A stretch of DNA of 64,000 nt, taken from the NCBI GenBank assembly GCA_000004985.1, contig GG738911.1; one strand, given 5' to 3'. Below, piece by piece: positions 1 to 64,000 of this stretch. The notes below the pieces were generated by a model. It ran no database searches. It had not been told where the DNA came from and worked only from the letters and a program-made list of their open reading frames with translations. This DNA is from Naegleria gruberi (lineage: Eukaryota). The position numbers and the translations under genes were made by a program. How positions within the stretch are numbered: the stretch's first letter is position 1; each line of letters opens with the position of its first letter.

Positions 1-3000
1 CACCTGTCTCATCATTAATTCAAAACAATCCTTGACCATGCTATTTTCAATTCCAAGTTTTGATAGGGAATTTAAATCCAATAGCTCACAATTTGATTCG
101 TCCAATTTCTTACATTTTTCATAGAGTTGAATGAATGCAGTTCTACTCTTTGATGGAATGTTAACTTCCATTTCTGCTCCAGTTTTGATGTACTTTTGGT
201 AGATTCGGTCAGCAAAGAAGACTAATCCTCCAAGATTTTCACCAGATACCACATCTGTACTTGCTTTAATGTCAGAGAAGAGGAATAAATTTTCAGAGCT
301 GAATTCCTTTTCACAAAAGTTTGCAAATAATTCATATCCTTCCTCAGATTCCAAAGTATTGTAAAGTTCTTGATTCATAATTTCATCGTTTTGCTTCTTT
401 TGTTCTTCCTTTTTGGTTCTACGTTGTCTGAACTTGTAGACAAGAGCAACAATGAGTGCATAACCACCAAATACTAAAATATAGGAAATGACATAGAGTA
501 CTTCAAAGATGAAGGAAATTGAATCAAATGTCAAGGCAAGTTTGAACATGGCCAAACTCTCAAATCTGTAAGACAAGCTGCTCAATCCAATAACTTGATT
601 CAAGATGAGTAAAATGAAGGAAATAATATAAATGAACATTTCCATTCTGAAATAGAGAGGTCCATCCATTGAGGTAAACCAATGGAATGCTGTTAATAAA
701 ATATTCTTATTGAGCTTCTTCTTTTCATTGATGTTTTCAGCATTATCAAGACTGAAAGTACTGGTAGGTTGTGAAAAGTTTACAGCTCTTCTTCTATTCT
801 TCTTTTGATCAACTTCTTTCTTTGATGAGAGAATCATGTCAAGGATGGCGACAGCTGTAATAATCACACCAAATGTCAAAATACAAACTGTATAAGAAAC
901 TGAAACAATGTAGGTATACTGTAATGAATCTAGAACTCCAGTTCTTCTCAAAATGACCCAAATAACCCAATAGACAACATTGACAGCAGCAAATATACCA
1001 ATCAATGAATAGAATAACACTTGTGAGGTTGCATACTTCAATGCTTTCAAAATTGTTGTACTTTGAGCTTGCGTTCTATTATCAGAGAGTTTCTTGTAGA
1101 GTAGTTTCATGAATTGGAATCTAAAAACTTGCATGACGTAACAGAAAATGGCTGTTAAATTGAGGGTGTTTACAATAATCATGACAATATTTGCAATGAT
1201 ATTGGCAGCAGCATCTCCACTTTCCCACATTTGACTATTTGCAGAATTCAATTGATCCACTAGAACAGATCTTTGTACAATATAAATCAATGTACATTCC
1301 ACAATTAATGCTATCAATCCAACATAAGGAGTAAGCAATCTAGAGCTCACAGGTTGAGACTTTCTCAAAACAATCAATCCAATCAAAATTGCACTTGCTG
1401 CAATCAAATAAATAATACCAAATGATATTTGGGCATAGTATAATGATGAAACTTGATCCTTGAGTTGAACGGTAAATGTTGTTGTCTTGGATTCAAGGAA
1501 AGTTGTAAACATGGTTGTGTGAGAACAAGCACATTCAATTGAGTTAGATGAAACTCTATGCAATGAACATCCATAACTGCTCCACATTTTGAGTTTCTCA
1601 TCCCAATACTTGCAATGATACGTACTGTTGGTAACAGTCGAATTGGAGATTATTGAGCTTGGAATAGTGGCAGCATTGAATGAAAGAATAAGAGGTGAAT
1701 CTAAATTATCCAAAACCAAGACATCTGTCTTTTTCATGAATTTGAAATCAGTAACAGAGGAGCTGAGGGTCATGTTACTAACTGAAGCATCATAATTTGT
1801 GTTCTTTGAATAAACTATCATTGTTGCTCCACAAGTCATTGAATAGGTGCCATATTTGGACATCACTGATGTCAAATTCATAGAAACCTTGCTTTCAGTA
1901 TCAGAAACGCTTTGCAAATTACTAGTTGGAGTTGGCACATTGAAACTAGAAACTGTAATATTAATGAGAGAAGATTTGTATGAACTTGTTGGTAAATCGG
2001 TTGAAGTAGAACTAACAACAGTTGGGATAGTTCCATAATAAATCAGAACAGTGACAAGACTAGCTGTCGATTTGGTTTTTTCAGAATCATATGAAGTAGA
2101 GAAGCAGTTTGAAATAACTTGAATTGTTTTGGAGATATCTGCACTGGAGAGGGATGATTTCACATAGCCATACAGAGCAAGTTCACTCAAATAAATGTCT
2201 GTCAAATTTGAAACAAATGAATCCACTTTGTTGATGACTAGACTGACGGTATCAGCTGTTAGTGTTTCATTATTGGATGTTAGTGTTTCCAAGCTTGATA
2301 AAGATGATGAAGGGTTCTTTGGATCAATTACTACATTAGAAATGAGGGCAGAGACCAATGATGACGATGCTGAACTTGTTGTAAAGGTTTGATCTACAGA
2401 GGCACCTAATAGCGACTCTCCACTCAAAGATTTTACAACTTCAATGTATTGCTCTTGAGTTCCATTAAATGGAGAGACTGTTACATTTGCTGATGCTTCA
2501 GTTTCCACATTTCCGAGGGCGTCCTTGACAAAGACAACCAGTGAGATTGTTTCTGTTGTTTCTAAAATACTTCTTGATTTGGTGGAAGAGCTTTCCGACC
2601 TAATGTAAGGTAAATAAGATGAGAAGGTAGTGTTGAGACTGTATTCAGTCAATCTAACAGACTCTGCCTTTGATTTATCATAATAACCAAATGCATATTT
2701 GAGTGGCAATAGTTCAGGTGATGTTGCAACCCATTCAGAAACCTGAATTGTAAACTTGTCATTCATTGAAATACCAGAGATTGGAGAAACGCTAACAAGA
2801 TTGGAAACACGTGTTGGAGGACTTGCAGAGGAGATAATTTGAATTTGAACAGAAGAGCTAATGTTTTGCTGCTTGCTATTGATAACTGTGAATGTGAACA
2901 AGACAGTCTCATTCAAATAGTTGGATGGAATGCTTGCTTGAATTGGAACTGATGGAGAAAATGATAATAGGTTAGTATTATCATATTTGGCCAAGACTGA

Positions 3001-6000
3001 ACCTGACCTTTTGTAAGAGAATACTCCTGCACTAACTTTCCATTCATAGGAAACCAAAGTTGAGCAATTTTTTCCACAACCTAAAAAGTATCTAATAGTA
3101 GTTGTGTTCAGAGTGATACTGTTAATAACAGTTGAAATGGTTTGATCTTGAGTACCTGAAACTAGAACAGATGGTAAACCAAAGCTTCCCAAAGTTGGCT
3201 CATTCAATTCATACTTGACTACTAATTTGAATTGTTGCAGGTTGGATTTTCTGCTTTGGAATGGTTGAATATTAGCAATGGATGCATTTGCAATGAAAGT
3301 GTAATTGCCTGCTTGAGTAACATCAGTTAATGTAGAGTTGATTAACAAACGATTGGATTCCACATAGAAAACCACATTTTGTCCATCACATTCAACACAT
3401 GACCAGGTGTAGGAAATATTTGGACTTTGGCTTAATACTTGATCTATTAATTGAATTTCCACACTGACAGTCTTGTTATCAAATTCCAAATAGACAACCT
3501 CTTCATATTTTGTAATGTTAATTTGGAATGGACTAATATTCACTGAACAATCCTTATTGGTGAATCCTTCAACACAAGAACAGTAATTTGGTGATACACA
3601 TTGTCCCTTTCCTGAGCAAACACTCGATTCGTTGAACAAGGTACCAAAGCAATTGTGCAATTCACATGTTTGGCCATAATATCCTGGTTGACATGTGCAG
3701 TTATCTGGAACAAAGCATGAACCATGACTTGAGCAAACGTTGGTATCATTAAAAAGAATTCCAAAGCAATTATGATTTGAACAATCAAATGAAAAATATC
3801 CTTCTTGGCATGAACAGTTATTTGGACTCAGACAAGTTCCATGTTTGAAACAAACATTTGAAGAATTCTTATGAACTCCAAAGCAATCATGTTCAGAACA
3901 TTCAGGTCCATAATACCCAGCTTCACAGAAGCAATTATTTGGAGATAAACATTGTCCATGAGTGGAACAAACATTAGAATTGTTAAATAAAGTGCCATAG
4001 CATTGGTGAGCTTCACACTGATATCCATAATATCCTGGTTGACATGTACAATTATTTGGAACTGGACATGAACCATGGCCACTACAAACATTCATTGTAT
4101 CATTGAATAAATGGCCATAACATTCATGGTTGGAACAATCAAATGAAAAATAACCGGTCTGACATGAACAATTATTTGGACTCTAACAAGTTCCATGCTG
4201 GAAGCACACATTCGAAGAATTCTTATGAACTCCAAAGCAATCATGTTCAGAACATTCAGCTCCATAATATCCAGCTTCACAGAAGCAATTATTTGGAGAT
4301 AAACATTGTCCATGAGTGGAACAAACACTTGAACTATTGAATAGAGTACCATAACAGTTGTGCAATTCACATGTTTGCCCATAATATCCAGCTTGACATG
4401 TGCAGATATTTGGTGAGTCACATGAACCGTGAGATGAGCAAGTACTACTATTTAAATGTTCCACTCCAAAGCAATTGTACAATCCACAATCAGATCCATA
4501 GAAAGGAACTAAACAACTACAATTATTATAGGCTGTACATGATCCTCGTCCTGAACAGACAGTTGAGGAATTCCTAGAAGCACCATAACAATCATAAATT
4601 TCACAATTCTATTTTCATCACATGTACAATTATTGAATGAATGACATTGACCGTGTGAGGAACAAATATTTGGATTGTTTGAGAGAACTCCATTACAAAT
4701 ATTAATTTCACAGAATTTGCCAGTATGTTGCTCATCACACTGACAAGTATCGAATGCTGTACAATTACCAAATCCAGTACACACATTTGTTTCATTTTTC
4801 AATATTCCACTACATTCGAATAATTCACAATCTTCTCCATAATAACCCTCTTGACAGGTACAATTTTCTGGTGAAGAACATGATCCATGTCCTGAACAAA
4901 CCATTGAAGAATTATTGATAATTCCATTACACATATAATTTTCACAATTATCTCCAAAGTATAACTCTGGACAAGTGCAATTATTCTTTGAATCACATGA
5001 TCCTACTCGAGAGCATACATTTGGTTGATCGAATCTAATTCCACCACAGTCATAGTACTGGCATTCAGATCCATATCTTCCTGCTTGACAATTACTACAT
5101 GTATTTGGTGAAGAACATGTTCCAAATCCACTGCAAACATTTGGATCACTTGGTGCAAGGCCATTACAATAATACAATTCACAAAATGTTCCTGAATATC
5201 CTGTTTGACATGAGCAAGTATTTGGACCAGTACATGTTCCACGACCATTGCAAACAGTACCAACTTGAGAATAGAGAATACTATTGCAATAGTAATTTGA
5301 ACACGTACTTCCTGAATATCCAGAATAGCATGAGCAACTATCTCGAGCATTACATGATCCATGTCCACTACAAGCACTCGATCCATATAATCCATAACAG
5401 AGATATTCATTACACTGAGAACCAGACCAAGTGTAGGTCAGTGAATTTCCAAAATACTGATTGGCTGTCCAGCAAACTTCCTTCTGGGCACCATAGAGTA
5501 CCAAATTACCATCTGATATTATCATTGATGATGTTGATGTTGATGGAATAAACAACTCACTCCATCATAACAATTCAATAGAAACTTACCTGATTGCATG
5601 ACTAATCTGAAAGGGGCTGTACCAGAGGTGCATGCAGAAGAAATTGTCTTTAAAACACCTCCCTGGTCTCGTATCTCAAGAGTGCCATCCAATGACAATA
5701 CTAAATTATACGGAGCTGTTCCTTGTCCATTAGTATCAGATGCCCAATAGGCAACCAATCCAGGTTTATAAAGCACCAAATTGCCATCCACTTGTTGTTT
5801 CAATTGGTAAATTCCATTCGATGAGTAAATAGAATTTGATTGATAGAGGTTGTTGGTTCCACCCGATGAATACAGAGTGTTACCACTTGTTGAATCCACA
5901 CAATAGCAATTATTTGACCCAGCACAGAAGCCATGTCCACCGCATGAGTTCAAATCTGTGGCCGAATAGCCATAACATGTATTGACAGCCAAAACTGAGA

Positions 6001-6088
6001 GTTGTTGTTGATGGTTGTGAAAACATGTCTGTACCACAAATGCAAAGACAAAATAGAGAAATAATGTGGAAGGTGCTTGGTGTTGCAT
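1..6088 (-). CDS. Giant surface receptor, 3' partial (runs off left edge). Domain order: signal peptide, bulb-type (GNA-like) mannose-binding lectin with three QxDxNxVxY subdomains, more than 20 tenascin-type EGF repeats, N-glycosylated stalk, GPS motif, 7TM, C-terminal RGS domain. One 77-nt phase-1 intron at about 5513-5589. In-frame TAG at about 4183-4185 and a frameshift at about 4590-4620.
   Basis: Minus-strand translation shows MQHQAPSTLFLYFVFAFVV (signal peptide) and the lectin motifs QQVDGNLVLY and, after splicing GTAAGT...TATCAG, QSDGNLVLY. Repeats of CxCxxGYYGxxCE follow to about 3540. Reading runs open from 4180 to position 1. GPS-like CKYWDEKLKMWSSYGCSL...IECACSHTTMFTTF at about 1620-1480. 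Seven hydrophobic helices at about 1440-480. RGS motifs EEGYELFANFCEKEFSSENLFLF and ADRIYQKYIKTGAEMEVNIPSKSRT at about 400-1. The listed ORFs 4092..4421, 3828..4091, 3540..3788 and 1404..1601 are wrong-frame. Confidence 0.6.
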
Positions 6089-7107
6089 GTTTTTTTTGTT
6101 GTGTTGTTGGTAAAATTAATGTTCCTGGCAGATGACATGTCTGAAACTCAATTTGTTTCTGGTGACACTTTCTTGAAGATGGATGACACTTCAGACAACA
6201 GGTCCTTTTAGCCAAATTGTGTTACTGTTTTGCAAGTATGCACATGTACACTACCATCTGTGTAATGAAATAAATTTCATTATTTGGTCAACGGACAGTT
6301 CACTGAAGATCAGCTGAAGGATTTGAAGAGGCCTTTTCAGCTGGTAGTGTTACTTGACTTGTTGGATATGTTTCTAATTCCGATAATCAGTTTGATGGAT
6401 TCAAATATTAATAAGCACCCGATGAAGGAAAATCCTTTTTGATGATTATTTTTATTTTTTTGTGTTTTTGAGTGTTAATTTTTTTAACGGTAACAATTTT
6501 AAAAATATGAAAGAACAACCAAAGGTGCTGCTCACTCTTGAATGATAATACTTCATCAGAATCATCATTGGATTGTTCTCTGCATTTTGGATGAATTTTA
6601 GAAACATCTTCCGGTGAGGAAACATCATTTTGTTAAGAGTTAGTTGGTATTGAAAAAGAAGAAGAATATATTATGATGATTATCAAACGATTTACGGAAG
6701 ATGGAGGAGGATTACTGTTAGGAAATAGAGGAAAATTAATAAATTATCTGATGATGATGATGATGAATATTATCCGTAGTGATTGAGGAATTATCAGATA
6801 ATATTACAACATAATAATAATAATAATAACAATATTTCCAACAAGAAGGAAGATTATATTATCAGAACCATTGTAGATGGAAACAATGCAAAGGTCTACG
6901 AAAAATTACTGACTATTCTAGCTCAGATAATACATATCAGATTCTTCCTTAAATTATTTGGAATTCACTGAAACCAGAAATATTCAATCATTATTGAATA
7001 GGAGTTGTTATATCACTTACTAATTTTGGTAAAAGACATTCCACAATTGAAATGTACACACTGAATAATAACTGAAAAGATTCTAAACACAAATTACAAT
7101 TATTGAA

Positions 7108-9021
7108 TTATGGAAGAGGTGAATTTTGAGAGGAAACTAAATTGTTTGTACTTGATATTGTCGACAATAGTTCAGAAGTTGATTCATTATTCACCACTGA
7201 TTGATCAATTGGATAGGCCATTTGTGAATTCTTGATAGAAGGCCTTCTGCTAGATTTCTCTTCCTTCTTCTCATCCCTCATTCCTTTCCATGTACATTTC
7301 ATCAATTCATAACATTTCATCACTCTATCAGTTATTCGATCTCCGTACATTATTCTAAACGATTCCTCATTCAAGGTAATGTAAGTACACGAACTGATGA
7401 GTGTTATCAAACTGGTATCGAGAAAGATATTTCTTGTAATTCCCCAAAATAATCCTAAAATGTCATAACCAAGAATGAATGTGAACAAGTTCAGGAAACA
7501 AACAATCAAGACACCAATTGACAAGATGGAAACAAGGAGAATAAACTTGGTGAAACGATATTCGAGAATTCCAGCATTCGAATCTCGTTTTCTCAAAGTT
7601 AAAAAGATTTTGAATCCATAAAACATAAAACCAATGACAAATGTCAATAAAAATAATGGAACTGAAGCTCCAAGTACAATCCATGCATAACCATAATCTG
7701 AAACTGTGGCGTAAACTATTCCAGAAATAATCAAAACTAAAATGACTCCCAAATAGAAAGCAATTAAAATTGCCTTATTAAGTTTGGACAAACCTTTGGA
7801 TCCTTGGTCTTTCCTTGTGGATATGTCAATCACGTGTGACCATGAAATAACCAATGAACTGTAGGCACAAACAACAAAGACTGCGGAGATTCCTCGGAAT
7901 AATCCAGAAAAGTAGCGATCATTGAAATCTTTGGTTTGGGAAAAGTTAAAAACAAATCGGAAAAGATTTTCTAAGCCACCACATAGACAACTCATACTTA
8001 ACATGATTGGAGGATGCATGACAATGTCAAAAAAGTGTTTCATCGTCTTTCTAAATTTGGAAAATAAAGCTGCTCCAGAAAAGGAAATATCTCTCATGGC
8101 CATTTGTCTAAATTTCTTAATTCTCTCAATCAACCTTGGTAGAAGAATAGCCCAAACAATGAACATGAACAATCCCTCGAAAATTATAAAGAAAATCCAC
8201 TGAACAGCTCTATAACTCAATGGAATAAAGAATAAATGATAAGCATCATTACAGTAGAAAGCAAACGAAAGTGAATTTGGATTTTGGTAATTACACCAAC
8301 ATAGAACAGGTAAGTGAAAAGGTCCTTGTCTTTTCAAATCAGCCAAATCTTCCCTAGAAATGCTATTGAAAAAGGAAAACATTTCGTATAGAGAAACATA
8401 TTTCGTATTCACAGTTTCGTTTCGACTTTTCTTATAATCTCCCAATTTTCCAACAAAGAACGGAGTAGTCAACATTTCATAATCAAACAATGGCAAATCC
8501 ACCATCTCCTCTCCAGTATTACATTGTCGTTTCAGAACCATTGTAAACTCAATCTCTGAAAATATTTGATTCACATCAAAACATGTTCCATTATTGTAAA
8601 TCTCCACAAATTCACCTCTATTTTCCATATGTTTACAATAAAGACAAGCATTCACAGCCGAATCCACCTGATCCAATTGTTCAATATTAGTCAAGTTCAG
8701 TAAAACTTGATTCATCTTGTTACAAAGAAGATCAGAACAAGAATTAATATCAAACTCTCCTAAAAGTTGAAATCTTTGCGAAAAACTTGCGTTTGTTGAA
8801 CAATATTCAAAAATTGTCGAGTCGAGTGAAAATAATCTTGGAAAATAGGATTGACTGACAGGTGGCAGACGCATTACTTCATCGACAGCCACAAGAACAT
8901 GATCAAGTTGTGGTAGCTGTCCTAGATGTTGTGTTTCGAAAGTTTGGCTTGTTGAGCTGTAACTGTCACTGATCAAGAGTGAAATGATTAACAGGACAAG
9001 TGTCAATGCAAATCGTGACAT
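7108..9021 (-). CDS. Signal peptide plus a roughly 260-aa cysteine-containing luminal domain plus 7TM. Possibly a LUSTR-family (GPR107/108/TMEM87-like) seven-transmembrane protein.
   Basis: 637-aa ORF. N-terminal hydrophobic leader MSRFALTLVLLIISLLIS. Seven predicted TM helices in the C-terminal half. Short cytosolic tail. Family assignment rests on architecture only. Confidence 0.35.
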   Translation of the reverse strand: MSRFALTLVLLIISLLISDSYSSTSQTFETQHLGQLPQLDHVLVAVDEVMRLPPVSQSYFPRLFSLDSTIFEYCSTNASFSQRFQLLGEFDINSCSDLLCNKMNQVLLNLTNIEQLDQVDSAVNACLYCKHMENRGEFVEIYNNGTCFDVNQIFSEIEFTMVLKRQCNTGEEMVDLPLFDYEMLTTPFFVGKLGDYKKSRNETVNTKYVSLYEMFSFFNSISREDLADLKRQGPFHLPVLCWCNYQNPNSLSFAFYCNDAYHLFFIPLSYRAVQWIFFIIFEGLFMFIVWAILLPRLIERIKKFRQMAMRDISFSGAALFSKFRKTMKHFFDIVMHPPIMLSMSCLCGGLENLFRFVFNFSQTKDFNDRYFSGLFRGISAVFVVCAYSSLVISWSHVIDISTRKDQGSKGLSKLNKAILIAFYLGVILVLIISGIVYATVSDYGYAWIVLGASVPLFLLTFVIGFMFYGFKIFLTLRKRDSNAGILEYRFTKFILLVSILSIGVLIVCFLNLFTFILGYDILGLFWGITRNIFLDTSLITLISSCTYITLNEESFRIMYGDRITDRVMKCYELMKCTWKGMRDEKKEEKSSRRPSIKNSQMAYPIDQSVVNNESTSELLSTISSTNNLVSSQNSPLP

Positions 9022-9489
9022 TTTTTTAAATTATGAAAAAGTTCGGTTTGACCTTTCGGATATGTTAGCGAGATCAAAGAATCCAAATGCCAAAACTTGG
9101 CAAGACGAAACTTGCAATTTTCATGGACACAAAAGTTTTTCTTCATGAAAAGTTGAGTCAGCTCAACTACTACATTGTGGACTGTGTGGTGAAACTAATT
9201 GTATTCTAATCTAAAGTTATTCGAAAGTTTCGAATAGTTACAATTAGAAGAACACAGAATAATCTTTGTAAGAATTCGAAATAGCATTTATTTACATTTC
9301 TGCAAATTTTCTCCTTTTCGTTCTCATCCAAATTTAGAAACATGATTATTTCAAATTTTACAATTTTGGAAATTTACATTAAGGTCATGTTTCTTCAATT
9401 GTAAACTTTCTCCATTCATTTCAGATAACAAACGAAATAAATTCGAATAGTTTGTTATCAATTCCTTTCCAATAACAAAAAAAAACAAA

Positions 9490-10443
9490 ATGAAAAAACA
9501 AATCATTGCAATCGCATTAATTCTCCTCTTGGCTTCAGTCTTTGTCTTGGCAGGTGACGTTGACAGTACAAGTGATAGCTCAGATTCTGTTGCTACCACC
9601 AAACCAGCAGAAATTCCAGTTGGTGAAAATTCTGAGAAGAAACAAGACGAAAGTTCTAAAAAGGAAAATCACAAGAGAGACGAAACTAATGGAAAAGACG
9701 ACTTTAAGGAAACCAAGTTTGATGAAGATAAGAAGAAGGATTCTGAAGAGAAGAAATCAGACGAAACTCATAAGAAATGCAAACTCGTTTGTGTTAAATT
9801 CAAGACTGAAAAGGGAAAGTGTTTGAAACACGAAATGAAAGATCAAGAAAAGGTTTGCATCAAACACAAGACAGAAGGTGAAGGTACATGTTTAGAATAC
9901 AAGCATTCCAAAAGTTGTGAAAAGTATTCGAAACCAACCAAGAAATGTATCAAGCACAAGAGCGAGAAAGTTTGTCAAAAGAAGAAAACTGAAAAGGTCT
10001 GCGATGAATATACCACCAAAAAAGTTTGTACTCGTCATGCTACTGAATGCGACCAATACACCACCAAGAAGAAATGCGAAACAGTTTCGTCCACAGATTC
10101 GTATTCCAAAAGTGGAAAATCTTGTAAGAATGTCAAAGTTTGTGCAAAGGAAAAGAAGGTCTGCAAGCACTACAAGAAGGAACAAGTTTGTAAGAAACAT
10201 AAGAAAGTTTCCAAATGTATCAAATTCAAGACTGAGAAGAAATGCATCAAGCACGAGCAAACCAAGAAGAAATGTTTAAAGTTTAAGAAATTGAAGAAAT
10301 GTATTAGAAAGTCAAAGGGAAAGAAGGTTTGCATCAAGCATAAACTTGTCGGTGGTAAGAAGGTCTGTAAGGAATATGAAAAGAAGAAAGTTTGTGAAAA
10401 GAAAGCTTGTGAAAAGAAGGAAGCAGATTCCTATTTAATGTAG
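9490..10443 (+). CDS. Secreted lysine- and cysteine-rich periodic-repeat protein: signal peptide, an acidic/K-rich stretch, then about 26 Cys spaced every 10-12 residues in K-rich units such as KKCIKHK and KVCxK.
   Basis: 317-aa ORF with ATG at 9490 and TAG stop. Leader MKKQIIAIALILLLASVFVLA. Regular Cys periodicity. No recognisable catalytic motif. Confidence 0.55.
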   Translation: MKKQIIAIALILLLASVFVLAGDVDSTSDSSDSVATTKPAEIPVGENSEKKQDESSKKENHKRDETNGKDDFKETKFDEDKKKDSEEKKSDETHKKCKLVCVKFKTEKGKCLKHEMKDQEKVCIKHKTEGEGTCLEYKHSKSCEKYSKPTKKCIKHKSEKVCQKKKTEKVCDEYTTKKVCTRHATECDQYTTKKKCETVSSTDSYSKSGKSCKNVKVCAKEKKVCKHYKKEQVCKKHKKVSKCIKFKTEKKCIKHEQTKKKCLKFKKLKKCIRKSKGKKVCIKHKLVGGKKVCKEYEKKKVCEKKACEKKEADSYLM

Positions 10444-10603
10444 ACGAAAGGTCAGCGAAAGTTCTGCAATTTTTGTAAATTTTGCACGATATGAAATTGT
10501 GTGTGATTCATACGAGTGAGTTCCATCAATAAATTTTGTAAACACATTTCCAAAAATAGCAAATTTATATATAGAAAATATTTAAAACAATTAGAATTTG
10601 AAA

Positions 10604-12352
10604 TTATTCTAAATATCTAAATAAAAAATCCAATTCCAATAAACCTCTTCCAAAGCACATAATAATCAAGTCAGCAATCAAATATTTCTTCTTTCCAATT
10701 TCCACAACTTCGTCTCTAATATCATTAACAATAAGACTCAGAATAGATTCGCCTTCTTTTCTCATAGTGACAACTCTATACGATTCCACTAGCATTTGAG
10801 GATCAAGCTCTAAATTTTCCTTATCCATCAGACCTTTCTCCAACAATTGGCTGACGATAGAGTTTGCATTGAATGGCAACCATTTTTTGATTACTTCAAA
10901 AGATGAGGCAGTATGCCCTAAGGAGGTATGTTCAAATTTCAATCGGCATTCAAGGGAGCTTAGGAAATCAGAGAACTTGCACTTGAGAGAGCGATCAGGT
11001 TTTTGGAGCATTACGTGAACCGGAAAGTCAAATGCCAATTGACCATTCTTGCTCAATTCTGAGGGATCCAACAAGATATGGAAATCACCAAAAGAAAAAT
11101 ACTCTGCATATCTGCTTGCGCCCAAAGGTGGTTCCAATTGGAACAAACAATCTTGAGAATCATTATTGTTGAGAGCTTCTTTCAATGAGGAATTCATCTC
11201 GAATTTAGAAAAACTCTTCCATGCAATATGAGACAAATAATTGACCGTAATTGATTCGTACTCTCTTCTCTTGATAACATTGGGAAATCTAGCACCAAGG
11301 TCCTTCAATTGAGAATAAACCTTACGTGTTAGAGGTAGGTCAATTGAATGAGTTTCTAATACCAAGGAACAAACATAAATATCGTCTGAAGATATGTACA
11401 TAGTCTTTGAAACCTTGTCAAGAAACACATCTCCTGCTTTAAAGCAAATATCTCCAATCCAGATTTTCTTGATAATTGCATGAGTTGTCTTATCATAAAG
11501 AAACATATAGGTACTATCCCTCAAAACAAGATAATGATCCAATTCACCAACAAAACGCAACCAACACTGAAATTTGACTCGTTGTTCACAATTTGAGAAG
11601 TTTCTACCAGTGAATAATCTGAGCTCTGATGTTTTGTCCTCAGTTCTAGTATTAATCCACAATGCATCTCTATTAGAATCATAGGTTATAGAATATGTGT
11701 TTTCTAACCTCAAAGTATCAACAAAGTATTTGTGTTGTAAAGTACTTCCATCCAAAACATGAATCTGTCTATCATTCGAAAGAATGACTTCATTTCTGGG
11801 AAGTGAATATTCCAACAAATCAGCTTCCAGATTTGTAATTCCCAAATTCCTTCTTTGCAAAACGGTGAATTTCCCATTGGGATCGATTTTAGCCTTCACC
11901 AAGTCCTACACGATTAAATCATCTGGACTTTCGTCTGGAGGATTCTCCTGAACAATACACATTGGATAGAATGCAATAAGATCACCCAAATCACACCGAT
12001 GAATAAATTTCTTACTGTCCATGTCGAAGACATGCAGAAAACAATTCGAGTTTGGTCTATCACTACTTTCGGAAACTATTATCAATCGTTTCTTCATGTG
12101 GATTCTAAGGTCGAGGGTTGTCTCGATTTCTATTTGAAAAGTGTTCAGGTGAGATAGAAAAGCCTTCTCCAAGCATAGAAGAGTTGGAGTGGAAAGTTTC
12201 TTCTCCAACCATAAATGTGTGAAATGTTTCTCCAAGATTCCATCAATGAAAACTAAACGGACTGGTGCGTGAGAGTCAAGGCTTTTTTCAATGTTTCTGT
12301 ATTTAGCTTTAGGTTCGTAATCATTCACCTCAAAGATATGCTTTGTTTTCAT
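10604..12352 (-). pseudogene. Third tandem copy of the unknown-function paralog family. The reading frame is interrupted by a single in-frame TAG at 11906-11908 where the paralogs encode Tyr. It is either a nonsense-mutated copy or a base-call error.
   Basis: ORFs 11906..12352 and 10604..11902 are co-linear and in the same frame, separated only by TAG. The N-terminal half aligns with the N-terminus of 12577..14466 and 14500..16368 (EYEPK...RLVF(L/I)DGI(E/L)(K/N)H(Y/F)T...L(H/S)TPT(I/L)(T/L)CLE). The C-terminal half aligns with their C-terminal halves (DK(S/T)(S/T)H(M/A)(V/I)IKKI...YSIDKPL / YSIDLPL). Confidence 0.4.
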
Positions 12353-12576
12353 TTTTTTTGTATTCGAAACTAGCCTTTATTTCTGCCTCTTTCAGTTTCA
12401 CAATACGAATCACAAACAAGCCTTCGTTTTAAATTGAATGAGAAACTAACATGGCAGGATGTTCCGTTATGGAAACATGGAAATATTGGGATGAACTAAT
12501 CACACAACATTGATCACTAAACTTGCCTAATTGAATCGAATATAATCACTCCATAGTATGCACTAATAAATTCTTC

Positions 12577-14466
12577 CTAATCCTCGTAAATGTCATTGTG
12601 GAAACTAAATACTTCTTTTTCGATAGCCAATGCCAATAAATCCATTAATAAATATTCCTTATTATTAAAGATCACCACATTCTTCCTGAACTTTTTCAAA
12701 ACCTTTAGCAAGTCTCCAAAATTAGGTGACAATGTAATATTTCTATAAACGTCCAATAACTTTCCAGAATCGAGCTCAAGAGTTTGTGGATCAATTAATG
12801 AATTATTATTTAAAGATTTGTACATTTCTTGCAAGTTAAATTTGATCTCTTTTGTATAATAATCATTTTCAAGACCCACACTAACGCATGGTTTTAAAGT
12901 GTCCAGAAAATCTGATAATTTACATTTGACAGTGAACTCTTGTGGTACACAAAGATACACTGGGAAATCTGTCAAATTCTTTCCGTTTTGTTGCAAATCT
13001 GATTGCAATACTGCTAAATGGTAATCATCGGGACTAATTGAGTTTGCACCAATAATGTGAACTTGATCAATTGGCAAATAATCGGATAAATACTCTAAAT
13101 CTGGTTTGATATTTTGCAATGCAATAGTAAAATCTATAGATTTTAGCTCGTCAACTACTTGCTTAAGGTCACAATCCACAAACTCGGAAATTACTGAAAC
13201 ATCCTTAAACCCCTTAAATTCTACAAGTTGTTTAAATCCAAAGTTCATATTTGCTAGAAAGCTCACAACGTTTGGCACATTATTTTCCCTCACAATCACT
13301 TGGGGTAACTTTGCTCCAAGTCTTTCCAATTGCAAACATATTTCCTCACCCAAAGGTTTATCTATAGAGTAAGTGTCTAATTTCAATTCTAATTGATACA
13401 CTTGCTCCTTACCACATGAAAATATGGTTTTAGAAACTCTATCGTATGCGTAAGCCTCCATCAGTACATCATCTCCAATTTTTTTGATAACCATGTGACT
13501 GGATTTGTCAATTAGATACAGACCGTCCTCATATCTAAGGACATGAAACTTATCAAGCTCCATTTCAAACATTAATTCCACCATCCCAATACGATCATCT
13601 TGTTCTACAGAAAATAATATTTCACTCTTTGCAAAGGTTGGACCATAATATTTTCTCACATAATGCTCCGAACTATGGCCATTACCAAACACTAACAAAT
13701 AATCAGAATGGGGATAATAACGAACAACATATTGTGCGTCATCATCAATAAATGTATACTTGAACACCAAGCTATCTCCATCAAATACTAGAATTTTTCC
13801 AAAGTTCACAACCATTAACTCATTTCTAGGTCCAATAAATTCCAAATTTGCACAAGTAAAGCTATCTGCATCCATTACTGGTTCTACTTCTTTCATAATT
13901 GGGAACTTCTGATCTGGATCAAGTAGAATTTTCATCAAACAATAATCTTGCGAAATAGTATACAAGATTTCTTTCCCATCACCATTTTCTACAATGTGCA
14001 TTGCTATCACATTTCCATGGAAATGATTAATATCATATAGAACATTTCCACTCTCTAAACAAACAATAAGAATTGAAGCCTTGTTGTTGGCGGCAAGTAG
14101 CCACCTTTTGGTGGGATGTATTGTTATGGATGGTATGCCATAGTCTTCTTCCGATAATTTAAAGGTTTTAAGAGTGATGAGACTAGTCTCTTCCAAACAA
14201 GTTATTGTTGGAGTGTGGAGTTTCTCCCGAAGCATTGAATTCGTATAATGATTCTCCACTCCATCAAGAAATACCAATCTTGTGAGATTTTCAGAGTCAT
14301 CATTCTCTTCATCATGAAGGCTTTCAATTTTCTTCTTTTTTAATTTTGGTTCGTGTTCGCTGATAGTTTCTTCAAGAAGCCTTGATTTCATTTTTTTGTA
14401 AAATATTTCCATTCCATTTAGGTAATTAATGGATGTTAATGTTTGATTGATGGACCATTTAAACAA
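12577..14466 (-). CDS. Paralog family member of unknown function (629 aa).
   Basis: Full-length ORF, about 45% identical by eye to 14500..16368 along the whole length. Acidic N-terminus with a KKKK patch. No recognisable catalytic motifs. Confidence 0.6.
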   Translation of the reverse strand: MFKWSINQTLTSINYLNGMEIFYKKMKSRLLEETISEHEPKLKKKKIESLHDEENDDSENLTRLVFLDGVENHYTNSMLREKLHTPTITCLEETSLITLKTFKLSEEDYGIPSITIHPTKRWLLAANNKASILIVCLESGNVLYDINHFHGNVIAMHIVENGDGKEILYTISQDYCLMKILLDPDQKFPIMKEVEPVMDADSFTCANLEFIGPRNELMVVNFGKILVFDGDSLVFKYTFIDDDAQYVVRYYPHSDYLLVFGNGHSSEHYVRKYYGPTFAKSEILFSVEQDDRIGMVELMFEMELDKFHVLRYEDGLYLIDKSSHMVIKKIGDDVLMEAYAYDRVSKTIFSCGKEQVYQLELKLDTYSIDKPLGEEICLQLERLGAKLPQVIVRENNVPNVVSFLANMNFGFKQLVEFKGFKDVSVISEFVDCDLKQVVDELKSIDFTIALQNIKPDLEYLSDYLPIDQVHIIGANSISPDDYHLAVLQSDLQQNGKNLTDFPVYLCVPQEFTVKCKLSDFLDTLKPCVSVGLENDYYTKEIKFNLQEMYKSLNNNSLIDPQTLELDSGKLLDVYRNITLSPNFGDLLKVLKKFRKNVVIFNNKEYLLMDLLALAIEKEVFSFHNDIYED

Positions 14467-14499
14467 GCTTTACCAATTACTGTTAAATAATAAATTGAA

Positions 14500-16368
14500 C
14501 TATTCATCATTCTCAGAGTCATAAAAAGTTTCAGTTTGGAATTGTATCAATTCTCTTTTTCCACTAGCTTGTGCCATGACTAATAAATCTACCAATAAAT
14601 ATTCCGTCTTGTTGATTGTTACAATATGTTCCTTGAGTTCTTGATTAACCTGGAGCAAAGTACTAAACTGAGGTTTAGTTGCTACATTTCTGTAAGATTT
14701 TAATAATATGGTAGGGTTGAGCTCTAAAGAAATTTGAGAAATTAATGAATTATTCTTTAAAGCTTCGTACACTTCTTGCAACTTGAACTTGAACTCTTTG
14801 GTATCGTCATCCCTTTTAAGTTTCACACTAATGCATGGTTTTAGAGTGCCAAGGAAATCTGATAATTTACATTTAAATATATTCTTTTCTCGAATAACTA
14901 AGATTGGAAAATCTGTTAAATACTGTCCATTTTGATGCAAATCTGATAGTAATACTCCTATACAATACTTATCGCACCGAACTGAGTGACCACCAATAAG
15001 AAACACTTCGTCGTTTGGAAATTTGGTTGGAAAAAGGCCCTTTAAATCTTCCTGTACAATTGTTTTAAAACTAAAAGAGAAATCATAATGTACACCTCTA
15101 ACCTTGTCAAGTCTAACAGGCTTGTTTTCAATTATTTCATAATACTCAGAAATTAGTGATTGGTTCGCAACCCCTTCAAATTGAAGTTCAGCGAACGGCT
15201 TTGGTTCCGACCTCATTTGTTTCAAAAAGCTCACTGCATTTGGTGTATTGCTTTCCTTAACAATTACTCGAGGTAAATTTAATCCAAGTTTTTCCAATTT
15301 TAAACAAACATCCTCTTCCAAAGGTTTATCAATAGAGTAAGTGTCTAATTGTAATTCTAATTGATAGACTTTCCTCTCCCTAGTATATCCAAATATTGTT
15401 TTTGAAGCTCTATCGTAAGAATAGTTTTCTATCAGCAAATCAGTCTCAATTTTTTGGAGAAGTAAATGGTTTGATTTTTCGATAAGAAACAAGTCGTCTT
15501 CTACTCTCATTACGTAAAACTTATCAAGCTCCATTTCGAACAGTAATTCCGCAAGCCCAATACTATCATCCAGGTCAACGTACATTACCATTTCACTTTC
15601 TGAAAAGTTTGGTCCATAGTATTTCCTTAACACATGTTCCGGGTAATTATTAGAAAATACGAATAATTGATCATGAATTGGATTATAATGAGTGTAGTAT
15701 GTTCGATACAATTCACTTTCACTTGCAAACTTCGTCTTCACGAAAAATTCACCGTCAAATACTAATAATTGGTTTGTAAAACCCACAAATAACTCATTCC
15801 TAGATTCAATAAATTTCAAATCTGTAATATCACCAAACTGTAAGAATGATCTATGGTTCAAAATTGGTAAATCCCTCTCTGTATCAAGTTTGATTTTTAG
15901 TACTTCTCTATGGCTATACAAGAAGACAATATCATTATCCCCATGCTCACTCTCCACAATACACATTCCATAAACATCATTATCAATTTCTAATCTAAAA
16001 CTGTGCAATGTTACTCCACTCTCCAAACTGATAATTTTAAAACCAATATGATCAGAATCATCTTTTAAACAAGTAACAACAAGCAACCATTGCTTTTTTT
16101 GATGTATTTGAATGCATGATATTCCATCCGATATTTCAAATGTTCTACGAACAACAAGTTTAGCCCCCTCCAAACAAGTCATCGTGGATGGATTGCAAAG
16201 TTTCTTACAAAGCAATGAATTCATATAATGTTTCTCAATTCCATCAAGAAACACCAATCGGGTGCGATCGTCATCATTATTTAGATGATCTTCAATCTTC
16301 TTCTTTTTTAATTTTGGTTCATACTCGTATTGACCATCATTCATTTCCTCATCATTGTGTGATTTCAT
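14500..16368 (-). CDS. Paralog family member of unknown function (622 aa).
   Basis: Full-length ORF co-linear with 12577..14466. The three copies lie head-to-tail on the minus strand. Confidence 0.6.
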   Translation of the reverse strand: MKSHNDEEMNDGQYEYEPKLKKKKIEDHLNNDDDRTRLVFLDGIEKHYMNSLLCKKLCNPSTMTCLEGAKLVVRRTFEISDGISCIQIHQKKQWLLVVTCLKDDSDHIGFKIISLESGVTLHSFRLEIDNDVYGMCIVESEHGDNDIVFLYSHREVLKIKLDTERDLPILNHRSFLQFGDITDLKFIESRNELFVGFTNQLLVFDGEFFVKTKFASESELYRTYYTHYNPIHDQLFVFSNNYPEHVLRKYYGPNFSESEMVMYVDLDDSIGLAELLFEMELDKFYVMRVEDDLFLIEKSNHLLLQKIETDLLIENYSYDRASKTIFGYTRERKVYQLELQLDTYSIDKPLEEDVCLKLEKLGLNLPRVIVKESNTPNAVSFLKQMRSEPKPFAELQFEGVANQSLISEYYEIIENKPVRLDKVRGVHYDFSFSFKTIVQEDLKGLFPTKFPNDEVFLIGGHSVRCDKYCIGVLLSDLHQNGQYLTDFPILVIREKNIFKCKLSDFLGTLKPCISVKLKRDDDTKEFKFKLQEVYEALKNNSLISQISLELNPTILLKSYRNVATKPQFSTLLQVNQELKEHIVTINKTEYLLVDLLVMAQASGKRELIQFQTETFYDSENDE

Positions 16369-16649
16369 TTTTTAAATAATTTACAATTAATTCTTCATCA
16401 TCAATAATATATTTTCATCAATTTTTCTGAGCATCGGAATGCACACACTCTTTCATGGGAACCATCATCCTTACAAATTGTTGAAAAAGATGTTGTTGTG
16501 TCGCCTCTTTAATTTATTGTAAATTCCGTTTAATAATTTGCCCAAAAAAGTCGTCCAGCAAAAAACACTCGACACCTCTTTGTGTTGTATCGACTTGGCT
16601 TCACTTTAAGGCTTAAAAAACAACACGTTGCGTCGAGTTTACAATTTTT

Positions 16650-16662
16650 TTATGGCGCGCAA
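16650..16662 (+). promoter_or_regulatory. GC-rich 13-mer TTATGGCGCGCAA (palindromic GCGCGC core) in the divergent promoter region between the paralog gene start (16368) and RPL41 (16747).
   Basis: Exact 13/13 match to 22723-22735. Expected chance occurrence in this AT-rich window is far below 0.01. Both copies lie about 220-280 bp upstream of a minus-strand ATG. Confidence 0.4.
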
Positions 16663-16746
16663 CTTCACTTTCGCGAGAAAATAAGCTTAAATTGATTGAC
16701 GCTGTTGAATATTGGAGTTTTCATCTGCAAAAAAAATACAATAACC

Positions 16747-16887
16747 ATGAGAGAAAAGTGGAAGAAGAAGCGTATGCGTAGACTTAAGAAAAAGAGAAGG
16801 AAGGTAAGTGAATATTCATAGTATGGTGTGGTTTCTTAAACTGTTATTTTAATATTATTATTACAGATGAAGCAACGTGCCAAGTAA
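16747..16887 (+). CDS. RPL41: Ribosomal protein eL41 (RPL41), 25 aa. Two exons (16747-16803 and 16867-16887) with a 63-nt intron at 16804-16866 (GTAAGT...TTACAG).
   Basis: Spliced product [25 protein letters not shown], versus the canonical eL41 [25 protein letters not shown]. Too short to appear in the ORF track. Confidence 0.8.
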
Positions 16888-17292
16888 ATTAACTTGAATT
16901 GTTTTGCTCTTTCGTAAGAAGACTTGCACCTTTGTGCAACCAATTTTGTTCCGAGAGAATTTTCAATAAAAGTACAAAGTTTCGAAACGTAATTGTCCAG
17001 CTATTGTACAGAAAACTAATCGATAATTTTACAGCATGACGATGAGCCAATTTATCAAAATTTAGTAACCGAACAGCTGCAACGACGAAGTGTTGTCCAG
17101 AGACTGGGGAATATTTATGCTTTGCTTTAAATTACTGTGATGATACTATTTATCTGCACAAATTCATCAAGTAATGCTCCATCTTGTTACTTCACAACAT
17201 CAAGTGCTCCGACTGCATTTCAAATTCCTTCCCAGCACAGCCAACAATAATTTCATTCTTTAAAGCCTAACGTTCATTACGCTCAAGTTTAT

Positions 17293-20200
17293 TTAATGTA
17301 AAGTTTCATCTTCTGGTTGAATTTCACTAGATACATCTTCACCAATGAAATTATCAGCATTTGCATTCAATTCTTCACTGGTCAAGACAGCAGATTCGTG
17401 ATGCTTTGCAGAGAGGAGGTAAGTTTGTGTCATTCCCTTGCCCTTAACTTCAATCATTCTCTCTTCGAATGAAAAGCCCAAGTCATATACTCTCTCATAG
17501 GTAGACCGAGAAACTTGAATTCTTCCTGGCTTGGAATTTGATTCCATTCGAGAGGCTGTATTGATTGAATCACCCCATAAATCATAGGCAAACTTCTTAC
17601 GTCCAATGACACCTGCTACAACTGGTCCAGTGTTGATACCAATTCTAATGTTAACTTGTTCTTCAAATCTTCCCTTTCTAAAGTTGGAATTGAAAGAACG
17701 AATCACTCCAAAGGTATCAATGGCAAACTTTAAGACTCTTTCAGGATGGTCTGATTGAGCATTCAAATCATGCAAACCACCTGCTGCAAAGTAAGCATCA
17801 CCAATTGTCTTGATCTTTTCCAAATGATAACGATCTGTCAAATCGTCAAAGCCCATAACAATTTGATTCAACATTTGAACCAATTCATTAGGAGCTAATT
17901 TTGAAGATAAACTAGTAAATCCAACCATATCTGAGAAAAAGCAAGTGATATCAGCAAATTTCTCGGCAATCAATGATGTGCCATTTTTAAGTTTTGCTGC
18001 CACTGCTCCTGGTAGAATGTTCAATAATAAAGTTTCAGAGTTTTTCTTCTCCTCAGCAAGGAGAGCATTATGCTATATTATTGTAAGGTTTTAAGATGAT
18101 TATTATAGAATAGAACATGTAAAAAAACTAATAAAAAGAAAACAAACCTTCTTTTCTGATGTAATATCCTTAATAAAGCATGTGATAATTGGTTTCTTCT
18201 CAAAGAGAGTTACAAAAATATTCATTTTGGCTGGGAATGTAGTTTGATTCTTTCTAATACATTCCACGTCAAAGGATTCACCCTTTGGATCAAATTCTGT
18301 GACAGTTTGTTTCATACTGTCTACAGCTTTTCTAATTTCATCATGATGTTGTGGACACAGGAGTGTAAACAGCAATTTACCAATTACATCTTCCTGTTGA
18401 TTTCCAAACATTCTTTGAGCTGCTGGATTGAAAATTTCAATATCACCACGATGGCTACACAAAATGACGCCATCAACAGCAGCATTTAAGATATTTCTAA
18501 CTTTGGCATCTTCTCCCCCAACATTTCTCTTCTTGACAAATAATCGAGATAGGGCACCATCGCTGAGAGAGTGATAAAGAGCATAATTTCTCAATTGTTC
18601 ATTATTTTCAAATGTTTCAATTGATAAATAATTGAATAAGGACCTTAGAGAAAAGACATTCTTCCAGTGTATCCTTAAAAAGTAGTACATAATTACACAA
18701 CCAATAAGGTTGACTGTAAATCCAACAATGGCCAAAGCTGTTATTTGAGTTACCATTGGAGTTGAGGATTTAACAGCAAAAATAAGTGAAAAGTCAATCA
18801 ACTTGAACGATGCAGTATTAGCCAAAAAAGCAACTGCATAAAATTCTTGCAAGATAACAAGCAAGTCTTGATAGTTGGAAGTTTTGGTTGTTGCAACCAA
18901 ATCTTCGATAATTCTTGAGGATTTGAGAATAGTATCCTGAACCATATAATCAATACCAAAATCACATTGTGTGTAATTGTCTGGTTTGTATCCTTTTGGA
19001 ATGACCATGGCATTGTATATTGAAGAGACAGATTCAATTGTACAATTCAAATCCCCACGAATCATGTGATCAGTTTCTGGAAACATACCGACAACTAGAG
19101 TTTCGTACGCCTTAACAGCAGAACCATACATACACAAATTCCAAAAGTATCTCAATTTGAAAACAACATAGTCAAAGTTAGTCCTTAGCACTTTGATATC
19201 AGATTCTGCGAGTATGGGTATTTCATCTAGTCCATAATTGTTCAACATATTTGTGGAAGAATGATAGAATTGTTCTGCAACATTGAAAGACAATCGTTGT
19301 AAGAATGCCATTGCATCAAAACCATCTTCCATGGTAATGTAAGATTCAAAACTGTACTTGGAATTTCCAAGAGTTTCTTTAAGGAAAATACCCAAACTGA
19401 CAGACACAGCAATCATTACAAAAATACCAATAATGATAAAGATATTCTTCGGTTTAAGAATGGAGGTCTTGGGAATATGAATAGAAACTTCATCACCAAC
19501 TTTCTTACCAAGATCATGGAAGAGTTTACCAACTTCATTCTTTGACACATGGGTGTGAATTAGTTTGATTTGCTGTTTCATTGTAGAGAGTTCAAATCTA
19601 CTATATAGCAGGTAAATTGTTGCATAAACCACATAGAACGCAAGAACAACAGATGTAAATATGGTAAAGGTGTCGTTAATTCTTAGGGCATCCTCCTTTG
19701 CAGAATCTGTAAAAACTCTGCAAAACTTTTGATAGGCATAAGTGATGGTTTCTTGATTTCTGTACATGAGCATAAACCCATAACTATTTAAACTATTCAT
19801 TAATTGGTCGTCTCCACTGTTAACCATTTGATCAGAAAGCTTTACAAGAACATTGGTAATATCAGTAATGGTCACATTTTCTGCCATGGTTTCGTTGTAA
19901 AACTTGGTTTCCATTGTTGCATCTGATTGCATTTTTGGAACATAGAAAGGATAGTAAAATTCATGGTAATGTGAGTAAACTGATGGATTGAATTTGGCAT
20001 CATAGGCCTTTTGTTGTAAATTAACCAAGATTTGTCTCAATTTTACAATGTTCTGTTTCAGCAATTTAGGGCTAAGGAACATTTCACTGGTCATTGTTTT
20101 TGGAATTGAAGAAGACGTGGAATTCATTAAATTTACAGTAGATTGATAGGCACGAACTGTTACCAACATATTTGACAATGCAGCTATTGGCGAACAAGCA

Positions 20201-22500
20201 TCAATCACGTTAATAACATTCAATGTAACGACATCTGAAAAGTTGAGGGCAATTACGATACCAGCAATTAAAAAGGCAAATCCCAACCCAGCAAATAAGA
20301 AAAAGATGGTCATTTGAATATTTCTTGGTGCTGGCACAGAAAGCGCATTTCTAAATACCATTTCTCTCTTTTGTTCGCCAGAAACAGTATTTTCAATACC
20401 GTTGAAATTGTCAAAACTATCCTCAATACTACTCATTGTTTCATAATTCATTTGTGAAAAGGATTGAGGGTTTTCTACGGTAAAATTGATAGCATTAACG
20501 GAGGCTTGAATCAACTTTCTAGAGTTATCAACTGTCTCAGCTGTTCCAACAGAATTAGAGTCTGGATGTACTCTATTCTTTCTTGCTAGTTTGGCTTTGA
20601 AAGCAGCACCTCTTTTTTGGAAGTTACCTTCATCTTCCTCAAGAGTCATTGCTTCATTAAAGTATTCACTGGCAAGGTCCTTATTAAACTTGATATTCTC
20701 CAAATAGTTAGCATACATTCTCAAGACAGTCTTGTCGTTATAGTAGAGCGATAGTAAGCTGTTGAACATGTTATCACACTCCTCAATGAGAACGGCATTA
20801 CGAGAAGCAATGCTTTCAATCTTTTCATAGTTCACTATCTCTTGCATTTGCTCCTTCCAAAAATGGCGATGGAGAGATGTAATCTCAAGCATGGATTTTT
20901 CAATCTTTGAAAAGGTAGCTTTAAGATCGATTGCATTCTTTTGTCCCCTTATTCCCTCAGTAGTAGAAGTTTCAACTTCTTTCAATCGTTGACCCAGTAA
21001 AAATCTCATGTACAAATTTGGTCGTTGCTTGATAGCCTTTTTAAGGAGAGCAAGTGCAAACGTGGACGCGTTCAATTCTTCTCCCATAAAGTAGGCAGCA
21101 ATGCATGCAGAGCTGTTCAAAATGTTTTGGTCACTGAAACCCTTCTGAGAGGAAATAGCCCTGATGAATGAAATGATAAACATCAAGTCTGCATTTTCTT
21201 CTTCATCCTTTAGCATTACTTCCACTCCCATTGTAAACCTCATGTACATGTCCATCTTGGAAAGGTTTCCATCGTCCTCAAGCTGTTGATAAATATTAAG
21301 GGCCTCTCTTTCAATGTTTTTATCTTGAATTGCTGTAATAAACTTCTTTCTCAGCTTTTTTACAATGATTCTTGAGTATATTTCTGCAATGACGCCTCCT
21401 AGAATTCCAAGAAGAACCACCAAAGCAAGAGTCATCATTGATAACCCCACACCCATAACATTATCATTGGTTGGATTAGCCAAACTTGTCACGAGACCAC
21501 CAATACTGGCACCAATACGAGCGCTTATTACCCCAGCCACTATTGAGTTCTCAAACCTTCTCATCATTGGGAAAATCTTGAATAGCAAGACTAATAATAT
21601 GAAGGAACACACCAGATGCACAATCGATCTAATGAATGCATAGTTGGCTGGTATTAAAAAGTGTACAAGCATGCCCAAAATGTTGCAAATAACTCCCAAA
21701 AGAGGAAGAATGGCACTATCTCCGATCATTGGGGTTGTGCTTAAGGGATGAGAATTTGGAAGCATGATTACAGTCAGTAACGCCTCAACTTGTAAGAGGA
21801 CAATGAATATTAAGGAGAGGGCCATCATGACAATGTTCCTCGTTTCAAAACATGTAACTGAATCAAATCTATTCAAATAGGATGTCGTAGTGGTCGTGGA
21901 GTTACTCAGCAGTGAACCAACAGCCACACTTGTAGATCCTTGTTGTTGCACCAAATTGTTGGTATTGTATCCATAGTCACAATCAACAAAGCTCGTGAAG
22001 ATGTAGGTCATTGGTGCAGAGAGAATAAGGAGAGCAAACAAGGAAATGTGAAACACATACTTCACATAGGGAATAAACTTGGAAGTGGATCTCACAGCTC
22101 TAATGGTGAGTGCAAAGGCTCCAAGAGCGAAAAGCACGAAAAACATTGAAATACTAGCAAGAGCAATGGCTCCATCATATGGAATAAGATCCAACGATAA
22201 ACTTGTTGTATAGTTCAATACTGTGAAAATCCAAGATCCCCAAACACCAAAGTTAAAGTGATGTGGACTCAGTAAGGGCATCCAAATAAAACTCCAAAAC
22301 AAGAGAATGTATAATGTAAGGGTCATGACAAATGTACGTGTTCCATGTCTTCTTGATGTGTTTTGTGCAGTGAATACAAAGGAAAGAAATTCAGTTCTAA
22401 CCTTGACTTGGAGAGAACTTGCCGACTCTGAGACAATGCTTTCAGAGTTTTGAGAACTATCCGAGCCAATAAAAGAGGCTCCAGCAATAGAACTTCTCAT
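17293..22500 (-). CDS. Class III adenylyl/guanylyl cyclase. N-terminal multi-TM block, TPR-like region, second TM-flanked sensor region, PAS domain, C-terminal cyclase catalytic domain. Two exons (22500-18148 and 18072-17293) with a 75-nt intron at about 18073-18147.
   Basis: ORF 18103..22500 ends in a PAS-like segment (...VDGVILCSHRGDIEIFNPAAQRMFG...). The donor AAG|GTTTGT and acceptor ATATAG|CAT join it in frame to HNALLAEEKKNSETLLLNILPGAVAAKL. The catalytic motifs follow: FSDMVGFT, KIKTIGDAYFAAGGL, WGDSINTASRMES. Confidence 0.8.
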
Positions 22501-22722
22501 CTTGTTCTGATGATATTAACCGGAAAATCAAAATATCTATTACTAAGGCTTTAAAATTAAAGCCCAAGCAATCACTATTAAACAATGTTGTTGTATTGTT
22601 CTTGTTGTTCTTGGTGAAGGTGAAACCAAAATAACAATCGGTATTATCGTTAGAGTTGAACCGGTTTTTAAGGAAGGAGGAGAGGTAAGGCGTTTTTTTC
22701 TGTTCTGAAAACAAGTGGCGTA

Positions 22723-22735
22723 TTATGGCGCGCAA
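22723..22735 (+). promoter_or_regulatory. Second copy of TTATGGCGCGCAA, about 223 bp upstream of the cyclase ATG.
   Basis: Exact 13-mer repeat of 16650-16662, in the same orientation relative to the downstream minus-strand gene. Confidence 0.4.
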
Positions 22736-22917
22736 GTTGTGTGGTTCAACAGCGAGTTTTGTGAGTGAAGTGTCAAGCTACTATTAGGGAAGGTTAATCG
22801 ATACAGCTGTTCTCATCTCTTTTTGGCCTTCCTCTTCCATTAAGGGATGTCTTTTGTGGAATGGATTCTTGTTTTGTGGATCAAGTAAACTCCTCTTCTT
22901 TTGAAATACTATACAAT

Positions 22918-25900
22918 TTATTGGTATTCTTCTTCTTCGACTTCAATATATTCAACCTCTTCACCTTCAGCAAGTGTGATTGGTTCTCCATTTTCGTCAA
23001 CATACTCATACTCGACTTGTTCTTCCACTTCTTCCTGTTGTTGTTGTTGCTGTTGTGGAGTGTTAGCCGTTGTTGTCGGTTTTTGTGTTGGTGAAGATAC
23101 CTCTGGTTTAATGTCGCTCTTCTTAATACTTGCTCTCGAGTTTCTGACATTTCTGGAATTTGGTGTTGAAGATCCTGATGAACCTGTATCGGAACTTTCA
23201 GTGGTGTTTGGACTAGTAGAAGCAATTGGAGCCAGTGGTTTCTTTGGATTGAACTCGACAGACATGTAATCTTGATCCAAGAAGAAGGTCTTGATAAAAT
23301 CAATGTTAGAAGTAGATTGGGCCTTGTGTCTTTGAATAATTTCATTAATGTGGCTTCTTCTGGTTGGGAATGGCTTTCTGTATTGCTTTTGCTTATATCT
23401 CACAGCCTTGTTAGCATTAATGGCAGTCATTCTCACCAGTGGTCCCAAGTTCTTCTTATCCACAATCATTCCATCAAGGAGAGGTCCGAAAAGTGGAACT
23501 TCTGGCTTTGTATAAATTCTTACCCTAAATAAATATGTTTCCTTATGTCTTTGATATGGATAAACACAGATGTGAACAAAGTTAAATTGAGAAGGAATTG
23601 TCCATGGTTTGTAATCTCTGTCGTGCTCGCTCCAAACAATGTGGACAAAATCGTTACCGACGTGACGTTTCTTTTGGATTTGTTGCGAGTCATTGACCTT
23701 AGTTGGCATTCTTGTAACATCGTGGAAAATCACCTCAGTTGTTGCGTTTGAGTAATATGGAGCAGTATTACCAGTAGTCAAATTTTCATCTAAACCTCCC
23801 ATAAAACCACCATGAGTTCTCATATCAGCATCCCAACCAAGAGATTGAACAAATTCCTTGTAGATTCTAGAGCCTGATGTTTCATCATTTTTCAAAATAT
23901 CCTTTTGGGCTTCTTGTTGATTGGCAACATAGATGAGACCAACCTTGATGGTTTCTCTTTCAGTTAACTTGTCGAGTTGTTTAAGAGATCTGTAGAATCT
24001 ACCGTTGGCATTTACCAAACTGAAAGAAGCTCTACTGGTACCAGAGAGGAAACCAATATTATTGAGGAGGGATCTAAATGCCTTATGTACAGATTTGGTT
24101 AAATTATCATTTTCATAATCTGGCTTCTTTGGAGCATGAGCTTCGTTGAAACCAAGTGCTGGTGTATCCTNNNNNNNNNNNNNNNNNNNNNNNNNNNNNN
24201 NNNNNNNNNNNNNNNNNNNNNNNNNNNNNNNNNNNNNNNNNNNNNNNNNNNNNNNNNNNNNNNNNNNNNNNNNNNNNNNNNNNNNNNNNNNNNNNNNNNN
24301 NNNNNNNNNNNNNNNNNNNNNNNNNNNNNNNNNNNNNNNNNNNNNNNNNNNNNNNNNNNNNNNNNNNNNNNNNNNNNNNNNNNNNCGGCACATTCTGGGA
24401 AAACTTGAGTAACATAGTGTTGCAAAACTTCAAGCATATCAGTCTTATCAGTATCAATTTCAATATCATAGTGAGGATAATCGAGTTCTTCAGCACCTTC
24501 ATCTCCAGCCATTTGGCTTTCTTGTTCTTCAACCTTGATGGCTTCTTCTTCTTCATGATTTTCTTCGTCATCATCAGAATCTTCCTTAGTTTCTTGTTGG
24601 GCAGTTACTGGAACCTTGATATCTGGTGTTTCGAATGATTCCTTATCTACCTTCAAACCACCTGTTTGGTCGATATCAGCTGGCAGATCAACTGCTGCCA
24701 AATCTTGTCTGACAATTGGTTCAGCACGAGGATCATCAGCATCAAACAATTCTTCGTCACCACGATTAACAATGCTTGATACATAGAATGAGGCTCTATC
24801 TTCTTCTGGAGAACCAGGGCTATCAAAACCAGCTTTGGAAGCTCTTGGAGCATTTGAATTCTTGGCACCAGACTTGGATTCATCATCTACCAATTCATCG
24901 AATTCCAAATGGTCAATTCTAACCATGTTATCCTTCTTGAAGGTCATTGTTTCTGGAGAGTAAACTTGCTTGAATTCCCAACAATATTTACCAGTCATGT
25001 CACGTAAAATTACAACACAAGATTCAGTCTTGTTTGGATTTTCCATAATTGTCAACAAGGTATAATTGTTGAAAACAAAGTGGTGAACCTTTGGAGAAGT
25101 TACATACAAGCCATTTTCTTCTTGCAAGACATCAAATTCGGAAATTTCAGTACTCATTCTAGCAGCACCAATAGGAGTTGGGAATTGACTGAAAACGTTC
25201 AAAGCATAACACAACAAGCTTTCGGCAGCAGTAGCAATTTCCAAAGCACTGTCTTCCTTGCTGAGTGTATAATTTTCGAAAGAATACATCTTGGCTCCTC
25301 TATCAGCTGAGTCTTCAGTGGCAGCTTCAGTTACAGTATCCTTTTGTGGAGTCAACAATACACTCAATGAAACAACAGATAAACCTCTATTGATAGCACT
25401 GAAAAGCATTGAGGCAACTTCCTTGCTTTCCAAAACCTTCATTGGAATGTATTGCAAAATTTCAACAATGGAATAGAACAAGTGTTTGAAAATGCTCCAT
25501 TGTGCCAAGGCAGAATCAGAATCCTTCAACTGAGAGGACAAGGCAGTACAGATGGTCAACAAGAATGTACGAATGGTTGGAACACCTAACTTGGTGAATA
25601 AACCTAAATGAGCCAATGTAACTACAGCATCGTGAGCAGCACAGGCAACATCAGCATTCTTGTCAACAAAGAACTTGATGAACATTTCAACAATTTGTCT
25701 GGATGGATTAGATCTTCCGTTAACTCCTTCAAGTTGGAGCTCATTGTGGAGAATAGCATAGAGACCCCAAATACACTTGATTTGAACATCAACAAATCTG
25801 TCATCTTGAACACAAGATTGAAGTGTTTGAACAATACGACCTCTGAGTTTGGTGAAGGTGGTTACAGTTTCTGGGTTCAAATTTTCCAACTTGGCTTGTT

Positions 25901-28216
25901 TGAGTTTCAAAACTGTTTCAACGTGAGGAAGAGGACGATCTCCATAGAAGTAGCAAATAGGAATGAGGGAGGTAAGACCTTGTACAGCAGCAATACGCAA
26001 TTCTTGAGTTTCTGGTCCAATTGTAGCACTTGATTCCTTAAGAACCTTTTGACATGCTTGAACAAAGTATGGAACAAGAATATTCAAACCCATGTGACCC
26101 ATACTGAAAATGTTCCAGCCGTGTTTGATGATTGCTTCGATAGTACGATCAGTGGCTGTATATTCTGGAACCAATCCCTTGAAAAGAGCTCTATAACAAT
26201 TGGCAAGGTATTGAACATTCAAAGGTTGACTGAATTGTGTGACCAAGATTTGACACATCATGGTATAAGCAATAACACGTCCAGATTCGAATTGATCATC
26301 AGTTCTATCACAAGCTTCAATAATCCATTCCAAAAGGATGGCAAATAACTTGTTACCTTCTGGTGAGTGAAGGAATGTAACACTGTTGGTAGAACCTCTG
26401 ACAGCCTTGACTTCAGTAATTTCAATATCCAAGAAAAGATCCAAAACTTCCTTCAAAACAACCATTTTCTTTGCATGCAAGGCTCCGTTAGTGAGTTGTG
26501 TATTCTCATTACCGAACATGTTCAAAAACTTGTGGAAAAGATGCAAAACAGTATCAATAGAAATACTCTTTGACATGTAAGTATCCATTCCTTGGAAAAT
26601 GTGTTGTTTCTTTTCAGTTTTGGCCTTCTTCTTTACAACTGTTACAGTATACATATCAGTTGTATATTCAATAAAACCAACTCTCATTCTATCTGTTGGC
26701 ATTTCAAAGATTTGTTCACAAACAATACGAGCAAGATTGAGAACAGTAGCACGCCATAAACCAAAAGCAGATGGCATGTGAGCATAACTTTGCATTAATT
26801 CGTATAATTCTTCCCACAATTTAGGATATTGATCTGTTGGGTGAGACTTGATCCATATTATGTACAAATTTCTAAAGCAGGTCTTTTCTAAAATATCGCT
26901 ATACATGACGTCGTAGTTATCACCTCCTTTAGTCTTTCTATCAACCACAGTAGAACAGATACGTTTGTGAGCAGAAAGTAAATCACTCCATGTTTCAAAG
27001 TCAATCTTGTCAGAAATTTGTGTAAAGAACATGAACATTTCCAAAACTTCATAACTCATAGTGATATGCAAATCAATATATTGTTCATCTCCTTTCATGT
27101 AGAAAATTTGACTCAAATTATCAATGAAAATACGGAAGTAGAGATTTCTGTTTCTTTCCATAATTTCAGGCCAGTTGTATAAAAAGTAATCTCTACAAAT
27201 CCATGAACGATAAGTCTTCATCATCTTGGCTAACTGTTCGTAGTGTTGTGGTGGGAGGAGGAAACTTTGTCTGAAAATCATCAAGAAGAGATAAATATCT
27301 TTATCACTTTGATAAAGAATAGTAGAATTCTTTGGACTTTCCAAGCCAGACATGATAACATCAAGAATTAACAAGTGAATTCTTGTTGGAGCTTTTTCTG
27401 TGAAACCCATATCGTCCATTTTGTTTAAAAGATCTAAACTCTTACATTCATTAGGATAAAAGATTGGTGCAAGACGAAGTTTAAAGAATTTCCACCAATA
27501 ATCAAAGTGATCAGATTCCTTCATAAATGTGAAAAAGAATGTGAAAAGTTGATAATCTTCTTCAACTGTCAAATCATTTGTAGATGTGGCAACTGCCAAC
27601 TTTTCATCAGTATTCAAGGCACGTTGACCAAATGATGGGAGCTTGATATCACGTGAATCCTCTGTCAATGGTTTAAATTTAAGAGCATTCATAATCATAT
27701 CAAGAACTTGATTATCAACATTGTCTTGCATAATATCTACAAATCTTACAATCAATTCGAACCCCTTGAAACGAATTTGGAAGATGTTTTGCTCATCCAA
27801 TAACAGTTCAAGAGTGTGAATGATGGAACGTTGTTGCCACTTTTTTTGAATGATGTTCGAAGAGTGTGCAAACAAGTTGAGTAAAATATCAGTAAGTCCT
27901 AAAACATCACTTGTTGGAATAGTTTTAGCTATTAGAAATAGGTTATTATTAGTAAAACATGAAAAAACATTAATAACAACTCACATTTCTTCTTTGCTTC
28001 TGAATTCATAGAATTCAGAGTATCCAAAAAGATGTTATAAACAATAGAATAATTCTTTTGATAGAACGCCCGTAACTCTGTATCTGCACCATCCTTGTTA
28101 AATGATGCAAGACATTTGTATCTTTTCAAAGGTTGTTCAGTATCGTCGAGAATTTTCTTCTCATCCTTTGGATTTAAAGTTCCATTGGAACCTATTCTAA
28201 ATAAAGACATTGACAT
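22918..28216 (-). CDS. TSC2: Tuberin (TSC2)-like Rap-GAP protein, about 1750 aa. First exon 28216 to about 27985, 56-nt intron at about 27929-27984, then a long exon interrupted by the scaffold gap 24171-24385. C-terminal Rap-GAP domain at 22918-24100.
   Basis: C-terminal region ...VIFHDVTRMPTKVNDSQQIQKKRHVGNDFVHIVWSEHDRDYKPWTIPSQFNFVHICVYP is co-linear with the human tuberin GAP domain (...[58 protein letters not shown]). Intron GTGAGT...TTCTAATAG joins ...NSEAKKK to SKTIPTSDVLGLTDILLNLFAHSSNIIQKKW. Confidence 0.6.
24171..24385. other. Scaffold gap (215 N) inside the TSC2-like gene.
   Basis: N run. Confidence 0.99.
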
Positions 28217-29065
28217 TAAATAATAAATTAAATATGATGATCGAAAAACTTCTTTTTAAACAATATTGTACCAATTCCAACTACTATCATCACACATAAT
28301 AATAAATATAATTATTATATCATTATTATATTATATCATCATCATTCCACTCTTCATTACTTACTATTATACAAGCAATCAGAAAGTTGTTTATACGGAT
28401 ATATAAACTAGCACAGAGAGAGAAAAACGGAAGGCCTGTTGTTATCGTTGATGTTATTGTTGTTGTTATTGGGTGCTCTTCACAAGTAAAATCTGCAGCA
28501 GACGTCGACTTGGTGTAGACTTGACGAGTGTGTGAGTCTCCAAAATGCGATGAGAAATTTTTTAAAGTGAAAAAGAAGAAGGCTTTGATGGCTCGTCATG
28601 CAAAGAGTACAAAGTCTTCTGTGTGGTGAAAAAAGCTGATTCGCTTGCTTTTGATGATCGGAGAAAGATGATGGATGATTGGTTTAGCTTGTGTGTTTGA
28701 CGACTTTGTAAACCTGTAGGAAGACGATTAGAAATGTTTTTGTTGTTCATGAATAAGAAGAATACTGTATTATTGTTATTTACTGTAAAGAGCGTCGATT
28801 AGTACATCTTGTGTTGGAGAAGAAGCTTGAAAGAATTCATCCACATTGATCTTTAATGAAGTGAAACCAAATTGAGAAGACTCTTGGGAAGGAACAATGT
28901 GAAAAAAATGTTCTCCAAGCATTCGTCACTATTAGCCGTTTGAATCGTCATCAAATTGCTATGAATATTTCTGTTAGAGAGAACAATAAGTAACATCAGC
29001 TAACCAAATGCTATTTTAATACGTAGGATGAACGTTTGAATTCATTACCATCAAAAAAGAAAAAA

Positions 29066-30554
29066 ATGTCAACAACAGAAAGAAAGATTGTCGATTTGGG
29101 TATGTAAGGAAGAAGTAACATGATCACTGATATTAAAAACATTTGTGCGGAAATGATGAATATGCTATTCAATGCAAATTTGATTTATAAAATGTATAGT
29201 AATTATTGGAGTTGGTCAAAGAGGGCAAAACTATTCAAGATATGCAAGGGAATTTCCAGATCATTGCCGAGTTGTGGCCATTGCTGAGCCTAGAAAAGCT
29301 GTAAGAGCCAAAATGATCAAGTTGTACAATTTATCGGAGGATGTTTGTTTTACTGATTGGCAAACATTGTATCACACTTTGAAAAAGAATAATAATAAGG
29401 CTACATTCTTGGATGAGAGCCATGAACGTGCTGTAGTGATTGCTACACAGGATCAGTATCACGTTGAGCCAGCAATTGCCTTTGCTCACTTAAAGTTTAA
29501 CATTTTACTTGAAAAACCAATGGCTGTAAATGAGGAAGATTGTAAAAGAATTACCAAAGCTGTGGAGGAGAATAATGTCAAACTTGCTGTTTGCCATGTA
29601 CTGAGATATTCCATCTATACTCAAAAATTGAAGGAACTTCTCAAGAGTGGACTCATTGGAAATATTATCAATATTCAACATTTGGAACCTGTTGGTTACT
29701 TCCACTATGCACATTCATATGTGAGAGGAAAGTGGGCAAATGAAAACACTTCCTCACCAATGCTTCTTGCCAAATCTTGTCACGACATTGATTGGATTAG
29801 TTATGTCATGCAACCAGCAAAGGTTGTGAATGTATCATCATTTGGATCATTGATTCATTGCAGAAAAGAGAATAAGCCAGAGGGAGCAGCCAGTAGATGT
29901 TTGGATTGCCCATCTTCTATTGAGGAAAATTGCTGTTACTCAGCCAAGAAAATTTACTTGGATCAAGTCAAGATGGGAGAAACTGGATGGCCTGTTTCAG
30001 TTATAGTAGAAAGTGGTGAAGAGCCAACTGTTGAAAATGTTATTAATTCTTTAAAGACTAATAATTACGGTAGATGTGTCTATGATTCAGATAATAATGT
30101 TGTTGATAATCAAGTTGTTTCTCTTCAATTCGATAATGGTGCCACTTGCACCTTTACAATGATTGCCTACTCGAAGGAAATTTGCGAAAGAAAGAGTAGA
30201 ATTTATGGAACTAAGGGAGAAATTGAAGTTATTGGAAATGAAATCAAACACTTTGATTTTTTAACAGGATCCTACAAGACTATCGATTTGAATCAAGAAC
30301 TTCCAAATACTTCATTGAGAGGACATGGTTTTGCTGACTTTTACTTGATGAATCACTTTATTGACGCTGTTGGATTGAATGATTCTGCCAAACTTGTTTC
30401 CAATGCAAGAGAAACTCTCAATTCTCACCTTTTAGTTTTTGAAGCAGAAAAAGCCAGACATTCCAACACTGTTTTGAAATTCAATCACAATGTTGACTTG
30501 ACCAATGTAGTTGCTACTCCAATCCAAGATAACACCAAGTGTGAATTAATATAA
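29066..30554 (+). CDS. Gfo/Idh/MocA-family NAD(P)-dependent oxidoreductase. Tiny first exon 29066-29099 (MSTTERKIVDL), intron of about 99 nt (about 29100-29198), main exon to 30554.
   Basis: Spliced N-terminus ...KIVDLVIIGVGQRGQNYSRYAREFPDHCRVVAIAEPRKA gives the Rossmann GxGxxG start typical of the family. Downstream motif EKPMAVNEEDCKRITKAVEENNVKLAVCHVLRY. Confidence 0.65.
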
Positions 30555-31305
30555 CAGTTATATGATACTCAATTTCATTATGAAAATCCACTCGAAATAA
30601 TTTTCAAAAAGTAAAAAATTCAAAAAAATGCAACCATAATTTTTAAACAAGGAAATTGCAACATTCTTCATCACGATTAAAAAGCCTCCCAATTCCTAGA
30701 ATTCTTAACGACAATCTATTAGAGTCACCAGAAGATATAATGGGCGTCTATGTGGTACTGTCTGATTGTCCATAGGGAACTTACACTATACATTGCCAGA
30801 CACGATTCTGCTGCTTGGCGATTACCACGTAAGGAACACTCTTTTACTTTTAAATTCAAAATGAATATTTAATAAAAAGAAAATGATGAAATGTTTGATT
30901 TGAATAATTGATTTTGTTGTTGAATTAATCATATGAAAACAGATAAATTTTCTAATAAGAAGGAATTAAATCAATTGGCTCTTTAATATCTTTATTCGTA
31001 ATTGGCATTTGAAAGGTTCAAAACAGTAATACAAATATATTGACAGGTAGATTTTATATAAATGATTGTTTATTGGAAAAAAGGAACTATTTTGACCAAT
31101 TTTGGACGATGTAAACTTATTTCAGAAGACATTTATTCGAAATGCCAGCAACCTTAGGTTTTGTTGTATGCACAGTTGGATTTCTAACCAATAGAGAACA
31201 TGTGTGGTGTGCATCATTAGTAATCAACATTCGAAAAATTGCCTCAACACTCAACATACAACAGATCTTTAAATTCTATTCTAAACAATTCATCCTCTCA
31301 TCAGA

Positions 31306-33072
31306 ATGTCTGCCACCAATTTCGATCCGAGAAACTACCTCATCTACTATGAACAAGCCATACAATCGAAGGATTTCATGAATGTTTTCTCAGAATATCT
31401 AAAAGAAAGGTTTGGAGATGAAATTATCAGATTCATGAGACGAGTTGAATCCTATTCGAAAGATTATCACGATTCAGATATGCATACGTTCAATCAAATC
31501 ACTTCTCCAACCTCACCAACCCTCTCTGTAAATACATCAACCATCTCCACAACCAATGTAAATACTAAACAACAACAACGAAACGAAAGACAGCTCAGAA
31601 GATCGCTTAAGCATCTTGTCCTCAAAGCAAAGGAAATTATTGACGAATTTGTAGAATTGGAATCGAATAGTGAGTTAAATCTTGGTGCAACAGTACAGAG
31701 TAAAACATTAGAAAAATGGGATTCAATACTCACTTTGTTCAATAATTATCTGAAAGATTCTGGAAGAGCTAGCGAAATGATCAGACACAGTGGAGAATCA
31801 GATACATTATCCTCAGGTTCTGGAAAGGATCTCAATAACATTCAATCTCCAGACACTTTGACAATCAGTTCTGGATCTCTGTCATCCAGCTCAACATGCA
31901 GCAGCGGCTCTGCAAGTAATAGTGGATCAGGTGGCAGTGGAAACTTTGATTCGACACCACACGACAAATCGGCGCAGGGAATGTCAATACTGACCACTAT
32001 AAGCTATCAATTGGATCCAGAAGATTTATTCGGACAAGCCATGCTCATGGCATCTGTCGATTTAAAGATGAGCCATTTTCAGAGTTTTTCAAAGAGTGAA
32101 TTCTTGATGAAATTTCTAAAGGAAAAGGGTGAGAAATACACCAGAACTATGGGTGTTGATATCTCAAAAGGTTACAATGTTGATTTGAGATTTAAACCTC
32201 AAGATTTGAGAGTGCCCACCATAACGGACGATTACATTTATTTTGGACTGGGATTATGTGAAGAGACTCCTGATTGGGAGTTAGTTACCAAAGATTCCAA
32301 GTTGAATTATTCAGTTTATACCTCCAAGACTTCATATCTATTCGATAACAGCTCGAAAGGTATGAAACTTTCCAAGATTGTCATCGATTTGGAGTATCCA
32401 ATTGAGGATTTGTGGGCTATTTTCTGTCATACTGAAAACCAAATGGAATTCGACTCAATGTGTTATAAGGAACACGAATGTCATGGATACGTTCCTCCAA
32501 ATAGTGATCCTAAGAATCCATGTCCCTATGGTTTACAAAAGATTTCTTGTAATTTTGATATAAAATTACCAATGGCCAAGAAGAGACACATGAAAATGGT
32601 TGGAACAACCATTCATGATAGTGGAACAGATATGATCATGATTGTTAAGCATGCATGTGATTATGAATCGAGTCAATCTTCAGCAGATGAATTTTCCAAA
32701 AACTCATTACCAGTCGACACCTTACTAAGCTACTACATTATGTTCAGATGTGGCGAGTTCAAGAATAGCACTCGTCTCTATCACATCATGTATACTGACC
32801 TCCAACTTCCTCTCCAAGAATTCACATCAGGAAAATTAATGACAAAGAGAGCCAAGATGCTCTCTCAAGGAATGAATAAGATTCTGGAAAATCTGACCTA
32901 CAGGGGAAAGATATCTGTCGATACATCATGCATTATCGATCAGTTTGGATATTCGTCAGCTGCCAGAGATAACATGTCCGTTCATCAGGGTCGTTCCTGG
33001 TACAATGAATGGTTTGAGAAGAAAAAGGGAGTTTTACCTGAAAGTCCAGAATCATCAACAAATACTTTTTAA
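31306..33072 (+). CDS. RGS-domain protein. The RGS fold is split by a Ser-rich low-complexity insert. C-terminal roughly 250 aa may be a START/Bet v1-like lipid-binding domain.
   Basis: N-terminal RGS half YYEQAIQSKDFMNVFSEYLKERFGDEIIRFMRRVESY and distal half DLFGQAMLMASVDLKMSHFQSFSKSEFLMKFLKEK. Single 588-aa ORF. Confidence 0.5.
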   Translation: MSATNFDPRNYLIYYEQAIQSKDFMNVFSEYLKERFGDEIIRFMRRVESYSKDYHDSDMHTFNQITSPTSPTLSVNTSTISTTNVNTKQQQRNERQLRRSLKHLVLKAKEIIDEFVELESNSELNLGATVQSKTLEKWDSILTLFNNYLKDSGRASEMIRHSGESDTLSSGSGKDLNNIQSPDTLTISSGSLSSSSTCSSGSASNSGSGGSGNFDSTPHDKSAQGMSILTTISYQLDPEDLFGQAMLMASVDLKMSHFQSFSKSEFLMKFLKEKGEKYTRTMGVDISKGYNVDLRFKPQDLRVPTITDDYIYFGLGLCEETPDWELVTKDSKLNYSVYTSKTSYLFDNSSKGMKLSKIVIDLEYPIEDLWAIFCHTENQMEFDSMCYKEHECHGYVPPNSDPKNPCPYGLQKISCNFDIKLPMAKKRHMKMVGTTIHDSGTDMIMIVKHACDYESSQSSADEFSKNSLPVDTLLSYYIMFRCGEFKNSTRLYHIMYTDLQLPLQEFTSGKLMTKRAKMLSQGMNKILENLTYRGKISVDTSCIIDQFGYSSAARDNMSVHQGRSWYNEWFEKKKGVLPESPESSTNTF

Positions 33073-33108
33073 AAACCAAACTCTTAATTTCTCAAATTTC
33101 AACTTTCC

Positions 33109-33168
33109 TTAATATTAAATATTATTATTAAATATTATTATTAAATATTAAATATTAAATATTATAAA
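33109..33168. repeat. Microsatellite (ATTAAATATT)n in the intergenic spacer.
   Basis: Direct reading of tandem 10-mers. Confidence 0.8.
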
Positions 33169-33173
33169 AAAAA

Positions 33174-34226
33174 ATGATGTACTTTGGAAAGAGAAAATTA
33201 CACTCCTATCTAACAACGAAGACAATAACAGGCACACGATCCGAGGCTTTTCAGATTGAAACTCTCAATCAATTGTCCAATCATTCGCAAGGCTTTCATT
33301 TCCTTGATCGATTTCCTACAGAGAGGAGATGTATCTATCCTCATCAATTTAATGATCAATCCTCGGAATGGCATTGTATGGAGAGTGTTGATGCATTGGA
33401 GAAGATAAACTCTAAATTAATTCCCAAATATTTAAATATTGTAACGTTTAATGTTTGGTTTGCTCCCTTGATGATGAAGGAAAGAATGGAGGGAATAATG
33501 CAAATGCTAATGGCGAGAGAGGAATTACCTGATGTGATGTGCTTTCAGGAGGTAACTGATGAGGCATTGGAATTCATTGCTTCTCATGAATTGATAAGAA
33601 AGGAGTATTATTTGTCTGATTCTCCCAATGATTATTATACAACTGTGGATCCGTATGGAGTGTTGATGGCTGTGAGGAAGGGATTGCCTGTGAGGAGAAT
33701 GTTTTATAATACATTGCCTTCTAGAATGTATAGAGCTTGTTTGTCGGTTGAGTTGAATGATGGAAAGGAGAGTTTTTGTATATCAACAGTTCATTTGGAA
33801 AGTTTGGCCTCTACTGATATGAGATTCAAACAATTGGATGTTATTAGTGAATTTCAACAAGCATTTGATAATGCTGTACTGTGTGGTGATTTTAATTTTG
33901 ATTCTGAGAGGAATTATGATGAAGATTATCTTCCCTACCTTGAAAATGATTATTTGAATAATGAAAATTGGAAGAGCTACACTGATATCTGGAAGGAGTT
34001 GAAATATCCATCTAATGAGCTTGGAAAAACCTTCGATACCTCAGTTAATACAATGCTTAAAGGTCAAAAAGAAGAGTTGATGAGATATGACAGAGTTATG
34101 CTCAAATCCAAATCTTGGAAACCAACATTTGTTGAACTATTGGGGACTAGTCCAATTCAGACGAATCCAGATATTTTCCTATCAGACCACTTTGGAATTT
34201 GTACAAGAATCGAAAAAAGTGATTAG
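33174..34226 (+). CDS. TDP2: Tyrosyl-DNA phosphodiesterase 2 (TDP2)-like endonuclease/exonuclease/phosphatase-fold protein.
   Basis: EEP motifs in TDP2 order: VMCFQEV, TVHLES, LCGDFNFD, RYDRVM, LSDHFGI. The human TDP2 counterparts are LQEV, SHLES, GDTN, RFDRI, SDHWGL. Confidence 0.65.
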   Translation: MMYFGKRKLHSYLTTKTITGTRSEAFQIETLNQLSNHSQGFHFLDRFPTERRCIYPHQFNDQSSEWHCMESVDALEKINSKLIPKYLNIVTFNVWFAPLMMKERMEGIMQMLMAREELPDVMCFQEVTDEALEFIASHELIRKEYYLSDSPNDYYTTVDPYGVLMAVRKGLPVRRMFYNTLPSRMYRACLSVELNDGKESFCISTVHLESLASTDMRFKQLDVISEFQQAFDNAVLCGDFNFDSERNYDEDYLPYLENDYLNNENWKSYTDIWKELKYPSNELGKTFDTSVNTMLKGQKEELMRYDRVMLKSKSWKPTFVELLGTSPIQTNPDIFLSDHFGICTRIEKSD

Positions 34227-34456
34227 GAAATAAAAGTGAAATAAAACTGTGCCTTAGATTTGTTCGATTTTCATTTCATTGAGTTGCTAGTGAGATAAAA
34301 GATTTAGTGAGATCAGGATTTTATGAATGAATACCCACCCAAATATGTTGGCAACAAAATTACACTTTCAAACAACTGAAGGAATTACTTTCATCACTCG
34401 TATTTATTTACAATCAAAATGTACCTAGTTGTTATTGATGAAGAAATAGGTCAAAA

Positions 34457-36377
34457 TTACTTCTTCGTTATCCATTTCTTGTAGCCATCCAAAAACCAAT
34501 CGCTCTGCATGACATCCTCCAATGTCCATCTATTGGCCGAGTTGACTTCCAATAAATGTTCAATTACATATTTGGTCTTTTCCGAAATTCCTTCCTCTTC
34601 CTCAAGTGGAATGTAATAGTTCATTTCAAATTTTTCCTTAGCTGTCTTGAAAGGCAAAAAACCAGTGAGCAGCTTGTAAAGTACAACACCCAAAGCGTAT
34701 ATATCAATTTCCTCTGCATAACACTTTTTGAGCAATAATTCTGGACAGCAATAAGCACCATTACCAACAAATAATCTGTGATATTTCTTGCCCTTCTCGA
34801 ATTTATCTGACAAACCAAAATCAACAATTTTGACATTTCTATCAGCATCCAAACACACATTGGATAATGTTAAATCTCTGTGCAAAATTGACAAAACATT
34901 ATGCATGTGATCAATGGCCATTACCATTTGTACGAAATATCTCTGTACATCGTCTTCATTGTGTTGCTCGTGCTCTTCGAGTGGATTCTCCAGAGCTCCA
35001 TTCTCACAAAACTCAGTCACAATATAAACAAATGTCTTTGTGTGGATTCTCCTTAATTATTTTCATAATTTCCACTTCTCTTTGGGCAAATTCTATTGCT
35101 CCAATTTTATCCATCATTTCAAGATCCAACTCTTTCACAGCAACATTCTTTCCAGTCACTTTATCCAATCCCTTGTAAACTGTACCATAGGTCCCTTTAC
35201 TCAAAATTCTATAAAGTTCAAATTGTTCATTAATGATCATGTAAATATCGGCAGGTTTTAAATTCTTTTCATCCACAATATGATTGCTTGACTTAGGTGT
35301 TGGTGGACTACTATATCTCAAGCAGTATTCAATGACATTCTTCACCACAATAGGTTCTTGCTGAGCAGCATCAAATTGAGCAGTACTTTCACTTGGGGAA
35401 GGGAGCACACTACTCATTGAATATGACGTGATATTTCCAAAACTGGATGAGCAAGTTGTTGTACTATTGGGAGAAGATGGTTGGAAATATGTTGATTTTG
35501 GTGGTGAAAGAGATCGACTAAAAGTGTGTGATTCAGCCAAATGACTACTATCCATAATATTTGTCGTTTCAACAATGTGATCCTCAAATTGTGTTCTACA
35601 AGTAAATTCCTCAAATGTTCTAAAGTTAAATTGTTGTTGCAGATATTCCATCGTGTTTTGAAATTTAGACCACAACTCTGAATTGTAATATGTAAAATTA
35701 TCATAACAAACAAAACAATCCATCTGATATTGTTGCTGTTGTCTCAGTGATGATGAAGATGAAGTGGCTGGAAAGTAGAGTTTTCCATTCTTATCCTTTC
35801 GATGTTTTTGTGCTGTTTGTAAAATTGTTCTCATATGAGATCCAATACTTTCCTGCAATACTTGCTGTACTGTATTAACATCTTGAAGACTTCGTAGAGT
35901 AACTCCTGATAAATCTACCAACAGAAGCATTCTCTCCTTTATGAATTTAACTCTCTCCTGCAAAAGTGATTCCGTAACAAAGTATGATGATTTGGAAGCT
36001 GCAGTTCCTCCTCCTCCACCACCACCACCATCATCTGCTCCACCACCTGTTCCTTCTATTATATAAAGATGATGATCATTACCATTTACCAATCCAAAAG
36101 TACTGTTTGGTTTTTTAGAAGCCTTTGATTTTGCTGATGGTGAAGCAAGTGACGAAATGGATGGAAAACTAAACGACCTCAACAAGGGAGAGGATTCAGA
36201 TGATGATGAATCATACGACCTCGATACAGCAGCTGCTACTTTTGAAGCCGAACTAGGATATAAACAAGTAAAATCGATGGAAGTAAGTTTGGGTGTTGGT
36301 CGAAAAATTGAATTTTCCTTCGTTGGTGTTTTTGTTTCTTCGGAACGACCTAATGATGATGATGATGAATTTATCAT
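34457..36377 (-). CDS. Ser/Thr protein kinase with a long Ser-rich N-terminal region. The kinase domain is disrupted by a 1-nt frameshift at about 35020-35040, and the beta4 strand appears to be missing.
   Basis: Subdomains I-III (LSKGTYGTVYKG, VAVKELD, REVEIMKII) lie in ORF 35013..36377. Subdomains V-XI (FVYIVTEFCENG, HRDLTLSNVCL, DFGLSDKF, CCPELL, DIYALGVVLY) lie in ORF 34457..35020 in the +1 frame. No plausible intron joins them. Confidence 0.6.
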
Positions 36378-36825
36378 ATTCTCCTCTTCTTTCTCTCTCT
36401 ATTTTACTAATAAATCTATCACTATTACTAAATTCTAAAAGTTTTTTGTATTTTAATGTGATGAAAATTAATGAGGAAAATTTCTTTTGATTCCGTAATC
36501 CAAATGATTGAGAAAATCCTCAGATCTTTGTAGATCTTTTTTAAAGAAAATACACAATGAAAAGATATTAGTAATATTCGGATTGGGTTGTTCTTGGCTT
36601 GGCTTGCGATGATGTTCTATGAATTTTTTTCTTCTGTGTGATGAAAAATGATGAGAATAAATCTTTTGAGGTGGGTACCTCCAAACAAATACACCACCAA
36701 TTTTGGTACTGTAACTGTATTGAACAATGAAAATCTCGCTTTTTTGATTTGTTGTAAATTGCATTTCATTTGGATCATCCATGCATAAAAAGATTTTTGG
36801 AATTTGGGATGGAATGGCAAATAGT

Positions 36826-38105
36826 TTTATAAATTTAGATATCATATTTCTTGATTTGGGTATTGTTGATTTGTTCCAAAGCCAAGATGAGAGCTTGAGT
36901 ACCATTCTTAGCTCCACCATTGTTTCTGTAATATAATAATAATAATAATATTAGAAATATTAGAATATTAGTTTAAATGAATGAGAAATTAAACTTACCT
37001 CAATGAATCGTATAACATTTTGGCCAAATTCAAACCTGGAAGAACGAGTTGCATCTTGTTGGCTTCACTCAAAACAATTTCCATATCTATAATTATTATT
37101 ATAATTACAAAATAATTAGCAAGATAATTCATAAATAAACTAACCCTTAATGAAATGTTCAACATAAAAACCTGGTTCAAAATCTCTCTTCAAAATTCTT
37201 GGACCATATGATTGAAGGGAGAATGAGTTTGCAGCTCCTCCTGAAACAGCCTTAAGAGTTTGATGAACATCCAAACCAGCCTTATGTGCGTACAATAAAC
37301 CTTCACAAACACCAATCATTGAGGTGGCAATAATAACTTGATTGGCCATCTTGGCATGTTGTCCCTTACCACTTTCTCCCATAAAATTGATAGTCTTTCC
37401 GATAGATTCAAAGATTGGAGTAACAGCTCCCAAAACTGGTTCATCACCTCCAACAAAGATGGTAAGAGTGGCATTTCTAGCACCAATATCACCTCCACTG
37501 TGTTAAAAATTAGTCAACTAGTCCAATAACAAATGATCACTCACCTGCAAGGAGCATCCAAACTGTAAACACCCTTTTCCTTAGCCTTGTTATAAATTTC
37601 AACAGCAAGAGAAGGTTGAGAAGTAGTCATATCAACAATAACTCCACCTTCCTTCATTCCAGACAATACACCATTTTCTTCATCCAAAATTACACTTCTC
37701 ACATCCGATGGATAACCAACAATACTGATAACAACATCACTATTGGCTCCAACTTCCTTTGGTGAAGCAGCAAGCTTGGCTCCGAGTTCAATCAATGGAT
37801 CAGCCTTTGATTTAGTACGAGTATAAACAGTCATATTCTTGTATCCTTTGTTAATTAAATTAGTGGCAATGGACTTTCCCATAACACCAACTCCAAGGAA
37901 GCCGACTAATCAATATGTATCATCATCAATTCCGATCAATATTAATTTCAAATATTTAAATGAAATGATCCGATAATTAGATATTCACGAATATTACAAA
38001 ATGAATTAATAACACAATAATATTAATCACATTTAAATGTGATGATCAACAAAACTTACCTCTGGTAGAACCTGGTAAGAATTGTTTCAAGATTTGTGCG
38101 CTCAT
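36826..38105 (-). CDS. 3-hydroxyisobutyrate / beta-hydroxyacid dehydrogenase-like enzyme (NAD_binding_2/11 family), about 316 aa. Five exons at about 38105-38060, 37905-37545, 37497-37145, 37086-36999 and 36925-36826. Introns of about 154, 47, 58 and 73 nt.
   Basis: Spliced protein [15 protein letters not shown]|[17 protein letters not shown]...DAPCR|[22 protein letters not shown]...FIKG|[30 protein letters not shown]|[18 protein letters not shown]...YDYLNL. GxGxMG Rossmann start and a C-terminal KDxxLA-like helix. Donors GTAAGT, GTGAGT, GTTAGT, GTAAGT. The ORF-track entry 36468..36920 is a wrong-frame read of the last exon. Confidence 0.65.
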
Positions 38106-38921
38106 TTTTTTTGTGGATTCTTTTTGATATCAACTTGTTGTAAACTCTTAAAGAGAGTGTGTAATCTCATATTCTCATGAGCTGTGATATATCTCAAGAT
38201 TGCACATACCATTGTCCGTAATGGATTTTCAAAAGTATCATAAAACATCCTTTCCTTGGACTCCGTGGTAGACCAATGTTTGGAAATGTTTGGGTTTTAT
38301 TCGTTCGTCTATTGTGAATGAAATAATCAAAACTTGGAAAGACTGTAAAATTGCCAAAATAGAGTTGGCTTATTCACCACGTATTCTTTTCACGGTTGGC
38401 ATAAATGCCATCACACAACTCGAATAAACTCAGTATTTTATGTTTTAATTGTTGAAAATAATCATAGGAAAACTACTTTCAAGTTTGAAACCATTGTTAT
38501 GCTCGCAACGAAATTTCCATTCAGAGGGTGAAGTCAGATTCTGAAATTGTCAAGTATTTAATGAGAAATGCAATAATTTATAAGTTTCTACTGGATGCTG
38601 GTAAGATATGACACATAATCTTTTCCAACCCAAAACCAAAAATGCCAAACTTCATACCGGCCCACAACAAAGCTAAAATCCAAATCCCACAACCCAGCGT
38701 AAATAGTGCCTGAGCACGTGGTGCAGTAGTGTTTTGGGCAATCGTGTCCAAATTTTTGTAAAGTATCGATTTTCCATTGCTTGGAAGAAGAATTTGGCGC
38801 CACAATTTCATATCTGAAAAAAAAGAAGCAAAATGCCACACCGCATTATTTTGTTAGATTTTATGGTGCGTACTTTTAAATCAAAGTGATTGATCATCAA
38901 ATCGTTAATAAATTATTCTAG

Positions 38922-40055
38922 GAAACATGTAAAATCTCTCCCCAGGCTTCCTCGTCATCAGTTGATAACAATGATGAAAATTTTGAAAGTAGGCTCAAGA
39001 AGAGGAAGATCAATCCCGAAGAGGCCAAACAAGAAGAAACAAAGTTAACAAGTGAAGAGGTTGATAACTTGTTTGCCAAGTTGGGAAAGAAATTAAAATC
39101 GAAAATACCTGTTGCCTTTTCTTTGGATTTTGAATATGTGCAAACAAAGGGAGACAAGTTTAATACTCCTGAGAAGATGAATGCTCCTCTTGATGTGAAG
39201 ATTTCATATAGAAATGAGATTATTTTAGTATCGGATAGTGTGAATGGAAGAATAATGGTATTTGATTTGAATAGTGGTCTGTACAAATCTGATTTTTTCA
39301 CAGAGTTGGCTCCTTGGCAATTCGTATTGGAAGAAAATTATGATGGGGAAAAGAATGAAGCACTCATTTGCTCAACAGGTAACAATTATCTCAAATATGA
39401 TTTGTTACAATTGCTCAAGTCTGATAGATCACGTAGAGCTACACCCATTTGGAAGACCAAATTTGAAAGATTTAGCTGCTTTCAATGCTGTGCTATCAAG
39501 TATGAAACGAGTGGAAATACCTTGTATTGTTGCAATAGTGCAACTGATACCATTGTTGTCTACTCTTGTGCTAATGGGTCTGTAGTGAAGAAGATTACTC
39601 AAGCTGTTTCGTTTGAGATCCCAAATGACCCTATCAATTATTCATTCGCTAGACCTGTTGGTATAGATTATAATTTCAATTCTGGAGCTCATGAATTTGT
39701 CTTGGCAATGATGGGAGAGAGTGTTTTCTATATCAGAGAAAGTCCTGATGGTACTTGGGTGGTGAGAAATGAATTGGAAACTACTGTAGTTCAAGATGGA
39801 AGCGAGAAAACAATTTTAGATATGCCATGTGCTGCATTAATAGATAGAAATAACCATAATGTCATAATTTGCTCGTATGGAACAAGTTCAATGGCTGTTT
39901 TCAATAAGGAGGGAACATTTATTAAATCATTTGGTGCAAGAGGAAGGAATGAAAATAATAGATTTATGGATCAGACAAGTTGCTGTCTTAATGAAATCAC
40001 TGGTGAGCTACTCATTGTAGACTCACACAATAATCGTGTACAAATTTACAAATGA
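38922..40055 (+). CDS. NHL-repeat (six-bladed beta-propeller) protein. The 5' end is unresolved: there is no in-frame ATG. It is possibly initiated from an ATG-only or short first exon at about 38863 via donor ATG|GTGCGT and acceptor TTCTAG|GAA.
   Basis: NHL signatures SVNGRIMVFDLNSG ... HNNRVQIYK. The frame is open back to TAG at 38919-38921. Confidence 0.5.
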   Translation, partial: ETCKISPQASSSSVDNNDENFESRLKKRKINPEEAKQEETKLTSEEVDNLFAKLGKKLKSKIPVAFSLDFEYVQTKGDKFNTPEKMNAPLDVKISYRNEIILVSDSVNGRIMVFDLNSGLYKSDFFTELAPWQFVLEENYDGEKNEALICSTGNNYLKYDLLQLLKSDRSRRATPIWKTKFERFSCFQCCAIKYETSGNTLYCCNSATDTIVVYSCANGSVVKKITQAVSFEIPNDPINYSFARPVGIDYNFNSGAHEFVLAMMGESVFYIRESPDGTWVVRNELETTVVQDGSEKTILDMPCAALIDRNNHNVIICSYGTSSMAVFNKEGTFIKSFGARGRNENNRFMDQTSCCLNEITGELLIVDSHNNRVQIYK

Positions 40056-40088
40056 ATTTATTTTATTTTGAGTTATGATTTGAACTCT

Positions 40089-40779
40089 TTAAAGTGTCAA
40101 TAACATGGCAGACAATAATGCAACAATAACCAATACGGAAGCTTTCAAGATACCTGCATTATTGAAACAGTTGGCATCTCTGACCTTGATTTGCAATTGA
40201 TTGGAAGGATCATTCAAACCACTTTCACAAAAATCCTTTCCACTTGCATAAGAGGTAATGACAGGTTTTCCATTTGTAACTGGAACGAGAGCACATTTAC
40301 TGTACAATCTGTCACAGAATGATGAACACAAGTACAAGATAGATTTCTGACCCAGAATTTGAATCTTTTCCTCAATGAAATTGGTTTGTCCAGGAGAACA
40401 CAAATAACAAACTTAGGAAGTGATGTTAATAATTGGAAATTGAAAGTTTTCCCTACTTACTATATTGATGCAACTCATCTAAGCATCCACCAGCAAAAGC
40501 TTCAACAAGGAATTGAGGAATGGTAACATTTGATGAGCCACTGTTTCTTCCACTTTGACTTTCCCAACCTTGTTTAATTTTCTTTGAGCTGTCAACTGTG
40601 CAGCAACTGTTTGGGTTATACCATTGACAGGTGGCTAATTCTCTTGGAAGTGATGGAATATAACCTCTACAAGCAGATATTAATTGGTTGATGGATTCGT
40701 CCTTGGTTTGTTCTGATTGAATGAATTGAGCAGAGAACAGTAAGAGCAAGACAAAGATAATGAGAGATGAGTGAGACAT
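40089..40779 (-). CDS. Secreted folate-receptor-like (FOLR/riboflavin-binding family) cysteine-rich protein with a predicted GPI-anchor signal. Two exons (40779-40461 and 40411-40089) with a 49-nt intron.
   Basis: Signal peptide MSHSSLIIFVLLLLFSAQF. Motifs CQWYNPNSCC, CYLCSPGQ and CSSFCDRLYSKC parallel the FOLR motifs CRPWRKNACC, CLYECSPNL and CKEDCEQWWEDC. Hydrophobic C-terminus NAGILKASVLVIVALLSAMLLTL. Intron GTAAGT...CCTAAG is phase 1. Confidence 0.5.
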
Positions 40780-41274
40780 TTTTTAAATGATTGAAAATTG
40801 ATAATTAATTGGCGTTTGACATTTATTGTTCATAATGTTCAATGGTTGAACACGGAGGCCGTATAAAACTCAGTAACAGAAAATTACAGGAAGAATCACT
40901 GCCTATACGGTTCAGCACGATTCTCATAATCTATGAATATTTTAACCAATTGACACAAATTAGGCAAGGTATTTCATAGTGTTTTGGTATCCTATTTTAC
41001 ATGTTAGGAATATTTCAAATTATCCATGATTTTCGTCATTATTCTATTTGGAAGGCAGTTTTCTATTGAAAGTAAATGCTCCTCAGTGATTGCACCATTT
41101 GCTCTACAGTTTTTATCATATTATTTGGTATGTTGTCAACAACAAGTTATTAGAAATCGAAGCAATTGCATCAAGAATTCGATAAATTTATCTCTCAATA
41201 AAATTGTTATTATTATTTTCGTGATGATCAACAATATTACACCACAAATTTCAACAATATTTGGGAAGAATATT

Positions 41275-41649
41275 TTACCACTCCTTTTCTGCTTTCAAAT
41301 CATTACACTTTTCACACAAATCATCATACCAACATGGTGGCAGAGAATGCATATGATCGGGATAGGCCTTAATTAAATATCGATCTCTACTCAATCCTCC
41401 AGGTTCTTGGTACATTTCCTTGCAAATCTGTTGAAATTTCTCACATGAAATATTTGGGAATCGGAGATGATATTTGCCCTCACACAAAGTATTCTCCTCA
41501 AAATCAATTCCATGCTTGAGGTTGAACTTTTTTTCCAGAACAGAGTAGAATAGCTCGTCGGAATAATCATCCTGATCGTAATCGATCGTTACTAGAATGT
41601 GGTAGAGTTTCTGTGGTTTTGCTTGTTTCATTTTTTTTTGAAAATTCAA
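41275..41649 (-). CDS. Hypothetical 124-aa protein with no recognisable domain.
   Basis: Clean ORF with host-like codon usage, flanked by intergenic AT-rich sequence. Confidence 0.3.
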   Translation of the reverse strand: MNFQKKMKQAKPQKLYHILVTIDYDQDDYSDELFYSVLEKKFNLKHGIDFEENTLCEGKYHLRFPNISCEKFQQICKEMYQEPGGLSRDRYLIKAYPDHMHSLPPCWYDDLCEKCNDLKAEKEW

Positions 41650-41852
41650 AATTTAAATTAAAATTTAATTACATATTGTAAAGGTCAAAATTGCACCACC
41701 AACATGTTTTCAGACGAAAGTCCAATAATCTCATCCAACATAAAGTTCCAAAAAAAAGTCCAAATATTATTTAATAATTTAGTCTCAATTTCATTTATTA
41801 AAAAAGAAAAAATCAAAAGAGGAAATTAAATAATCAGTGTGTGAGATGATAA

Positions 41853-43075
41853 TTATTGAAAAGTTGGATAATCGATATAACCAGTAACAACATCATTGGA
41901 GCCATAGAAAGTACTTCTATCATAATGATTGAGTGGATGACCATTTCTAATTCTTTCAACCAAATCAGGATTAGAAATAAAGTGTCTTCCAAAAGCAATC
42001 ATATCTGTGGCACCCTCTTCAGTGGTACTCTTTGCTGTGGCTGGAGTAAAACCACCAGCTGAAATAATTGGAGATCTTGTCAATGGTTTCAATTCCTTGG
42101 TTACAACCACAGGTTTGGATTCAGCTTGGCCATCATCTGAGTTTGCTCCACCTGATATTCTTGGTTCTACAAGGTGAATATATGCCAAATCATATTCATC
42201 CAATGCCTTGACAGCTGCTTCAAAGAGTGGTTTTGGATCTGAATCACTAATTTCCAAGAAACATCCACTTGGACTCAAACGAATTCCAACTCTATCTGAT
42301 TCATTATCAAATCCTTCAATACATGCTGAAATAGCTTCACGCATAAATCTCAATCTATTTTCAATGGAGCCACCGTATTCATCAGTTCTCTTATTAACTC
42401 CATTTTGTAAAAATTGGTCAACTAGATAACCATTAGCAGCATGCAATTCTACTCCATCAAATCCAGCCAATTTAGCATTGCTAGCAGCTTGCTTATATTG
42501 TCCCATAATGACCTTAATTTCCTCAATGGACAATGCCTTTGGAGTGGTTGGCAATTGTTGTTCCCTGGTTTGCAAATTTGTAGATGTATCATTTTGAATT
42601 GGAACTGCAGAAGAGGAGACATTGTCAGCATAACGTTGTCTACCAACATGCCACAATTGCAAAAAGATGACACCTCCCTTTTGATGGACAGCATCTGTCA
42701 CCTTTTTCCAAGCTTTAACCTGAGCTTGAGAATAACAACCTGGAGAACATGGATATCCTTGTCCTTGTGGAGTAATTTGTGAAGCTTCAGCAATGATTAA
42801 ACCACCTGGTGTGGCACGTTGAGAGTAGTAAGTAATTGCGTGTTCTGTTTGTTCACAATCTCCCTAATATTTGTGTTTAACAGTTCAATATATGAAAATT
42901 GTTGATTAATCAAAATAGGAATAGTACTACTTACATCCACTGCTCTGCAACGAGTGAGTGGAGCCATCACAATACGATGGGACAAAGTAATTCTCTGAGT
43001 GGCTGGAATTTTGTCAGTTCCCAATGTGAGTGGTGTGAAAAGTTTTCTTGTTGTTGATTCAAAAGTGGCAGACAT
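41853..43075 (-). CDS. NADH:flavin oxidoreductase of the Old Yellow Enzyme / 12-oxophytodienoate reductase family. Two exons with an intron of about 70 nt at about 42864-42933.
   Basis: Spliced product ...RIVMAPLTRCRAVD|GDCEQTEHAITYYSQRATPGGLIIAEASQITPQGQGYPCSPGCYSQAQVKAWKKVTDAVHQKGGVIFLQLWHVGRQ matches the OYE N-terminal consensus (MAPLTR...YYaQRas.GGLiI.Ea...pG.ws..Qv.aWk.V.daVH..G..if.QLwH.GR). Confidence 0.8.
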
Positions 43076-43212
43076 TTTGATTTTTTCAAGTCAGAAAAGT
43101 ATTGGAACATGAATTGAAGCGAATTTAAACACAATTGAGGTAGGAATAATTTGGATAAGGTTTGGATATTGAGTAGTGATTTTCTTGGATGTCTTTGTAG
43201 AAAGTACGTACG

Positions 43213-43302
43213 NNNNNNNNNNNNNNNNNNNNNNNNNNNNNNNNNNNNNNNNNNNNNNNNNNNNNNNNNNNNNNNNNNNNNNNNNNNNNNNNNNNNNNNN
43301 NN
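43213..43302. other. Scaffold gap (90 N) in the OYE upstream region.
   Basis: N run. Confidence 0.99.
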
Positions 43303-43722
43303 GTTATATTCTTGGATGTTAATAATGCCCATTTTCCAATTTTAATTCTAATAACAACGAAAACCCCAAGAAAACAAACAAAAACTTTAAATTCTAAACG
43401 AAAGTCTTCTTTCAACTTTTTCAAGGTTAACAACAATAACTACAACTACATGAGCTTGATAACTACAGTTTGTAATCTTTACAGAGGCGGACAAATACAA
43501 CCAAGTAACACATTGCTCATAAAGGTGTTTCATTTGAAGAATATTGTCAAAATAATAGAAGCAAATATGCTACTTGATGTGACAGAACTTTCAATATTGT
43601 GAGGGAGAGGACAGAATAGCATATCTCTATAATTTCTGTCTTGCTTTAATTGAAAGAAATGCCAAATTATTTCAATAAAATCTAATTATATTAAAATTGA
43701 AAAAGTTAAAATTAAAGATTAT

Positions 43723-46700
43723 TTATTTAAAATAATCGAATTTGAGTAATTGTTGGGCAGTTGGACGAGTTTCTCGATTCTTATCCAACATTTGTAAAAT
43801 TAATTGAATTAGTTCATTGGAGTAGGAAATTGAACAGTTTCTCATTTGTTTAGTGAGGATGGTTTGAGCATTTGATGATTGATTTCCCATTAATAAATTA
43901 CTGATTGAAGTTGTTTCGTCTTTGGTCATGATTTGATAAATTGAAACTCCCAAAGAAAAGATATCCGTGTTGAAAGAGTATGAGCTTCCCAGGGCGATTT
44001 CAGGACTAAAAATTCATGTGAATTTAATGAGAATTGATAATACTTACCTCATGAAGAGAGGAGTTCCAACATATGATTGACCTTTCATTTCTTGATGCTT
44101 TTTTGCCAATCCAAAATCTGCAATTACTATTTCGATATTATCATTCTTCAAATATTTGACAAAAATGTTGGATGGTTTGATATCTCTATAATATTATTTA
44201 GTTTAACCGATATTTCTTTTGAAACGTACCTATGAATAATTGATAGTTGAGAATGAATATAATTCAAACCTTCGCATGATTGTTTCAGTATTTGCTTAAT
44301 AATATTTTCAGAACATTCTCTTTTCAAAAATTGATTCAAATCACCACTTTCATAATAATCCATGTCAATACACAGTAAACTATCTTGGGTTATGAAATAA
44401 TCATTGACTTTCAAAATGTTTGGATGTTTGATGTGGCTTAATTGGGAGGCTTCTTTCATTATTGTATTTAAATCAGAGAATGATTCAAACTTGATTACCT
44501 TAACTGCCTTGATTCGATTTCCTGCTTTTGAATCATTAGCTTTATAGACACTTCCAAATGCACCTTGTCCAATCCTTTCTATATTAGTATATCTTGAAAA
44601 GTAATCTTCAGAATTAGAAGCAGCTGATCCGGCTGAAGAGGTAATAATTGTTGATCCAGTTGGGAAATCAGACAACTCAATATTTGAAGTGTTGATACTT
44701 GCAATATCTTTTCCTTTGTTCTTTTTTTTCTTGGAAAGACAAACAATTATTACAATTACCACAATAACAATAATCACCAAAATTAGAAAACTTGCAACTA
44801 TTGGGATAGTAATTGAAACAATTAAAACAGTGGAGGTATCTATGGAATTTGTTGGAACTACTTGCTCACAATATTGGCCTTTGAATCCTCCTTTACAAGA
44901 GCAAATATTGAAATCTGAGCAGTAACCATTTCCATTACATACTGATAAATCTGATGCAAGTGTTCCATTACAAGAGAGGGACTCACATTTAGATCCATAA
45001 TATCCTTTCAAGCATTCACAGCTTTGGTTTTGAGAGTTGAATATTGCATTTCCCACACATGAAACACTCAATTTTCGTATTGTGGTTTTAGTCATTGTAA
45101 TGAACTGACTAAGTACTAAATCACTATCAATGAAATAAACCTCTTCTGTGTTTTCATTATAGCCAATAGATGGCGAGAAACCCATAAATTTAGTGTCTTT
45201 CCCAGAAAGATTGCCTGAGTAAACGTTAATATTTTCGTTAGCACTTCCTGCTAGTGTTGTCAACAGTCCAGTTGTTCTAGTGTATTTTCGTATTATGTAC
45301 GAACCATCCAAAATAATAATATCTCCATTCTTTTTAACATAAAAGGATATTGGAGATGATAGTGAAGATTCTAAGGCTGGTAGATTATTTCCTGAATAAC
45401 CAGTCTTACCATTTCCAATAATTGTTCTCAGATAATAAGTTCCATTTGCCATCTTTTCAATTACCCTTAATAGTGTACTTGTGCAATAATAGATGGAATC
45501 CTCATTAGAGGAGTAAGAGAAGAGAATAGTACCAAAATTGGTAAAATTGGTAACTGGACCATCTGGAGAGTATGAAGAAGTTACATTGGAGGCAAATCGA
45601 GTCACAATCATTCCTGTCCTTTTTTCAAGTTTACGAAAACTTGTACTGTCCGAAAGGTAGATATCTCCATTTTCTGGATTGACAGACAATCCTTTGATTG
45701 CAATGTTTCTAAATCGTGTGTCCAAAGCTGGACCATCTGTAACTGCACCACAACCATTTCCTGCAATTTTGGTTACATTCATAGTATCCAAAAAAACTTG
45801 TACAATATGGCACACATCTACAATGAATAATGAATTATCAAAGGAAGAGTGAGCCATTGTTAATATAGATTCCGAAACTAAGAAAAAGAATGGAATTTGG
45901 CCCATTGTAGGACTCGTACCCTTTACACTCTCCGTTTGGGAAATAATTTCACCAGATGTTTCATTAAACTTCTTCAAAGAAAATCTATCCAAATAATATA
46001 TTACATTATTGGCCTCATCTCTTGCAAATGCAGATGTAATTTTACCAACTTTTCTGGAGGGGTTGATGCCAACAATTGTTTGTGTGGTAGCATTTGAGAT
46101 TGTAATGTAGGATGCAAAGGCACTGTTGTAAATTGCTCCATTGATTACTTTTATACTGCCTGATTGTCTGCAACAATATTTTAGTAAATTAATTGTTACA
46201 CAACTTACAATAAAGACTTTGATAAACTAACATTCTCTCCACTGTATCCACTGAAGTGCAGAATATATTTCCTGAATTGTTATACGAATCTGCTCCTCCA
46301 ATTTTTATGAGCTGGGAATCATTCAATCTCATTTCATAAACTTTGGCTTGAAGCATTAAATATATTTTGTCGTTGTCACATGAAAAACTTTGAAATGAAT
46401 TATCAGATGAATAAACTGTTTCATAAACTGAGAGTTCCGCCAAATTAATCTTCATTATTTTAGAATAAGAAACTAAGAAATAAACACTATAGTTTCCATT
46501 TTGGTTTACAATACATGAAGAAGTAATTGGGGGAATATTGTAAATTTGTGATTGTTCTCCATTTCTGTATATAGTTATGAAATTTGGAGAGGAAAAAAGC
46601 AAGGTACCATTTGATAAAGAATTCCCTATTCCACTAATTGAAGTGATACCGGTTGGGATGTTCAATGAAGAAAGTTGCTCTGTATAAATATTAAATAAGA

Positions 46701-47812
46701 ATACATCTGTGGAAGTGACAATTACCATATCTCCATTTGGGAATATATAAGTGTTGGTTACTATACCAATATACTTCCTCTTCGGTGAGTTTTCTATTTG
46801 TAATTTGGAATAACTCCCCAAAACAGTTTTGACCAATCCATTAGAAACCTTTCTGACAATACTACTGGTTTCTATGAAAAATAGTTCATTCTTGAACGAA
46901 AACGGGTAAGAAAGTGAAGATGTTGGACTTGTTTCGAATTGTTGAATATTTTCTCCATATGGATGATTGATGACTCCTCCAGAAAATGTGGAAACCACCT
47001 TGGTTCTTGTATCAATTTTTCTAATACAGTTATTTGTCTGGTCAACTAGGTAAACTATAGAATTTTTCAAAACCAAAGAGGAGGGGTTATAAAATAGAAC
47101 TTTCGAGTAAGAATCAATCAGATCATCTCCTTCATATCCATAGAGGTCTTGCTGTCCAATGAAAGTTGATTGTACTGCTGATCCAACAGATTTCATTTGA
47201 ACAAAATGCGAAGAAGGTGAAGTTGTCCAAATTTCATTTGATGATGTTACAAATATTCCATATCTTGATAATTAATGGAGTGAATAAACTGTTTAAAATC
47301 TTCACTTACAAATTTGATTGAGGACTCAAACCGTCAACAACTCTGTACTTTCCATTGCTATCAATACGTTTCACCCTTTCCTCATCTGTGAAATAAACCG
47401 TATCCTCTTTGCCATTGGAAACAACGTGAATATTCTTTGGAGATTTCATAATGACTGAATTGGCATCCACATTATCATAACTTCCATCCAAATATGCTTT
47501 TTCACCGCCAATAGTCGAAAGTACCCTTGTTGAAATGTCATACTTTTTGATGAGGTTGTTTTGTGTATCTGCAATGTAAAGAATATTATTCGAAGAAACA
47601 ACAATTCCCAATGGTTTGTTAAATGTAGCAGAGATGGAAGAAACTAGTCCTGTTGAAGCAGAAACTATTCTAATCTTATTGTTTTGAGTATCAGCTATAT
47701 ACAAATCACCGTTTGGAGAAACACTAAGAGATGAAGGAGTATTAAATAGAGTTTCTTTTGCATGATATCCATCACTGAAACCAGCTGTTCCCAATCCTCC
47801 AAAAACTACCAT
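43723..47812 (-). CDS. Receptor protein kinase, about 1400 aa: roughly 12 NHL repeats, 3 EGF-like repeats, one TM helix (VLIVSITIPIVASFLILVIIVIVVIVIIV) and a Ser/Thr kinase domain. At least five exons: 47812 to about 47312, about 47265-46205, about 46150-44230, 44185-44048 and 44005-43723. Introns of about 46, 49-61, 44 and 42 nt. The 5' end and signal peptide are unresolved.
   Basis: Kinase motifs are split across exons: ...LSIIH|RDIKPSNIF...IADFGLAK...GTPLFMS|PEIALG...DIFSLGVSIYQ. NHL signatures LYIADTQNNKIRIV and IVYLVDQTNNCIRKID. Donors GTAAGT and GTACGT. The ORF-track pieces 47306..47812, 46189..47196, 44148..45992 and 43723..43953 are its exons. Confidence 0.6.
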
Positions 47813-48131
47813 GCTCTCATTCTTGAACCCGTATCCAAATTTCGTCTCGCCAAAGTGTTAATGGTTTAACAAAATAAAACACATTTGGTTATGTTGTGTT
47901 TAAAAGTGTGTTAGAAGAAGTAAAATTAAATTCCTTTTGTTTTGTCCTTCCGAAACAAAGATTGTTTATTACATAATAAATTGATTGTTTTGATTTTCGA
48001 AATGATGAAAGTATTGTTTAACAATAGTAATTTAGATCGAACCAAACAAAAGGATCTTTATTTAGTCTCCACTATAAATTATTCCGAAAAGACCAAACAA
48101 AGCCAATACTGTTACTGTGAAAACAAGAGGG

Positions 48132-48276
48132 CACCATTATAAATATTTATCACGGTTGCTTCATACATCACCACAGCCACCATTATAAATATTCATCACA
48201 GTTGCCACCATTATAAATATTTATCATGGTTGCTTTAAATTACAGTGCCCACCAATATAAATATTCATCACAGAAC
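48132..48276 (+). repeat. Four head-to-tail copies (two exact-like, two degenerate) of a 28-29-bp unit CCACCATTATAAATATT(C/T)ATCA(C/T)(A/G)GTTGC, 37-181 bp upstream of the ORF at 48313.
   Basis: Copies at 48132-48159, 48177-48205, 48205-48233 and 48248-48276. Each contains a TATAAATA box. Confidence 0.8.
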
Positions 48277-48312
48277 CCACCAATCATTATTACCACAAAC
48301 CATTAAAAACAA

Positions 48313-50019
48313 ATGCCACCAAAAATACAACCTCCTACATGGTCGGAGAATGATAGAACAAACATAAAACAAATGTTTGATGCTTTTAAAAACAAATCTA
48401 TCCCTGAAAATGTTGATTTAATGAATTATGGTAGATATATTGCAAATAACTATTTAAATAGTAAAATTGTATTAGGAAATTTAAATACAAACAAAAGTAA
48501 CACGTGGAAAGAATGGGAAAAAAAAGGTTATTTAAATGATTTAGAATACTTCTATAATAATTTACAAGTGAAATACTATTTAACAAATATTAAACTATCA
48601 CCTACTAATAATCCGATTGTTGGAAATAATTATTTGATCGGAAAGGAAGTACAAGTAGATCCTAAAAAGTTATTATTTAAATCTACAACAACCAAAACTA
48701 TTAGATTAGGAAAAGGTATTTTAAGTACAATTAATGAAAATAATTATTCTATGAAAGATATTATTTATAGTACTAAATATAAAGAATGTTTTAATGAAAC
48801 AAATAGTTCATTAGATATTCCTAAACATTTGCTTTTTGAAATACCAATTGATTCTAACAAATCTACTCCAATATCAAAATGTCAAACTAAAACAGATTTA
48901 AATTTACAATCAATCAAACAATCATTCCCTCCATTATCAAGCGAAGTTGAAGAAAGTAATGTTTTTGATAATAAGGAATTAAAAATTAAAGAATTATTAA
49001 TAGATTCAACTAATGATGATGATGATAATTTGTTCGATATGGATTTAGTTTCAGAAATCTTGAAAAACAAAACAAAACCTCCATCAACTCCACCATCAAC
49101 AAAACTACCCACAACTTCTCCACCAACAACTCCACTAACAATTACTCCAACAATACCACCAACTCCACTAACAATTACTCCAACATTAGATTCTCTATTA
49201 CAAATTGCCACACCAGTAATTTTAAAAGGAGAAGAAAAAAAAAGAAAATTCGATGATTATGAAAATGATGAACAAAATGAAAAGGTTTTAAAAAGATATA
49301 TAAAATCATTAGAAGAAAAAATTAATAAGTTAGAAAAGAAAATAGAAAAAAAATCCAAAATTATTGAAAATCTTATGGAAAATCAAAACAATTCCAAGAA
49401 AGTATCAGAAATTGAATATATTATACAACAAACTAAACCTATTGCCGAAAATATTATTAATAATTCTAAAATAGTACAAAATTTTATTGGTGATGTTAAT
49501 GAATTATTAAGTCAAACACATAATTGTAAACCTGTTATTATAATGGAAAAGAAAAACAAAATTATTTTATCAGATGAGGAGAAAAATAATTACTTAAAAA
49601 TGATTACTTATCATAATGATAAATCAGTAACGTTTAATTTGGATAGTATATTAGGTAAACAAATAAGAATTTCTGAAAGCCAATATCAACAATTATTAAA
49701 TAGAGGAAATTTAAAATCTGGATTTACAAAAAACTTATTTTTGGAATTTTTTAAATTAAAATCTTCAGATTTAACAGAAGAACAAATTGAAAAGGTTTTT
49801 AGATTCTTGGCTATAATTAAACCAATAACTTTTGATAAAAAAAGATTTAAAAAAGATAGGAAAAATTTGGAAAAGAAAAAAACAAAAAACGATGATGATG
49901 ATTTTGAAGAAAATGAAATAACAAAAGATATTAATAATTCTGATAATGAAAAATTTGAAATATCAGATAATAATGTTAATCAATATGATCTTACAAATAA
50001 TTTAGAATGTATGTATTAA
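48313..50019 (+). CDS. AT-rich K/N-rich protein of unknown function (568 aa) with a Pro/Thr-rich linker and a coiled-coil segment. First ORF of the candidate element.
   Basis: Long uninterrupted ORF at about 25% GC. PPSTPPSTKLPTTSPPTTPLTITPTIPPTP linker. KRYIKSLEEKINKLEKKIEKKSKIIENL coiled coil. No recognisable enzymatic motif. Confidence 0.45.
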   Translation: MPPKIQPPTWSENDRTNIKQMFDAFKNKSIPENVDLMNYGRYIANNYLNSKIVLGNLNTNKSNTWKEWEKKGYLNDLEYFYNNLQVKYYLTNIKLSPTNNPIVGNNYLIGKEVQVDPKKLLFKSTTTKTIRLGKGILSTINENNYSMKDIIYSTKYKECFNETNSSLDIPKHLLFEIPIDSNKSTPISKCQTKTDLNLQSIKQSFPPLSSEVEESNVFDNKELKIKELLIDSTNDDDDNLFDMDLVSEILKNKTKPPSTPPSTKLPTTSPPTTPLTITPTIPPTPLTITPTLDSLLQIATPVILKGEEKKRKFDDYENDEQNEKVLKRYIKSLEEKINKLEKKIEKKSKIIENLMENQNNSKKVSEIEYIIQQTKPIAENIINNSKIVQNFIGDVNELLSQTHNCKPVIIMEKKNKIILSDEEKNNYLKMITYHNDKSVTFNLDSILGKQIRISESQYQQLLNRGNLKSGFTKNLFLEFFKLKSSDLTEEQIEKVFRFLAIIKPITFDKKRFKKDRKNLEKKKTKNDDDDFEENEITKDINNSDNEKFEISDNNVNQYDLTNNLECMY

Positions 50020-50026
50020 TAATTTA

Positions 50027-50608
50027 ATGTTAAATTTTTTAGTTTTATTTATAAATAGAGAAAGAAATATGATTATGAATAATGAATGGTTAAACGGAGA
50101 TATAATGGATAAATATTTACATATTTTACAATTACAATTCCCTTTTCTTCATTTAACAAAATGTTCTCAAAGTATTTATTTTTTGGATACTGTTTTACGT
50201 ATTATTAAAAGTGCAGAAAAAATAATAGATTATTCAAAACTTAATTTTGTTACACTCAATATACCAGGTACACATTGGTTGTTATTATGTATTAGTAAGA
50301 TTAAATCAATTGTTTATATGGACATTATTGATTCTAAAATTGATTTATTATGTGACAATCTTAAAAAAATGTTAATTAAATCATTCACACAAAACTTTTT
50401 ACCAGAAAATTGTGAATTAGTTTTAAGAAATATCAAATGTAAACAACAATCAAATGGATTTGATTGTGGATTATATGTGTTATCATTTATCCGTCAAATA
50501 GGTCAATCAAATATTGAAAATTTTAATCTTAGTAATATCAATTTTGAAAATACATTGATTATAACAAGAAACGAAATGGCTGAACAGATTAAACCAAATG
50601 GTAATTAA
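50027..50608 (+). CDS. Ulp1/SENP-like C48 cysteine protease catalytic domain (clan CE, same clan as adenoviral, poxviral and asfarviral proteases), 193 aa. Starts 7 nt after the stop of the preceding ORF, in another frame.
   Basis: Catalytic-core signatures in order: WLNGDIMDKYLHIL, LNIPGTHWLLLCISKIKSIVYMDIIDS (His), NIKCKQQSNGFDCGLYVLSFI (Gln...Cys). Confidence 0.6.
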   Translation: MLNFLVLFINRERNMIMNNEWLNGDIMDKYLHILQLQFPFLHLTKCSQSIYFLDTVLRIIKSAEKIIDYSKLNFVTLNIPGTHWLLLCISKIKSIVYMDIIDSKIDLLCDNLKKMLIKSFTQNFLPENCELVLRNIKCKQQSNGFDCGLYVLSFIRQIGQSNIENFNLSNINFENTLIITRNEMAEQIKPNGN

Positions 50609-50692
50609 ATAAAGCTTCATTATTTTATGTTTTTATTAAATAATCAATTAACAAAAGTAATTTAGAAGAACTAAACAAAACCTATTTATAGC

Positions 50693-50720
50693 CACCATTA
50701 TAAATATTCATCACAGTTGT
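50693..50720 (+). repeat. Downstream copy of the 28-bp repeat (CCACCATTATAAATATTCATCACAGTTG), plus a degenerate remnant at about 50766-50790.
   Basis: Identical to the core of copy 2 at 48177-48205. Followed, like copy 3, by TTAATTACAGT. Confidence 0.8.
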
Positions 50721-51424
50721 TAATTACAGTATATACGGTTAACGCTTACAACGACAACTTCAAGGGCACCATTTATTAATATTTGGCGCCAATATTAATT
50801 AAAAAAAACAACCATACAACACACTTGGCTTATAATTGGAGGTGATATGTTGTATTAATATTCTTACAACTTTTAATACAACCAATAAGTTATTATTATA
50901 TTATAATTTAATATTTGTTTTAGTATTAATGGTAGTTAGATTATTAAAATTAGAAGAATAATAAAGAATAAATAGATTAAATATTCCCGATTTAGTCATT
51001 CGTGTAAGACATGAATTGATTTGTAATATATAAAACTAATCTCTCTCTTTACTTCTTGTAAGTAATTTATATTGGAATTTAAATTCAATTATTGTAGTTA
51101 ATTGTGTGGAAATGGAAGAAATGTGAGGAAATTTAGTATGAATATTGATGATCTTATCTTTTTGAAGATGATGGAAATAATGATGATAGTAATTAAGAAA
51201 ATATTTTAAATGATATAGTAGTGATGAAGATAACGATGGAAATAATAATGAAGTTGGAATAATATATCACATGTTTCCCTCTGCGGAATACTTTTTACCA
51301 TTCAGAACTTTATATCTGCTTAATCCAATTATGAAATTTTCTTAATCTAAACATTAATAAACATTCTTCTCGAGTTTAACAAAATTGACTTTGTGCATCA
51401 AAATCATCTATGTTTCGTTGGTCC

Positions 51425-51600
51425 AAACTATCTTTATATTTTAGACAAAACCATATTGGTTTGGTTAGTCAAAACTATTTTGGTTTGATTGGTCCAAACA
51501 ATCTTCGTTTAGTTAGTAAAAACCATGTTGGTTTGGTTAGTCGGACCGGTGTTGGTTTTGTTGGTCCAAACAATATTTGTTTTGTCAAACAAAACAAACT
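51425..51600. repeat. Degenerate minisatellite of about 24-bp units (CAAAACCATATTGGTTTGGTTAGT-like), about 7 copies.
   Basis: Tandem units are visible by eye: caaaaccatattggtttggttagt / caaaactattttggtttgattggtc / caaacaatcttcgtttagttagta / aaaaccatgttggtttggttagtc ... Confidence 0.7.
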
Positions 51601-51678
51601 CGGCTTCACAAATGGCAAACCAAATTTATTTATTTTAAATTGGTCCATCCGTTTTTTGTTTTGTGCGGAGCGATTTCC

Positions 51679-51993
51679 TCATTTTAGATCGACAAAATAA
51701 AGGACCGTCCTGACACTAGGGAATATTCTGAATATCAGATGTCTTTCACAATCAGATACGTACATGTCCTCTTCCATGCCAAAACAAATACCGCATGGGG
51801 TTTTGAGATAGGCATACTTGGCATCAAACATAGTCAGCATGTCATGACCGCTGGCAGTGTTTCCAATCAATGTTTGCACTTTATAATCGAGTGCATGTAC
51901 GAACAATGATGGAGATGTATCTTGTAGGAGTAACATGCTGCTGACACATGTCAACAACAGCAAACAATGGATTGTTACAAAGGGCGTGGACAT
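51679..51993 (-). CDS. Small hypothetical secreted protein (104 aa, N-terminal hydrophobic leader).
   Basis: ORF with leader MSTPFVTIHCLLLLTCVSSMLLL. Weak support. Confidence 0.2.
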   Translation of the reverse strand: MSTPFVTIHCLLLLTCVSSMLLLQDTSPSLFVHALDYKVQTLIGNTASGHDMLTMFDAKYAYLKTPCGICFGMEEDMYVSDCERHLIFRIFPSVRTVLYFVDLK

Positions 51994-52371
51994 GGTTTCT
52001 TTTTTTTTGAAAGTAACAATTACACGTTAGCCCAACAATTACAAAATTGGACCTTTACACCATCCAATATACATGGTAGTATCGGAAGAAACGCAAATTC
52101 CCCAACACAGAATTCTCCCTAGTTTTACTCAGCTGGAGTTGGGTTTAAAAGAATTCTGTTGGTTTTCTCGTGGTGTTCTAAATCATCGGTGATACATTGC
52201 TGCTTAGTAGGAAGTACTTCCACTCGAACAAACTTTTGGATTTGTCGCGGTTACACTGATGGATGCGCGTTGCTATTTTTTTAAAAAGCGTGTTTTGGCG
52301 CCTTTTTTGTGAATAACAGAACCACAACAAGAGAAGTAAGAAAACTTTATGTTGGTATTTTAGGTTTAGTC

Positions 52372-55300
52372 TCATTTCGAAAGTGCTTGAATTCTCTGGA
52401 GTATTTGTGAAGGACTAATTCTACTGGCAGGATCATATCGTATCATTTCCCACAATAAATCACAACAGAGTTCAAATACCTCCCCTTGGTACTTCACTTT
52501 CTTACTAAATTGAACAATGGCAGGGAGAAGAACTTTCGTATCGGCCTCATCATTTCCTTGCTTGACTCTCAGCAATACAGATGCATAATCTCCTGAAAGC
52601 AGTTGATAAACTATGCATCCTAAACTCCAAATATCACTTGGTGGTCCGAATTCTCCCTTAATAATTGCTTCTGGAGCACTGTATTGTAATGTACCTTCGT
52701 AGGCAGTGAGATTGGAACGATGTTGATGTCTTGATGATCCCCAATCACCGACACACAATAAAAAATCATTATTCCATTCCAAGATGGATTTTGATGAAGA
52801 TTGAGGGTTTTCTGGAGCTTTTGCAATGAAAATATTGGTTTGTTTCAAATCTCTGTGGACCATTCCTTTTGAATGGAGATAGTCGAGAGCAGATGCTATT
52901 TGCTTGATAATTTCCAAAACTAATTCTATTGGAATTTGATTTTGATGGGTGTGAATCCAATTTCTCAAATCACACTTGTACAATGGCATGATGATACAAA
53001 TGAATAAACTATTCTCGACCATTGTACAACCTAAAATTGGTACTATGAAAGGATTGGATTCCTCACTCAATTCATACATATTTACAACTTCCTTAAATTC
53101 ACTTCCAAATGGATTGGTAACTTCAATCTGTTTCACAGCAAATAATTCATCAGTTGTAATCTCTTTAAAAATAAATACAGATCCATAAGCTCCACTTCCT
53201 AATTTCTTAACTAGTACATATTCCTTTTCACGAATTCTGAAATGATTTCTTGATGATAAAAGGTTTGGTGAGCTCGTTGAGGCAAGAGGACTGCTGATTG
53301 ATTTACTATTGCCAGGTAAATCTCTTGGATGATTTTCGACCTCATCAATGGTTTGAAGAGATACTGCTGTCTTATTGGTTGATGAATCTATTGAACTAAT
53401 TGTTTCAGGTTCTGAACGATAAACAAATGATGGTAAAAGACTCTTCTTTTCTGGATCTTGGTTTTTGTTTCTTCTAAACTTTTTAAAATAGACAAATACA
53501 CCAATACCTATGAGTGCTGATGAGATGCAAAGGAGAATAATACTAACAACAATTGCTGCAGCTGTTCCATTTCCAGAATCAATATCTTGACAAAATTTTC
53601 CACTATACCCATCATCGCATTGACATTTTGTTGAGTTTTGATTGGAAGCATTTTGACTGAGGACACAAAGACCATTAGATGAACACCTTTTGGTTGAGTT
53701 TTGAGATGGGTTATTTGAGGACGGATCACAATCCAACCAAGAACATGTTTCTCCAAAATAAAAAGGAAAACACGAACACTTATTGAATGAGACACAAACT
53801 CCTTGATCATTGCATCCACTAGTTCTCAATTTTCCAAAGCAGTAAGGTAATGAACAATCATTACCTCCATATTCTGAATTACATTTGCATGTGTTATTAG
53901 AAATGCATGAACCATGAGGTTGACAATTATTAACACCATCACAATTATATTGTGTGCATAGTTGACCTTCCCATCCACTATCACATTTACAAGTATTGTT
54001 GGAAATACATTTACCATTCGAGTTGCAACAGGTTGAATCATTTGCCAATTTCCCAAAACATATTGGAATGTCACAGAGATTTCCAACCCATCCCTCTTCA
54101 CAATCATAAATATTTGGTCCAACACATATTCCATGTTGTGATGGAATATCACAAGAATATGATCCACATTGCTCATTTCCTTTCCATCCACTTTGACACA
54201 AACATGTGTTATTTGAGACACATGTACCGTGTGAATTACACACCAATGAATTATTAGCTATTATTCCAAAACAAACTGGAATATTACACAAATCTCCATA
54301 CCATCCACTGGTACAGGAATACTGATTTGGTCCAATGCAATTCAGTCCATGTGTTGGCTTGGGAACATCACAAGAAAAATTGCTACACATTGAATTACCC
54401 CTCCATCCAGATAGACAGGCGCAACTTCCATTCACACAATCACCATGACCTGAACAAACTTGACCTTGTGAATCAATACACGAGTCAGAGTATCTCATTC
54501 TAATGGTAAAAGAATCGCTATATAGAAGAGCACCTTCTGTAGTTATGGCAACACCATTAGTTCCCTGAATGGCATCAGTTGTAACAGTTGAAATTATTCC
54601 ATCAGTATTAATCTTTCTGATAGCATTATTGCCTTTACAATCGTTAATACTCTCAACTAAAACCAGAAACCTACCTGAATCTGCAATGAAAATAACTCCA
54701 TTTGAGGTGACAGTCACTGCAAGAGGATAGCTTAATTGAGCACTAGTTGCTTGTTTCCCATCTCCTTGATTACCTCTTGTTCCAGTACCTGTTGTTTTCA
54801 TATCATTAACATTTGAGGACTAATTTGAAATATTTTAAGCTTACCTGCAATTACTGAAATAGTTCCTTTCGATAATTTCAAGATTTGATTTCCTCCACTA
54901 TTCGCAATATATAAATCCCCATTAGGAGTATAAAATAAACTTGTCGGATAATTCAACAAGTTCGAGGTAGAAAGTGTTGTAATGGTCTTATCATTATTGA
55001 CCCTCCTAATAATATTCACTCTACTATCTGCAAAGTCGAAGAGGAATTGATCTGCCCACAATGATGGAGGCGCCACGACACCACTAGGTCCAGATAATGT
55101 ACATGAAGTAGCTGGTAATCCATCATTACAATTTCCATTATTGGATGCATATTTTCCTGCAATTGTTGAAATTATTCCAGTATTGTCCACTAATCTAATT
55201 AAGTTATTTGCACTATCTGCAATTAAAAGGCCGAGTGAAATCTTGGCCATAGCTTTTGGCTGATTCAAAAGAGATTGGATTGCTGGAATGCCATCATTGT

Positions 55301-56657
55301 TATAACCAGAATTGGACAAACTACCAGCAATTACATTAGCAAAACCAGTTTTCAAATCAAGTTTTAAAACTGCTGATTGATAGGAAGTAAGGTAGACTTC
55401 ACTATCACTTATGACTTGTAATTGATTCAAGTTTCGTAAAAAAGAGCTTGAAGCTGGTACATTCGGATTAAAAGTATATGGATAGAATCCACTAAAAAGG
55501 AGAGGTGTTTCCAAAGTACGAAAATTAAACTTCATTACTTGGGTTGCTGCCACATTTTGCATGGTTGACTTGAAGTAAATATGATCGTGTGAGTCCCATC
55601 CAAAAAAGTTAATTCCCACAATGTTGTTATCATACAGAACTTTCACCTTTGCCAACTGTTGAGTGGTTTGATTGAATAAAAGTAATTGACCTCCACCAGT
55701 AGAAACAACATAAGATGAATCATAACCCAAACTGATAATATGTAATGGATTTGTAATGGGTGCAAAATTGGCCCAATTATAAACTATTCCATTTGTACTG
55801 AACTGTAATAATCTATTATATCCAGAATCTACAACAATCATTCCATCTGAAGAAAGGGCAATACTTGTTGGATTTGACATTTTACAACTCAAAGGATCAG
55901 CACCATTACAATTACTTGATGATTGAGTATTCACACCTCCCATAATAACCTTACACAGAACACTATTTTCATCAAGAAATGTCATGGTTCTAATAAAATT
56001 ATTCCCACTATCAACAATGTAAAATATTCCATTATATTTTGTAATCATAGTTGGAGCACGAATGGCATTATACATGGCAGGATCATAACTCAAAGAAAGA
56101 GTTCTCAAAATTCCACTTTCCATATCAACAACTCTTATATAACTAGCAAAATTATAGACATCCAATATAAATAGAGAATTTGTCGATTCATCCAAGTAAA
56201 CTCCACTCGGTGATGTCAATGAAAATTCAGTAGCCAATCCACTCAATGATGGTTTATCTTGAGGCACAGAACAAATTCCATTTCCTGCCACAACCACACT
56301 CATATTTCCAATAATCCTTCTCACCACACAAAATTGAATATCCGATAAGTAAATTATTGGCAAACCACTCGAAATATCCAAAGATGATACATGAATATTA
56401 CCTTGTGGTGCTACAATTGGAAAATGGTAGGAATCAATAGTAGTGCCAATACTTCCGGCAACCATAATATTAGCATTAGAATATAGACCAGCAAATTGAT
56501 TCTCCAACTCCTTGGTTGAGTCAATTTCGACTGCAGAAGCTTCTGCTCGAATACTAATGTTGTGATGATCACAGTTGCAAAGTGTGATTACTGCTGTCGT
56601 CGTCGTGAGAAACCCCAAAATGATGCAAAGAAAGAGCTGCAGGAGTGATATCTTCAT
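52372..56657 (-). CDS. Receptor protein kinase, about 1420 aa: signal peptide, roughly 10 NHL repeats, roughly 8 EGF-like repeats, one TM helix and a Ser/Thr kinase domain. Two exons (56657-54845 and 54788-52372) with a 56-nt phase-1 intron at 54789-54844.
   Basis: Donor ATTGCAG|GTAAGC and acceptor AACAACAG|GTACTGG join ...ISVIAG to GTGTRGNQGDGKQ... in frame. Signal peptide MKISLLQLFLCIILGFLTTTTA. TM AAAIVVSIILLCISSALIGIGVFVYF. Kinase motifs LGSGAYGSVF, AVKQIE, HRDLKQTNIF, DWGSS, SAPE. Confidence 0.75.
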
Positions 56658-57019
56658 TTTTTTTCGGAGTTGGATTCGAATAATAATTGCCTAAACATGT
56701 CCATTAAAAGTGGTTGTGATATCTGAAATACCTCCTTCTGACAGATTATCAGGTTATGGTTACACAAATATAGAGTTGCCTTGCAGCAGTTGTACACTCA
56801 GTGAAATGTTAATTATTGAACTGAACAAGAGAGGTTAGAAATTCACAAGGGGAAAAACAACTTGGGATCTGTCATTCTACATTCTTGTGATGTTGGCAAA
56901 TGAATTATATTTTTTCAATATGAAATTTGTTCAGTAAATTTTGAAGAATGATTTTCTTACCTCAATGCAACACTTCTTAAACAAAGTTTTAAGCGGCGCC
57001 GGAAAATAAGCAAAAAAAA

Positions 57020-58510
57020 ATGTCCGAATCACTAAATACTTCTGCTACTACAAATGATGATCAATTCTATTGTCATCTTCATCATGGTGAAGAAGAACAT
57101 GAACATGATGATGAAGGGGTGATTAATTTTTGTGAAATAATGTCAAATACTAAATTATCCGATATTAATGATCAAAATTGTAAACAAACAATGTGTTTAT
57201 ATTATTTTTTAAATAAGGATCAGGATGTTAGTGATGGTGAATTTAAAATAATGAAATTTAATAATCAATTAAATTTAACTATTGAACAAATTGTTCATCC
57301 ACAAAATTTGGCATCAACTGCTATGTTTTTAATTAATATATGTGGAATTAATCATTTATATTATTTTAAATATTGTATTGCCGATGATGATGAAAATTCT
57401 CATATTGAACACGAATTTAATTCTTCTAATGAAGTTTTTATTAATGAACATTTAAAATTAGTACCATTTCCATTTAGAAAGAATGAATTTGTTACTAAAT
57501 TTGATAAAAGTGGAACCTTAATGAAAACTAATCTAAATTCTATTTGGGATAGTGAAGGTTCTATCATTAGTGTTAATAATAATACACTTGAACATTCTTA
57601 CCTAATGGTTAATGATCAAAGCAATATCAAATATATTGAAAATTTCAATGATGAAATAATTCATTTTGAACGAAATGGCCATCGTATATTTTTAACTAAA
57701 AGTGGTAAAATATATGGTTATGGAGAAAACTTGTATAATCAGTTAAATCTAAATGGGGGAAATGATAATTTCATTCAATTTATATCAGACATATCATTTG
57801 ATTCATTGTCATTTAAAAAAGTTATACCAGGCCTTTTTAAAACTCATTTCATTACTGAAAATGGTAAATTATATGCATCAGGTGAAAATTCTGATTACAA
57901 TTTAGGATGTTCAGAAGGAAAAACAAGACAGGAAATTCATAATGATATTTCAATAGATAATGGAAAGTTTCAATCAAATCCTGCACGTAAATGTGACATA
58001 ATAGATGAAAAATATGAAATTGAACATGTTTACCAAATTGGAATAAACGGGCTAAGCATTTTCTTAACTAGGGAAAAGAAATTATTAGCATGTGGAAAAT
58101 ATTTTGATGAAAATGGTAATCAAGTTATTTCAATTGGTGATATCTATCCACTAGATGGTGAAATCGATCAATTATTCATCTGTGCAAACAAGTATTTACT
58201 TGTGATTACTAAAAATGGAAAGGTTCATGTAATTGGTAAAAGAAATATCGATCCAAAGAATTATAACAAAAAATCAACTCGTATTTTAGAAGATAGATTT
58301 ATTGAAAGGGTCAAAACTCAAATTGAAACTTTAATTTCATTGGACGAAAGAATTTTTGGAAAATTAGAAATTTATCCAAATCCATTTGATATGGGTTGTG
58401 TTTTGAAATTGGAAATGTCCTTGGATTTGATAATATTTTTCAAGTCGTTGAGAAGTCAATCCCTCCAAAGCAAGACAGGCTTTTCAGATTTAACTTTCAA
58501 CTTTTGTTAA
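57020..58510 (+). CDS. RCC1-like repeat (seven-bladed propeller-type) protein with an N-terminal Cys/His-rich segment. Very AT-rich and N/K-rich.
   Basis: RCC1-type turns FLTKSGKIYGYGENLYNQLNL and ITENGKLYASGENSDYNLGC. 496-aa ORF. Confidence 0.45.
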   Translation: MSESLNTSATTNDDQFYCHLHHGEEEHEHDDEGVINFCEIMSNTKLSDINDQNCKQTMCLYYFLNKDQDVSDGEFKIMKFNNQLNLTIEQIVHPQNLASTAMFLINICGINHLYYFKYCIADDDENSHIEHEFNSSNEVFINEHLKLVPFPFRKNEFVTKFDKSGTLMKTNLNSIWDSEGSIISVNNNTLEHSYLMVNDQSNIKYIENFNDEIIHFERNGHRIFLTKSGKIYGYGENLYNQLNLNGGNDNFIQFISDISFDSLSFKKVIPGLFKTHFITENGKLYASGENSDYNLGCSEGKTRQEIHNDISIDNGKFQSNPARKCDIIDEKYEIEHVYQIGINGLSIFLTREKKLLACGKYFDENGNQVISIGDIYPLDGEIDQLFICANKYLLVITKNGKVHVIGKRNIDPKNYNKKSTRILEDRFIERVKTQIETLISLDERIFGKLEIYPNPFDMGCVLKLEMSLDLIIFFKSLRSQSLQSKTGFSDLTFNFC

Positions 58511-58594
58511 ATATATTATATTATTGTAATCATTCCCGCAAAAAAAGAACTTGGAACTGCAAGAACAAGTTGATTTATTTTAATAATAAAAAAA

Positions 58595-59476
58595 ATGTCT
58601 ACATTGGAGGGTGGGGAGATTCTCGTCCTCACAGAAGAGGATCAAATATCTAACAAAATTGAAATGTTTAATTCATGTCCTCTATCGGAGGTAATTTCAT
58701 CAACTCCGAAAAGAAAAATTGAAAATGATTCGAATAATCATCAAATGAAATTTGTCATCATTTCAGATACTCATAGTGCTCATGATAATTTAGAATTGCC
58801 TGATGATGGAGATGTTTTGGTTCATTGTGGAGATTTTACTAATAAGGGATTGTTTGGAGAAGTGAATTCATTCTTTGAGTTTTTGAGAGACAAATGTGAT
58901 GGAAAATTTAAATATATTATCGTGATTGTGGGTAGGTATTCTTGTTTCTTGTTGGATAATTGAGGATGTTTGGTTTTTTATATAGGAAATCATGAATGGA
59001 GTCCTGATTTGATAGTCAATCGACAATTTTCAAAGTATTTCAGAAATTCAAAACACAATCTCAAATCAAAGTATCATCTTTTATTGGATGATACAGTAAC
59101 TATACAAGATAATTGTGGAAATGATATCAAAATTCATGGAACTCGATTTAGATCTAAATGGAAATTTCCTCCATTCATGAGAGATTCATTGAGAAAGAAG
59201 GATTTTGATATTCCAAAAGATATTGACATTTTACTGTCACATTTTCCATCTGATAAGGGGAAATTGGATTCATCAAGAAGAGCTTCTACTGAGCTGACCG
59301 AATTGATCAACAGCAGCCACTTTACAAAATTAAAGATCCACTGTTTTGGGCACGTTCATGCATCTAGGGGACATTATTATGAAAGTGAAACTGATAGATT
59401 ATTTGTGAATGCAGCATCTATCAAGGGAGATAAGAAAAAGAAGGTTGTCAACAAACCATTTGCTTTCTACTTTTAA
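58595..59476 (+). CDS. Calcineurin-like metallophosphoesterase (MPP superfamily), about 290 aa. Two exons (58595-58931 and 58986-59476) with a 54-nt intron.
   Basis: Motifs VIISDTHS, HCGDFT, (splice GTAGGT...TATATAG) VIVGNHEW, GHVHASRG. The intron restores the GNHE motif across the two track ORFs. Confidence 0.65.
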
Positions 59477-59811
59477 ATTTTACTCGAATCTTTGAGAAAT
59501 GAAATCAATACTGAAACCTAATGTAAATATTGGAAGATTCAATACACCCGAATAGCTTCACCCTTTTTTGCGTCACCGAGTAAAAATTTACTCATTGAAA
59601 TGTTTAAATGATTGTAACTTGTGCGTACGATTATAAAAGAGTTTCTTTTGTATACTGTTTATATTCTCTTATTGAAATCATATCATTGGGATTGTTGCTC
59701 AAACTGTATTTAAATTTGATTGTTTTTTTGTTTTTGATAATATTAATTAAAGCTGCTTTTATTGGAAGAGTTGAAGAAAATCCTTGTCCATGTCCTCCAA
59801 ACGATTCATTA

Positions 59812-60507
59812 TCACTTTGTGCTGGATCTTGTTTCTTTAGATTGAAAGTTGTGCAGTATCTTCAGTATCCTCATCAGTATCTCCATCAGTATCTTCATCA
59901 GCATCATAACCATCCTTGATGAATTTAAAGTGTGAAGCTTGACAGATGTCAATTGTTGTATGAATAGCTTTCTCCTTCTTGGTTCTTCAACTGACATATC
60001 CAATTTTCTCTTTCTTTCATGGGATGATTGTTTCTTCTTTTTGGTGTCAATGGGTAAGGGTCGTTCATTTTCCCAATATTTAACAGGTTTACCAATCATT
60101 CTTCTCAATCTATTTTCTGTACAATTACTAGTTTGAATACCAAAATGGTCATCCCCATCAATCTCTTCATTTTGACTGGAAATTGTTATATTGAGATCGC
60201 TTTCCTCACCTTCACTCCTCATCTCAAAATCTAGATCTAGTCCATGCACGAAATCTATATCATCCAATACGGCATCCTTTAACAATTCTTCTCTTGGTAC
60301 ATACTGTCCAACCAATATAAAACCACCAACTTCTTCTTGATCTTCTTCATCTCCATCACTAATTTCTATGGCATCATCACATTGAGCAGTGCTTTCTTGT
60401 TTAGAAATGTTGCTGGCTTGAAGTTGCTTTCTTCTGGTAAGCATGCTTACCGAACTCTTGTTGTTTTTTTGAAGGAAATTAATAATAGATTTTAGGTTTT
60501 TCTGCAC
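59812..60507 (-). CDS. Hypothetical acidic protein. The 3' part is probably mis-modelled: its C-terminus is a translated coding microsatellite.
   Basis: 231-aa ORF. Residues MVMMLMKILMEILMRILKIL derive from the CATCAGTATC-type repeat at about 59860-59925. Confidence 0.3.
   Translation of the reverse strand: MQKNLKSIINFLQKNNKSSVSMLTRRKQLQASNISKQESTAQCDDAIEISDGDEEDQEEVGGFILVGQYVPREELLKDAVLDDIDFVHGLDLDFEMRSEGEESDLNITISSQNEEIDGDDHFGIQTSNCTENRLRRMIGKPVKYWENERPLPIDTKKKKQSSHERKRKLDMSVEEPRRRKLFIQQLTSVKLHTLNSSRMVMMLMKILMEILMRILKILHNFQSKETRSSTK
59860..59925. repeat. Imperfect microsatellite (CAGTATCTT / CATCAGTATC units).
   Basis: Read directly as gtatcttcagtatcctcatcagtatctccatcagtatcttcatcagcatcataacc. 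Confidence 0.7.
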
Positions 60508-60870
60508 GTTGTGTCATTCTACACGTATTGTAAAGCAGAGAGGCTGAAAAGGGAGGTGTTTACTGTACAACAAATATATGATCATCGCTATTTTGTTTCC
60601 TTAAGTATTATTATAAATTAAATACATGATGAAGATGGCATAAATTTGTTCCATAGTGTTTTGGAATGAAGCTTAAGATGTTGTTGTTCGATTTGAATTA
60701 TTCAAAGTAGGTTCTACCGTACGGCCATGGTCATTAAAAATCTTGCTCGTGTTGCTGAATAGGAGCAAGAAACGACTTTTCTTGTTTTTTTTGATATTTT
60801 TTTTAATTTGTTTTTAATATTAATATTTGGGCCAACTTTTTGTGTAACGGTTTTTTTTGAGATAATAAAT

Positions 60871-62214
60871 TTATTGCTCTGTTTCTTCCTTTTCCTCACT
60901 TGATTCAGTTCCAACCTCCTCATAGTCCTTCTCCAGAGCTGCCAAATCCTCCCTAGCCTCAGCAAACTCTCCCTCCTCCATTCCCTCCCCAACATACCAA
61001 TGGACGAAAGCTCTCTTTGCATACATTAAATCAAACTTGTGATCAATTCTCGAAAAGACCTCAGCAATGGCAGTCGAATTTGAAATCATGCACACAGCCC
61101 TCATCACCTTTGCCAAATCTCCACCTGGCACAACACTTGGTGCCTGATAATTAATTCCACATTTGAAACCTGTTGGCGACCAATCAACAAATTGCACCGT
61201 TCTCTTATGCTTGATTGTTTGTACGGCAGAGTTGACATCTTTTGGAACGACATCTCCTCTGTACATTAAACAACATGCCATGTATTTGCCATGACGTGGA
61301 TCGCATTTGGCCATCATTGAGGCAGGTTCAAAAACTGCATTTGTGATTTCACTCACACTGAGACGTTCGTGATAGGCCTTTTCGGCTGAGATTATTGGAG
61401 AATAGGATGAGAGCATAAAGTGGATTCTTGGATAGGGAACTAGATTAGTTTGGAATTCAGAAATGTCAACGTTGAGGGCACCATCGAATCTGAGAGAAGA
61501 AGTGAGGGAGGATATGACCTGAGCGATTATTCTGTTGAGATTCGTATAGGTTGGTTTTGGAATGTCGAGACATCGACGACAAATGTCATAAATTGCTTCG
61601 TTATCCAGAATTACAGATACGTCACTGTGTTCCAATAAGGCGTGAGTGGACAAGACTGAATTGTATGGCTCAACAACAGCGGTGGCAATCTGAGGTGATG
61701 GATAAATTGTGAAATTCAACTTGGGTTTCTTTCCATAATCAACTGACAACCTTTCCAATAACAAAGCACCTAAACCTGAACCAGTTCCACCCCCAACCGA
61801 TGAGAACACCAAGAAACCTTGCAAACCAGTGCAATTATCAGCTAACTTTCTAATTCTATCCAAACATAGGTCAACAATTTCCTTGCCAATCGTATAATGA
61901 CCTCTTGCATAATTATTGGCAGCATCTTCCTTGCCACTAATCAACTGATCAGGATGGAATAGCTGTCTATAGGTACCAGTTCTCACTTCATCCACAACTG
62001 TTGGTTCCAGATCGAGAAAAACAGCTCTTGGCACATGCTTTCCAATTCCAGTCTCTGAAAAGAAAGTATCGTTGGAATCATCATAGCCGAAACTCTTATC
62101 TGAAGGCTTCATTCCATCAGATTGAATACCATGCTCCAGACAGTACAATTCCCAACAGGCATTTCCTAACTGAACTCCTGCCTGTCCAATGTGAATTGAA
62201 ATAACTTCTCTCAT
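60871..62214 (-). CDS. TUBA: Alpha-tubulin, intronless, 447 aa. The C-terminal tail is acidic but lacks the terminal EEY/EEF.
   Basis: [31 protein letters not shown]..., GGGTGSG, K40 present, ...[43 protein letters not shown] stop. Confidence 0.95.
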
Positions 62215-62878
62215 CTTGAATTTTTGAGTTTTTTACGTTGTTTTATTTGTTTTTGAAATAGAAATCATGCAAACAAATGAAAAATTTATCATGATGAGGA
62301 ATTTAAGGGAATGCACAGAGGTGGAGTGGTAACTGTGAACTCTAAGGCATCAACACTGGTTTATTAAGGTTGGGAAAATAGTGAGGAAGAGAGAACTCTT
62401 AATCGGAAAGTAAAAACCGTCCTTAGAGAGATTTATTGATGTTACAGCTTTTGCTTTGGAATTTGGTTGATAAATATCTTCCCGCCAAATTCCATCCAAT
62501 TTTTTTAAAAAAATAAAAACAAACCACAAGCCTTGCCCTCTCAAAAATTTCCAAGCGAAAAGAGAGTAAAAACAAGATAAATAGAAGACTTGTTTTTAGT
62601 GATGATAACTATCCCAAAAGAACCATAATGAATAGGGTGTGAACGTTCTGTTCATTGCCCATTCAACCACTTTGATGAATTAACCTTATGTCATAGTTAC
62701 TCTGAATAATCGATGTATTGATTTTTTATTGTTGTAATAATCGGATCCGAGACAACCATTGGGAAATATTGAATTTTTCTAGATCGTGCTGATTTGATAA
62801 TGTTCCTTTTAAAGACTGTTTAAAATATTACATTACGTAATTTATTAAAATATTATTAATTTAAATTTTAGAAAAAAA

Positions 62879-63808
62879 ATGTTAGAAGCCATACTGAATT
62901 TTTTCTATTGGCTTTTGGCTTTGATCGGATTAGGCCAAGCAACACAACAACAACAAATTGTCGCTCCGGAACAACATCAAGATGAAGAAGAACATCATCA
63001 TCAACAACGAAGAAATATTCCGGCAGCAAGAGGACAAATACGGAGAAGAAAGAATGCTGCTGCTTCTGCTTCATCATCAACAAATGATGATCACGAATCT
63101 GCTAGTAGTGGCAGTGATGAAAGTGATGATGATGGTTCGGATCATGATTCTGAAGCTGGGGAAGAAGATATTCATATTCATTCTAAACTTACAAGAAATG
63201 AACGTGTAAATTTGAAAAAGATGGAAAAGAGACGTCAAAAGCAAGCCTTGAAGGAACAAAGAGAGGCCATGGTTCAAGCTGAAAAGGAGAGAAAGACTCA
63301 AATGAAAAAGAAAATGGAAGATGAGGAATTGGAACGTGAAGAAAAGGAAGCTGAATTGAGAGAAGCTGAAAGAATTCAACGTGAAGAAAAGGAAAAGAAA
63401 AAACAAGAGGAATATGAAGAATGGCGTCACTTGTTTGAAGTTTCTGAACAAGGTGAAGGAATTGATTCTGATATGACTCATAATGAGAGCATTTTGAGTG
63501 AATTTATCAATTACATCAAGGATCATAAAGTGGTTGTTCTTGAAGATTTGGCAAGTGAGTTCAAGATCAAGACTGAACATTGCATTAATAGAATTAAATC
63601 TCTTGAAGAGGAGGGTAAAATAACAGGTCTCCTGGACGATCGTGGTAAATTTATTTATATTTCCAAGGAAGAAATTGAAAAGGTTAAACAATTTATTTTA
63701 CAAGAAGGTAGAATTAGCATTTCAGATTTGAGAAATGAAAGTAACAAGTTAATTAATCTCAAACCAAAGGAAGAAGATGTAAATATTGAGGAAATTCTGG
63801 TGAAATAA
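62879..63808 (+). CDS. DDRGK1: DDRGK domain-containing protein 1 (UFM1 pathway ER-membrane adaptor).
   Basis: N-terminal membrane anchor MLEAILNFFYWLLALIGL, charged coiled-coil middle, C-terminal winged-helix region with the eponymous motif GLLDDRGKFIYIS. Confidence 0.75.
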   Translation: MLEAILNFFYWLLALIGLGQATQQQQIVAPEQHQDEEEHHHQQRRNIPAARGQIRRRKNAAASASSSTNDDHESASSGSDESDDDGSDHDSEAGEEDIHIHSKLTRNERVNLKKMEKRRQKQALKEQREAMVQAEKERKTQMKKKMEDEELEREEKEAELREAERIQREEKEKKKQEEYEEWRHLFEVSEQGEGIDSDMTHNESILSEFINYIKDHKVVVLEDLASEFKIKTEHCINRIKSLEEEGKITGLLDDRGKFIYISKEEIEKVKQFILQEGRISISDLRNESNKLINLKPKEEDVNIEEILVK

Positions 63809-63837
63809 TTAAATATTAATAATTTAATGGAACTAGC

Positions 63838-64000
63838 CATTTGTTGTTTCCATGATATTCCTCACCATGATGAATATCATAAAATCCTCGTTGGCGTTGT
63901 TTAAAAGCTTCCTCTTCTGCTTTTCTATACGAATCCAATAATCCAATAATTTCTGGATCCTTTCTCAGTGGATTATTCCTATTCCTCACAATCAACTCTA
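63838..64000 (-). CDS. 3' end of an unidentified minus-strand gene that runs off the right edge.
   Basis: Open minus-strand frame ...YRKAEEEAFKQRQRGFYDIHHGEEYHGNNKW ending in TAG at about 63838-63840. Confidence 0.25.

What the first reader, a model, noticed from the sequence alone, without database searches (positions are those of the whole stretch)
1..6088. Chimeric giant receptor: mannose-lectin, EGF array, GPS motif, 7TM and a C-terminal RGS domain in one polypeptide
One minus-strand reading frame links seven domains in order: (1) a signal peptide; (2) a complete three-subdomain bulb (GNA-type) lectin, with its third QxDxNxVxY motif regenerated only after removing a 77-nt GTAAGT intron; (3) more than 20 tenascin-type EGF repeats; (4) an N-glycosylated stalk of about 640 aa; (5) an adhesion-GPCR-style GPS motif (CKYW...W..YGC...C.CSHTTMF); (6) seven TM helices; (7) a cytosolic RGS domain. 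A receptor that carries its own G-protein GTPase accelerator is a self-limiting signalling module (compare plant AtRGS1), here apparently fused to an adhesion-GPCR-like autoproteolytic stalk and a carbohydrate-recognition ectodomain. The ORF track misses it entirely: the frame is open to the window edge and the track shows only wrong-frame fragments.
Basis: partly seen in the sequence, partly recalled or inferred. Interest (0 to 1): 0.85.

Follow-up and report, generated by a model that had tools for sequence, protein, structure and literature searches.

The report
Naegleria lectin-EGF-GAIN-7TM-RGS receptor gene, interrupted
This is a Naegleria gruberi copy of an already published family of cell-surface receptors that carry their own G-protein "off-switch" (RGS) domain, but in this assembly a 10-base deletion and a stop codon break the gene, so it cannot be read as one protein.

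Summary
The window is Naegleria gruberi NEG-M. The minus-strand translation from window 4092 to 1 is 100% identical to XP_002670859.1 (NAEGRDRAFT_74131).

- signal peptide;
- bulb-type lectin, restored by a 77-nt GTAAGT...CAG intron;
- EGF array of 16 units plus one, not more than 20;
- stalk of about 650 aa that ends in a GAIN fold;
- GPS motif (CSHT|TMF);
- seven TM helices;
- RGS box, cut by the window edge.

They are not one open frame. EGF unit 7 carries a 10-nt deletion that shifts the frame at about 4609-4613. EGF unit 11 carries an in-frame TAG at 4183-4185. No canonical intron removes either lesion, and the public gene model starts at the first Met after the TAG.

Intact paralogues with the same order exist, for example NAEGRDRAFT_79129 (1919 aa). 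The architecture (7TM-RGS with GPS, EGF and lectin modules) was published for N. fowleri, with GAP activity shown for the RGS domains (Bosch et al. 2022, PMC9283941).

The 7TM bundle has a GPCR fold but matches no Pfam 7TM family and is not specifically class B2.

Verdict: a new, probably disabled or mis-assembled member of a known kind. Interest is low to moderate.

The parts
6023..6088 (-). Start codon (6088-6086) and predicted signal peptide (aa 1 to about 22, hydrophobic core LFLYFVFAFVV).
   Evidence: This is the first ATG of the frame. Kyte-Doolittle hydrophobic segment at aa 5-24. Paralogues P0006, P0062 and P0053 start with equivalent signal-like segments.
5900..5977 (-). N-terminal EGF-like module (C38-C63, CYGYSATDLNSCGGHGFCAGSNNCYC) ahead of the lectin.
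   Evidence: Weak Pfam EGF_2 match. The module is conserved in paralogues in alignment A3.
5442..5881 (-). Bulb-type (GNA-like, B_lectin) lectin domain, aa about 70-190, interrupted by the intron. Motifs are QVDGNLVLY (canonical), SLDGTLEIR (degenerate) and QSDGNLVLY (canonical, spans the intron).
   Evidence: phmmer against the PDB gives 1dlp 7e-13, 4oit 4e-11, 1kj1 9e-11 and GNA 1jpc 6e-8. BLAST to bacterial B_lectin proteins gives 1e-11 to 1e-18. Pfam B_lectin reaches only 22 bits, below its cut-off of 32.4. Motif alignment.
5513..5589 (-). Intron, 77 nt, GTAAGT...CAG, phase 1, between S166 and D167.
   Evidence: Sequence. The spliced translation is continuous. Without splicing the frame stops at about 5525. 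The N. lovaniensis homologue has an intron 4 codons upstream of this position.
3547..5399 (-). Array of 16 EGF-like repeats of about 39 aa (teneurin/tenascin type) with 21 N-x-S/T sequons.
   Evidence: Pfam EGF_2, EGF_Teneurin and EGF_TEN. Unit list. Sequon count.
4609..4613 (-). Frame break in EGF unit 7. Frame 1 is readable to 4611, two stray bases 'ag' lie at 4610-4609, and frame 0 runs from 4608. The unit is 10 nt shorter than its neighbours (CTCDEN|NCEIYDC). Frame 1 would terminate at 4511-4509, giving a product of about 500 aa.
   Evidence: a 35-aa unit against 39 aa for the others; ORF 4509..5555.
4183..4185 (-). In-frame TAG in EGF unit 11 (HGTC*SPNNCSC). The tandem sister unit has CTG (Leu) at this position.
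3641..4432 (-). Tandem duplication inside the EGF array: period 354 nt (three EGF units), 2.2 copies, 80% identical, with stretches of near-identity.
   Evidence: Tandem Repeats Finder. Pairwise DNA alignment.
2458..3546 (-). Beta-rich N-glycosylated stalk (aa about 822-1184), REJ-like in its relatives.
   Evidence: AlphaFold2 model 1 is all-beta over residues 1-336 at pLDDT 50-85. Pfam REJ scores 40.5 bits in the N. lovaniensis homologue P0005 but gives no hit in this protein.
1486..2457 (-). GAIN-like domain: helical subdomain (aa about 1185-1326) and beta-sandwich subdomain (aa about 1342-1508) ending in the GPS strands.
   Evidence: Model 1 secondary structure. Foldseek against the PDB gives CD97 8ikj 4.8e-9, BAI3 GAIN 4dlo 4e-8 and latrophilin GAIN 4dlq 3e-6.
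1504..1617 (-). GPS motif CKYWDEKLKMWSSYGCSLHRVSSNSIECACSHT|TMF. The predicted cleavage lies between T1498 and T1499 (nt 1516/1515) and is followed by a Stachel-like TMFTTFLE.
   Evidence: Pfam GPS 32.6 bits against a cut-off of 22.5. The family profile matches ADGRG2, ADGRD1, GPR97 and ADGRL3 over GPS plus TM1. 68 of 72 family representatives keep C.C.H[TA]T.F..hydrophobic. In model 1 the segment after the predicted cleavage site is modelled as a beta-strand directly before the TM helices; reading it as the last strand of the GAIN sandwich is my inference from the secondary structure, since no coordinates were available.
427..1470 (-). Seven-transmembrane bundle (TM1 aa about 1514-1547 to TM7 about 1819-1873) with family motifs RKxQPVxSR after TM1, DxPLYFR before TM6 and FGG in TM7.
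1..360 (-). RGS box, cut by the window edge; 40 further residues are in XP_002670859.1. The G-alpha contact residues are conserved (FSSEN, EVNIP, and DTFSRF beyond the edge).
   Evidence: Pfam RGS 34.4-34.9 bits against a cut-off of 23.9. The family profile matches RGS5, 16, 10 and 4 at down to 8e-13. Alignment to RGS10. Identity to P0004.

Best explanation
The locus is a member of the Naegleria (Heterolobosea) family of large cell-surface 7TM-RGS proteins. Its parts, in order, are a signal peptide, a bulb-type mannose-lectin domain, an EGF array, a beta-rich stalk, a GAIN domain with a GPS site, a divergent GPCR-fold 7TM bundle and a cytosolic RGS box.

The most likely working principle is a receptor-regulated GTPase-activating protein:
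- The RGS box keeps fast-exchanging ('self-activating') or otherwise activated G-alpha subunits in the GDP state at the membrane.
- Engagement of the glycan- or matrix-binding ectodomain changes that GAP activity or its location. This may act through the GAIN domain's autoproteolysed HT|T site and its tethered TxFxxF peptide.

Shown here: the domain identities and order, the GAIN fold, the 7TM fold, and conservation of the RGS contact residues and of the GPS/Stachel motif across the family. Shown by others for N. fowleri relatives: GAP activity of the RGS boxes. Inferred: cleavage, ligand, and the coupling between ectodomain and GAP.

In this particular copy, as assembled, a 10-nt deletion (about 4609-4613) and a TAG (4183-4185) inside the EGF array break the reading frame. 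The full-length protein cannot be made from this sequence. The copy is therefore either a very recently disabled paralogue or null allele (about 0.55) or an intact gene with assembly errors (about 0.35).
For: - Identity: the translation is 100% identical over 1365 aa to N. gruberi XP_002670859.1 / NAEGRDRAFT_74131.
- Domains: Pfam EGF, GPS and RGS are above their cut-offs. The lectin matches solved monocot and bacterial bulb lectins at down to 7e-13.
- GAIN: the Foldseek top hits are CD97, BAI3 and latrophilin GAIN structures.
- RGS: the S-E-N, N and D..R contact residues align with RGS10.
- Family: intact paralogues have the same order (P0006 1919 aa, P0007 2005 aa, P0020 1727 aa). 72 cluster representatives carry a complete 7TM module, and 68 of them keep H[TA]T.F..hydrophobic directly upstream.
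- Published function: Bosch et al. 2022 report 28 Nf 7TM-RGS proteins with GPS, EGF and lectin modules, and GAP activity of Nf 7TM RGS2-4 on Nf G-alpha 2/3/5/7 (PMC9283941).
- Lesions: with no rescuing splice donor.
Against: - No transcript or protein data for this locus could be reached.
- GAIN cleavage, ligand binding and GAP activity are untested for this protein.
- The downstream 1434-codon frame and the upstream 466 codons show no further decay. The lesions are therefore very young or are not real; Sanger assembly of near-identical EGF repeats could err.
- The closest N. lovaniensis homologue also shows three 1-nt frame changes. This hints that such arrays are error-prone in assemblies.
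- The stalk part of model 1 has only moderate confidence (pLDDT 50-85, pTM 0.48).
Confidence: 0.8

Rival explanations
1. The gene is intact in the organism and encodes the full polypeptide of about 2040 aa. On this view the 10-nt deletion and the TAG are errors of the draft Sanger assembly in a repetitive EGF array, or belong to a defective haplotype that happened to be chosen for the consensus.
For: - Both flanks of the lesions are perfectly open and encode canonical EGF units.
- The TAG lies in a 354-nt tandem duplication with near-identical stretches, where mis-joining is easy.
- The N. lovaniensis homologue shows three 1-nt frame changes in the same kind of sequence.
- Intact paralogues exist.
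Against: - A 10-nt deletion is not a typical base-calling error.
- The deletion lies outside the repeat that Tandem Repeats Finder detected.
- There are two independent lesions within 430 nt.
- The annotators also could not bridge them (P0004 starts after the TAG).
- Large, fast-evolving receptor families commonly contain fresh pseudogenes (general knowledge).
Confidence: 0.35
2. There are two separate functional genes: a secreted lectin plus 7-EGF protein (ATG 6088 to the frame-1 stop at 4511-4509, about 500 aa), and a downstream EGF-GAIN-7TM-RGS gene with its own start.
For: - The frame-1 reading does end in a stop 100 nt after the deletion.
- The public model treats the downstream part as a gene of its own.
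- N. lovaniensis annotators split the homologous locus into three models.
Against: - The downstream model has no signal peptide although about 860 aa must be extracellular.
- The EGF array is continuous and in register across both lesions.
- There is no intergenic spacer.
- Paralogues P0006 and P0007 carry lectin-to-RGS in one uninterrupted product.
- The splits in N. lovaniensis are single-base frame changes inside EGF units and inside TM1.
Confidence: 0.07
3. It is a true adhesion-class GPCR that activates G proteins as a GEF through its tethered agonist. On this view the fused RGS box acts as a built-in timer, which is the first reader's 'self-limiting' module.
For: - GAIN fold and GPS motif.
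- A Stachel-like T-x-F-x-x-F segment is nearly invariant in the family.
- The family profile aligns with ADGRG2, ADGRD1, GPR97 and ADGRL3 across GPS, Stachel and TM1.
- The 7TM has a GPCR fold.
Against: - No member of the family matches Pfam 7tm_2 or any other 7TM family at E<=1.
- The same 7TM-RGS core, with its PLYFR and FGG motifs, occurs without any GPS module.
- N. fowleri has self-activating G-alpha subunits that engage these RGS boxes, which fits the receptor-GAP model (PMC9283941).
Confidence: 0.12

Closest known systems
Naegleria fowleri 7TM RGS proteins (Nf 7TM RGS1-4 and 24 others; Bosch et al. 2022, J Biol Chem 298:102167, PMC9283941)
   Same: Same genus and same architecture: an extracellular region with lectin-type and EGF-like modules, a GPS motif, 7TM and a C-terminal RGS box. 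Direct sequence relatives were retrieved here (P0003, P0125, 27-47% identity). The paper shows GAP activity for the RGS boxes.
   Different: This is an N. gruberi paralogue that has not been discussed in the literature. Its reading frame is broken twice in the reference assembly. The GAIN fold, the near-invariant HTT.F..F motif and the non-class-B nature of the 7TM were worked out here and are not stated in the passages of the paper that I read.
Arabidopsis AtRGS1 and other 7TM-RGS proteins (plants, Trichomonas, some opisthokont protists)
   Same: 7TM followed by a cytosolic RGS box. The proposed logic is a membrane receptor whose output is GAP activity on self-activating G-alpha (PMC9283941; PMC3971589).
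   Different: AtRGS1 has no large ectodomain, GAIN domain or GPS motif. Homology of the two 7TM bundles was not tested here because the AlphaFold database library was unavailable. No plant-like sequence was among the best 150 profile hits.
Adhesion GPCRs (class B2; e.g. CD97/ADGRE5, latrophilins, BAI3, ADGRG2)
   Same: A large adhesive ectodomain with EGF repeats, and a GAIN domain with a GPS site directly before TM1. The cleavage-site geometry is H-x-T/S, and a hydrophobic tethered peptide follows it.
   Different: The 7TM bundle does not match 7tm_2 and is not closest to class B by fold. The cleavage triad is H-T-T rather than H-L-T/S. The C-terminus carries an RGS box, which no metazoan adhesion GPCR has.
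Polycystin-1 / suREJ family (REJ + GAIN/GPS + membrane domain)
   Same: A REJ-like beta-rich region followed by GAIN/GPS. Pfam REJ scores 40.5 bits in the N. lovaniensis homologue P0005, and REJ is recorded for several paralogues.
   Different: No REJ hit in this protein at E<=1. There is no PLAT domain. It has 7 rather than 11 TM helices, no TRP-like channel part, and an RGS box.
Monocot mannose-binding (GNA-type, beta-prism II) lectins and bacterial B_lectin modules (SCAfet 1dlp, garlic lectin 1kj1, pyocin/putidacin L1, M. smegmatis 4oit)
   Same: A three-subdomain repeat with the QxDxNxVxY signature. Significant sequence matches to solved structures.
   Different: Only two of three sites are canonical. 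The domain is below the Pfam cut-off. Here it is an N-terminal module of a membrane receptor, not a free lectin or a bacteriocin.

Membership tests
7TM-RGS proteins (Naegleria/AtRGS1 type) | Seven transmembrane helices N-terminal to the RGS box, with the C-terminus cytosolic | tested here: met
   Seven hydrophobic segments. Seven long helices in a pLDDT-90 AlphaFold2 model. The signal peptide plus seven TM helices place the RGS box in the cytosol (inference).
7TM-RGS proteins (Naegleria/AtRGS1 type) | RGS box (PF00615) with G-alpha contact residues | tested here: met
   Pfam RGS 34.4-34.9 bits against a cut-off of 23.9. Family profile against RGS5, 16, 10 and 4 reaches 8e-13. FSSEN, EVNIP and DTFSRF align with RGS10.
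7TM-RGS proteins (Naegleria/AtRGS1 type) | GAP activity on a cognate G-alpha | not testable with these tools
   Shown for N. fowleri relatives only (PMC9283941).
7TM-RGS proteins (Naegleria/AtRGS1 type) | Sequence relationship to the published N. fowleri family | tested here: met
   N. fowleri proteins P0003 and P0125 match at E 1e-40 to 1e-126 over GPS, 7TM and RGS. 72 cluster representatives carry a complete 7TM module.
7TM-RGS proteins (Naegleria/AtRGS1 type) | An uninterrupted coding sequence (a functional gene) | tested here: not met
   Frame change at 4609-4613 and TAG at 4183-4185. No rescuing intron. Whether these lesions exist in the organism is unresolved.
Adhesion GPCR (class B2) | GAIN domain with GPS motif immediately before TM1 | tested here: met
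   Pfam GPS 32.6 bits against a cut-off of 22.5. Foldseek hits to the CD97, BAI3 and latrophilin GAIN domains at 5e-9 to 3e-6.
Adhesion GPCR (class B2) | 7TM of the secretin/adhesion family (Pfam 7tm_2, PF00002) | tested here: not met
   [not shown]
Adhesion GPCR (class B2) | Autoproteolysis at H-x-|-T/S and a tethered agonist (Stachel) | tested here: inconclusive
   The residues H(-2), T(+1), F(+3) and F(+6) are present, and 68 of 72 relatives keep them. Cleavage and agonism need experiments.
Adhesion GPCR (class B2) | G-protein activation (GEF activity) | not testable with these tools
   No data.
Bulb-type lectin (B_lectin, PF01453) | Match to the family profile above the curated cut-off | tested here: not met
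   17.6-22 bits against a cut-off of 32.4.
Bulb-type lectin (B_lectin, PF01453) | Significant homology to solved beta-prism II lectins over the whole domain | tested here: met
   phmmer gives 1dlp 7e-13, 4oit 4e-11 (query 12-115 of 132) and 1kj1 9e-11. BLAST to B_lectin-annotated bacterial proteins reaches 1e-18.
Bulb-type lectin (B_lectin, PF01453) | Three QxDxNxVxY mannose-binding motifs | tested here: inconclusive
   Two are canonical (QVDGNLVLY, QSDGNLVLY) and one is degenerate (SLDGTLEIR).
Polycystin-1/REJ family | REJ domain (PF02010) | tested here: not met
   No hit at E<=1 in this protein. It is present at 40.5 bits in the N. lovaniensis homologue P0005.
Polycystin-1/REJ family | PLAT domain and an 11-TM / channel-associated membrane part | tested here: not met
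   No PLAT hit. Seven TM helices followed by RGS.

The most novel reading that the evidence does not exclude
In Heterolobosea the GAIN domain and its tethered peptide (H-T|T-x-F-x-x-F, kept in 68 of 72 family representatives) may be coupled to a 7TM bundle that is not of the secretin/adhesion class and whose output is an RGS GAP. That would make it an 'adhesion receptor-GAP': force- or ligand-driven release of the lectin/EGF fragment would switch G-alpha inactivation on or off. If so, GAIN-to-7TM tethered-agonist coupling is older than, or arose independently of, metazoan adhesion GPCRs. It would also not be tied to exchange-factor (GEF) signalling.
Probability: 0.3. Interest if true: 0.6.

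Novelty: new member of a known kind. Interest (0 to 1): 0.3.

Why it matters
The architecture joins an adhesion-type ectodomain and an autoproteolytic GAIN module to a receptor whose cytosolic output is G-protein inactivation. It is useful for asking how G-protein signalling worked in early eukaryotes. It is also a possible drug-target class in the pathogenic sister species N. fowleri.

That point has already been made in print for N. fowleri. This locus adds three things:
- A corrected, much longer N-terminal structure for NAEGRDRAFT_74131.
- The observation that the reference sequence of this copy is broken, so it should not be used as a full-length exemplar without re-sequencing.
- Computational evidence that the stalk ends in a GAIN fold while the 7TM is not class B2.

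Tried and rejected
- **Intron rescue of the two lesions.** I scanned 6100-3300 (minus strand) for GT[AG][AT]G[TA] donors. Only the 5589 donor is strong and none lies near 4610 or 4185. Rejected.
- **Word-index homology searches.** Searches with the C-terminal module found only 3-4 proteins and missed the identical P0004, probably because low-complexity words saturated the candidate list. The exhaustive representative search was used instead.
- **Exact look-ups for independent contigs.** Exact look-ups for N. gruberi products (the 7108-9021 ORF, P0002 and P0004) found nothing on record. The lesions could therefore not be checked against other assemblies or reads.
- **Structure prediction of the lectin.** Sequence searches against the PDB replaced it.
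- **Pfam search for any 7TM family.** Run on 43 family members; nothing was found.
- **Synteny test of orthology with the N. lovaniensis locus.** There were no shared upstream neighbours, so I call it the closest homologue, not the ortholog.
- **Alternative genetic code for the TAG.** Rejected: it is a single occurrence in about 2000 codons and it aligns with Leu in the sister repeat.
- **Literature searches.** 'Naegleria' plus 'GAIN domain' gave 0 papers. '7TM-RGS/GPS/EGF' gave only irrelevant papers.

Full report
**What the window is.** The region is AT-rich, about 34% G+C. Its best protein matches are all from Naegleria. The minus-strand frame-0 translation from the Met codon at window 4092 down to base 1 is 100% identical over 1365 residues to N. 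gruberi XP_002670859.1 / EFC38115.1 / NAEGRDRAFT_74131 / UniProt D2VYI3. That protein continues 40 residues past the window edge. The window is therefore the N. gruberi NEG-M reference assembly, and the 3' two-thirds of the reported feature is already an annotated 'predicted protein'.

**Checking the observation.**
- The ATG at 6088 opens a frame encoding a hydrophobic signal-like segment, an EGF-like module and a lectin-like region.
- The proposed 77-nt intron (5589-5513, GTAAGT...CAG) is the only strong splice donor in the whole gene. Removing it joins ...VMQS to DGNLVLY... and keeps the frame open.
- After about 300 more codons the frame breaks. EGF unit 7 reads CTCDEN in frame 1, and the next residues (NCEIYDCYG...) are in frame 0. 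The unit is 10 nt shorter than its neighbours.
- Frame 0 then runs 141 codons to a TAG at 4185-4183. This TAG sits where the sister copy of a 354-nt tandem duplication has CTG (Leu).
- From 4182 the frame is open for 1394 codons to the window edge. By my own estimate chance would give this at about 1e-46 at this composition.

All seven modules therefore lie on one strand, in order and in register. They are not 'one reading frame'. The public model simply starts at the first Met after the TAG and has no signal peptide.

**Domain identities.**
- EGF: Pfam confirms EGF_2, EGF_Teneurin and EGF_TEN.
- GPS and RGS: Pfam GPS scores 32.6 bits against a cut-off of 22.5, and RGS 34.4-34.9 against 23.9.
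- Lectin: it stays below the Pfam B_lectin cut-off (22 against 32.4 bits). However, the single sequence matches solved bulb-type lectins at E = 7e-13 to 1e-8 (SCAfet, a mycobacterial lectin, garlic and snowdrop lectins). It also matches bacterial B_lectin proteins at down to 1e-18. Two of the three QxDxNxVxY motifs are canonical.
- EGF count: the array has 16 units of about 39 aa, plus one module ahead of the lectin.
- Glycosylation: there are 21 N-glycosylation sequons in the EGF array and 21 in the stalk.

**Structure of the stalk and membrane part.**
- Model 1 covers residues 206-1405 of the public protein and used a 14-sequence alignment (pLDDT 73). It shows a beta-rich region, a helical subdomain, a beta-sandwich, seven long helices and a helical C-terminal domain. 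The segment after the predicted cleavage site is modelled as a beta-strand just before the TM helices, as expected for a GAIN domain; no coordinates were available to check this directly.
- Its best PDB matches are the CD97 receptor and the GAIN domains of BAI3 and latrophilin, at 5e-9 to 3e-6. The stalk therefore ends in a GAIN fold.
- Foldseek returns only GPCRs for the 7TM, but weakly (best E 0.02).
- No Pfam 7TM family matches this protein or any of the 43 relatives at E<=1.
- A family profile aligns with adhesion GPCRs only over GPS, the tethered peptide and TM1.

The adhesion-GPCR resemblance is thus real for the GAIN/GPS module and not demonstrable for the 7TM bundle.

**RGS box.** The family profile matches RGS5, 16, 10 and 4 at down to 8e-13. 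The residues that contact G-alpha in RGS4 and RGS10 (S-E-N, N and D..R) are conserved.

**Family context.**
- N. gruberi has intact paralogues with the same order of modules: NAEGRDRAFT_79129 (1919 aa, lectin-like region to RGS) and P0020 (1727 aa). N. lovaniensis has P0007 (2005 aa). Willaertia also has relatives.
- An exhaustive profile search of 1.84 billion cluster representatives finds 107 proteins at E<=1e-30. Seventy-two of the retrieved representatives have a complete 7TM module.
- 68 of the 72 with a complete 7TM have C.C.H[T/A]T.F..hydrophobic directly upstream. T(+1), F(+3) and F(+6) are invariant or nearly invariant in the 43-sequence alignment.
- Shorter 7TM-RGS proteins without GPS share the PLYFR and FGG motifs of the membrane core. 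The ectodomain-GAIN part therefore looks like an add-on to a common 7TM-RGS core.
- The closest N. lovaniensis locus is colinear but annotated as three genes, because of three single-base frame changes, one of them inside TM1. It shares no upstream neighbours with the window.
- A N. fowleri paralogue shows a frame change inside an A8 run in two assemblies.

**Literature.** Bosch et al. 2022 (J Biol Chem, PMC9283941) report 28 7TM-RGS proteins in N. fowleri. [quoted passage not shown] They show that the RGS boxes of Nf 7TM RGS2-4 accelerate GTP hydrolysis on Nf G-alpha 2, 3, 5 and 7, some of which are self-activating. De Mendoza et al. 2014 (PMC3971589) note that 7TM-RGS architectures are common in bikonts. 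The chimera is therefore a published kind. I found no paper linking Naegleria with the GAIN domain by name.

**How it most likely works.**
- Shown: the module identities and their order.
- Shown for close relatives by others: the GAP activity of the RGS box.
- Inferred: the protein sits in the plasma membrane with the lectin/EGF/stalk outside and the RGS box inside, and it holds G-alpha in the GDP form. Binding of glycans or surfaces to the ectodomain alters GAP activity or receptor location, as glucose does for AtRGS1. This may involve GAIN self-cleavage at HT|T and the tethered TMFTTF peptide.
- The alternative, that the 7TM is an exchange factor with the RGS box as a brake, is not excluded. 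It lacks support because the bundle is not a recognisable class B receptor and the same core occurs without a GAIN domain.

**Status of this copy.** As sequenced, translation from ATG 6088 would stop at 4511-4509 after about 500 residues. The remainder has no signal peptide. The flanks are otherwise undecayed, so the lesions are either very recent (a fresh pseudogene or a null allele; I put this at about 0.55) or artefacts of assembling near-identical repeats (about 0.35). I could not reach independent reads or transcripts to decide.

**Verdict.** The claim of a single open polypeptide fails in this assembly, the EGF count is overstated, and the architecture is already known from the sister species. 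This is a new and possibly defective member of a known family, of modest interest. The most useful open question is whether the conserved GAIN-tethered peptide controls a GAP rather than a GEF.

Noticed in passing
window 22918-27875 (minus strand): Two overlapping ORFs: 22918-24393 with a Rap_GAP domain (6e-60) and 24099-27875 with a RALGAPB_N domain (8e-24). They look like one RalGAP-like gene split by an intron or a frame change.
   Followed up: no
window 18103-22500 (minus strand): A 1465-aa ORF combining TmcB-type TPR repeats with a C-terminal PAS domain. The five ORFs between 7108 and 16368 have no Pfam match at all.
   Followed up: no
L001 4323-11449 (N. lovaniensis PYSW02000021.1): The closest homologue of the gene is annotated as three separate genes (406, 1260 and 483 aa). 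The cause is three single-base frame changes: two in EGF units at about 5815 and 6000, and one inside TM1 at about 9830. These are either long-read assembly errors or another disabled copy.
   Followed up: partly
L002 and L003, about 11800-11810 (N. fowleri contigs): A GPS-7TM-RGS paralogue changes frame inside an A8 homopolymer between TM3 and TM4. The change is identical in an ENA assembly and in a Logan assembly.
   Followed up: partly
L001 4956-5056 and from 5128: The N. lovaniensis homologue has two introns in the lectin region (GTATGT...TAG and GTAAGT...). The first lies 4 codons upstream of the N. gruberi intron position. The second has no counterpart in N. gruberi.
   Followed up: partly
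window 3641-4432: A 354-nt (three-EGF-unit) tandem duplication, 80% identical overall but with blocks of about 100 nt of near-identity. This suggests recent duplication or gene conversion inside the array. The TAG lies in copy 1.
   Followed up: yes
[not shown]
   Followed up: partly
proteins P0205-P0256 from the representative search: Many shorter 7TM-RGS proteins (300-850 aa) lack GPS but share the PLYFR motif before TM6 and the FGG motif in TM7. This indicates a common 7TM-RGS core to which different ectodomains have been added.
   Followed up: partly

What the first reader, a model, noticed from the sequence alone, without database searches (positions are those of the whole stretch)
9490..10443. 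Secreted protein built from Lys-rich units with strictly periodic cysteines
After a signal peptide and an acidic/K-rich linker, about 26 cysteines recur every 10-12 residues within K-rich units (KKCIKHK, KVCxK, KKCLKFK). I recognise no known fold (not EGF, Kazal, defensin or granulin spacing). The composition suggests a polycationic disulfide-laddered extracellular protein, for example wall or cyst matrix, nucleic-acid or metal binding, or antimicrobial. This is speculation.
Basis: seen in the sequence. Interest (0 to 1): 0.55.

Follow-up and report, generated by a model that had tools for sequence, protein, structure and literature searches.

The report
Secreted lysine-rich giant beta-hairpin protein
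An unannotated Naegleria gruberi gene encodes a secreted, very basic protein whose 24 cysteines sit in mirror-image positions, as if the chain folds into one very long two-stranded hairpin rod; it belongs to a small uncharacterised Naegleria family with no known fold.

Summary
The ORF is real (9490-10443, +, 317 aa) and the window is Naegleria gruberi. The numbers were off. There are 24 Cys, not 26, and the modal spacing is 9, not 10-12. The regularity beats 20,000 shuffles.

No identical or close protein exists in the public sets searched, so the gene looks unannotated. It is not an orphan: HMMER finds about 15 relatives in N. gruberi, N. fowleri, N. lovaniensis and metagenomes, all "hypothetical". 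None has a Pfam or PDB match.

The new finding is mirror symmetry. The k-th Cys from the N side plus the k-th from the C side gives a constant sum (403-408; 2 of 200,000 permutations do as well). This also holds in relatives with 15, 18 and 19 pairs. An AlphaFold model built with the family alignment (pLDDT 76) gives five mirrored strand pairs. That is one hairpin with arms of about 100 residues.

Whether the Cys form intramolecular rungs or link rods to each other is unresolved, because the model's register is 3 residues off Cys-Cys. Function is inferred only: a disulfide-cross-linked cationic extracellular rod, possibly in the cyst wall.

The parts
9467..9489 (+). A-rich leader immediately upstream of the ATG (ccaataacaaaaaaaaacaaa). 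It lies in a 468-bp divergent intergenic region shared with the 637-aa membrane-protein gene at 7108-9021 (-).
   Evidence: Sequence read; ORF layout. A promoter role is inferred, not tested.
9490..9555 (+). Signal peptide, residues 1-22 (MKKQ + hydrophobic core + VLA|G).
   Evidence: All full-length relatives start with an equivalent hydrophobic N-terminus. No signal-peptide predictor was available; this is judged from the sequence.
9556..9774 (+). Acidic, mixed-charge, Cys-free linker, residues 23-95 (pI 4.8, net -7). It is specific to this paralogue. Relatives instead carry short VDSY/DTYKP motifs here.
   Evidence: pLDDT is below 50 in the single-sequence model.
9775..10077 (+). N arm of the hairpin, residues 96-196, with 12 Cys (97, 101, 111, 123, 134, 143, 153, 162, 171, 180, 187, 196). 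It carries the family N-module gap signature 4-10-12-11-9-10-9-9-9.
   Evidence: AlphaFold strands E15-28, 31-40, 45-57, 62-91 and 101-109 in domain numbering, where domain residue = protein residue - 89.
10078..10122 (+). Hairpin tip loop, residues 197-211 (ETVSSTDSYSKSGKS). It contains a D-S-Y motif and lies between C196 and C212.
   Evidence: It is the central 16-residue gap about which the Cys spacing is palindromic. Lowest pLDDT in the model (46-55). The closest relative has VDSY in its tip.
10123..10410 (+). C arm of the hairpin, residues 212-307, with 12 Cys (212, 218, 225, 234, 243, 252, 262, 271, 281, 293, 302, 307). It carries the family C-module signature ...9-10-9-10-12-9-5, including the conserved K[HY]KxVGGKKxC...KKxVC block.
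   Evidence: AlphaFold strands E121-129, 139-168, 173-185, 189-198 and 201-213 mirror the N-arm strands with i+j = 228-230.
10411..10443 (+). C-terminal tail EKKEADSYLM (residues 308-317) with a second out-of-ladder D-S-Y motif, followed by the TAG stop at 10441-10443.
   Evidence: Relatives end in 1-4 copies of [VI]D[ST]YKP-like motifs.
10528..10533 (+). AATAAA hexamer 85 nt downstream of the stop. The next gene, convergent on the minus strand, ends at 10604.
   Evidence: Sequence read. Its presence alone does not show use as a poly(A) signal.

Best explanation
This is a real, single-exon gene of Naegleria gruberi that appears to be unannotated. It encodes a secreted protein of about 34 kDa (mature pI 9.5, net +42). 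The protein belongs to a small, uncharacterised family seen so far only in Naegleria species and in environmental sequences.

Structure. After the signal peptide and an acidic linker, the Cys-rich domain (residues 96-317) folds as one very long antiparallel two-stranded beta-hairpin. The N arm (C97-C196) runs back along the C arm (C212-C307), and the tip is at residues 197-211. The 12 Cys of one arm are mirror images of the 12 Cys of the other: 97/307, 101/302, 111/293, 123/281, 134/271, 143/262, 153/252, 162/243, 171/234, 180/225, 187/218, 196/212. If fully extended (inferred), this is a Lys-covered rod about 30 nm long with a Cys-bearing rung about every 9 residues. Family members differ by whole rungs added near the tip (12, 15, 18 or 19).

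Chemistry and role (inferred). The cysteines make disulfides. Either they form intramolecular rungs that staple the two arms, or they sit on alternating faces and link stacked rods. Either way the result is a rigid, covalently stabilised polycation. Out-of-ladder D-x-Y(-x-P) motifs sit at both ends of the rod (termini and tip) and, in relatives, in internal loops. They are candidate contact or cross-linking sites. The most likely role is structural: a cationic, cross-linkable brick of an extracellular layer such as the cyst wall or a surface coat.

Shown: the gene, its composition, the family, the mirror symmetry and the modelled hairpin topology. Inferred: disulfide connectivity, rod length, cross-linking and location.
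For: Organism: ORF 57020-58507 is identical to N. gruberi EFC38072.1. The neighbouring gene is 100% identical to an N. gruberi predicted protein.

Real coding gene:
- Only this frame has a positive codon score.
- Codon use is strongly skewed compared with 13 neighbouring ORFs. All 21 Val codons are GTT or GTC (neighbours use 40% GTA+GTG). ATC, ACC and AAG are preferred. GC3 is 0.41, the highest of 15 ORFs.
- The periodicity is not due to a DNA repeat.

Family:
- phmmer against 1.84 billion representatives gives 13 hits. They include N. lovaniensis C9374_009239 (9e-16), N. fowleri FDP41_004030, and N. gruberi NAEGRDRAFT_67458 and _66117.
- A profile search adds N. fowleri FDP41_001988.
- A full-length 326-aa metagenomic relative is 37% identical (BLASTP 3e-33).
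- Cys columns and specific blocks (C[DE]KYSKPTKKC, K[HY]KxVGGKKxC) align position by position.

Hairpin topology:
- Cys sums are 404, 403, 404, 404, 405 (seven times), 408. The palindrome score is 6, against 28.2 +/- 4.1 in permutations; 2 of 200,000 do as well.
- Relatives show the same mirror symmetry: 15 pairs (P0004 sums 382-385; L006 361-366), 18 pairs (four proteins) and 19 pairs (P0012 1093-1098). For these the counts were 0 of 20,000 (2 of 100,000 for L006). One further 15-pair relative, P0010, is not significant (2,051 of 20,000).
- The arms always carry equal Cys numbers, although length varies only near the centre.
- N. fowleri P0004 lacks three N-arm Cys of the N. lovaniensis protein (C180, C202, C206) and also exactly their three mirror partners (C269, C247, C243).
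- AlphaFold with the 15-sequence alignment gives pLDDT 76, with two blocks above 90. The model is all-beta. Five N-arm strands are matched in length by five C-arm strands, with i+j = 228-230.

No known fold or family.
Against: - No transcript, peptide or localisation evidence was found for this gene or its relatives. The exact protein is absent from assemblies indexed by product.
- The model's register (i+j = 230 in domain numbering) is 3 residues off the Cys-Cys register (227). Only C196/C212 face each other in the model.
- The same +3 register gives the fewest like-charge clashes (-8, against -40 at offset 0). It is also the only register with rung-specific charge or hydrophobic complementarity (z = 4.25 combined, positive in all 7 proteins). 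Intramolecular rungs are therefore not supported by the model.
- A period of 9 is odd. In a regular ribbon, directly opposed Cys pairs would alternate between non-H-bonded and H-bonded sites, and the latter are poor sites for disulfides (general structural knowledge).
- pTM is only 0.33 and the alignment is shallow, with 15 partly redundant sequences.
- No syntenic orthologue lies next to the conserved neighbouring gene in N. fowleri or N. lovaniensis.
- The cyst-wall or matrix role rests on analogy only.
Confidence: 0.5

Rival explanations
1. Antimicrobial or prey-binding effector. The protein would be a giant relative, in principle, of cationic disulfide-braced beta-hairpin peptides such as tachyplesin, protegrin, arenicin and theta-defensin. 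It would be secreted or delivered to phagosomes to bind anionic bacterial envelopes, LPS, teichoic acids or DNA. The acidic linker (residues 23-95) would act as a charge-neutralising pro-piece, as in defensin precursors.
For: - Signal peptide, net +49 on the Cys domain, a beta-hairpin model and an anionic N-terminal segment.
- Naegleria is a bacterivore (general knowledge).
- The only fold-search hits, all insignificant, are long beta-hairpin stems of pore-forming toxins.
Against: - At 34 kDa it is 10-15 times larger than hairpin antimicrobial peptides.
- It has very few hydrophobic residues for membrane insertion (33% K).
- The Cys spacing is odd (9), not the even 2 or 4 of the cystine-ladder peptides.
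- The acidic linker is missing in every relative.
- No dibasic processing pattern separates units.
Confidence: 0.2
2. Different fold: a beta-meander or stack of short hairpins. Consecutive cysteines would pair locally (C1-C2, C3-C4, ...), with each 18-residue pair of units forming one small disulfide-closed hairpin. There would be no long-range pairing of the N and C arms.
For: - The single-sequence AlphaFold run drew short hairpins that put C153 opposite C162 and C225 opposite C234.
- The units are short and self-similar.
- Two of the three correlated Cys-pair losses in P0004 (202+206 and 243+247) are also compatible with local pairs.
Against: - That model has pLDDT 40.
- Local pairing does not explain the mirror-image spacing of irregular gaps (12/12, 11/10, 7/7, 17/18). 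Nor does it explain the equal number of Cys on either side of the centre in 12-, 15-, 18- and 19-pair proteins.
- It does not explain the joint loss of the distant C180 and C269.
- It does not explain the mirrored strand lengths in the pLDDT-76 model.
Confidence: 0.12
3. Metal-binding protein. Cys and the His at +3 (C-x-x-H) would form repeated Cys/His sites for Zn, Cu or Ni. This is especially tempting in the modelled register, where each Cys faces the +3 residue of the other arm.
For: - His is the commonest residue at +3 (7 of 24).
- The AlphaFold register puts Cys and the +3 residue side by side on one face.
Against: - Position +3 is Tyr, Phe, Lys or Val in most units, and mostly Tyr, Trp or Phe in relatives. 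What is conserved is aromaticity, not a metal ligand.
- There are no CxC or CxxC clusters (the minimum Cys gap is 4).
- A secreted protein meets oxidising conditions.
- Family members were not found in the held supplementary files of the Naegleria copper study.
Confidence: 0.05
4. Not a gene: a chance ORF or low-complexity artefact in an AT-rich eukaryotic genome. This would explain its absence from the published protein set.
For: - The exact protein, or any protein more than 50% identical, is absent from two very large protein collections and from the product index.
Against: - It aligns position by position with about 15 relatives from three Naegleria species and from metagenomes, with significant E-values.
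- It has an intact signal peptide.
- It has a frame-specific codon signal and strong synonymous-codon bias.
- Its Cys periodicity is never reached in 20,000 shuffles.
Confidence: 0.02

Closest known systems
Uncharacterised Naegleria proteins NAEGRDRAFT_67458, NAEGRDRAFT_66117, FDP41_004030, FDP41_001988, C9374_009239 and metagenomic relatives (no Pfam family, no name)
   Same: True homologues: a signal peptide, Lys/Arg-rich units with a period of 9, the same N-module (Cys gaps 4-10-12-11-9-10) and C-module (10-9-10-12-9-5/7), shared sequence blocks, and mirror-symmetric Cys.
   Different: This is the shortest full-length member seen, with 12 Cys pairs and no CC doublets. It is the only one with a 73-residue acidic linker in place of N-terminal VDSY/DTYKP motifs. 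Identity to the others is only 28-50%. It lies at a different locus from the syntenic N. fowleri/N. lovaniensis pair. It is apparently absent from the N. gruberi protein set.
Cystine-ladder beta-hairpin peptides (tachyplesin, protegrin, arenicin, theta-defensins)
   Same: A cationic two-stranded antiparallel hairpin with Cys in mirror positions on the two strands. This comparison rests on my own knowledge, not on a test done here.
   Different: Those peptides have 17-25 residues and 1-3 rungs at even spacing (2 or 4). This protein has about 220 residues and 12 Cys pairs at an odd spacing of 9. There is no sequence relationship. Intramolecular rungs are not confirmed here.
Cys-rich wall proteins of protist cysts, oocysts and spores (Cryptosporidium COWPs, Giardia CWPs, Entamoeba Jacob lectins, Dictyostelium spore-coat proteins, Acanthamoeba Luke/Leo/Jonah)
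   Same: Secreted, lineage-specific, repetitive and Cys-rich, with multiple paralogues. They are thought to be cross-linked into an extracellular wall. This is an analogy in kind only.
   Different: No Pfam or profile similarity to any of them. The Cys pattern is different. Lys content is extreme. No carbohydrate-binding domain is recognised. Wall localisation is untested.
Elongated single-layer beta-sheet rods (for example the Staphylococcus SasG/Aap G5-E repeats and the central sheet of Borrelia OspA)
   Same: Long, thin beta structures without a conventional hydrophobic core that serve as extracellular rods. This rests on my own knowledge.

Membership tests
Unnamed Naegleria 'mirror-cysteine' family (P0002, P0004, P0010, P0015, P0019, L006 protein, and others) | Significant sequence similarity over the Cys domain | tested here: met
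   phmmer E-values from 9e-16 to 2e-4 against 1.84 billion proteins. BLASTP 3e-33 to the L006 protein.
Unnamed Naegleria 'mirror-cysteine' family | Shared Cys-gap signatures: N-module 4-10-12-11-9-10-9-9-9 and C-module 9-10-9-10-12-9-(5/7) | tested here: met
   The N-module is identical in the target and seven relatives. The C-module is seen.
Unnamed Naegleria 'mirror-cysteine' family | N-terminal signal peptide and no other recognised domain | tested here: met
   Hydrophobic N-termini in all full-length members. No Pfam hit in 9 members.
Unnamed Naegleria 'mirror-cysteine' family | Mirror symmetry of Cys positions (constant sum for the k-th Cys from either end) | tested here: met
   Target sums are 403-408; 2 of 200,000 permutations do as well. 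Six relatives give 0 of 20,000 and L006 gives 2 of 100,000. One relative, P0010, is not significant (2,051 of 20,000).
Cystine-ladder beta-hairpin antimicrobial peptides | Short peptide (<30 aa) with 1-3 cross-strand disulfides at even spacing | tested here: not met
   The domain has 222 residues and 24 Cys with modal spacing 9.
Cystine-ladder beta-hairpin antimicrobial peptides | Cys directly opposite each other across the hairpin, forming disulfides | tested here: inconclusive
   Mirror positions and correlated losses fit. The AlphaFold register and the charge tests put the Cys 3 residues out of register.
EGF, Kazal, defensin, granulin and other catalogued Cys-rich domains | Match to the family profile | tested here: not met
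   No Pfam family at E<=1. The PDB profile search is empty at E<=10. EGF domains elsewhere in the same window are detected easily, so the method works on this genome.
Metallothionein-like or Cys/His metal-binding repeats | CxC/CxxC clusters, or conserved Cys+His ligand sets | tested here: not met
   The minimum Cys gap is 4. The +3 position is His in only 7 of 24 units and is aromatic rather than His in relatives.
Protist cyst or oocyst wall proteins (functional class) | Expression during encystment and localisation in the wall | not testable with these tools
   No expression or proteome record was found for any family member.

The most novel reading that the evidence does not exclude
The family would define a new protein architecture: a single two-stranded beta-hairpin with arms of 100-170 residues, built from 9-residue Lys/Cys/aromatic units. 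Its length would be set in whole rungs (12, 15, 18 or 19). Its cysteines would lie on alternating faces and link neighbouring rods rather than the two arms. In that case Naegleria would secrete a polycationic 'brick' about 30 nm long that polymerises by disulfides, and perhaps through its terminal D-x-Y motifs, into a covalent extracellular lattice such as the cyst wall. No wall protein of that structure has yet been identified in the literature I could search.
Probability: 0.3. Interest if true: 0.75.

Novelty: new variant of a known kind. Interest (0 to 1): 0.6.

Why it matters
- It adds a missing gene to the N. gruberi gene set.
- It defines a Naegleria-restricted secreted family that also occurs in the pathogen N. 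fowleri. That family has no Pfam entry, no structure and no literature that I could find.
- The mirror-cysteine rule predicts the topology directly from sequence. It gives a specific, cheap test: disulfide mapping and the particle shape of a recombinant protein.
- If the rod is confirmed, it would be an unusual natural scaffold: a core-less, modular, highly charged beta ribbon.
- It would also be a concrete candidate component of the poorly characterised Naegleria cyst wall or surface. That is of practical interest because cysts resist disinfection.

Tried and rejected
- Word-indexed homology search with the single protein found nothing at E<=0.01. The exhaustive HMMER search was needed.
- Exact-product look-ups for the target and for five neighbouring ORFs found nothing. 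Two of these were my own coordinate errors on the minus strand (and protein 2). So I could not see the annotated gene models around the target.
- Synteny: orthologues of the neighbouring gene in N. lovaniensis and N. fowleri have an unrelated coiled-coil gene where the target would be. tblastn of the target against those loci is negative.
- The single-sequence AlphaFold model was unusable (pLDDT 40).
With the C-terminal block it gave one locus.
- Literature: no paper mentions the locus tags of any family member. Searches on the Naegleria cyst wall, proteome and encystation transcriptome gave nothing usable. Supplement searches of three papers were empty.
- I compared codon bias with the tubulin gene in the window as a proxy for high expression. 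That tubulin is not strongly biased, so the 'highly expressed' reading of the target's codon bias stays an inference.
- The across-protein shuffle test of register had no power.
- Rejected: EGF/Kazal/granulin/defensin membership, metallothionein, a DNA-repeat artefact and a chance ORF. Reasons are given in the membership tests and rival explanations.

Full report
**What is there**

The window is Naegleria gruberi. ORF 57020-58507 is identical to EFC38072.1. The gene next to the finding is 100% identical to an N. gruberi predicted protein. The other large ORFs are typical eukaryotic genes: EGF-repeat receptor kinases, PAS, RCC1, tubulin and DDRGK.

The finding is an uninterrupted ORF at 9490-10443 on the + strand, 317 aa. 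It has three parts.
- Residues 1-22 form a classic signal peptide.
- Residues 23-95 are Cys-free and acidic (pI 4.8).
- Residues 96-317 are 33% Lys and 10.8% Cys, with net charge +49.

**Check of the observation**

There are 24 Cys, not about 26. The modal spacing is 9, and 14 of 23 gaps are 9 or 10, not 10-12.

The regularity is real. The coefficient of variation of the gaps is 0.26. In 20,000 shuffles it is 0.89 +/- 0.16, and none is as low.

The unit is [EK]-K-[VK]-C-[ILK]-K-[HYF]-K-[TK]. Lys occupies -2, +2 and +4. V, I and an aromatic residue occupy -1, +1 and +3. This is a two-residue alternation typical of beta strands.

There is no matching DNA tandem repeat, so the pattern is kept at the protein level.

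Only this frame has a positive codon score. Synonymous codon use is unusually skewed compared with 13 neighbouring ORFs. All 21 Val codons are GTT or GTC, and GC3 is 0.41 against 0.29. This fits a translated and possibly highly expressed gene. The link to expression level is an inference.

**Annotation status**

Neither the exact protein nor anything more than 50% identical is in the collections searched, although annotated N. gruberi neighbours are. The gene therefore seems to be missing from the public N. gruberi protein set.

**It belongs to a family**

An exhaustive phmmer search of 1.84 billion representatives found 13 relatives. The named ones are N. lovaniensis C9374_009239, N. fowleri FDP41_004030, and N. 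gruberi NAEGRDRAFT_67458 and _66117. The rest come from metagenomes. A profile search added N. fowleri FDP41_001988 and another environmental protein. A metagenome scan gave a full-length 326-aa relative, L006, that is 37% identical (BLASTP 3e-33).

The alignments show that this is not mere shared composition. Cys columns align one to one. So do blocks such as C[DE]KYSKPTKKC and K[HY]KxVGGKKxC...KKxVC.

All members are 'hypothetical'. None has a Pfam domain. No paper in the library mentions their locus tags.

The N. lovaniensis and N. fowleri 430-441-aa members are syntenic with each other, at a locus unrelated to this window. Next to the orthologues of this gene's neighbour there is no family member. 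This gene is therefore an N. gruberi paralogue without a detected positional orthologue.

**The main structural result**

The Cys positions are mirror-symmetric. Pairing the k-th Cys from the N side with the k-th from the C side gives sums of 404, 403, 404, 404, 405 (seven times) and 408. The irregular gaps are mirrored as well (12/12, 11/10, 10/10, 7/7) around the central 16-residue gap. The palindrome score is 6, against 28.2 +/- 4.1 under permutation. Only 2 of 200,000 permutations do as well, or 7 of 200,000 with the centre gap held fixed.

The same rule holds in relatives with different numbers of pairs.
- 15 pairs: P0004, sums 382-385; L006, sums 361-366.
- 18 pairs: P0002, P0019, P0015 and P0020.
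- 19 pairs: the P0012 C-domain, sums 1093-1098.
- For these the counts were 0 of 20,000, and 2 of 100,000 for L006. One further 15-pair relative, P0010, is not significant (2,051 of 20,000).

Length differences between members lie next to the centre and add equal numbers of Cys to both sides. N. fowleri P0004 lacks three N-side Cys of the 430-aa type and also exactly their three mirror partners. One of these pairs (C180/C269) cannot be explained by local pairing.

Tandem duplication would give translational symmetry, not mirror symmetry. An antiparallel pairing of the two halves explains what is seen.

**Model**

The single-sequence AlphaFold run was useless (pLDDT 40).

With the 15-sequence family alignment, the Cys domain reached pLDDT 76, with two blocks above 90. 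The model is all-beta. Five N-side strands (15-28, 31-40, 45-57, 62-91, 101-109) are matched in length by five C-side strands (201-213, 189-198, 173-185, 139-168, 121-129). Their positions sum to i+j = 228-230. That describes one giant hairpin with mirrored breaks.

**What remains unresolved**

In the model's register, each Cys faces the +3 aromatic residue of the other arm. This is 3 residues off a Cys-Cys register, and only C196/C212 face each other.

Two sequence tests of my own lean the same way.
- Pairing each rung with its true partner rather than a shuffled one improves charge and hydrophobic complementarity only at offset +3. The combined z is 4.25, and z is positive in all 7 proteins, though small in the target alone.
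- Offset +3 has by far the fewest like-charge contacts (-8, against -40 at offset 0).

A period of 9 is odd. Directly opposed Cys in a regular ribbon would alternate between favourable and unfavourable sites for disulfides (general structural knowledge).

On the other side, conserved Cys in secreted proteins are normally oxidised. The number here is even. Mirror partners are lost together.

I therefore treat the hairpin topology as fairly well supported. The connectivity stays open between two options: intramolecular rungs, and cysteines on alternating faces that link stacked rods. The sequences in these tests are partly redundant, so the z-scores are optimistic.

**Other features**

Out-of-ladder D-x-Y motifs lie at the ends of the predicted rod.
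- In the target they are TDSY in the tip and ADSY at the C-terminus.
- In L006 they are at the N-terminus (DSY, DTY), the tip (VDSY) and the C-terminus (DGY).
- In N. fowleri P0004 the C-terminus carries four consecutive [IV]D[ST]YKP motifs.
- In the 430-aa type the mirrored internal loops carry PDPY and DSYVPKPDTY.

Their role as cross-linking, adhesion or modification sites is speculation.

**Function**

Nothing tested here shows function. The combination of features fits best a structural extracellular component such as the cyst wall or a surface coat:
- secretion;
- extreme positive charge;
- many conserved Cys;
- modular length;
- Tyr motifs at the rod ends;
- several paralogues;
- restriction to one lineage.

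I rate that role at about 0.35.

A prey-binding or antimicrobial polycation is the main functional rival, at about 0.2. A local-hairpin meander is the main structural rival. Metal binding and 'not a gene' are unlikely.

**Verdict**

The 'no known fold' claim survives testing. The 'ladder' idea is upgraded to a specific, testable mirror-hairpin topology shared by a previously undescribed Naegleria family. Function remains inferred.

Noticed in passing
window 48000-52000: This is a low-GC island (0.245-0.27 against about 0.34 elsewhere). It holds a 568-aa ORF without Pfam hits (48313-50019) followed by a Ulp1/Peptidase_C48 ORF (50027-50608, 7.5e-11). Tandem repeats bracket it at 48132-48273 and 51411-51597. 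It looks like an inserted mobile or virus-derived element.
   Followed up: partly
window 44148-47812 and 52372-56657: Two EGF-repeat transmembrane protein-kinase ORFs (44148-45992 and 52372-54801) each have an NHL-repeat ORF upstream on the same strand (47306-47812, about 1.3 kb away with another ORF between, and the directly abutting 54798-56657). They are probably exons of NHL-EGF-kinase receptor genes.
   Followed up: no
window 3641-4432: A 354-bp tandem repeat (2.2 copies, 80% matches) lies in a region whose translation is EGF-like (the scan shows EGF-like Cys-rich stretches at 4000-4179 and 4396-4575), just downstream of the EGF-repeat ORF 4509-5555. This suggests recent duplication of EGF modules.
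   Followed up: no
window 60871-62214 (-): This is an alpha-tubulin-like gene (Tubulin and Tubulin_C domains). Its codon usage is close to the window average and its sequence looked rather divergent to me by eye (not measured). It could be one of Naegleria's specialised tubulins.
   Followed up: no
L003 and L004 (N. lovaniensis PYSW02000006.1 and PYSW02000078.1): The region around the orthologue of the neighbouring membrane-protein gene is present on two contigs with identical gene order. Each has a LINE-like ORF (Exo_endo_phos + RVT_1, 1424 aa) upstream. This is either a segmental duplication or an assembly duplicate.
   Followed up: no
P0012 / P0016 (environmental proteins, residues ~78-380): Two metagenomic family members carry about eight N-terminal repeats of a different Cys-rich unit (Cys gaps 18-5-5-8/12, CP-rich) fused in front of the mirror-cysteine domain. 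They have no Pfam match.
   Followed up: no
P0002, P0019, P0015, P0020, P0004 and the L006 protein: Most relatives carry one or two extra Cys as CC doublets next to a ladder Cys, which gives odd totals (37) in four of them. One rung carries the doublet on the N arm in P0004 and on the C arm in P0002 and P0019. These spare thiols could make intermolecular links.
   Followed up: partly
window 7108-9021 (-) and product index: The 637-aa neighbour is 100% identical to an N. gruberi protein in the homology database. Even so, the exact-product index reports no encoding contig for it or for four other window ORFs. The N. gruberi assembly therefore seems to be largely missing from that index.
   Followed up: no

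What the first reader, a model, noticed from the sequence alone, without database searches (positions are those of the whole stretch)
10604..16368. Head-to-tail triplication of an unknown-function gene family, third copy with a TAC/TAT-to-TAG nonsense
Three co-linear paralogs of about 620 aa sit consecutively on the minus strand and share signature blocks (EYEPK..KKKKIE, RLVFLDGI..HYTNS, YSIDKPL, NTPNAVSFL). I recognise no domain. Copy 3 is split only by a single TAG at 11906-11908 at a position where the other copies encode Tyr. TAG is used as a genuine stop elsewhere in the window (9490..10443, 33174..34226), so this is a nonsense mutation or an error, not a reassigned codon.
Basis: seen in the sequence. 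Interest (0 to 1): 0.5.

Follow-up and report, generated by a model that had tools for sequence, protein, structure and literature searches.

The report
Tandem propeller-protein genes, one broken
Three neighbouring Naegleria gruberi genes belong to a small amoeba-specific family of beta-propeller proteins, and the third is broken in this reference strain by a 15-base deletion whose junction spells a stop codon; this is ordinary gene-family turnover.

Summary
The window is Naegleria gruberi NEG-M. The three head-to-tail paralogs on the minus strand are real: 622, 604 and 582 codons, with one in-frame TAG in copy 3.

The stop is not a TAC/TAT-to-TAG substitution. A 98-99% identical Naegleria contig from an ENA metagenome carries an intact 583-codon copy 3. 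There the sequence reads GTG TA[T TTC CTC ACT ACA AG]G GAC (V-YFLTTR-D). The window lacks those 15 bases, so TA and G fuse into TAG. Five other family members have residues at this place, so the deletion is the derived state in the NEG-M lineage. It also removes part of a predicted core beta-strand.

TAG ends copies 1 and 2 themselves, so it is not a reassigned codon.

The family is not domain-less. Residues about 62-347 fold as a WD40-like beta-propeller, followed by a roughly 260-residue alpha/beta module that no library recognises. A resemblance to SUKH (Smi1/Knr4) domains was tested and is not significant.

The family has at least nine divergent members, all in N. gruberi, plus one environmental relative. 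None was found in other organisms.

Verdict: a lineage-specific gene family with one recently inactivated, probably polymorphic copy. Interest is low.

The parts
14500..16368 (-). Copy 1: intact 622-aa gene, identical to XP_002670864.1 / NAEGRDRAFT_74137 'predicted protein'. It ends in TAG.
   Evidence: ORF. Exact match in the protein collection. A 98%-identical ortholog lies on ENA contig L001.
16291..16320 (-). N-terminal basic patch EPKLKKKKIE in copy 1. It looks like a nuclear localisation signal; this is inference from sequence only. The patch is also present in copy 2, P0008 and P0012, and is degenerate in copy 3 (EPKAKYRNIE).
   Evidence: Translation. Family alignment.
15328..16185 (-). 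Copy 1 residues 62-347: WD40-like beta-propeller of 24-25 predicted strands, i.e. six or seven blades.
14539..15321 (-). Copy 1 residues 350-610: family-specific C-terminal alpha/beta module. It carries the most conserved motifs: PL..E.CL.LEKLG.KLP, IG, DFP, KCKLSDFL..LK and Y...DL..LA.
   Evidence: Model pLDDT 70-90. Invariant columns P349, L350 and P366. No hit in Pfam, NCBIfam or PDB sequences.
12577..14391 (-). Copy 2: intact 604-aa gene, identical to the NCBI N. gruberi predicted protein P0002. It ends in TAG.
   Evidence: The ortholog on L002 differs at only 3 of 1485 nt.
10604..12352 (-). Copy 3: a full-length paralog frame of 582 sense codons, interrupted by one TAG. NCBI annotates only a truncated 265-aa model (XP_002670862.1, NAEGRDRAFT_74135) that starts at the Met at 11401.
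11906..11908 (-). In-frame TAG created at the junction of a 15-bp deletion, which lies between 11907 and 11906. The intact allele reads GTGTA[TTTCCTCACTACAAG]GGAC, encoding V-YFLTTR-D.
   Evidence: DNA alignment of the window with L002. Intact 583-aa protein P0013. Only the window's copy 3 has the gap among six family members.
11909..12352 (-). Predicted truncated product of copy 3 in this strain: 148 aa, covering the N-terminal tail plus about one and a half propeller blades.
   Evidence: Blade positions are taken by homology to the copy 1 model.
11185..11196 (-). Second difference between the two strains in copy 3: 12 bp (encoding NSSL) present in the window and absent from L002. Its length is a multiple of three.

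Best explanation
The region holds three members of a small, fast-diverging gene family that so far appears confined to Naegleria gruberi.

Each protein has four parts:
- a short N-terminal tail with a lysine-rich patch that resembles a nuclear localisation signal;
- a WD40-like beta-propeller of six or seven blades;
- a strongly conserved linker (LELxLETxxIxxPL);
- a C-terminal alpha/beta module of about 260 residues that no library recognises.

By inference from the fold, these are non-enzymatic scaffold or adaptor proteins. The propeller and the C-terminal module would each hold a partner protein. The paralogs would differ in which partner they bind.

The tandem array arose by old duplications. 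Copies 1 and 2 are the younger pair.

In the sequenced strain NEG-M, copy 3 carries a 15-bp deletion that starts at the third base of a Tyr codon. It joins TA to G and so creates an in-frame TAG. It also removes YFLTTR, which is half of a predicted core strand of blade 2.

Translation therefore ends after 148 residues, and the allele is null. A near-identical strain still has the intact 583-codon gene. The rest of the frame carries no other defect. The loss is therefore very recent and probably still polymorphic.

Shown here: the paralogy, the deletion and its direction, the propeller fold, and the narrow distribution. Inferred: adaptor function, nuclear localisation, and loss of function.
For: - Organism and gene identity: exact matches to N. 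gruberi proteins on a 261,328-bp scaffold.
- Paralogy.
- Deletion: P0013 is 583 aa and reads ...DDLIVYFLTTRDLVKAKID..., where the window reads ...DDLIV*DLVKAKID.... At the nucleotide level the window has ATCGTGTA|GGACTTG and L002 has ATCGTGTA TTTCCTCACTACAAG GGACTTG, with 98.1% identity over 3.6 kb.
- Direction of the change: five other family members have residues in the gapped columns.
- Structural cost: the deleted residues align with F149-R154 of copy 1, and the model places strand 145-151 there.
- TAG as a normal stop: copies 1 and 2 end in TAG.
- Recency: no other stop or frameshift in 582 codons. Amino-acid differences between the strains show no asymmetry when polarised with the paralogs, 5 against 7.
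- Family size and distribution. No relatives in JGI metagenomes.
Against: - The deletion rests on one reference assembly and one metagenome contig. No reads could be examined, so an assembly error or a heterozygous site in NEG-M is not excluded.
- pN/pS between the strains is about 0.56 for copy 3 and 0.59 for copy 1. Copy 3 therefore shows no measurable relaxation of constraint, though the counts are tiny.
- The functional reading (adaptor, nuclear) has no experimental or contextual support. Neighbouring genes are unrelated.
- The C-terminal module has no detectable relative.
- No expression data were available for any copy.
Confidence: 0.8

Rival explanations
1. One reading: a single-base nonsense substitution (TAC/TAT to TAG) in copy 3.
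For: The ancestral codon at the junction is indeed TAT (Tyr) in the intact allele.
Against: The window lacks 15 consecutive bases relative to the intact allele. The G of the TAG comes from an AGG codon five codons downstream. A substitution would leave the FLTTR codons in place, and they are absent.
Confidence: 0.02
2. Assembly or sequencing artefact, or one haplotype of a heterozygous site: NEG-M cells actually carry, or also carry, the intact 15 bases.
For: No read data were available. Naegleria strains show heterozygosity and variable ploidy (PMC9928731). The rest of the frame is undamaged, and constraint between the strains is like that on copy 1.
Against: A clean 15-bp gap with no homopolymer or repeat at its edges is not a typical base-calling or assembly error. 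The same gene has a second indel between the strains, of 12 bp, so small indels do segregate here.
Confidence: 0.12
3. The 15 bases are an insertion in the metagenome strain, and the TAG-bearing form is ancestral.
For: Two sequences alone cannot give the direction of an indel.
Against: Copy 1, copy 2, P0005 and P0006 all have residues in those columns, and the intact copy 3 aligns to copy 1 there without gaps (IVFLYSHREVLKIKLD against IVYFLTTRDLVKAKID). An insertion that exactly repaired a stop and restored a strand is very unlikely.
Confidence: 0.02
4. The TAG is bypassed, either by a small intron that removes it or by stop-codon read-through, so that copy 3 still makes a near-full-length protein.
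For: In-frame GT...AG pairs that span the TAG exist. The shortest is 48 nt, at 11906-11953. The neighbouring cyclase gene does contain a short intron.
Against: The homologous stretch is plain coding sequence in the intact allele and in all paralogs. The candidate donor sites are poor (GTTCAG, GTAGGA). Any such product would still lack a propeller strand. TAG terminates copies 1 and 2.
Confidence: 0.03

Closest known systems
WD40-repeat / beta-propeller scaffold proteins (e.g. WDR92, PDB 3i2n; PLRG1, 7dh6; G-beta; coatomer beta')
   Different: Sequence identity is 6-13%. No individual member reaches a Pfam WD40 threshold. Classical GH...WD dipeptide repeats are not evident. The blade number is uncertain (six or seven). 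The propeller is fused to a C-terminal module not seen with WD40 proteins in the libraries searched.
SUKH superfamily (Smi1/Knr4, YobK, Syd, FBXO3), partner-binding and immunity domains (Zhang, Iyer and Aravind 2011, PMC3113570)
   Same: The C-terminal module begins with LEKLGxKLP...(F/Y)L, has a central IG, and ends with SDFLxxL. This echoes the SUKH pattern (E..LG..LP..Y..FL ... G ... sF.eFL). The predicted order of elements, H-H-S-S-H-S-S-S-S-H, matches the published description of four helices, a hairpin and a four-strand meander. SUKH genes also form divergent tandem arrays.
   Different: No Pfam SMI1_KNR4/SUKH hit appears for any member or for the consensus, even at E up to 10. Profile-profile alignment to 3d5p/2prv/8bd1 is co-linear but scores only 13.4 (E 0.18). 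The reversed alignment scores 12.4, and 18 of 150 block shuffles reach the observed score. The module is also about 100 residues longer than a SUKH domain.
Young, polymorphic pseudogenes (null alleles) in lineage-specific tandem gene families
   Same: One copy of a fast-diverging tandem family is disabled by a single small lesion. The frame is otherwise intact, and a functional allele exists in a close relative.
   Different: The stop arises from an out-of-phase deletion whose length is a multiple of three, so there is no frameshift. That is why it looks like a point nonsense mutation. Fixation or frequency in the species is unknown.

Membership tests
WD40-like beta-propeller fold | Closed toroid of six to eight four-stranded antiparallel blades | tested here: met
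WD40 repeat family (sequence level) | Match to curated WD40 profiles above their thresholds | tested here: inconclusive
   Individual members: no hit, or only weak ones. Family consensus: ANAPC4_WD40 29.2 bits (cut-off 22.9), NUP159/214 propeller 29.3 (cut-off 29.6), CDC20 WD40 E 2.4e-7 but far below its cut-off. A bacterial WD40 protein matches the family profile at E 1.6e-5.
SUKH (Smi1/Knr4) superfamily | Significant sequence or profile similarity to SUKH members | tested here: not met
   No Pfam hit at E up to 10. No PDB sequence hit. hhalign score 13.4, E 0.18, not separable from the reversed and block-shuffled controls.
SUKH (Smi1/Knr4) superfamily | Fold: four helices, a two-strand hairpin and a four-strand meander with a cleft between them | not testable with these tools
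   The order of predicted elements is compatible. The C-terminal module could not be submitted alone, and full-length fold searches are swamped by propeller hits.
Pseudogene / null allele | A disabling lesion in a frame whose homologs are intact | tested here: met
   In-frame TAG at 11906-11908 after 148 codons. The intact ortholog has 583 aa. The deletion also removes part of a core strand.
Pseudogene / null allele | The lesion is real in the organism and no functional product is made | not testable with these tools
   No reads, transcripts or proteomics were available. Neither ORF fragment of the NEG-M allele appears in any other assembly of the collection.
Stop-codon reassignment | The codon occurs in-frame in many genes and is not used as a terminator | tested here: not met
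   TAG ends 5 of 22 long ORFs in the window, including copies 1 and 2. Copy 3 holds the only in-frame TAG of the three genes.
Spliceosomal intron containing the stop | Non-coding insert bounded by GT...AG and absent from homologous coding sequences | tested here: not met
   Sequence on both sides of the TAG is homologous to paralog coding sequence. The intact allele reads straight through. Only poor, arbitrary GT...AG pairs exist.

The most novel reading that the evidence does not exclude
The unrecognised C-terminal module may be a highly diverged SUKH-like (or otherwise new) partner-capture domain fused to a propeller. The family would then be a Naegleria-specific, rapidly diversifying set of adaptors engaged in some conflict or self/non-self process, with presence or absence of working copies varying between strains. 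That would be a eukaryotic counterpart of bacterial poly-immunity arrays.
Probability: 0.12. Interest if true: 0.45.

Novelty: new member of a known kind. Interest (0 to 1): 0.17.

Why it matters
- **Annotation.** NAEGRDRAFT_74135 is deposited as a 265-aa 'predicted protein', but it is the tail of a 583-codon gene that is disabled in the reference strain. NAEGRDRAFT_74137, the copy 2 gene, 64956, 52051, 72515, 74123, 74118 and 55043 can now be described as one family: a beta-propeller plus a conserved C-terminal module.
- **Method.** An in-frame stop that looks like a point nonsense mutation can be the scar of a deletion whose length is a multiple of three. One close relative was enough to show this.
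- **Biology.** This is one example of the large pool of species-specific genes of unknown function, prone to gain and loss, already reported for Naegleria (PMC9928731). It opens no new question on its own.

Tried and rejected
- **Pfam on the three copies and on ten family members:** nothing significant.
- **PDB sequence searches with profiles of the whole protein and of the C-terminal module:** nothing, apart from a chance ELP1 hit at E 0.7.
- **NCBIfam on the C-terminal module:** nothing.
- **Word-indexed homolog search with copy 3 (X at the stop):** returned nothing, although P0004 and P0013 exist. This was a tool miss. The exhaustive profile search and the cluster look-up found them.
- **Word-indexed search with the ten-member alignment:** added nothing.
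- **First structure model from five near-redundant rows:** poor, pLDDT 48.8. The ten-member alignment gave a usable model.
- **SUKH hypothesis:** tested by hhalign with shuffled and reversed controls and found not significant.
- **JGI metagenomes:** no match to the deletion junction or to the intact junction, and no family relatives.
- **Literature:** no paper mentions any of the locus tags or the metagenome project.
- **Relaxed constraint on copy 3:** pN/pS and polarised substitutions were uninformative because the counts are small.
- **Intron, read-through, codon reassignment and insertion in the other strain:** considered and rejected, as set out under the rival explanations.
Full report
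**What the sequence is.** The window is eukaryotic.
- Copy 1 (14500-16368, minus strand) is identical to Naegleria gruberi XP_002670864.1 (NAEGRDRAFT_74137).
- Copy 2 (12577-14391) is identical to another N. gruberi 'predicted protein'.
- Both lie on a 261,328-bp scaffold of strain NEG-M.
- The surrounding genes are typical Naegleria genes. They include a PAS-adenylate cyclase with a short intron, a RapGAP, EGF/NHL receptor kinases, a tubulin and a DDRGK protein.

**The observation.** ORF listing and translation confirm three co-linear genes on the minus strand: 622, 604 and 582 codons.
- Copy 3 (10604-12352) is interrupted only by TAG at 11906-11908.
- tblastn aligns each copy with the other two over the full length. 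For copy 3 the alignment runs through the stop. Copies 1 and 2 share 45% identity (E 1e-140). Copy 3 shares 28% with either (E 1e-41 to 1e-48).
- At 34% GC a random frame has a stop every 14 codons or so, so both halves of copy 3 are true coding frames.
- No further copy lies in the window.
- TAG terminates 5 of 22 long ORFs here, including copies 1 and 2, so a reassigned codon is excluded.

**What the TAG really is.** An exhaustive profile search of 1.84 billion representative proteins, followed by a cluster look-up, gave two results.
- NCBI annotates only the last 265 residues of copy 3 (XP_002670862.1, NAEGRDRAFT_74135).
- The same 90% cluster holds a 583-aa protein, P0013, from an ENA metagenome (ERZ929261).

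The contig carrying P0013 (L002, 3618 bp) also carries the end of copy 2. It is 98.1% identical in DNA to the window. A second contig from the same sample (L001) carries copy 1 at 99.1% identity, plus the start of copy 2. This is therefore a close relative of NEG-M with the same gene order.

P0013 reads ...PDDLIVYFLTTRDLVKAKIDPNGKF..., where the window reads ...PDDLIV*DLVKAKIDPNGKF.... In DNA the window has ATCGTGTA|GGACTTG and L002 has ATCGTGTA-TTTCCTCACTACAAG-GGACTTG. Fifteen bases are missing from the window. The gap begins at the third base of a TAT (Tyr) codon and ends after the second base of an AGG (Arg) codon, so TA and G are joined into TAG. The reading frame downstream is unchanged. 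This is why the lesion looks like a simple nonsense mutation.

**Direction of the change.** In an alignment of this stretch from six family members, only the window's copy 3 has the five-column gap. The intact copy 3 aligns to copy 1 without gaps (IVYFLTTRDLVKAKID against IVFLYSHREVLKIKLD). The deletion is therefore derived in the NEG-M lineage. In the structural model of copy 1 the equivalent residues (F149-R154) are the end of strand 145-151 and the following turn in the second blade. Even read-through would thus give a damaged propeller.

**Age of the lesion.** The lesion is young.
- There is no other stop or frameshift.
- pN/pS between the two strains is about 0.56 for copy 3 (20 non-synonymous, 9 synonymous differences), against 0.59 for copy 1 (12 and 5) and 0.12 for copy 2 (1 and 2).
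- When the amino-acid differences are polarised with the paralogs, neither strain carries clearly more derived states (5 against 7).
- These counts are too small to show or to exclude relaxed constraint.

**Alternatives for the stop.**
- An intron is excluded because both flanks are homologous to coding sequence and the intact allele reads through. The GT...AG pairs that could formally restore the frame are arbitrary and have poor donor sites.
- I could not examine reads. An assembly artefact, or heterozygosity in NEG-M, remains the main rival, at about 0.1.
- Nothing at the deletion edges (no repeat, no homopolymer) suggests an artefact.
- A second difference, a 12-bp in-frame indel at 11185-11196, shows that small indels do separate these strains.

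**What the family is.** The profile search found eleven proteins at E up to 0.001. One was a bacterial WD40 protein and one (P0011) an environmental sequence; P0001 was the metagenome strain's counterpart of copy 1; the other eight are N. gruberi NEG-M proteins.
- These include copy 2 (P0002) and copy 3's truncated annotated model, NAEGRDRAFT_74135 (P0004).
- NAEGRDRAFT_64956, 52051, 72515 and 55043 lie elsewhere in the genome.
- NAEGRDRAFT_74123 and 74118 lie on the same scaffold but outside the window.
- One further protein (P0011) comes from a different metagenome contig, which has 38% GC and eukaryote-like neighbours.
- The only other hit is a bacterial NB-ARC/WD40 protein that matches one blade repeatedly (E 1.6e-5).
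- Nothing from N. fowleri, N. lovaniensis or any other organism appeared, and JGI metagenomes gave no relatives.
- Members share 20-48% identity. A neighbour-joining tree puts copies 1 and 2 together (99% bootstrap). It leaves the order of copy 3 and 64956 unresolved, and separates a second subfamily of 72515, 74123 and 74118. The 'triplication' is thus at least two old duplications of different age.

**Fold.**
- With only near-identical rows the AlphaFold2 model was poor, at pLDDT 48.8. With ten family members it reached pLDDT 71.9 and pTM 0.66.
- Residues 62-347 form 24-25 strands, i.e. a propeller of six or seven blades.
- At sequence level, the consensus of the N-terminal half hits many Pfam WD40 families. 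ANAPC4_WD40 is above its threshold.
- Residues 350-610 form an alpha/beta module with good confidence. It holds the most conserved motifs of the family, including the invariant P349, L350 and P366.
- That module has no match in Pfam, NCBIfam or PDB sequences.
- The N-terminal 60 residues are predicted to be disordered. They carry EPKLKKKKIE, which resembles a classical nuclear localisation signal. This last point is my inference only.

**The SUKH lead.** The C-terminal motifs (LEKLGxKLP...FL, IG, SDFLxxL) and the predicted order of helices and strands recalled SUKH (Smi1/Knr4) domains. Those domains are described as four helices, a hairpin and a four-strand meander (PMC3113570).
- I retrieved three solved SUKH sequences (3d5p, 2prv, 8bd1), built a small profile from them, and compared it with the family's C-terminal alignment.
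- The alignment is co-linear and in the expected register. It scores only 13.4 (E 0.18). The reversed family alignment scores 12.4, and 18 of 150 block-shuffled versions reach the observed score.
- Membership is therefore not supported by sequence.
- The fold-level test could not be run, because the module cannot be submitted on its own.

**Mechanism, with its limits.**
- Shown: the paralogy, the deletion-derived stop, the propeller fold, and the narrow distribution.
- Inferred: these are non-catalytic adaptors. The propeller and the C-terminal module each bind partners, possibly in the nucleus, and the paralogs have diverged in partner choice.
- Inferred: the NEG-M copy 3 allele yields only a 148-residue fragment (the tail plus about one and a half blades) and is non-functional.
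- The deposited 265-aa gene model is an artefact of annotating the remaining open frame.

**Verdict.** This is a real but ordinary feature. It is a lineage-specific gene family of the kind that abounds in Naegleria (PMC9928731), with one recently disabled copy. Its mechanism for the stop is wrong, and its 'no domain' statement is superseded.

Noticed in passing
window 48100-51600: An AT-rich island (24.5-27% GC, against about 34% elsewhere). It holds a 568-aa ORF with no recognised domain (48313-50019) and a Ulp1/C48 cysteine-protease ORF (50027-50608; Pfam E 7.5e-11). Tandem repeats lie near both ends, at 48132-48273 and 51411-51597. The island sits between NHL-repeat gene fragments at 47306-47812 and 51679-51993. 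It looks like a mobile-element or foreign insertion.
   Followed up: partly
window 10604-11401 (minus strand): The deposited gene model NAEGRDRAFT_74135 (XP_002670862.1, 265 aa) is only the C-terminal remnant of copy 3, starting from an internal Met. The 148-codon N-terminal ORF (11906-12352) is not annotated as a protein in the collection.
   Followed up: yes
window 17293-22500 (minus strand): A large multi-pass membrane protein with TmcB-type TPR, PAS and adenylate/guanylate cyclase domains. The reading frame breaks between 18103 and 18024, which implies a short intron of about 78 nt at 18025-18102.
   Followed up: no
window 9490-10443 (plus strand): A 317-aa ORF with a signal-peptide-like start and a very Lys- and Cys-rich body of repeated K-K-x-C-x-K-H-K units. 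It has no Pfam match and ends in TAG. It lies directly downstream of copy 3, convergent with it.
   Followed up: no
window 11185-11196: A 12-bp in-frame indel (NSSL) separates NEG-M from the metagenome strain within copy 3. Copy 3 differs at about 1.7% of bases between the strains. Copy 1 differs at 0.9%, and the sequenced part of copy 2 at 0.2%.
   Followed up: partly
window 22918-27731 (minus strand): Overlapping ORFs encode a RALGAPB N-terminal domain and a Rap/Ran-GAP domain. This is probably one gene split by an intron or a frame change near 24099-24393.
   Followed up: no
window 3641-4432: A 354-bp tandem repeat of 2.2 copies at 80% identity, next to an EGF-repeat ORF at 4509-5525. It is probably a set of repeated EGF-encoding exons.
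   Followed up: no
tool behaviour: The word-indexed homolog search with copy 3 (X at the stop) returned no hit, although a 100% identical 265-aa protein and a 95% identical 583-aa protein are in the same collection. Only the exhaustive representative search and the cluster look-up revealed them.
   Followed up: yes
L003 (ENA ERZ27315067 contig, 4567 bp), gene 568-2172: The only family member found outside N. gruberi NEG-M and its close strain. It is a 534-aa protein on a 38% GC contig, next to a protein kinase and an Hsp70-like fragment. It presumably comes from another heterolobosean amoeba.
   Followed up: partly

What the first reader, a model, noticed from the sequence alone, without database searches (positions are those of the whole stretch)
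16650..22735. Exact GC-rich 13-mer TTATGGCGCGCAA shared by two promoters
The 13-mer occurs at 16650-16662 (85 bp upstream of RPL41, 282 bp upstream of the minus-strand paralog gene) and again at 22723-22735 (223 bp upstream of the cyclase ATG). With about 33% GC, the expected number of chance exact matches in 64 kb is below 0.01. The core GCGCGC is palindromic, so it could act bidirectionally. It is a candidate core-promoter or insulator element. Looser GGCGCC islands occur near other gene starts (about 50783, 52303, 56995).
Basis: seen in the sequence. Interest (0 to 1): 0.5.

Follow-up and report, generated by a model that had tools for sequence, protein, structure and literature searches.

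The report
E2F-like GC-core promoter motif in Naegleria
Two promoters in this Naegleria gruberi window share an exact GC-rich 13-mer whose core looks like a binding site for the cell-cycle transcription factor E2F; it belongs to a small set of such sites that are strongly enriched between genes here, so it is a plausible but fairly ordinary regulatory element.

Summary
The window is Naegleria gruberi DNA. TTATGGCGCGCAA occurs exactly at 16650 and 22723, both intergenic, and the stated distances to the start codons are right.

The "<0.01 expected" figure holds only for a word chosen in advance. About 315-346 repeated 13-mers arise by chance in 64 kb. A GC- and CpG-rich one appears in 3-5% of simulated windows, or about 1% if only non-coding DNA is simulated.

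The flanks share nothing beyond 15 of 16 bases, so this is not a repeat element.

The stronger signal is the core. [C/G]GCGC[C/G] occurs 7 times against 1.07 expected. Six of these lie in the 18% of the window that is non-coding (0.35 expected there). They include three perfect E2F half-sites, TTTGGCGCC. A TTTGGCGGGAAG site lies upstream of alpha-tubulin.

The 13-mer matches the E2F palindrome TTTSGCGCSAAA at 10 of 12 positions. N. gruberi encodes E2F, DP, DEL and RB. The recognition helix of its E2F is identical to that of human E2F4.

GGCGCGCAA recurs in a Willaertia promoter. A close relative of N. gruberi keeps the core but has an extra base inside the 13-mer.

Best reading: an E2F-type transcription-factor site, not a core-promoter or insulator element. 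Neighbouring genes are not classic E2F targets, and no genome-wide test was possible.

The parts
16650..16662 (+). 13-mer copy 1, TTATGGCGCGCAA (core GGCGCG). It lies in the divergent intergenic region between the minus-strand gene NAEGRDRAFT_74137 (ATG 16368) and RPL41 (ATG 16747).
   Evidence: Matches TTTSGCGCSAAA at 10 of 12 positions.
22723..22735 (+). 13-mer copy 2. It lies 223 bp upstream of the PAS/cyclase gene ATG (22500, minus strand) and about 185 bp downstream of the RalGAP-like gene stop (22918). On the cyclase strand it reads TTGCGCGCCATAA.
16669..16680 (+). Second E2F-like word, TTTCGCGAGAAA (11 of 12), 6 nt after copy 1. It is not conserved in the close relative L001.
38793..38804 (.). 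TTTGGCGCCACA, a perfect E2F half-site TTTGGCGCC. It is intergenic, upstream of the NHL-repeat gene (+) and of a 3-hydroxyisobutyrate-dehydrogenase-like gene (-).
50782..50793 (.). TTTGGCGCCAAT, 11 of 12 to the palindromic E2F site, with the palindrome TTGGCGCCAA. It is intergenic, 174 bp after the stop of the Ulp1-domain gene.
52294..52302 (.). TTTGGCGCC. It is intergenic, about 300 bp upstream of the minus-strand ORF whose ATG is at 51993 (signal peptide, NHL-like).
56993..57002 (.). GCGGCGCCGG, containing the GGCGCC core. It lies in a divergent promoter, 25 bp before the ATG of the RCC1-like gene (57020, +) and 338 bp from the ATG of the NHL/teneurin-like gene (56657, -).
62478..62489 (.). 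CTTCCCGCCAAA, which is the reverse complement of TTTGGCGGGAAG, the GGCGGG-type E2F word. It lies 267 bp upstream of the alpha-tubulin ATG (62214, -).
16747..16887 (+). RPL41 gene: exons 16747-16803 and 16867-16887, with a GT..AG intron of 63 nt.
14500..16368 (-). NAEGRDRAFT_74137 (622 aa, no Pfam domain). It is one of three tandem paralogs and shares the promoter region with RPL41.
17293..22500 (-). Multi-pass membrane PAS / adenylate-guanylate cyclase gene. A 1465-aa exon (18103-22500) is followed by the cyclase-domain exon (17293-18024).

Best explanation
The shared word is most likely a short promoter cis-element whose working part is the GC core with its immediate flank (GGCGCGCAA, or TTGCGCGCC on the other strand), recognised by a winged-helix factor of the E2F/DP type. 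In this AT-rich, CpG-poor genome, nearly every run of six or more G/C between genes is of the form T/A-rich flank + [C/G]GCGC[C/G]. That form is the symmetric core which E2F and DP each contact through their RRxYD recognition helices.

Shown here: the motif family is enriched only in non-coding DNA; the 13-mer fits the family; and N. gruberi has the cognate proteins, with an unchanged recognition helix.

Inferred, not shown: that E2F/DP (or the E2F7/8-like DEL protein) actually binds these sites and regulates RPL41, the neighbouring paralog gene or the cyclase. The identity of the outer four bases (TTAT) in the two copies is probably coincidence within a T/A-rich flank.
For: 1. Core enrichment. 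SGCGCS occurs 7 times against 1.07 expected. In non-coding DNA it is 6 against 0.35 expected, with no simulation of 400 reaching 6. In coding DNA it is 1 against 0.78.

2. Related words. TGGCGCS gives 8 matches against 0.81 expected. TTTGGCGCC occurs 3 times in non-coding DNA against 0.01 expected. GGCGCCA and GGCGCCAA are the top enriched words that are not AT-rich in non-coding DNA.

3. Specificity. The window has only 14 runs of six or more G/C, 8 of them non-coding. Six of those 8 contain SGCGCS and one is CCCGCCAAA, against 1 of 6 coding runs.

4. Fit of the 13-mer. It matches TTTSGCGCSAAA at 10 of 12 positions. All six matches to that consensus at up to 2 mismatches lie in the 18% of the window that is non-coding.

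5. The factor exists. N. gruberi encodes E2F (P0026; PF02319 + PF16421), DP, DEL and RB. Its E2F recognition-helix stretch [24 protein letters not shown] is identical to human E2F4 in the E2F4-DP2-DNA crystal structure 1CF7.

6. Relatives. The core GGCGCGCAA is kept at the orthologous site in a metagenomic close relative (L001, 91% identical promoter), while the adjacent bases changed. The same 9-mer is the only SGCGCS site in 47 kb of Willaertia magna, where it lies in a divergent promoter. In the relatives, 4 of 5 SGCGCS sites are intergenic.

7. Precedent. In Cryptosporidium parvum, E2F-like words (DTTGSCGCCH, TTTGGCGGGAAV; core [C/G]GCGC[G/C]) are the most over-represented upstream motifs, including upstream of ribosomal-protein genes (PMC3734150).
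Against: - Neighbouring genes are not classic E2F targets. They are RPL41, a domain-less paralog family, a cyclase, NHL/EGF kinases, an RCC1-like gene and alpha-tubulin.
- The 13-mer departs from the consensus in both flanks. The Willaertia copy lacks the T-tract altogether (8 of 12).
- The exact 13-mer is not conserved even in the closest relative, which has a 1-nt insertion (TTATTGGCGCGCAA).
- The neighbouring TTTCGCGAGAAA site is lost in that relative.
- In about 170 kb from N. lovaniensis, N. fowleri and Willaertia, the total SGCGCS count is not above shuffle expectation.
- No site lies upstream of the N. lovaniensis E2F gene.
- Counting matches to the 12-mer consensus at up to 2 mismatches is not significant by number (6 against 4.8).
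- The sample is one 64-kb window. The word classes were chosen after looking at the data. There are no TSS, expression or binding data.
Confidence: 0.45

Rival explanations
1. Coincidence. Two unrelated promoters happen to share a GC-rich 13-mer, and the word has no function of its own.
For: Hundreds of repeated 13-mers are expected in 64 kb. A GC/CpG-rich one arises in 3-5% of random windows. The local alignment score of the two regions is only at the 90th percentile of random non-coding pairs. The exact word is broken by an indel in the closest relative. The word class was defined post hoc.
Against: Restricted to non-coding DNA the probability is about 1%. The core belongs to a family enriched about 17-fold in non-coding DNA only. 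GGCGCGCAA recurs in a Willaertia promoter.
Confidence: 0.25
2. It is a real cis-element bound by a different factor that reads alternating CGCG. Candidates are a CAMTA-type CG-1 domain protein (CGCG box, vCGCGb) or a lineage-specific factor. In this view GGCGCGCAA is a motif distinct from TTTGGCGCC.
For: GCGCGC fits vCGCGb. Three independent sites share GGCGCGCAA but not the T-tract. The core is 7 bases of G/C rather than the 6 of E2F sites. Five of the six CGCG tetramers in the window are intergenic (16656, 16672, 22729, 52246, 52266).
Against: No evidence was obtained that Naegleria encodes a CG-1 protein; the literature search was uninformative and protein searches were exhausted. The word also fits the E2F half-site at 8 of 9 positions on one strand and 7 of 8 on the other, and a cognate E2F exists.
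Confidence: 0.2
3. It is a core-promoter or insulator element. It would be a position-fixed element that directs initiation, possibly in both directions, or a boundary between transcription units.
For: The location is intergenic. The GCGCGC core is palindromic. Copy 1 lies in a divergent promoter.
Against: Distances to the ATGs vary (85, 223 and 282 bp for the 13-mer; 25 to about 340 bp for the family). Only about 7 of roughly 30 genes have such a word. Copy 2 is not between divergent genes. No insulator-type evidence could be obtained.
Confidence: 0.07
4. It is a remnant of a dispersed repeat or mobile element, or of a duplicated promoter.
For: The window contains tandem paralogs and other short repeats.
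Against: There is no similarity beyond 16 nt in 300 bp around the two copies, on either strand. The flanking genes are unrelated. No Rfam family or tRNA was found in the window.
Confidence: 0.02

Closest known systems
E2F/DP binding site (TTTSGCGCSAAA; symmetric core [C/G]GCGC[C/G]; E2F4-DP2-DNA structure 1CF7)
   Same: The core GGCGCG is present. The flanks are T/A-rich. The location is a promoter. Canonical sites occur in the same window (TTTGGCGCC three times, TTTGGCGGGAAG once). The genome encodes E2F, DP, DEL and RB, and the E2F recognition helix is identical to that of human E2F4.
   Different: There are two flank mismatches (10 of 12). The GC run is 7 bases, not 6. The neighbouring genes are not replication or cell-cycle genes. 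Binding has not been shown.
E2F-like upstream motifs of Cryptosporidium parvum (Motif 3 DTTGSCGCCH, Motif 4 TTTGGCGGGAAV; PMC3734150)
   Same: The genome is an AT-rich protist genome in which E2F-like GC-core words are the standout upstream motif. They are found before many kinds of gene, including ribosomal-protein genes, and in either orientation.
   Different: That result rests on a genome-wide analysis with expression clusters; this one rests on a single 64-kb window. The 13-mer has one more core base than Motif 3.
CAMTA / CG-1 'CGCG box' (vCGCGb)
   Same: GCGCGC contains the CGCG box.
   Different: No CG-1 protein was shown for Naegleria here. The related TTTGGCGCC sites in the window lack CGCG.
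YY1/Pho core ATGGCG in animal ribosomal-protein promoters (from my own knowledge, not tested here)
   Same: ATGGCG is present, and copy 1 lies upstream of a ribosomal-protein gene.
   Different: YY1 is a metazoan zinc-finger factor. Nothing supports an orthologue in Naegleria. Copy 2 is not at a ribosomal-protein gene.

Membership tests
E2F/DP binding site | Six-base symmetric core [C/G]GCGC[C/G] | tested here: met
   GGCGCG is present in both copies.
E2F/DP binding site | T-rich 5' flank and A-rich 3' flank (TTTSGCGCSAAA) | tested here: inconclusive
   TATGGCGCGCAA matches 10 of 12. Half-site matches are 7 of 8 (TATGGCGC) and 8 of 9 (TTGCGCGCC). The Willaertia copy matches only 8 of 12.
E2F/DP binding site | Cognate E2F and DP proteins with the RRxYD recognition motif encoded by the organism | tested here: met
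   NgruE2F is identical to P0026 (PF02319, PF16421) and carries RRIYD. NgruDP carries RRRVYD. NgruDEL and NgruRB are also present. The helix is identical to E2F4 in 1CF7.
E2F/DP binding site | Enrichment in promoter-proximal DNA | tested here: met
   In this window SGCGCS is 6 against 0.35 expected in non-coding DNA and 1 against 0.78 in coding DNA. A genome-wide test was not possible.
E2F/DP binding site | Association with cell-cycle or DNA-replication genes | tested here: not met
   Pfam annotation of neighbours gives RPL41, a cyclase, NHL/EGF kinases, an RCC1-like gene, a Ulp1-domain gene and alpha-tubulin. In C. parvum the motif is likewise not restricted to such genes.
E2F/DP binding site | Physical binding by E2F/DP and dependence of transcription on the site | not testable with these tools
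   Needs EMSA, PBM, DAP-seq, ChIP or a reporter assay.
E2F/DP binding site | Conservation at orthologous promoters | tested here: inconclusive
   The core is kept in L001, which is 91% identical overall and has an indel inside the 13-mer. Synteny is lost in N. lovaniensis and Willaertia. Both metagenome scans were empty.
Core-promoter element | Fixed position relative to the transcription start site | not testable with these tools
   No TSS data were available. Distances to the ATGs vary from 25 to about 340 bp.
Insulator / boundary element | Blocks enhancer-promoter communication or separates chromatin domains | not testable with these tools
   No chromatin data were accessible.
CAMTA CGCG box | The word vCGCGb, plus a CG-1 domain protein in the genome | not tested
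   The word fits (GCGCGC). The presence of a CG-1 protein in Naegleria could not be checked.
Dispersed repeat / mobile-element remnant | Extended similarity around the copies | tested here: not met
   Only 15 of 16 nt align within 313 bp around the two copies.

The most novel reading that the evidence does not exclude
E2F/DP, or the E2F7/8-like DEL protein, serves in Naegleria gruberi as a broadly used promoter factor rather than a dedicated G1/S switch. Its GC-core sites would lie upstream of roughly a fifth of genes, including a ribosomal-protein gene, signalling genes and a flagellar-type alpha-tubulin. Together with the situation proposed for Cryptosporidium, this would hint that broad E2F use is old or arises repeatedly in AT-rich protist genomes.
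Probability: 0.2. Interest if true: 0.55.

Novelty: new member of a known kind. Interest (0 to 1): 0.3.

Why it matters
Searches of the held paper library found no description of promoter elements in Naegleria. A review notes that the transcription factors behind its rapid amoeba-to-flagellate switch are unknown. If the GC-core words are real E2F/DP sites, they give a first handle on cis-regulation in a heterolobosean. They also give a testable link between a conserved ancient transcription factor and non-cell-cycle genes, including a tubulin gene. If they are not, the finding is a statistical curiosity. Either way the claim can be settled cheaply with the public genome, RNA-seq and H3K4me3 data.

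Tried and rejected
- Orthologous promoters: the RalGAP-like neighbour has clear orthologues in N. lovaniensis and Willaertia, but synteny with the cyclase and RPL41 is lost. The best cyclase relatives are paralogs or are not syntenic. RPL41, at 25 aa, is too short for the look-up tools.
- Two JGI metagenome scans, with the cyclase N-terminus and the paralog-gene N-terminus, found nothing.
- E2F autoregulation: there is no E2F-like word upstream of the N. lovaniensis E2F gene.
- Repeat or mobile-element origin: rejected.
- ncRNA or tRNA near the sites: none found.
- A bacterial-type promoter scan is irrelevant for a eukaryote.
- CpG depletion caused by gene-body methylation, with promoters protected: rejected as an explanation. 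Naegleria is reported to have very low 5mCG, confined to transposons (PMC12695648).
- CTTCACTTT, which occurs twice near copy 1, is not enriched in the window.
- TGTGTGGT next to copy 2 is only mildly enriched. It was not pursued.
Full report
**Identity of the window.** The 622-aa ORF at 14500-16368 (-) is identical to Naegleria gruberi XP_002670864 / NAEGRDRAFT_74137, on a 261-kb scaffold. The window is 33.9% G+C, and its CpG observed/expected ratio is 0.46. Genes have long exons and few introns.

**The observation.**
- TTATGGCGCGCAA occurs exactly twice, at 16650-16662 and 22723-22735, both on the + strand.
- Copy 1 lies in the divergent intergenic region between NAEGRDRAFT_74137 (ATG 16368, minus strand; 282 bp away) and a two-exon RPL41 gene. 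The RPL41 ATG is at 16747, 85 bp away, and the spliced ORF reads [25 protein letters not shown].
- Copy 2 lies 223 bp upstream of the ATG (22500, minus strand) of a multi-pass PAS/cyclase gene, and about 185 bp downstream of the stop of a RalGAP-like gene on the same strand.
The GGCGCC words at 50785, 52297 and 56995 are also there, with two more at 38796 and 55069.

**Is it more than chance?**
- The '<0.01 expected' figure is for a word chosen in advance. Sequences simulated with order-1 or order-3 Markov models of the window contain 315-346 repeated 13-mers.
- A repeat with at least 7 G/C and at least 2 CpG turns up in 3-5% of simulated windows.
- If only the 11.4 kb of non-coding DNA is simulated, with its own composition, the figure is 0.9%.
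- The match extends to 15 of 16 bases and no further. The best local alignment of the 313 bp around the two copies scores at the 90th percentile of random pairs of non-coding segments.
- So the two copies are not parts of a repeat element. The exact identity is suggestive, not compelling.

**The stronger signal is the core.**
- The window contains only 14 runs of six or more G/C. Eight lie in the 18% of the sequence that is non-coding.
- Those eight are: GGCGCGC twice (the 13-mer); TTTGGCGCC three times (38793, 50782, 52294); GCGGCGCCGG (56993); CTTCCCGCCAAA (62478, the reverse complement of TTTGGCGGGAAG); and CCGGCCC.
- SGCGCS occurs 7 times against 1.07 expected. In non-coding DNA that is 6 against 0.35, with no simulation of 400 reaching 6. 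In coding DNA it is 1 against 0.78.
- TGGCGCS gives 8 matches against 0.81 expected.
- GGCGCCA and GGCGCCAA are the top enriched words that are not AT-rich in non-coding DNA.
- The flanks of the three TTTGGCGCC sites share nothing else, so they are independent occurrences.

**What the words resemble.**
- TTTGGCGCC is the textbook E2F half-site. TTTSGCGCSAAA is the palindromic E2F/DP site, with the symmetric core [C/G]GCGC[C/G] (summarised in PMC3734150).
- The site at 50782 matches 11 of 12 positions and the site at 38793 matches 11 of 12. The 13-mer matches 10 of 12 (TATGGCGCGCAA).
- A further word, TTTCGCGAGAAA (11 of 12), lies 6 nt after copy 1.
- All six matches at up to 2 mismatches are non-coding. 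Their number alone is not significant (6 against 4.8 expected).

**The cognate factor.**
- N. gruberi has E2F, DP, an E2F7/8-like DEL protein and RB. These are in the source data of PMC4862756.
- The E2F is confirmed as P0026, with PF02319 + PF16421. It has orthologues in N. lovaniensis, N. fowleri, Willaertia and Acrasis.
- Its DNA-binding domain aligns with human E2F4 in the E2F4-DP2-DNA crystal structure 1CF7. The recognition-helix stretch [24 protein letters not shown] is identical.
- An unchanged specificity is therefore a reasonable inference.

**Evidence from relatives.**
- A 2.6-kb ENA metagenome contig (L001) comes from a close relative of N. gruberi and covers the copy-1 promoter at 91% identity.
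- In that contig the core GGCGCGCAA is kept, but there is a one-base insertion inside the 13-mer (TTATTGGCGCGCAA). The neighbouring TTTCGCGAGAAA is disrupted.
- Synteny around the RalGAP-like gene is not conserved in N. lovaniensis or Willaertia magna. Orthologous promoters could therefore not be compared.
- About 170 kb of annotated sequence was fetched from N. lovaniensis, N. fowleri and Willaertia. SGCGCS occurs five times there, no more than shuffles predict. Four of the five are intergenic, where intergenic DNA is about 15%.
- The single Willaertia site reads GGGCGCGCAAT. It has the same 9-mer, GGCGCGCAA, and lies in a divergent promoter.

**Against the E2F reading.**
- None of the neighbouring genes is a classic E2F target.
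- The 13-mer's flanks deviate from the consensus, and the Willaertia copy lacks the T-tract.
- There is no site upstream of the N. lovaniensis E2F gene.
- Everything rests on one window and on word classes chosen after looking.
- The precedent of Cryptosporidium parvum shows that such a pattern can exist in a protist. There, E2F-like words are the most over-represented upstream motif and also precede ribosomal-protein genes. This does not show that it exists here.

**Rivals.**
- Pure coincidence remains possible (about 0.25).
- A different factor that reads CGCG, such as a CAMTA CG-1 protein or a lineage-specific factor, could bind GGCGCGCAA as a motif of its own (about 0.2). I could not check whether Naegleria has a CG-1 protein.
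- The core-promoter or insulator reading has no specific support. Distances to start codons vary widely, only a minority of promoters carry the word, and copy 2 is not at a divergent promoter.
- No ncRNA or tRNA is nearby.

**Verdict.** The 13-mer is best seen as one variant of a GC-core, E2F-like promoter word family that is clearly enriched between genes in this N. gruberi window. Its function and the binding factor are inferred, not shown. No description of such an element in Naegleria was found in the held literature. If it is real, it would be a new member of a known kind. It is a modestly interesting lead, and a genome-wide scan would settle it.

Noticed in passing
window 62478-62489 and 60871-62214: A GGCGGG-type E2F word (reverse complement TTTGGCGGGAAG) lies 267 bp upstream of a canonical, highly conserved alpha-tubulin gene. 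The best PDB matches of that gene are axonemal alpha-tubulins (E about 1e-271). In animals, E2F4/5 drive centriole amplification and ciliogenesis, and Naegleria builds basal bodies de novo. This is speculative.
   Followed up: partly
window 48132-48285 and 50693-50728: A unit of about 36 nt, GCCACCATTATAAATATTYATCACRGTTGC, is partly palindromic. It occurs four times just upstream and once just downstream of the gene pair 48313-50608, whose 3' part carries a Ulp1 (Peptidase_C48) domain. This could mark a mobile element or a repeated regulatory module.
   Followed up: partly
window 11906-16368: There are three tandem minus-strand paralogs without any Pfam domain (11906-12352 partial, 12577-14466, 14500-16368). 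The last shares its promoter region with RPL41.
   Followed up: no
window 3683-4310: Several GC-rich 13-mers repeat at a spacing of 351-354 bp inside the long minus-strand ORF 1-4182. This suggests an internal tandem duplication of about 118 codons.
   Followed up: no
whole window: The CpG observed/expected ratio is 0.42 in coding-like DNA but 0.74 in non-coding DNA. Naegleria is reported to have very low 5mCG, confined to transposons (PMC12695648), so gene-body methylation does not obviously explain the depletion.
   Followed up: partly
window 9183, 22738, 28620, 31201: TGTGTGGT occurs 7 times against 2.2 expected. Four copies are intergenic and all on the + strand. One starts 3 nt after copy 2 of the 13-mer, and two share the 13-mer CTGTGTGGTGAAA.
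   Followed up: partly
window 39069-40055, 44148-47196, 51679-51993, 52372-56657: This is a cluster of NHL-repeat / teneurin-type EGF / protein-kinase genes. Three of them have a GGCGCC word upstream, although the flanks of those words are not similar to each other.
   Followed up: partly
window 24171-24385 and 43213-43302: These are runs of N (assembly gaps). The first interrupts the RalGAP-like gene.
   Followed up: no
window 16401-16800: The RPL41 / paralog divergent promoter has the highest CpG density in the window, at 14-15 CpG per 300 bp.
   Followed up: no

Follow-up and report, generated by a model that had tools for sequence, protein, structure and literature searches.

Two neighboring Naegleria gruberi genes are predicted to encode receptor-like Ser/Thr kinases with NHL-EGF ectodomains and kinase domains of two lineages

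The window analyzed here, a 64,000-nucleotide stretch of Naegleria gruberi DNA, carries two large genes on its minus strand that public databases already list as "predicted protein." Both had been located by a sequence-only reading of the window, and its coordinates and strand were correct. Gene 1, as first delimited, runs from an ATG at 47812 to a stop at 43723-43725, and gene 2 runs from an ATG at 56657 to a stop at 52372-52374. The layout assigned to both (NHL propeller, EGF repeats, a single transmembrane [TM] helix, and a Ser/Thr kinase) holds on the Pfam domains and the one helix per gene. The features of gene 2, whose exon set matches database protein P0001 exactly, are as follows.

52372-56657, minus strand: gene 2 (NAEGRDRAFT_74151, XP_002670873.1, D2VYK3)
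56657-54845, 54788-54675, 54632-52372, minus strand: exons of gene 2, 1395 aa
56589-56657, minus strand: predicted signal peptide, aa 1-23, MKISLLQLFLCIILGFLTTTTAV (N-terminal hydrophobic peak)
54490-56480, minus strand: NHL beta-propeller region, aa ~60-690, ~11-12 blades (Pfam NHL and TEN_NHL)
54789-54844, minus strand: intron 1, 56 nt, GTAAGC..AACAG, whose removal fuses two long open reading frames (ORFs) in frame
54633-54674, minus strand: intron 2, 42 nt, in frame, GTAGGT..TAAAG, absent from the sequence-only reading
53587-54480, minus strand: EGF-repeat stalk, aa 694-991, ~9 teneurin/tenascin-type EGF units (Pfam EGF_TEN, EGF_2, EGF_Teneurin)
53485-53562, minus strand: TM helix, aa 1000-1025, followed by KKFRRNK (hydrophobicity)
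52375-53220, minus strand: Ser/Thr kinase domain (Pkinase 3.4e-44; GSGAYGS, AVK, HRDLKQTN, DWG, SAPE)

Excision of intron 2 yields ADSGNNAIRKI, as in the paralogue P0002, and gives P0001. Besides Pkinase, the Pfam matches of gene 2 were EGF_TEN (1.3e-23), EGF_2 (6e-17), TEN_NHL (4.5e-14), and NHL (7.5e-14). Its NHL region aligned colinearly to bacterial NHL arrays over ~600 aa, and an AF2 model of the ectodomain was all-beta with four-stranded blades (pLDDT 71.7) in two confident blocks. This region is probably two six-bladed propellers, a count that we infer given that the middle (aa ~300-405) was modelled at low confidence. The top Foldseek matches of the ectodomain model were NHL and tandem propellers, led by the Teneurin-Like Protein 9ifo_A (32% identity over 330 columns, E 5.5e-20) and including the NHL propellers of SOQ1 and NHLRC2, the tandem propellers of LRP6, and teneurins. 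The only strong hydrophobic helix between the EGF units and the kinase spans aa 1003-1021 (Kyte-Doolittle 2.7). Both proteins have an excess of Cys and N-glycosylation sequons on the N-terminal side of the TM helix, with 55 Cys in the gene 2 ectodomain versus 8 in its cytoplasmic part. The change of DFG to DWG (52746-52738; HRDLKQTN lies at 52857-52834) is the sole departure among the gene 2 catalytic motifs. The gene 2 kinase also carries an insert between the catalytic loop and DWG. The features of gene 1 are listed next.

43723-47812, minus strand: gene 1 (NAEGRDRAFT_74149, XP_002670872.1, D2VYK1)
47812-47310, 47263-46209, 46159-44230, 44185-44048, 44005-43723, minus strand: exons of gene 1, 1302 aa
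45078-47812, minus strand: NHL-type ectodomain, blades clear at both ends, middle degenerate (Pfam TEN_NHL/NHL, blade HMM)
44862-45068, minus strand: two EGF-like units (EGF_TEN 2.6e-6, EGF_2 1.8e-3), conserved in P0237 and P0238
44733-44831, minus strand: TM helix, aa 963-995 (Kyte-Doolittle 3.8)
43729-44591, minus strand: Ser/Thr kinase domain with two introns inside (GQGAFGS, AVK, HRDIKPSN, DFG, SPE)

The very short introns that had been proposed to split the gene 1 kinase domain hold up at the sequence level. Removal of the 44-nt intron at 44229-44186 (GTACGT..TATAG) restores HRDIKPSN, and removal of the 42-nt intron at 44047-44006 (GTAAGT..TTTAG) restores GTPLFMSPE. The three splice joins first proposed for the two genes thus reconstruct the gene 1 motifs HRDIKPSN, DFG, and SPE and link the gene 2 frames. 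We found two further introns in the gene 1 ectodomain that had gone unnoticed, at 47309-47264 and at 46208-46160 (or 46231-46168). The public model of gene 1, P0236 (1223 aa), differs only at one junction and in an "intron" that skips the TM helix. Pfam matched gene 1 to Pkinase (2.4e-55), TEN_NHL (1.7e-17), NHL (5.5e-17), and, weakly, EGF_TEN and EGF_2. Its propeller region is longer than that of gene 2 and partly degenerate, and its ectodomain is 44-48% identical to those of P0237 and P0238. The full set of catalytic motifs is present, with DFG at 44118-44110, and the only strong hydrophobic helix separating the EGF units from the kinase is aa 973-991 (Kyte-Doolittle 3.8).

The architecture does not depend on any splice, given that one ORF per gene runs from NHL to kinase. 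The ORF at 44148-45992 in gene 1 alone spans NHL, EGF, TM, and the kinase N-lobe, and the ORF at 52372-54801 in gene 2 spans NHL, EGF, TM, and the complete kinase. At 614 and 809 codons in DNA of 34% GC, both ORFs are far longer than chance would produce (estimated P ~1e-20 or lower, assuming ~7% stops per codon).

The surroundings of the two genes were described with mixed accuracy. A gene with EGF, 7TM, and RGS-like features lies at the left edge as claimed. The "soluble NHL protein" at 38922-40055 does have one NHL match (E 1.3e-5), but the match is weak and there is no ATG at 38922. This ORF showed no BLAST similarity to any of the receptor ectodomains, and it was rejected as their relative.

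The suggested recurrence of this architecture in the genome was borne out by at least seven N. gruberi proteins with the NHL-EGF-TM-kinase design. Six of them (P0236, P0238, P0031, P0001, P0002, and P0504) have Pfam matches to each of the three domain types, and P0237 has a homologous ectodomain. The TM peaks of the family start 330-390 aa before the C terminus (~240 aa in the truncated model P0238), and N-terminal signal-like helices occur in P0001, P0002, P0031, and P0441. In searches of 5.8 and 1.8 billion proteins, no named organism other than N. gruberi contributed a close relative, and a fair reading is thus that this is a lineage-specific family, so far only of N. gruberi.

The sequence-only reading had also raised the question of TKL kinases, and neither kinase proved TK- or TKL-like. 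Pkinase scores were far above PK_Tyr_Ser-Thr scores for both kinases in Pfam, and both bear HRD[IL]KxxN without a Tyr-kinase motif. The nearest solved structures were STE20/NEK for the gene 1 kinase and CDK/MAPK/ULK/PDK1 for the gene 2 kinase. IRAK/Pelle, RTK, and TKL structures were not the nearest for either kinase.

Taken as a whole, the two genes likely encode type I single-pass receptor-like Ser/Thr kinases of two lineages, with gene 1 starting at 51993. We infer the function of both proteins from their sequences. The predicted layout, from outside to inside, is a signal peptide, NHL beta-propellers as the putative ligand-binding part, a disulphide-rich, membrane-proximal EGF-repeat stalk, and a TM helix; after this helix and its basic stop-transfer, a juxtamembrane linker rich in Ser (~50-90 residues) leads to an apparently catalytically competent kinase domain. 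Receptors could be brought together by an extracellular ligand or by surface clustering, after which the kinase domains would phosphorylate each other's activation segments and juxtamembrane regions and relay the signal to cytoplasmic substrates. We considered that the proteins could instead serve mainly in adhesion or surface recognition (of substrate, prey, or other cells), with a kinase that signals contact or mechanical engagement instead of the presence of a soluble ligand. Teneurins, which are adhesion molecules, build their ectodomains from NHL and EGF domains, and both the best Pfam NHL/EGF models and Foldseek point to teneurins. Furthermore, in the paralogue P0031 the stalk is very long and a GPS-like motif precedes the TM helix, as in adhesion GPCRs, and a neighboring gene in the window encodes an adhesion-GPCR-like EGF/GPS/7TM protein. 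We regard a mainly adhesive role as unlikely, although the present data do not separate it from ligand sensing, and it would be a variant of the receptor explanation rather than a contradiction of it.

The 5' end of gene 1 is less straightforward. No signal peptide was found by hydrophobicity at 47812, and the following features lie upstream.

51715-51993, minus strand: candidate first exon of gene 1 (exon 0), signal peptide and first NHL blade, 93 aa, unannotated
47813-51714: AT-rich 3.9-kb block between candidate exon 0 and exon A, GC 0.248
48313-50019, plus strand: NAEGRDRAFT_74150 ORF, inside the block
50027-50608: Ulp1/C48 protease ORF, inside the block

Candidate exon 0 begins 379 nt downstream of the gene 2 stop and has a hydrophobic N terminus; its ORF was not found in the protein collection. 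When exon 0 is joined to exon A, the junction aligns in NHL register with paralogues and bacterial NHL arrays, gapless or with a single one-residue gap, and gene 1 thus probably starts at 51993 rather than 47812. However, every possible exon 0 donor is non-consensus (the one used would be GTCAGG), and the 3.9-kb gap exceeds the other introns ~70-fold in length and holds an annotated opposite-strand gene. Together with the missing signal peptide, these features suggest that gene 1 may be 5'-disrupted. In such a case, an insertion of ~3.9 kb would have split off the signal-peptide exon, the product from 47812 would not enter the secretory pathway, and the remnant would be a pseudogene or a non-receptor protein. 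The block differs in GC from the exons (~0.33), has flanking repeat motifs of its own, and contains the C48 protease ORF, and a frame-keeping pre-insertion join (…LIFRIF|KNESMVV…) can be drawn with TTC common to both edges. Nevertheless, the downstream ORFs remain open over all 1302 codons and retain conserved catalytic motifs, which is unexpected for an old pseudogene, and terminal inverted repeats and a second copy of the block were looked for and not found. The public models of the paralogues P0238, P0237, and P0504 likewise have no signal peptide, suggesting that 5' exons tend to be missed in these models generally and not that this locus carries a lesion of its own. We therefore consider disruption improbable and retain the start at 51993 as the probable one.

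A recent tandem duplication giving a local expansion cluster, as the term "cluster" had implied, appears very unlikely. The genes are adjacent, on the same strand, and of the same architecture, and 7-13 family loci in the ~41-Mb N. gruberi genome would be expected to give <0.05 pairs within 10 kb by chance. However, their kinases are only ~24% identical and their ectodomains 23-28%, and kinase identity between types is 24-30% compared to 48-79% and 66% within types. In phmmer searches, the gene 2 kinase scored 60-80 bits against gene-1-type kinases, whereas >150 unrelated kinases reached >=90 bits; the reverse search with the gene 1 kinase gave the same pattern, so that many foreign kinases are closer to each kinase than its neighbor is. 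Paralogues much closer to each gene lie on other scaffolds, as do all other family members; by kinase lineage, P0237, P0238, P0031, P0121-P0123, and P0125 fall with gene 1, and P0002 and P0504 fall with gene 2. The expansion that had been proposed thus stands as recurrence within N. gruberi but not as local duplication. On these comparisons, genes 1 and 2 belong to two distinct kinase lineages and happen to lie next to each other. Given that both lineages bear the same ectodomain type, the NHL-EGF design would have been assembled or kept on two kinase scaffolds. The likeness may also stem from an ancient duplication or from exchange of ectodomain exons between the neighbors.

The public model of gene 1 would make its product a soluble NHL-kinase, given that it removes the following segment.

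44721-44942, minus strand: in-frame 222-nt segment with the second EGF unit, TM helix, and KKKK; intron in the public model

A gene-finder selected this intron, and the segment opens with GTATGT and closes with AG. Yet the segment keeps the reading frame and contains no stop, exceeds the six short modelled introns of genes 1 and 2 (42-56 nt; 64 nt for the public alternative at the gene 1 B/C junction) 3.5- to 5-fold in length, and has a GC of 0.31 compared to 0.21-0.27 in five of those six. The EGF unit, TM helix, and basic stop-transfer that it encodes are kept in P0237 and P0238. The segment is best read as coding and the public model as wrong to splice it out; a TM-less product is highly improbable. 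Least probable of all is that the NHL and kinase exons are separate genes, the case named beforehand as decisive against the shared architecture: it found no support, though some paralogue models are kinase-only (P0121-P0125), and it is contradicted at the DNA level by the single ORFs crossing NHL, EGF, TM, and kinase in both genes, while the kinase-only models look truncated because they begin (P0121 and P0122) inside a conserved juxtamembrane motif, (I/V)I(S/T)SS.

The closest precedent for an NHL sensor on a kinase is bacterial. According to PMC6107167 (citing Good et al. 2004) and PMC1262709, the extracellular NHL propeller of Mycobacterium tuberculosis PknD is the sensor domain of a receptor Ser/Thr kinase. 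PknD (Rv0931c) and other bacterial NHL-sensor kinases resemble the Naegleria proteins in combining a Hanks-type Ser/Thr kinase, one TM helix, and an extracellular NHL propeller regarded as the sensor (PMC6107167; PMC1262709), and the Naegleria NHL regions are closest in sequence to bacterial NHL arrays. The topology is opposite, however, given that PknD has an N-terminal kinase and a C-terminal propeller, whereas the Naegleria proteins begin with the signal peptide and propellers and end with the kinase. PknD also differs in having a single six-bladed propeller and lacking EGF repeats, compared to ~12 or more blades and an EGF stalk in Naegleria. The kinase domains showed no specific relationship.

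Teneurins and bacterial and protist teneurin-like proteins share with the Naegleria proteins a single ectodomain that combines an NHL propeller and tenascin/teneurin-type EGF repeats and has its EGF part closest to the membrane, and the best Pfam models for the Naegleria proteins are TEN_NHL, EGF_TEN, and EGF_Teneurin. The YD-repeat shell, FN-plug, Tox-GHH, and intracellular teneurin domains were all without a Pfam match in the Naegleria proteins, and teneurins are type II whereas these are type I with a kinase as the cytoplasmic part.

The suggested resemblance to plant RLK/Pelle and animal receptor Tyr and Ser/Thr kinases stands for the architecture: all have a signal peptide, a repeat-built ectodomain, a single TM helix, a juxtamembrane linker, and a cytoplasmic kinase in the same order, and all form lineage-specific families. 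It does not extend to the kinase domains, which in Naegleria do not belong to the TKL/IRAK/Pelle, TK, or TGF-beta-receptor types but carry HRDIKPSN or HRDLKQTN and are nearest to STE20/NEK and CMGC/ULK/PDK1. Neither the plant RLK/Pelle nor the animal receptor kinase families are known to use NHL ectodomains. Other free-living and parasitic amoebae have likewise evolved independent lineage-specific receptor-kinase repertoires, namely, the Entamoeba TMKs and the transmembrane kinases and cyclase-kinases of Acanthamoeba, neither of which supplied relatives among the best matches of the Naegleria kinases. The Entamoeba TMK ectodomains have CXXC/cysteine-rich repeats, and the Acanthamoeba ectodomains carry domains other than the NHL-EGF combination of Naegleria. 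These amoebal repertoires have been proposed as sensors of prey and environment (PMC4053784 for Acanthamoeba).

The two large minus-strand genes at 43723-47812 (gene 1) and 52372-56657 (gene 2) each encode an NHL ectodomain, EGF units, a single transmembrane (TM) helix and a Ser/Thr kinase. This is the architecture that the sequence-only reading had ascribed to them, and Pfam matches together with one strong hydrophobic helix in each protein bear it out; the coordinates and strand of both genes were also correct in that reading. Both receptor-kinase genes are already public, solely as "predicted protein" with automatic domain annotation. The public protein P0001, "predicted protein [Naegleria gruberi]", matches the spliced 52372-56657 product at 99% identity over 100% of its length, and the gene 1 product is matched by the public model P0236, from the same 261,328-bp scaffold. 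The Naegleria literature searched on NHL proteins, the kinome and receptor or transmembrane kinases makes no mention of the family; the kinome supplement of the N. gruberi genome paper may name the genes. The window is AT-rich eukaryotic DNA (~34% GC) with two assembly gaps, at 24171-24385 and 43213-43302. The features around the two genes are as follows.

43723-47812, minus strand: gene 1 (NAEGRDRAFT_74149 / XP_002670872.1 / D2VYK1)
48313-50019, plus strand: ORF between gene 1 and gene 2 (NAEGRDRAFT_74150), no Pfam match
50027-50608: unannotated ORF with a Ulp1/Peptidase_C48 domain (E 7.5e-11), beginning 7 nt after ORF 48313-50019
51411-51597: 24-nt tandem array
52372-56657, minus strand: gene 2 (NAEGRDRAFT_74151 / XP_002670873.1 / D2VYK3)
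57020-58510, plus strand: RCC1-like ORF (NAEGRDRAFT_74152)

The receptor architecture is independent of splicing, given that single ORFs cross NHL, EGF, TM and kinase sequences in both genes. Unspliced, ORF 44148-45992 of gene 1 leads from NHL sequence across the EGF units and the TM helix as far as the kinase N-lobe, and ORF 52372-54801 of gene 2 follows the same order to the end of the entire kinase. The idea that the NHL exons and the kinase exons belong to separate genes, raised earlier as what would refute this architecture, thus fails at the DNA level, with one ORF spanning both in each gene. The three splice joins proposed from the sequence were likewise correct. Two short introns split the gene 1 kinase domain as described, at 44229-44186 (44 nt) and 44047-44006 (42 nt); both have GT..AG ends, and their removal restores IIHRDIKPSNIF and GTPLFMSPE. 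The gene 2 intron at 54844-54789 (56 nt) joins ORFs of 619 and 809 codons in frame. Removal of a further in-frame gene 2 intron, 54674-54633 (42 nt), reproduces P0001 exactly, and gene 2 without this intron carries the canonical NHL motif ADSGNNAIRKI, the same as in the paralogue P0002. The ectodomain part of gene 1 holds two more short introns, one of them at 47309-47264. For the intron between its exons B and C there are two options, 46208-46160 (GTAAGT..CAG), which we prefer, and 46231-46168 (GTTAGT..CAG), which the public model uses; comparison with paralogues gave no choice between them.

The public model of gene 1 (P0236 / XP_002670872.1) drops 222 nt, 44942-44721 on the minus strand, as an intron, and this loss deletes the second EGF unit, the TM helix and a KKKK stop-transfer sequence. 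We consider the segment to be coding, given that it is stop-free and in frame, is 3.5-5 times as long as the six short introns modelled in genes 1 and 2 (42-56 nt; 64 nt with the public B/C alternative), has a GC content of 0.31 compared to 0.21-0.27 in five of those six introns, and encodes elements that the paralogues P0237 and P0238 keep. The TM-containing reading of gene 1, which was also that of the sequence-only reading, is the better one.

In both proteins, exactly one strong hydrophobic helix lies in the interval from the EGF repeats to the kinase, in the same reading frame and followed by a basic stop-transfer sequence, and the side N-terminal of the helix is enriched in cysteines and NxS/T sequons. 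The N-terminus of gene 2 is hydrophobic and signal-like; in gene 1 such an N-terminus is found only in a candidate upstream exon. The Pfam matches are listed below.

Pfam matches (E-values) of the gene 1 and gene 2 products
Pkinase: gene 1, 2.4e-55 (188.2 bits); gene 2, 3.4e-44 (151.7 bits); both full-length and above the PF00069 gathering cut-off of 31.7 bits
TEN_NHL: gene 1, 1.7e-17; gene 2, 4.5e-14
NHL: gene 1, 5.5e-17; gene 2, 7.5e-14
EGF_TEN: gene 1, 2.6e-6; gene 2, 1.3e-23
EGF_2: gene 1, 1.8e-3; gene 2, 6.2e-17
EGF_Teneurin: gene 1, 3.8e-3; gene 2, 1.3e-16

NHL motif repeats and four-stranded blades, the features of an NHL propeller, were found by Pfam, a blade HMM, AF2 modelling and Foldseek. 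Colinear alignments of 520-680 columns at 26-31% identity link the ~630 residues of gene 2 that precede the EGF repeats to over 100 bacterial NHL-array proteins, many of them labelled by their sources as TIGR03437 family or YvrE-like. An AF2 model of gene 2 residues 25-705, built from 34 aligned sequences (mean pLDDT 71.7), was all-beta and confident in two blocks, model residues 75-270 and 385-660, with low confidence in the stretch 274-382; DSSP counted ~11-12 four-stranded blades. The best Foldseek match of this model in the PDB was "Teneurin-Like Protein" (9ifo_A, E 5.5e-20, 32% identity over 330 columns, rmsd 3.5), and the other leading matches were the NHL propellers of SOQ1 and NHLRC2, the tandem propellers of LRP6, teneurins and the two-propeller periplasmic sensor BT4663. 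From the model and these matches we infer two six-bladed propellers in the gene 2 ectodomain, with both the blade number and the closure predicted in this way. The gene 1 ectodomain is longer, with ~880 residues before the EGF units (~975 with the candidate first exon), and is 44-48% identical to those of P0238 and P0237; the blade HMM recognised its blades clearly at either end, and the middle is degenerate. Gene 2 has ~9 EGF units and gene 1 has 2.

The gene 1 kinase has the full catalytic set of Gly-rich loop, beta3 Lys, alphaC Glu, HRD..N, DFG and APE motifs (as GQGAFGS, AVK, MKEAS, HRDIKPSN, DFG and SPE). In gene 2 the corresponding motifs are GSGAYGS, AVK, FKEV, HRDLKQTN, DWG and APE, where DWG in place of DFG (Phe to Trp) is the sole change, and an insert lies between the catalytic loop and the DWG. 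On these motifs and the Pkinase scores, both proteins are assigned to the eukaryotic protein kinase superfamily, with their catalytic motifs present. Both kinases carry the Ser/Thr form HRD[IL]KxxN; the TK-type motif is HRDLAARN or HRDLRAAN. The Pkinase model outscored PK_Tyr_Ser-Thr in both proteins (188 versus 125 bits in gene 1 and 152 versus 88 bits in gene 2). The nearest solved structures to the gene 1 kinase were the STE20-family kinases STK24, STK25, STK10 and SLK together with NEK1 (E ~1e-30 to 1e-27), and those to the gene 2 kinase were CDK6, a MAPK, ULK1/2 and PDK1 (E ~1e-19 to 1e-16). EGFR (9p9u_A), which ranked as the top PDB match of the gene 2 kinase, was rejected as an artefact of a tandem-duplicated kinase construct with a per-domain E of only 1e-12. 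Judged by Pfam scores, motifs and nearest PDB kinases, neither kinase would be classed as TKL/IRAK/Pelle or TK type.

The two genes had been described as a cluster, and a recent local duplication is contradicted by the 24% identity between their kinases, by cross-type scores below those of unrelated kinases and by the location of all other family members on other scaffolds, as judged from scaffold lengths. Kinases of the gene 1 type (P0237, P0238, P0031, P0121, P0122, P0123, P0125 and the metagenomic P0124) are 48-79% identical to one another, and the gene 2 kinase is 66% identical to that of P0002. The gene 2 kinase scores 60-80 bits against gene-1-type kinases, while more than 150 unrelated kinases reach 90 bits or more; conversely, gene-2-type kinases score 67-72 bits against the gene 1 kinase and rank ~270th, with bacterial and other kinases at 92-126 bits. 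Given that unrelated kinases outscore the cross-type matches in both directions, the two kinase types represent different lineages. In an exhaustive comparison of the gene 2 TM, juxtamembrane and kinase regions with 1.84 billion representatives, only 25 proteins matched at E 1e-30 or better, and the strongest after P0001 were a metagenomic fragment that clusters with N. gruberi P0504 at 90% identity and giant multi-kinase proteins. These giants (P0356-P0363, from bacteria, a bird and metagenomes) were discarded as relatives of gene 2, their ranks reflecting the summed scores of 4-10 kinase domains. The N. gruberi genome is ~41 Mb. For 7-13 loci in a genome of that size, fewer than 0.05 pairs within 10 kb are expected by chance, and the adjacency of genes 1 and 2 may therefore be meaningful. 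It could go back to an ancient duplication, for instance, or to ectodomain exons swapped between genes, but this is speculation.

Gene 1 has no signal peptide at its annotated start, 47812. An unannotated ORF at 51993-51679, which starts 379 nt downstream of the gene 2 stop, codes for a single NHL blade preceded by a hydrophobic N-terminus. When its candidate exon 0 is joined to exon A, the first annotated exon of gene 1 (…LIFRIFPS|NESMVVFGGLG…), the product aligns across the junction with zero gaps or a single one-residue gap, and the junction is in the correct blade register with P0031, P0001 and P0002. In many bacterial NHL arrays, HSPs start within exon 0 and extend into exons A and B. Since a 104-residue single-blade protein makes no sense alone, we took the following as the first exon of gene 1.

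51993-51715, minus strand: probable first exon of gene 1 with a signal-like N-terminus

We hold this assignment, made from sequence comparison, with moderate confidence. All donors after exon 0 are non-consensus (e.g., GTCAGG), and the 3.9 kb between exon 0 and exon A is unlike the other introns of genes 1 and 2. This block, 47813-51714, is AT-rich (GC 0.248). Four copies of the 21-nt motif CACCATTATAAATATTYATCA lie at 48132-48270, before both of the ORFs that the block contains, and a fifth lies at 50693, after them, with 0.01 occurrences expected by chance. We found no terminal inverted repeats, transposase domain or phage match in the block and no second copy of it in the window. Gene 1 may have a long first intron with a gene nested in it, or the block may be an insertion that disrupted gene 1.

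Pfam NHL, EGF and Pkinase matches occur together in six N. gruberi proteins, P0236 (gene 1), P0238, P0031, P0001 (gene 2), P0002 and P0504, and the ectodomain of P0237 is homologous, its EGF matches being weak. A hydrophobic TM peak precedes the kinase in all family models but the faulty P0236; the peak starts ~240 aa before the C-terminus in P0238, whose model is 3'-truncated, and 330-390 aa before it in the rest. N-terminal signal-like helices were found in P0001, P0002, P0031 and P0441; the last (1389 aa) combines a TM helix with a gene-1-like kinase (192 bits), and Pfam matches nothing in its ectodomain. Several models are kinase-only or fragments: P0121 and P0122 begin with "MIISSS", inside a conserved juxtamembrane motif, and P0123, P0125 and P0495 are of the same kind. 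These five are probably truncated models of further receptors. The family thus numbers at least 7 in N. gruberi and perhaps a dozen or more.

The paralogue P0031 (N. gruberi, 2313 aa), on another scaffold, has NHL, EGF, TM and kinase regions and a ~1000-residue stalk, and at residues ~1940-1980 a GPS-like motif, ECNTTHLSLFS, lies right before the TM helix. The motif may be a sign that this receptor kinase carries a juxtamembrane module of the autoproteolysis type.

Beyond N. gruberi, no homologue from a named organism was near the top of any protein search; three short metagenomic or SRA fragments were among the matches: P0124 (ENA contig, 2353 bp), P0355 (ENA contig, 2430 bp) and P0361 (Logan contig, 1375 bp). 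Their kinases are 50-52% identical to gene-1-type or gene-2-type kinases, and P0355, which clusters with N. gruberi P0504 at 90% identity, also has teneurin-type EGF repeats and a TM helix. These fragments indicate that the family exists in uncultured Naegleria-like organisms. We provisionally call the family Naegleria-specific; other Naegleria proteomes may lie outside the databases searched.

Other genes in the window were considered alongside the pair. The EGF-rich 7TM-RGS gene reported at the left edge is present at 1-6088 on the minus strand, and its parts were read by eye.

6088-5525, minus strand: signal peptide and bulb-lectin-like segment of the left-edge gene
5564-4186, minus strand: many EGF repeats of the left-edge gene
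4182-1, minus strand: ORF of at least 1394 aa running off the edge, with more EGF repeats and a long Ser/Thr-rich stalk, then a GPS-like CACSHTTMFT, a 7TM region and an RGS-like C-terminal part (FANFCEKEFSSENLFLF)
18103-22500, minus strand: 1465-codon ORF with a TmcB-like TPR segment and a C-terminal PAS domain
24099-27875, minus strand: 1258-codon ORF with a RALGAPB N-terminal domain, broken by the assembly gap 24171-24385
38922-40055, plus strand: ORF with a single weak NHL match (E 1.3e-5)

By this reading, the left-edge gene looks like an adhesion-GPCR design fused to an RGS domain. The ORF at 38922-40055 had been called a soluble NHL protein. Its one NHL match stands, weak as it is, but the lack of an ATG at 38922 makes it a probable internal exon, and none of the receptor ectodomains is similar to it in BLAST; the protein is probably an unrelated intracellular propeller protein.

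What the sequence shows in favour of reading genes 1 and 2 as receptors is the order of the domains, one TM helix per protein, a signal-like N-terminus in gene 2 and catalytic motifs that are intact. The mode of action that we propose draws on single-pass receptor kinases in general and on PknD, in which an NHL propeller is the sensor (PMC6107167; PMC1262709). The propellers would bind an extracellular partner, with the EGF repeats as a rigid spacer; engagement could then cluster the receptors, and the clustered kinases would trans-phosphorylate one another. A role in sensing contact or adhesion is equally compatible with the data, given that NHL and EGF modules are also the vocabulary of teneurins and that GPS-like motifs occur in the paralogue P0031 and in the left-edge gene of the window. 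The closest sequence matches of the NHL array are bacterial surface proteins, colinear over ~600 aa. It is conceivable, although we think it unlikely as a whole, that Naegleria took a bacterial-type multi-blade NHL array, perhaps of lateral origin in view of these matches, and combined it, together with an EGF stalk and a TM helix, with cytoplasmic Ser/Thr kinases of two or more unrelated lineages, that the adjacent pair is a trace of ectodomain-exon exchange between neighbours, and that the receptors recognise bacteria (prey) or other environmental surfaces.

In summary, our analysis describes a receptor-kinase design that is uncharacterised, apparently restricted to one lineage and carried on two unrelated kinase scaffolds; it is modestly novel and overturns nothing established. 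Two public gene models are corrected; in that of NAEGRDRAFT_74149 the TM helix is lost and the first exon is probably missing. With the family, the question of how an amoeboflagellate that feeds on bacteria perceives its environment can be put to a defined set of genes.

Several eukaryotic lineages evolved receptor kinases independently of one another, each coupling an extracellular binding module to phosphorylation. The likeness to plant and animal receptor-like kinases that had been suggested for genes 1 and 2 holds for this way of working, which they have in common with plant RLK/Pelle, animal RTK and RSTK receptors, but not for the kinase type: the Pkinase scores far exceed those of PK_Tyr_Ser-Thr, and the nearest PDB kinases belong to the STE20/NEK and CDK/MAPK/ULK/PDK1 groups. 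Because of this difference in kinase type, the Naegleria proteins fall outside all three families, and the heterolobosean NHL-propeller receptor kinases would be a further independent example, on kinase scaffolds unrelated to plant and animal receptor kinases. With teneurins they have NHL and EGF modules in common. However, teneurins have a type II orientation, opposite to the type I orientation predicted for the Naegleria receptors, and carry a YD-repeat shell, an FN-plug and a C-terminal toxin-like domain, whereas the Naegleria proteins match the NHL and EGF models only; Pfam gave no YD/RHS or Tox-GHH match in either protein, and their C-terminus is the kinase. The bacterial kinase PknD has the NHL-sensor idea in common with them. 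Its order is an N-terminal kinase, a TM helix and a C-terminal extracellular six-blade NHL propeller, whereas the Naegleria order is reversed, with ~12 or more blades and an EGF stalk, making the Naegleria receptors a eukaryotic, inverted-topology counterpart of PknD-type bacterial sensors.
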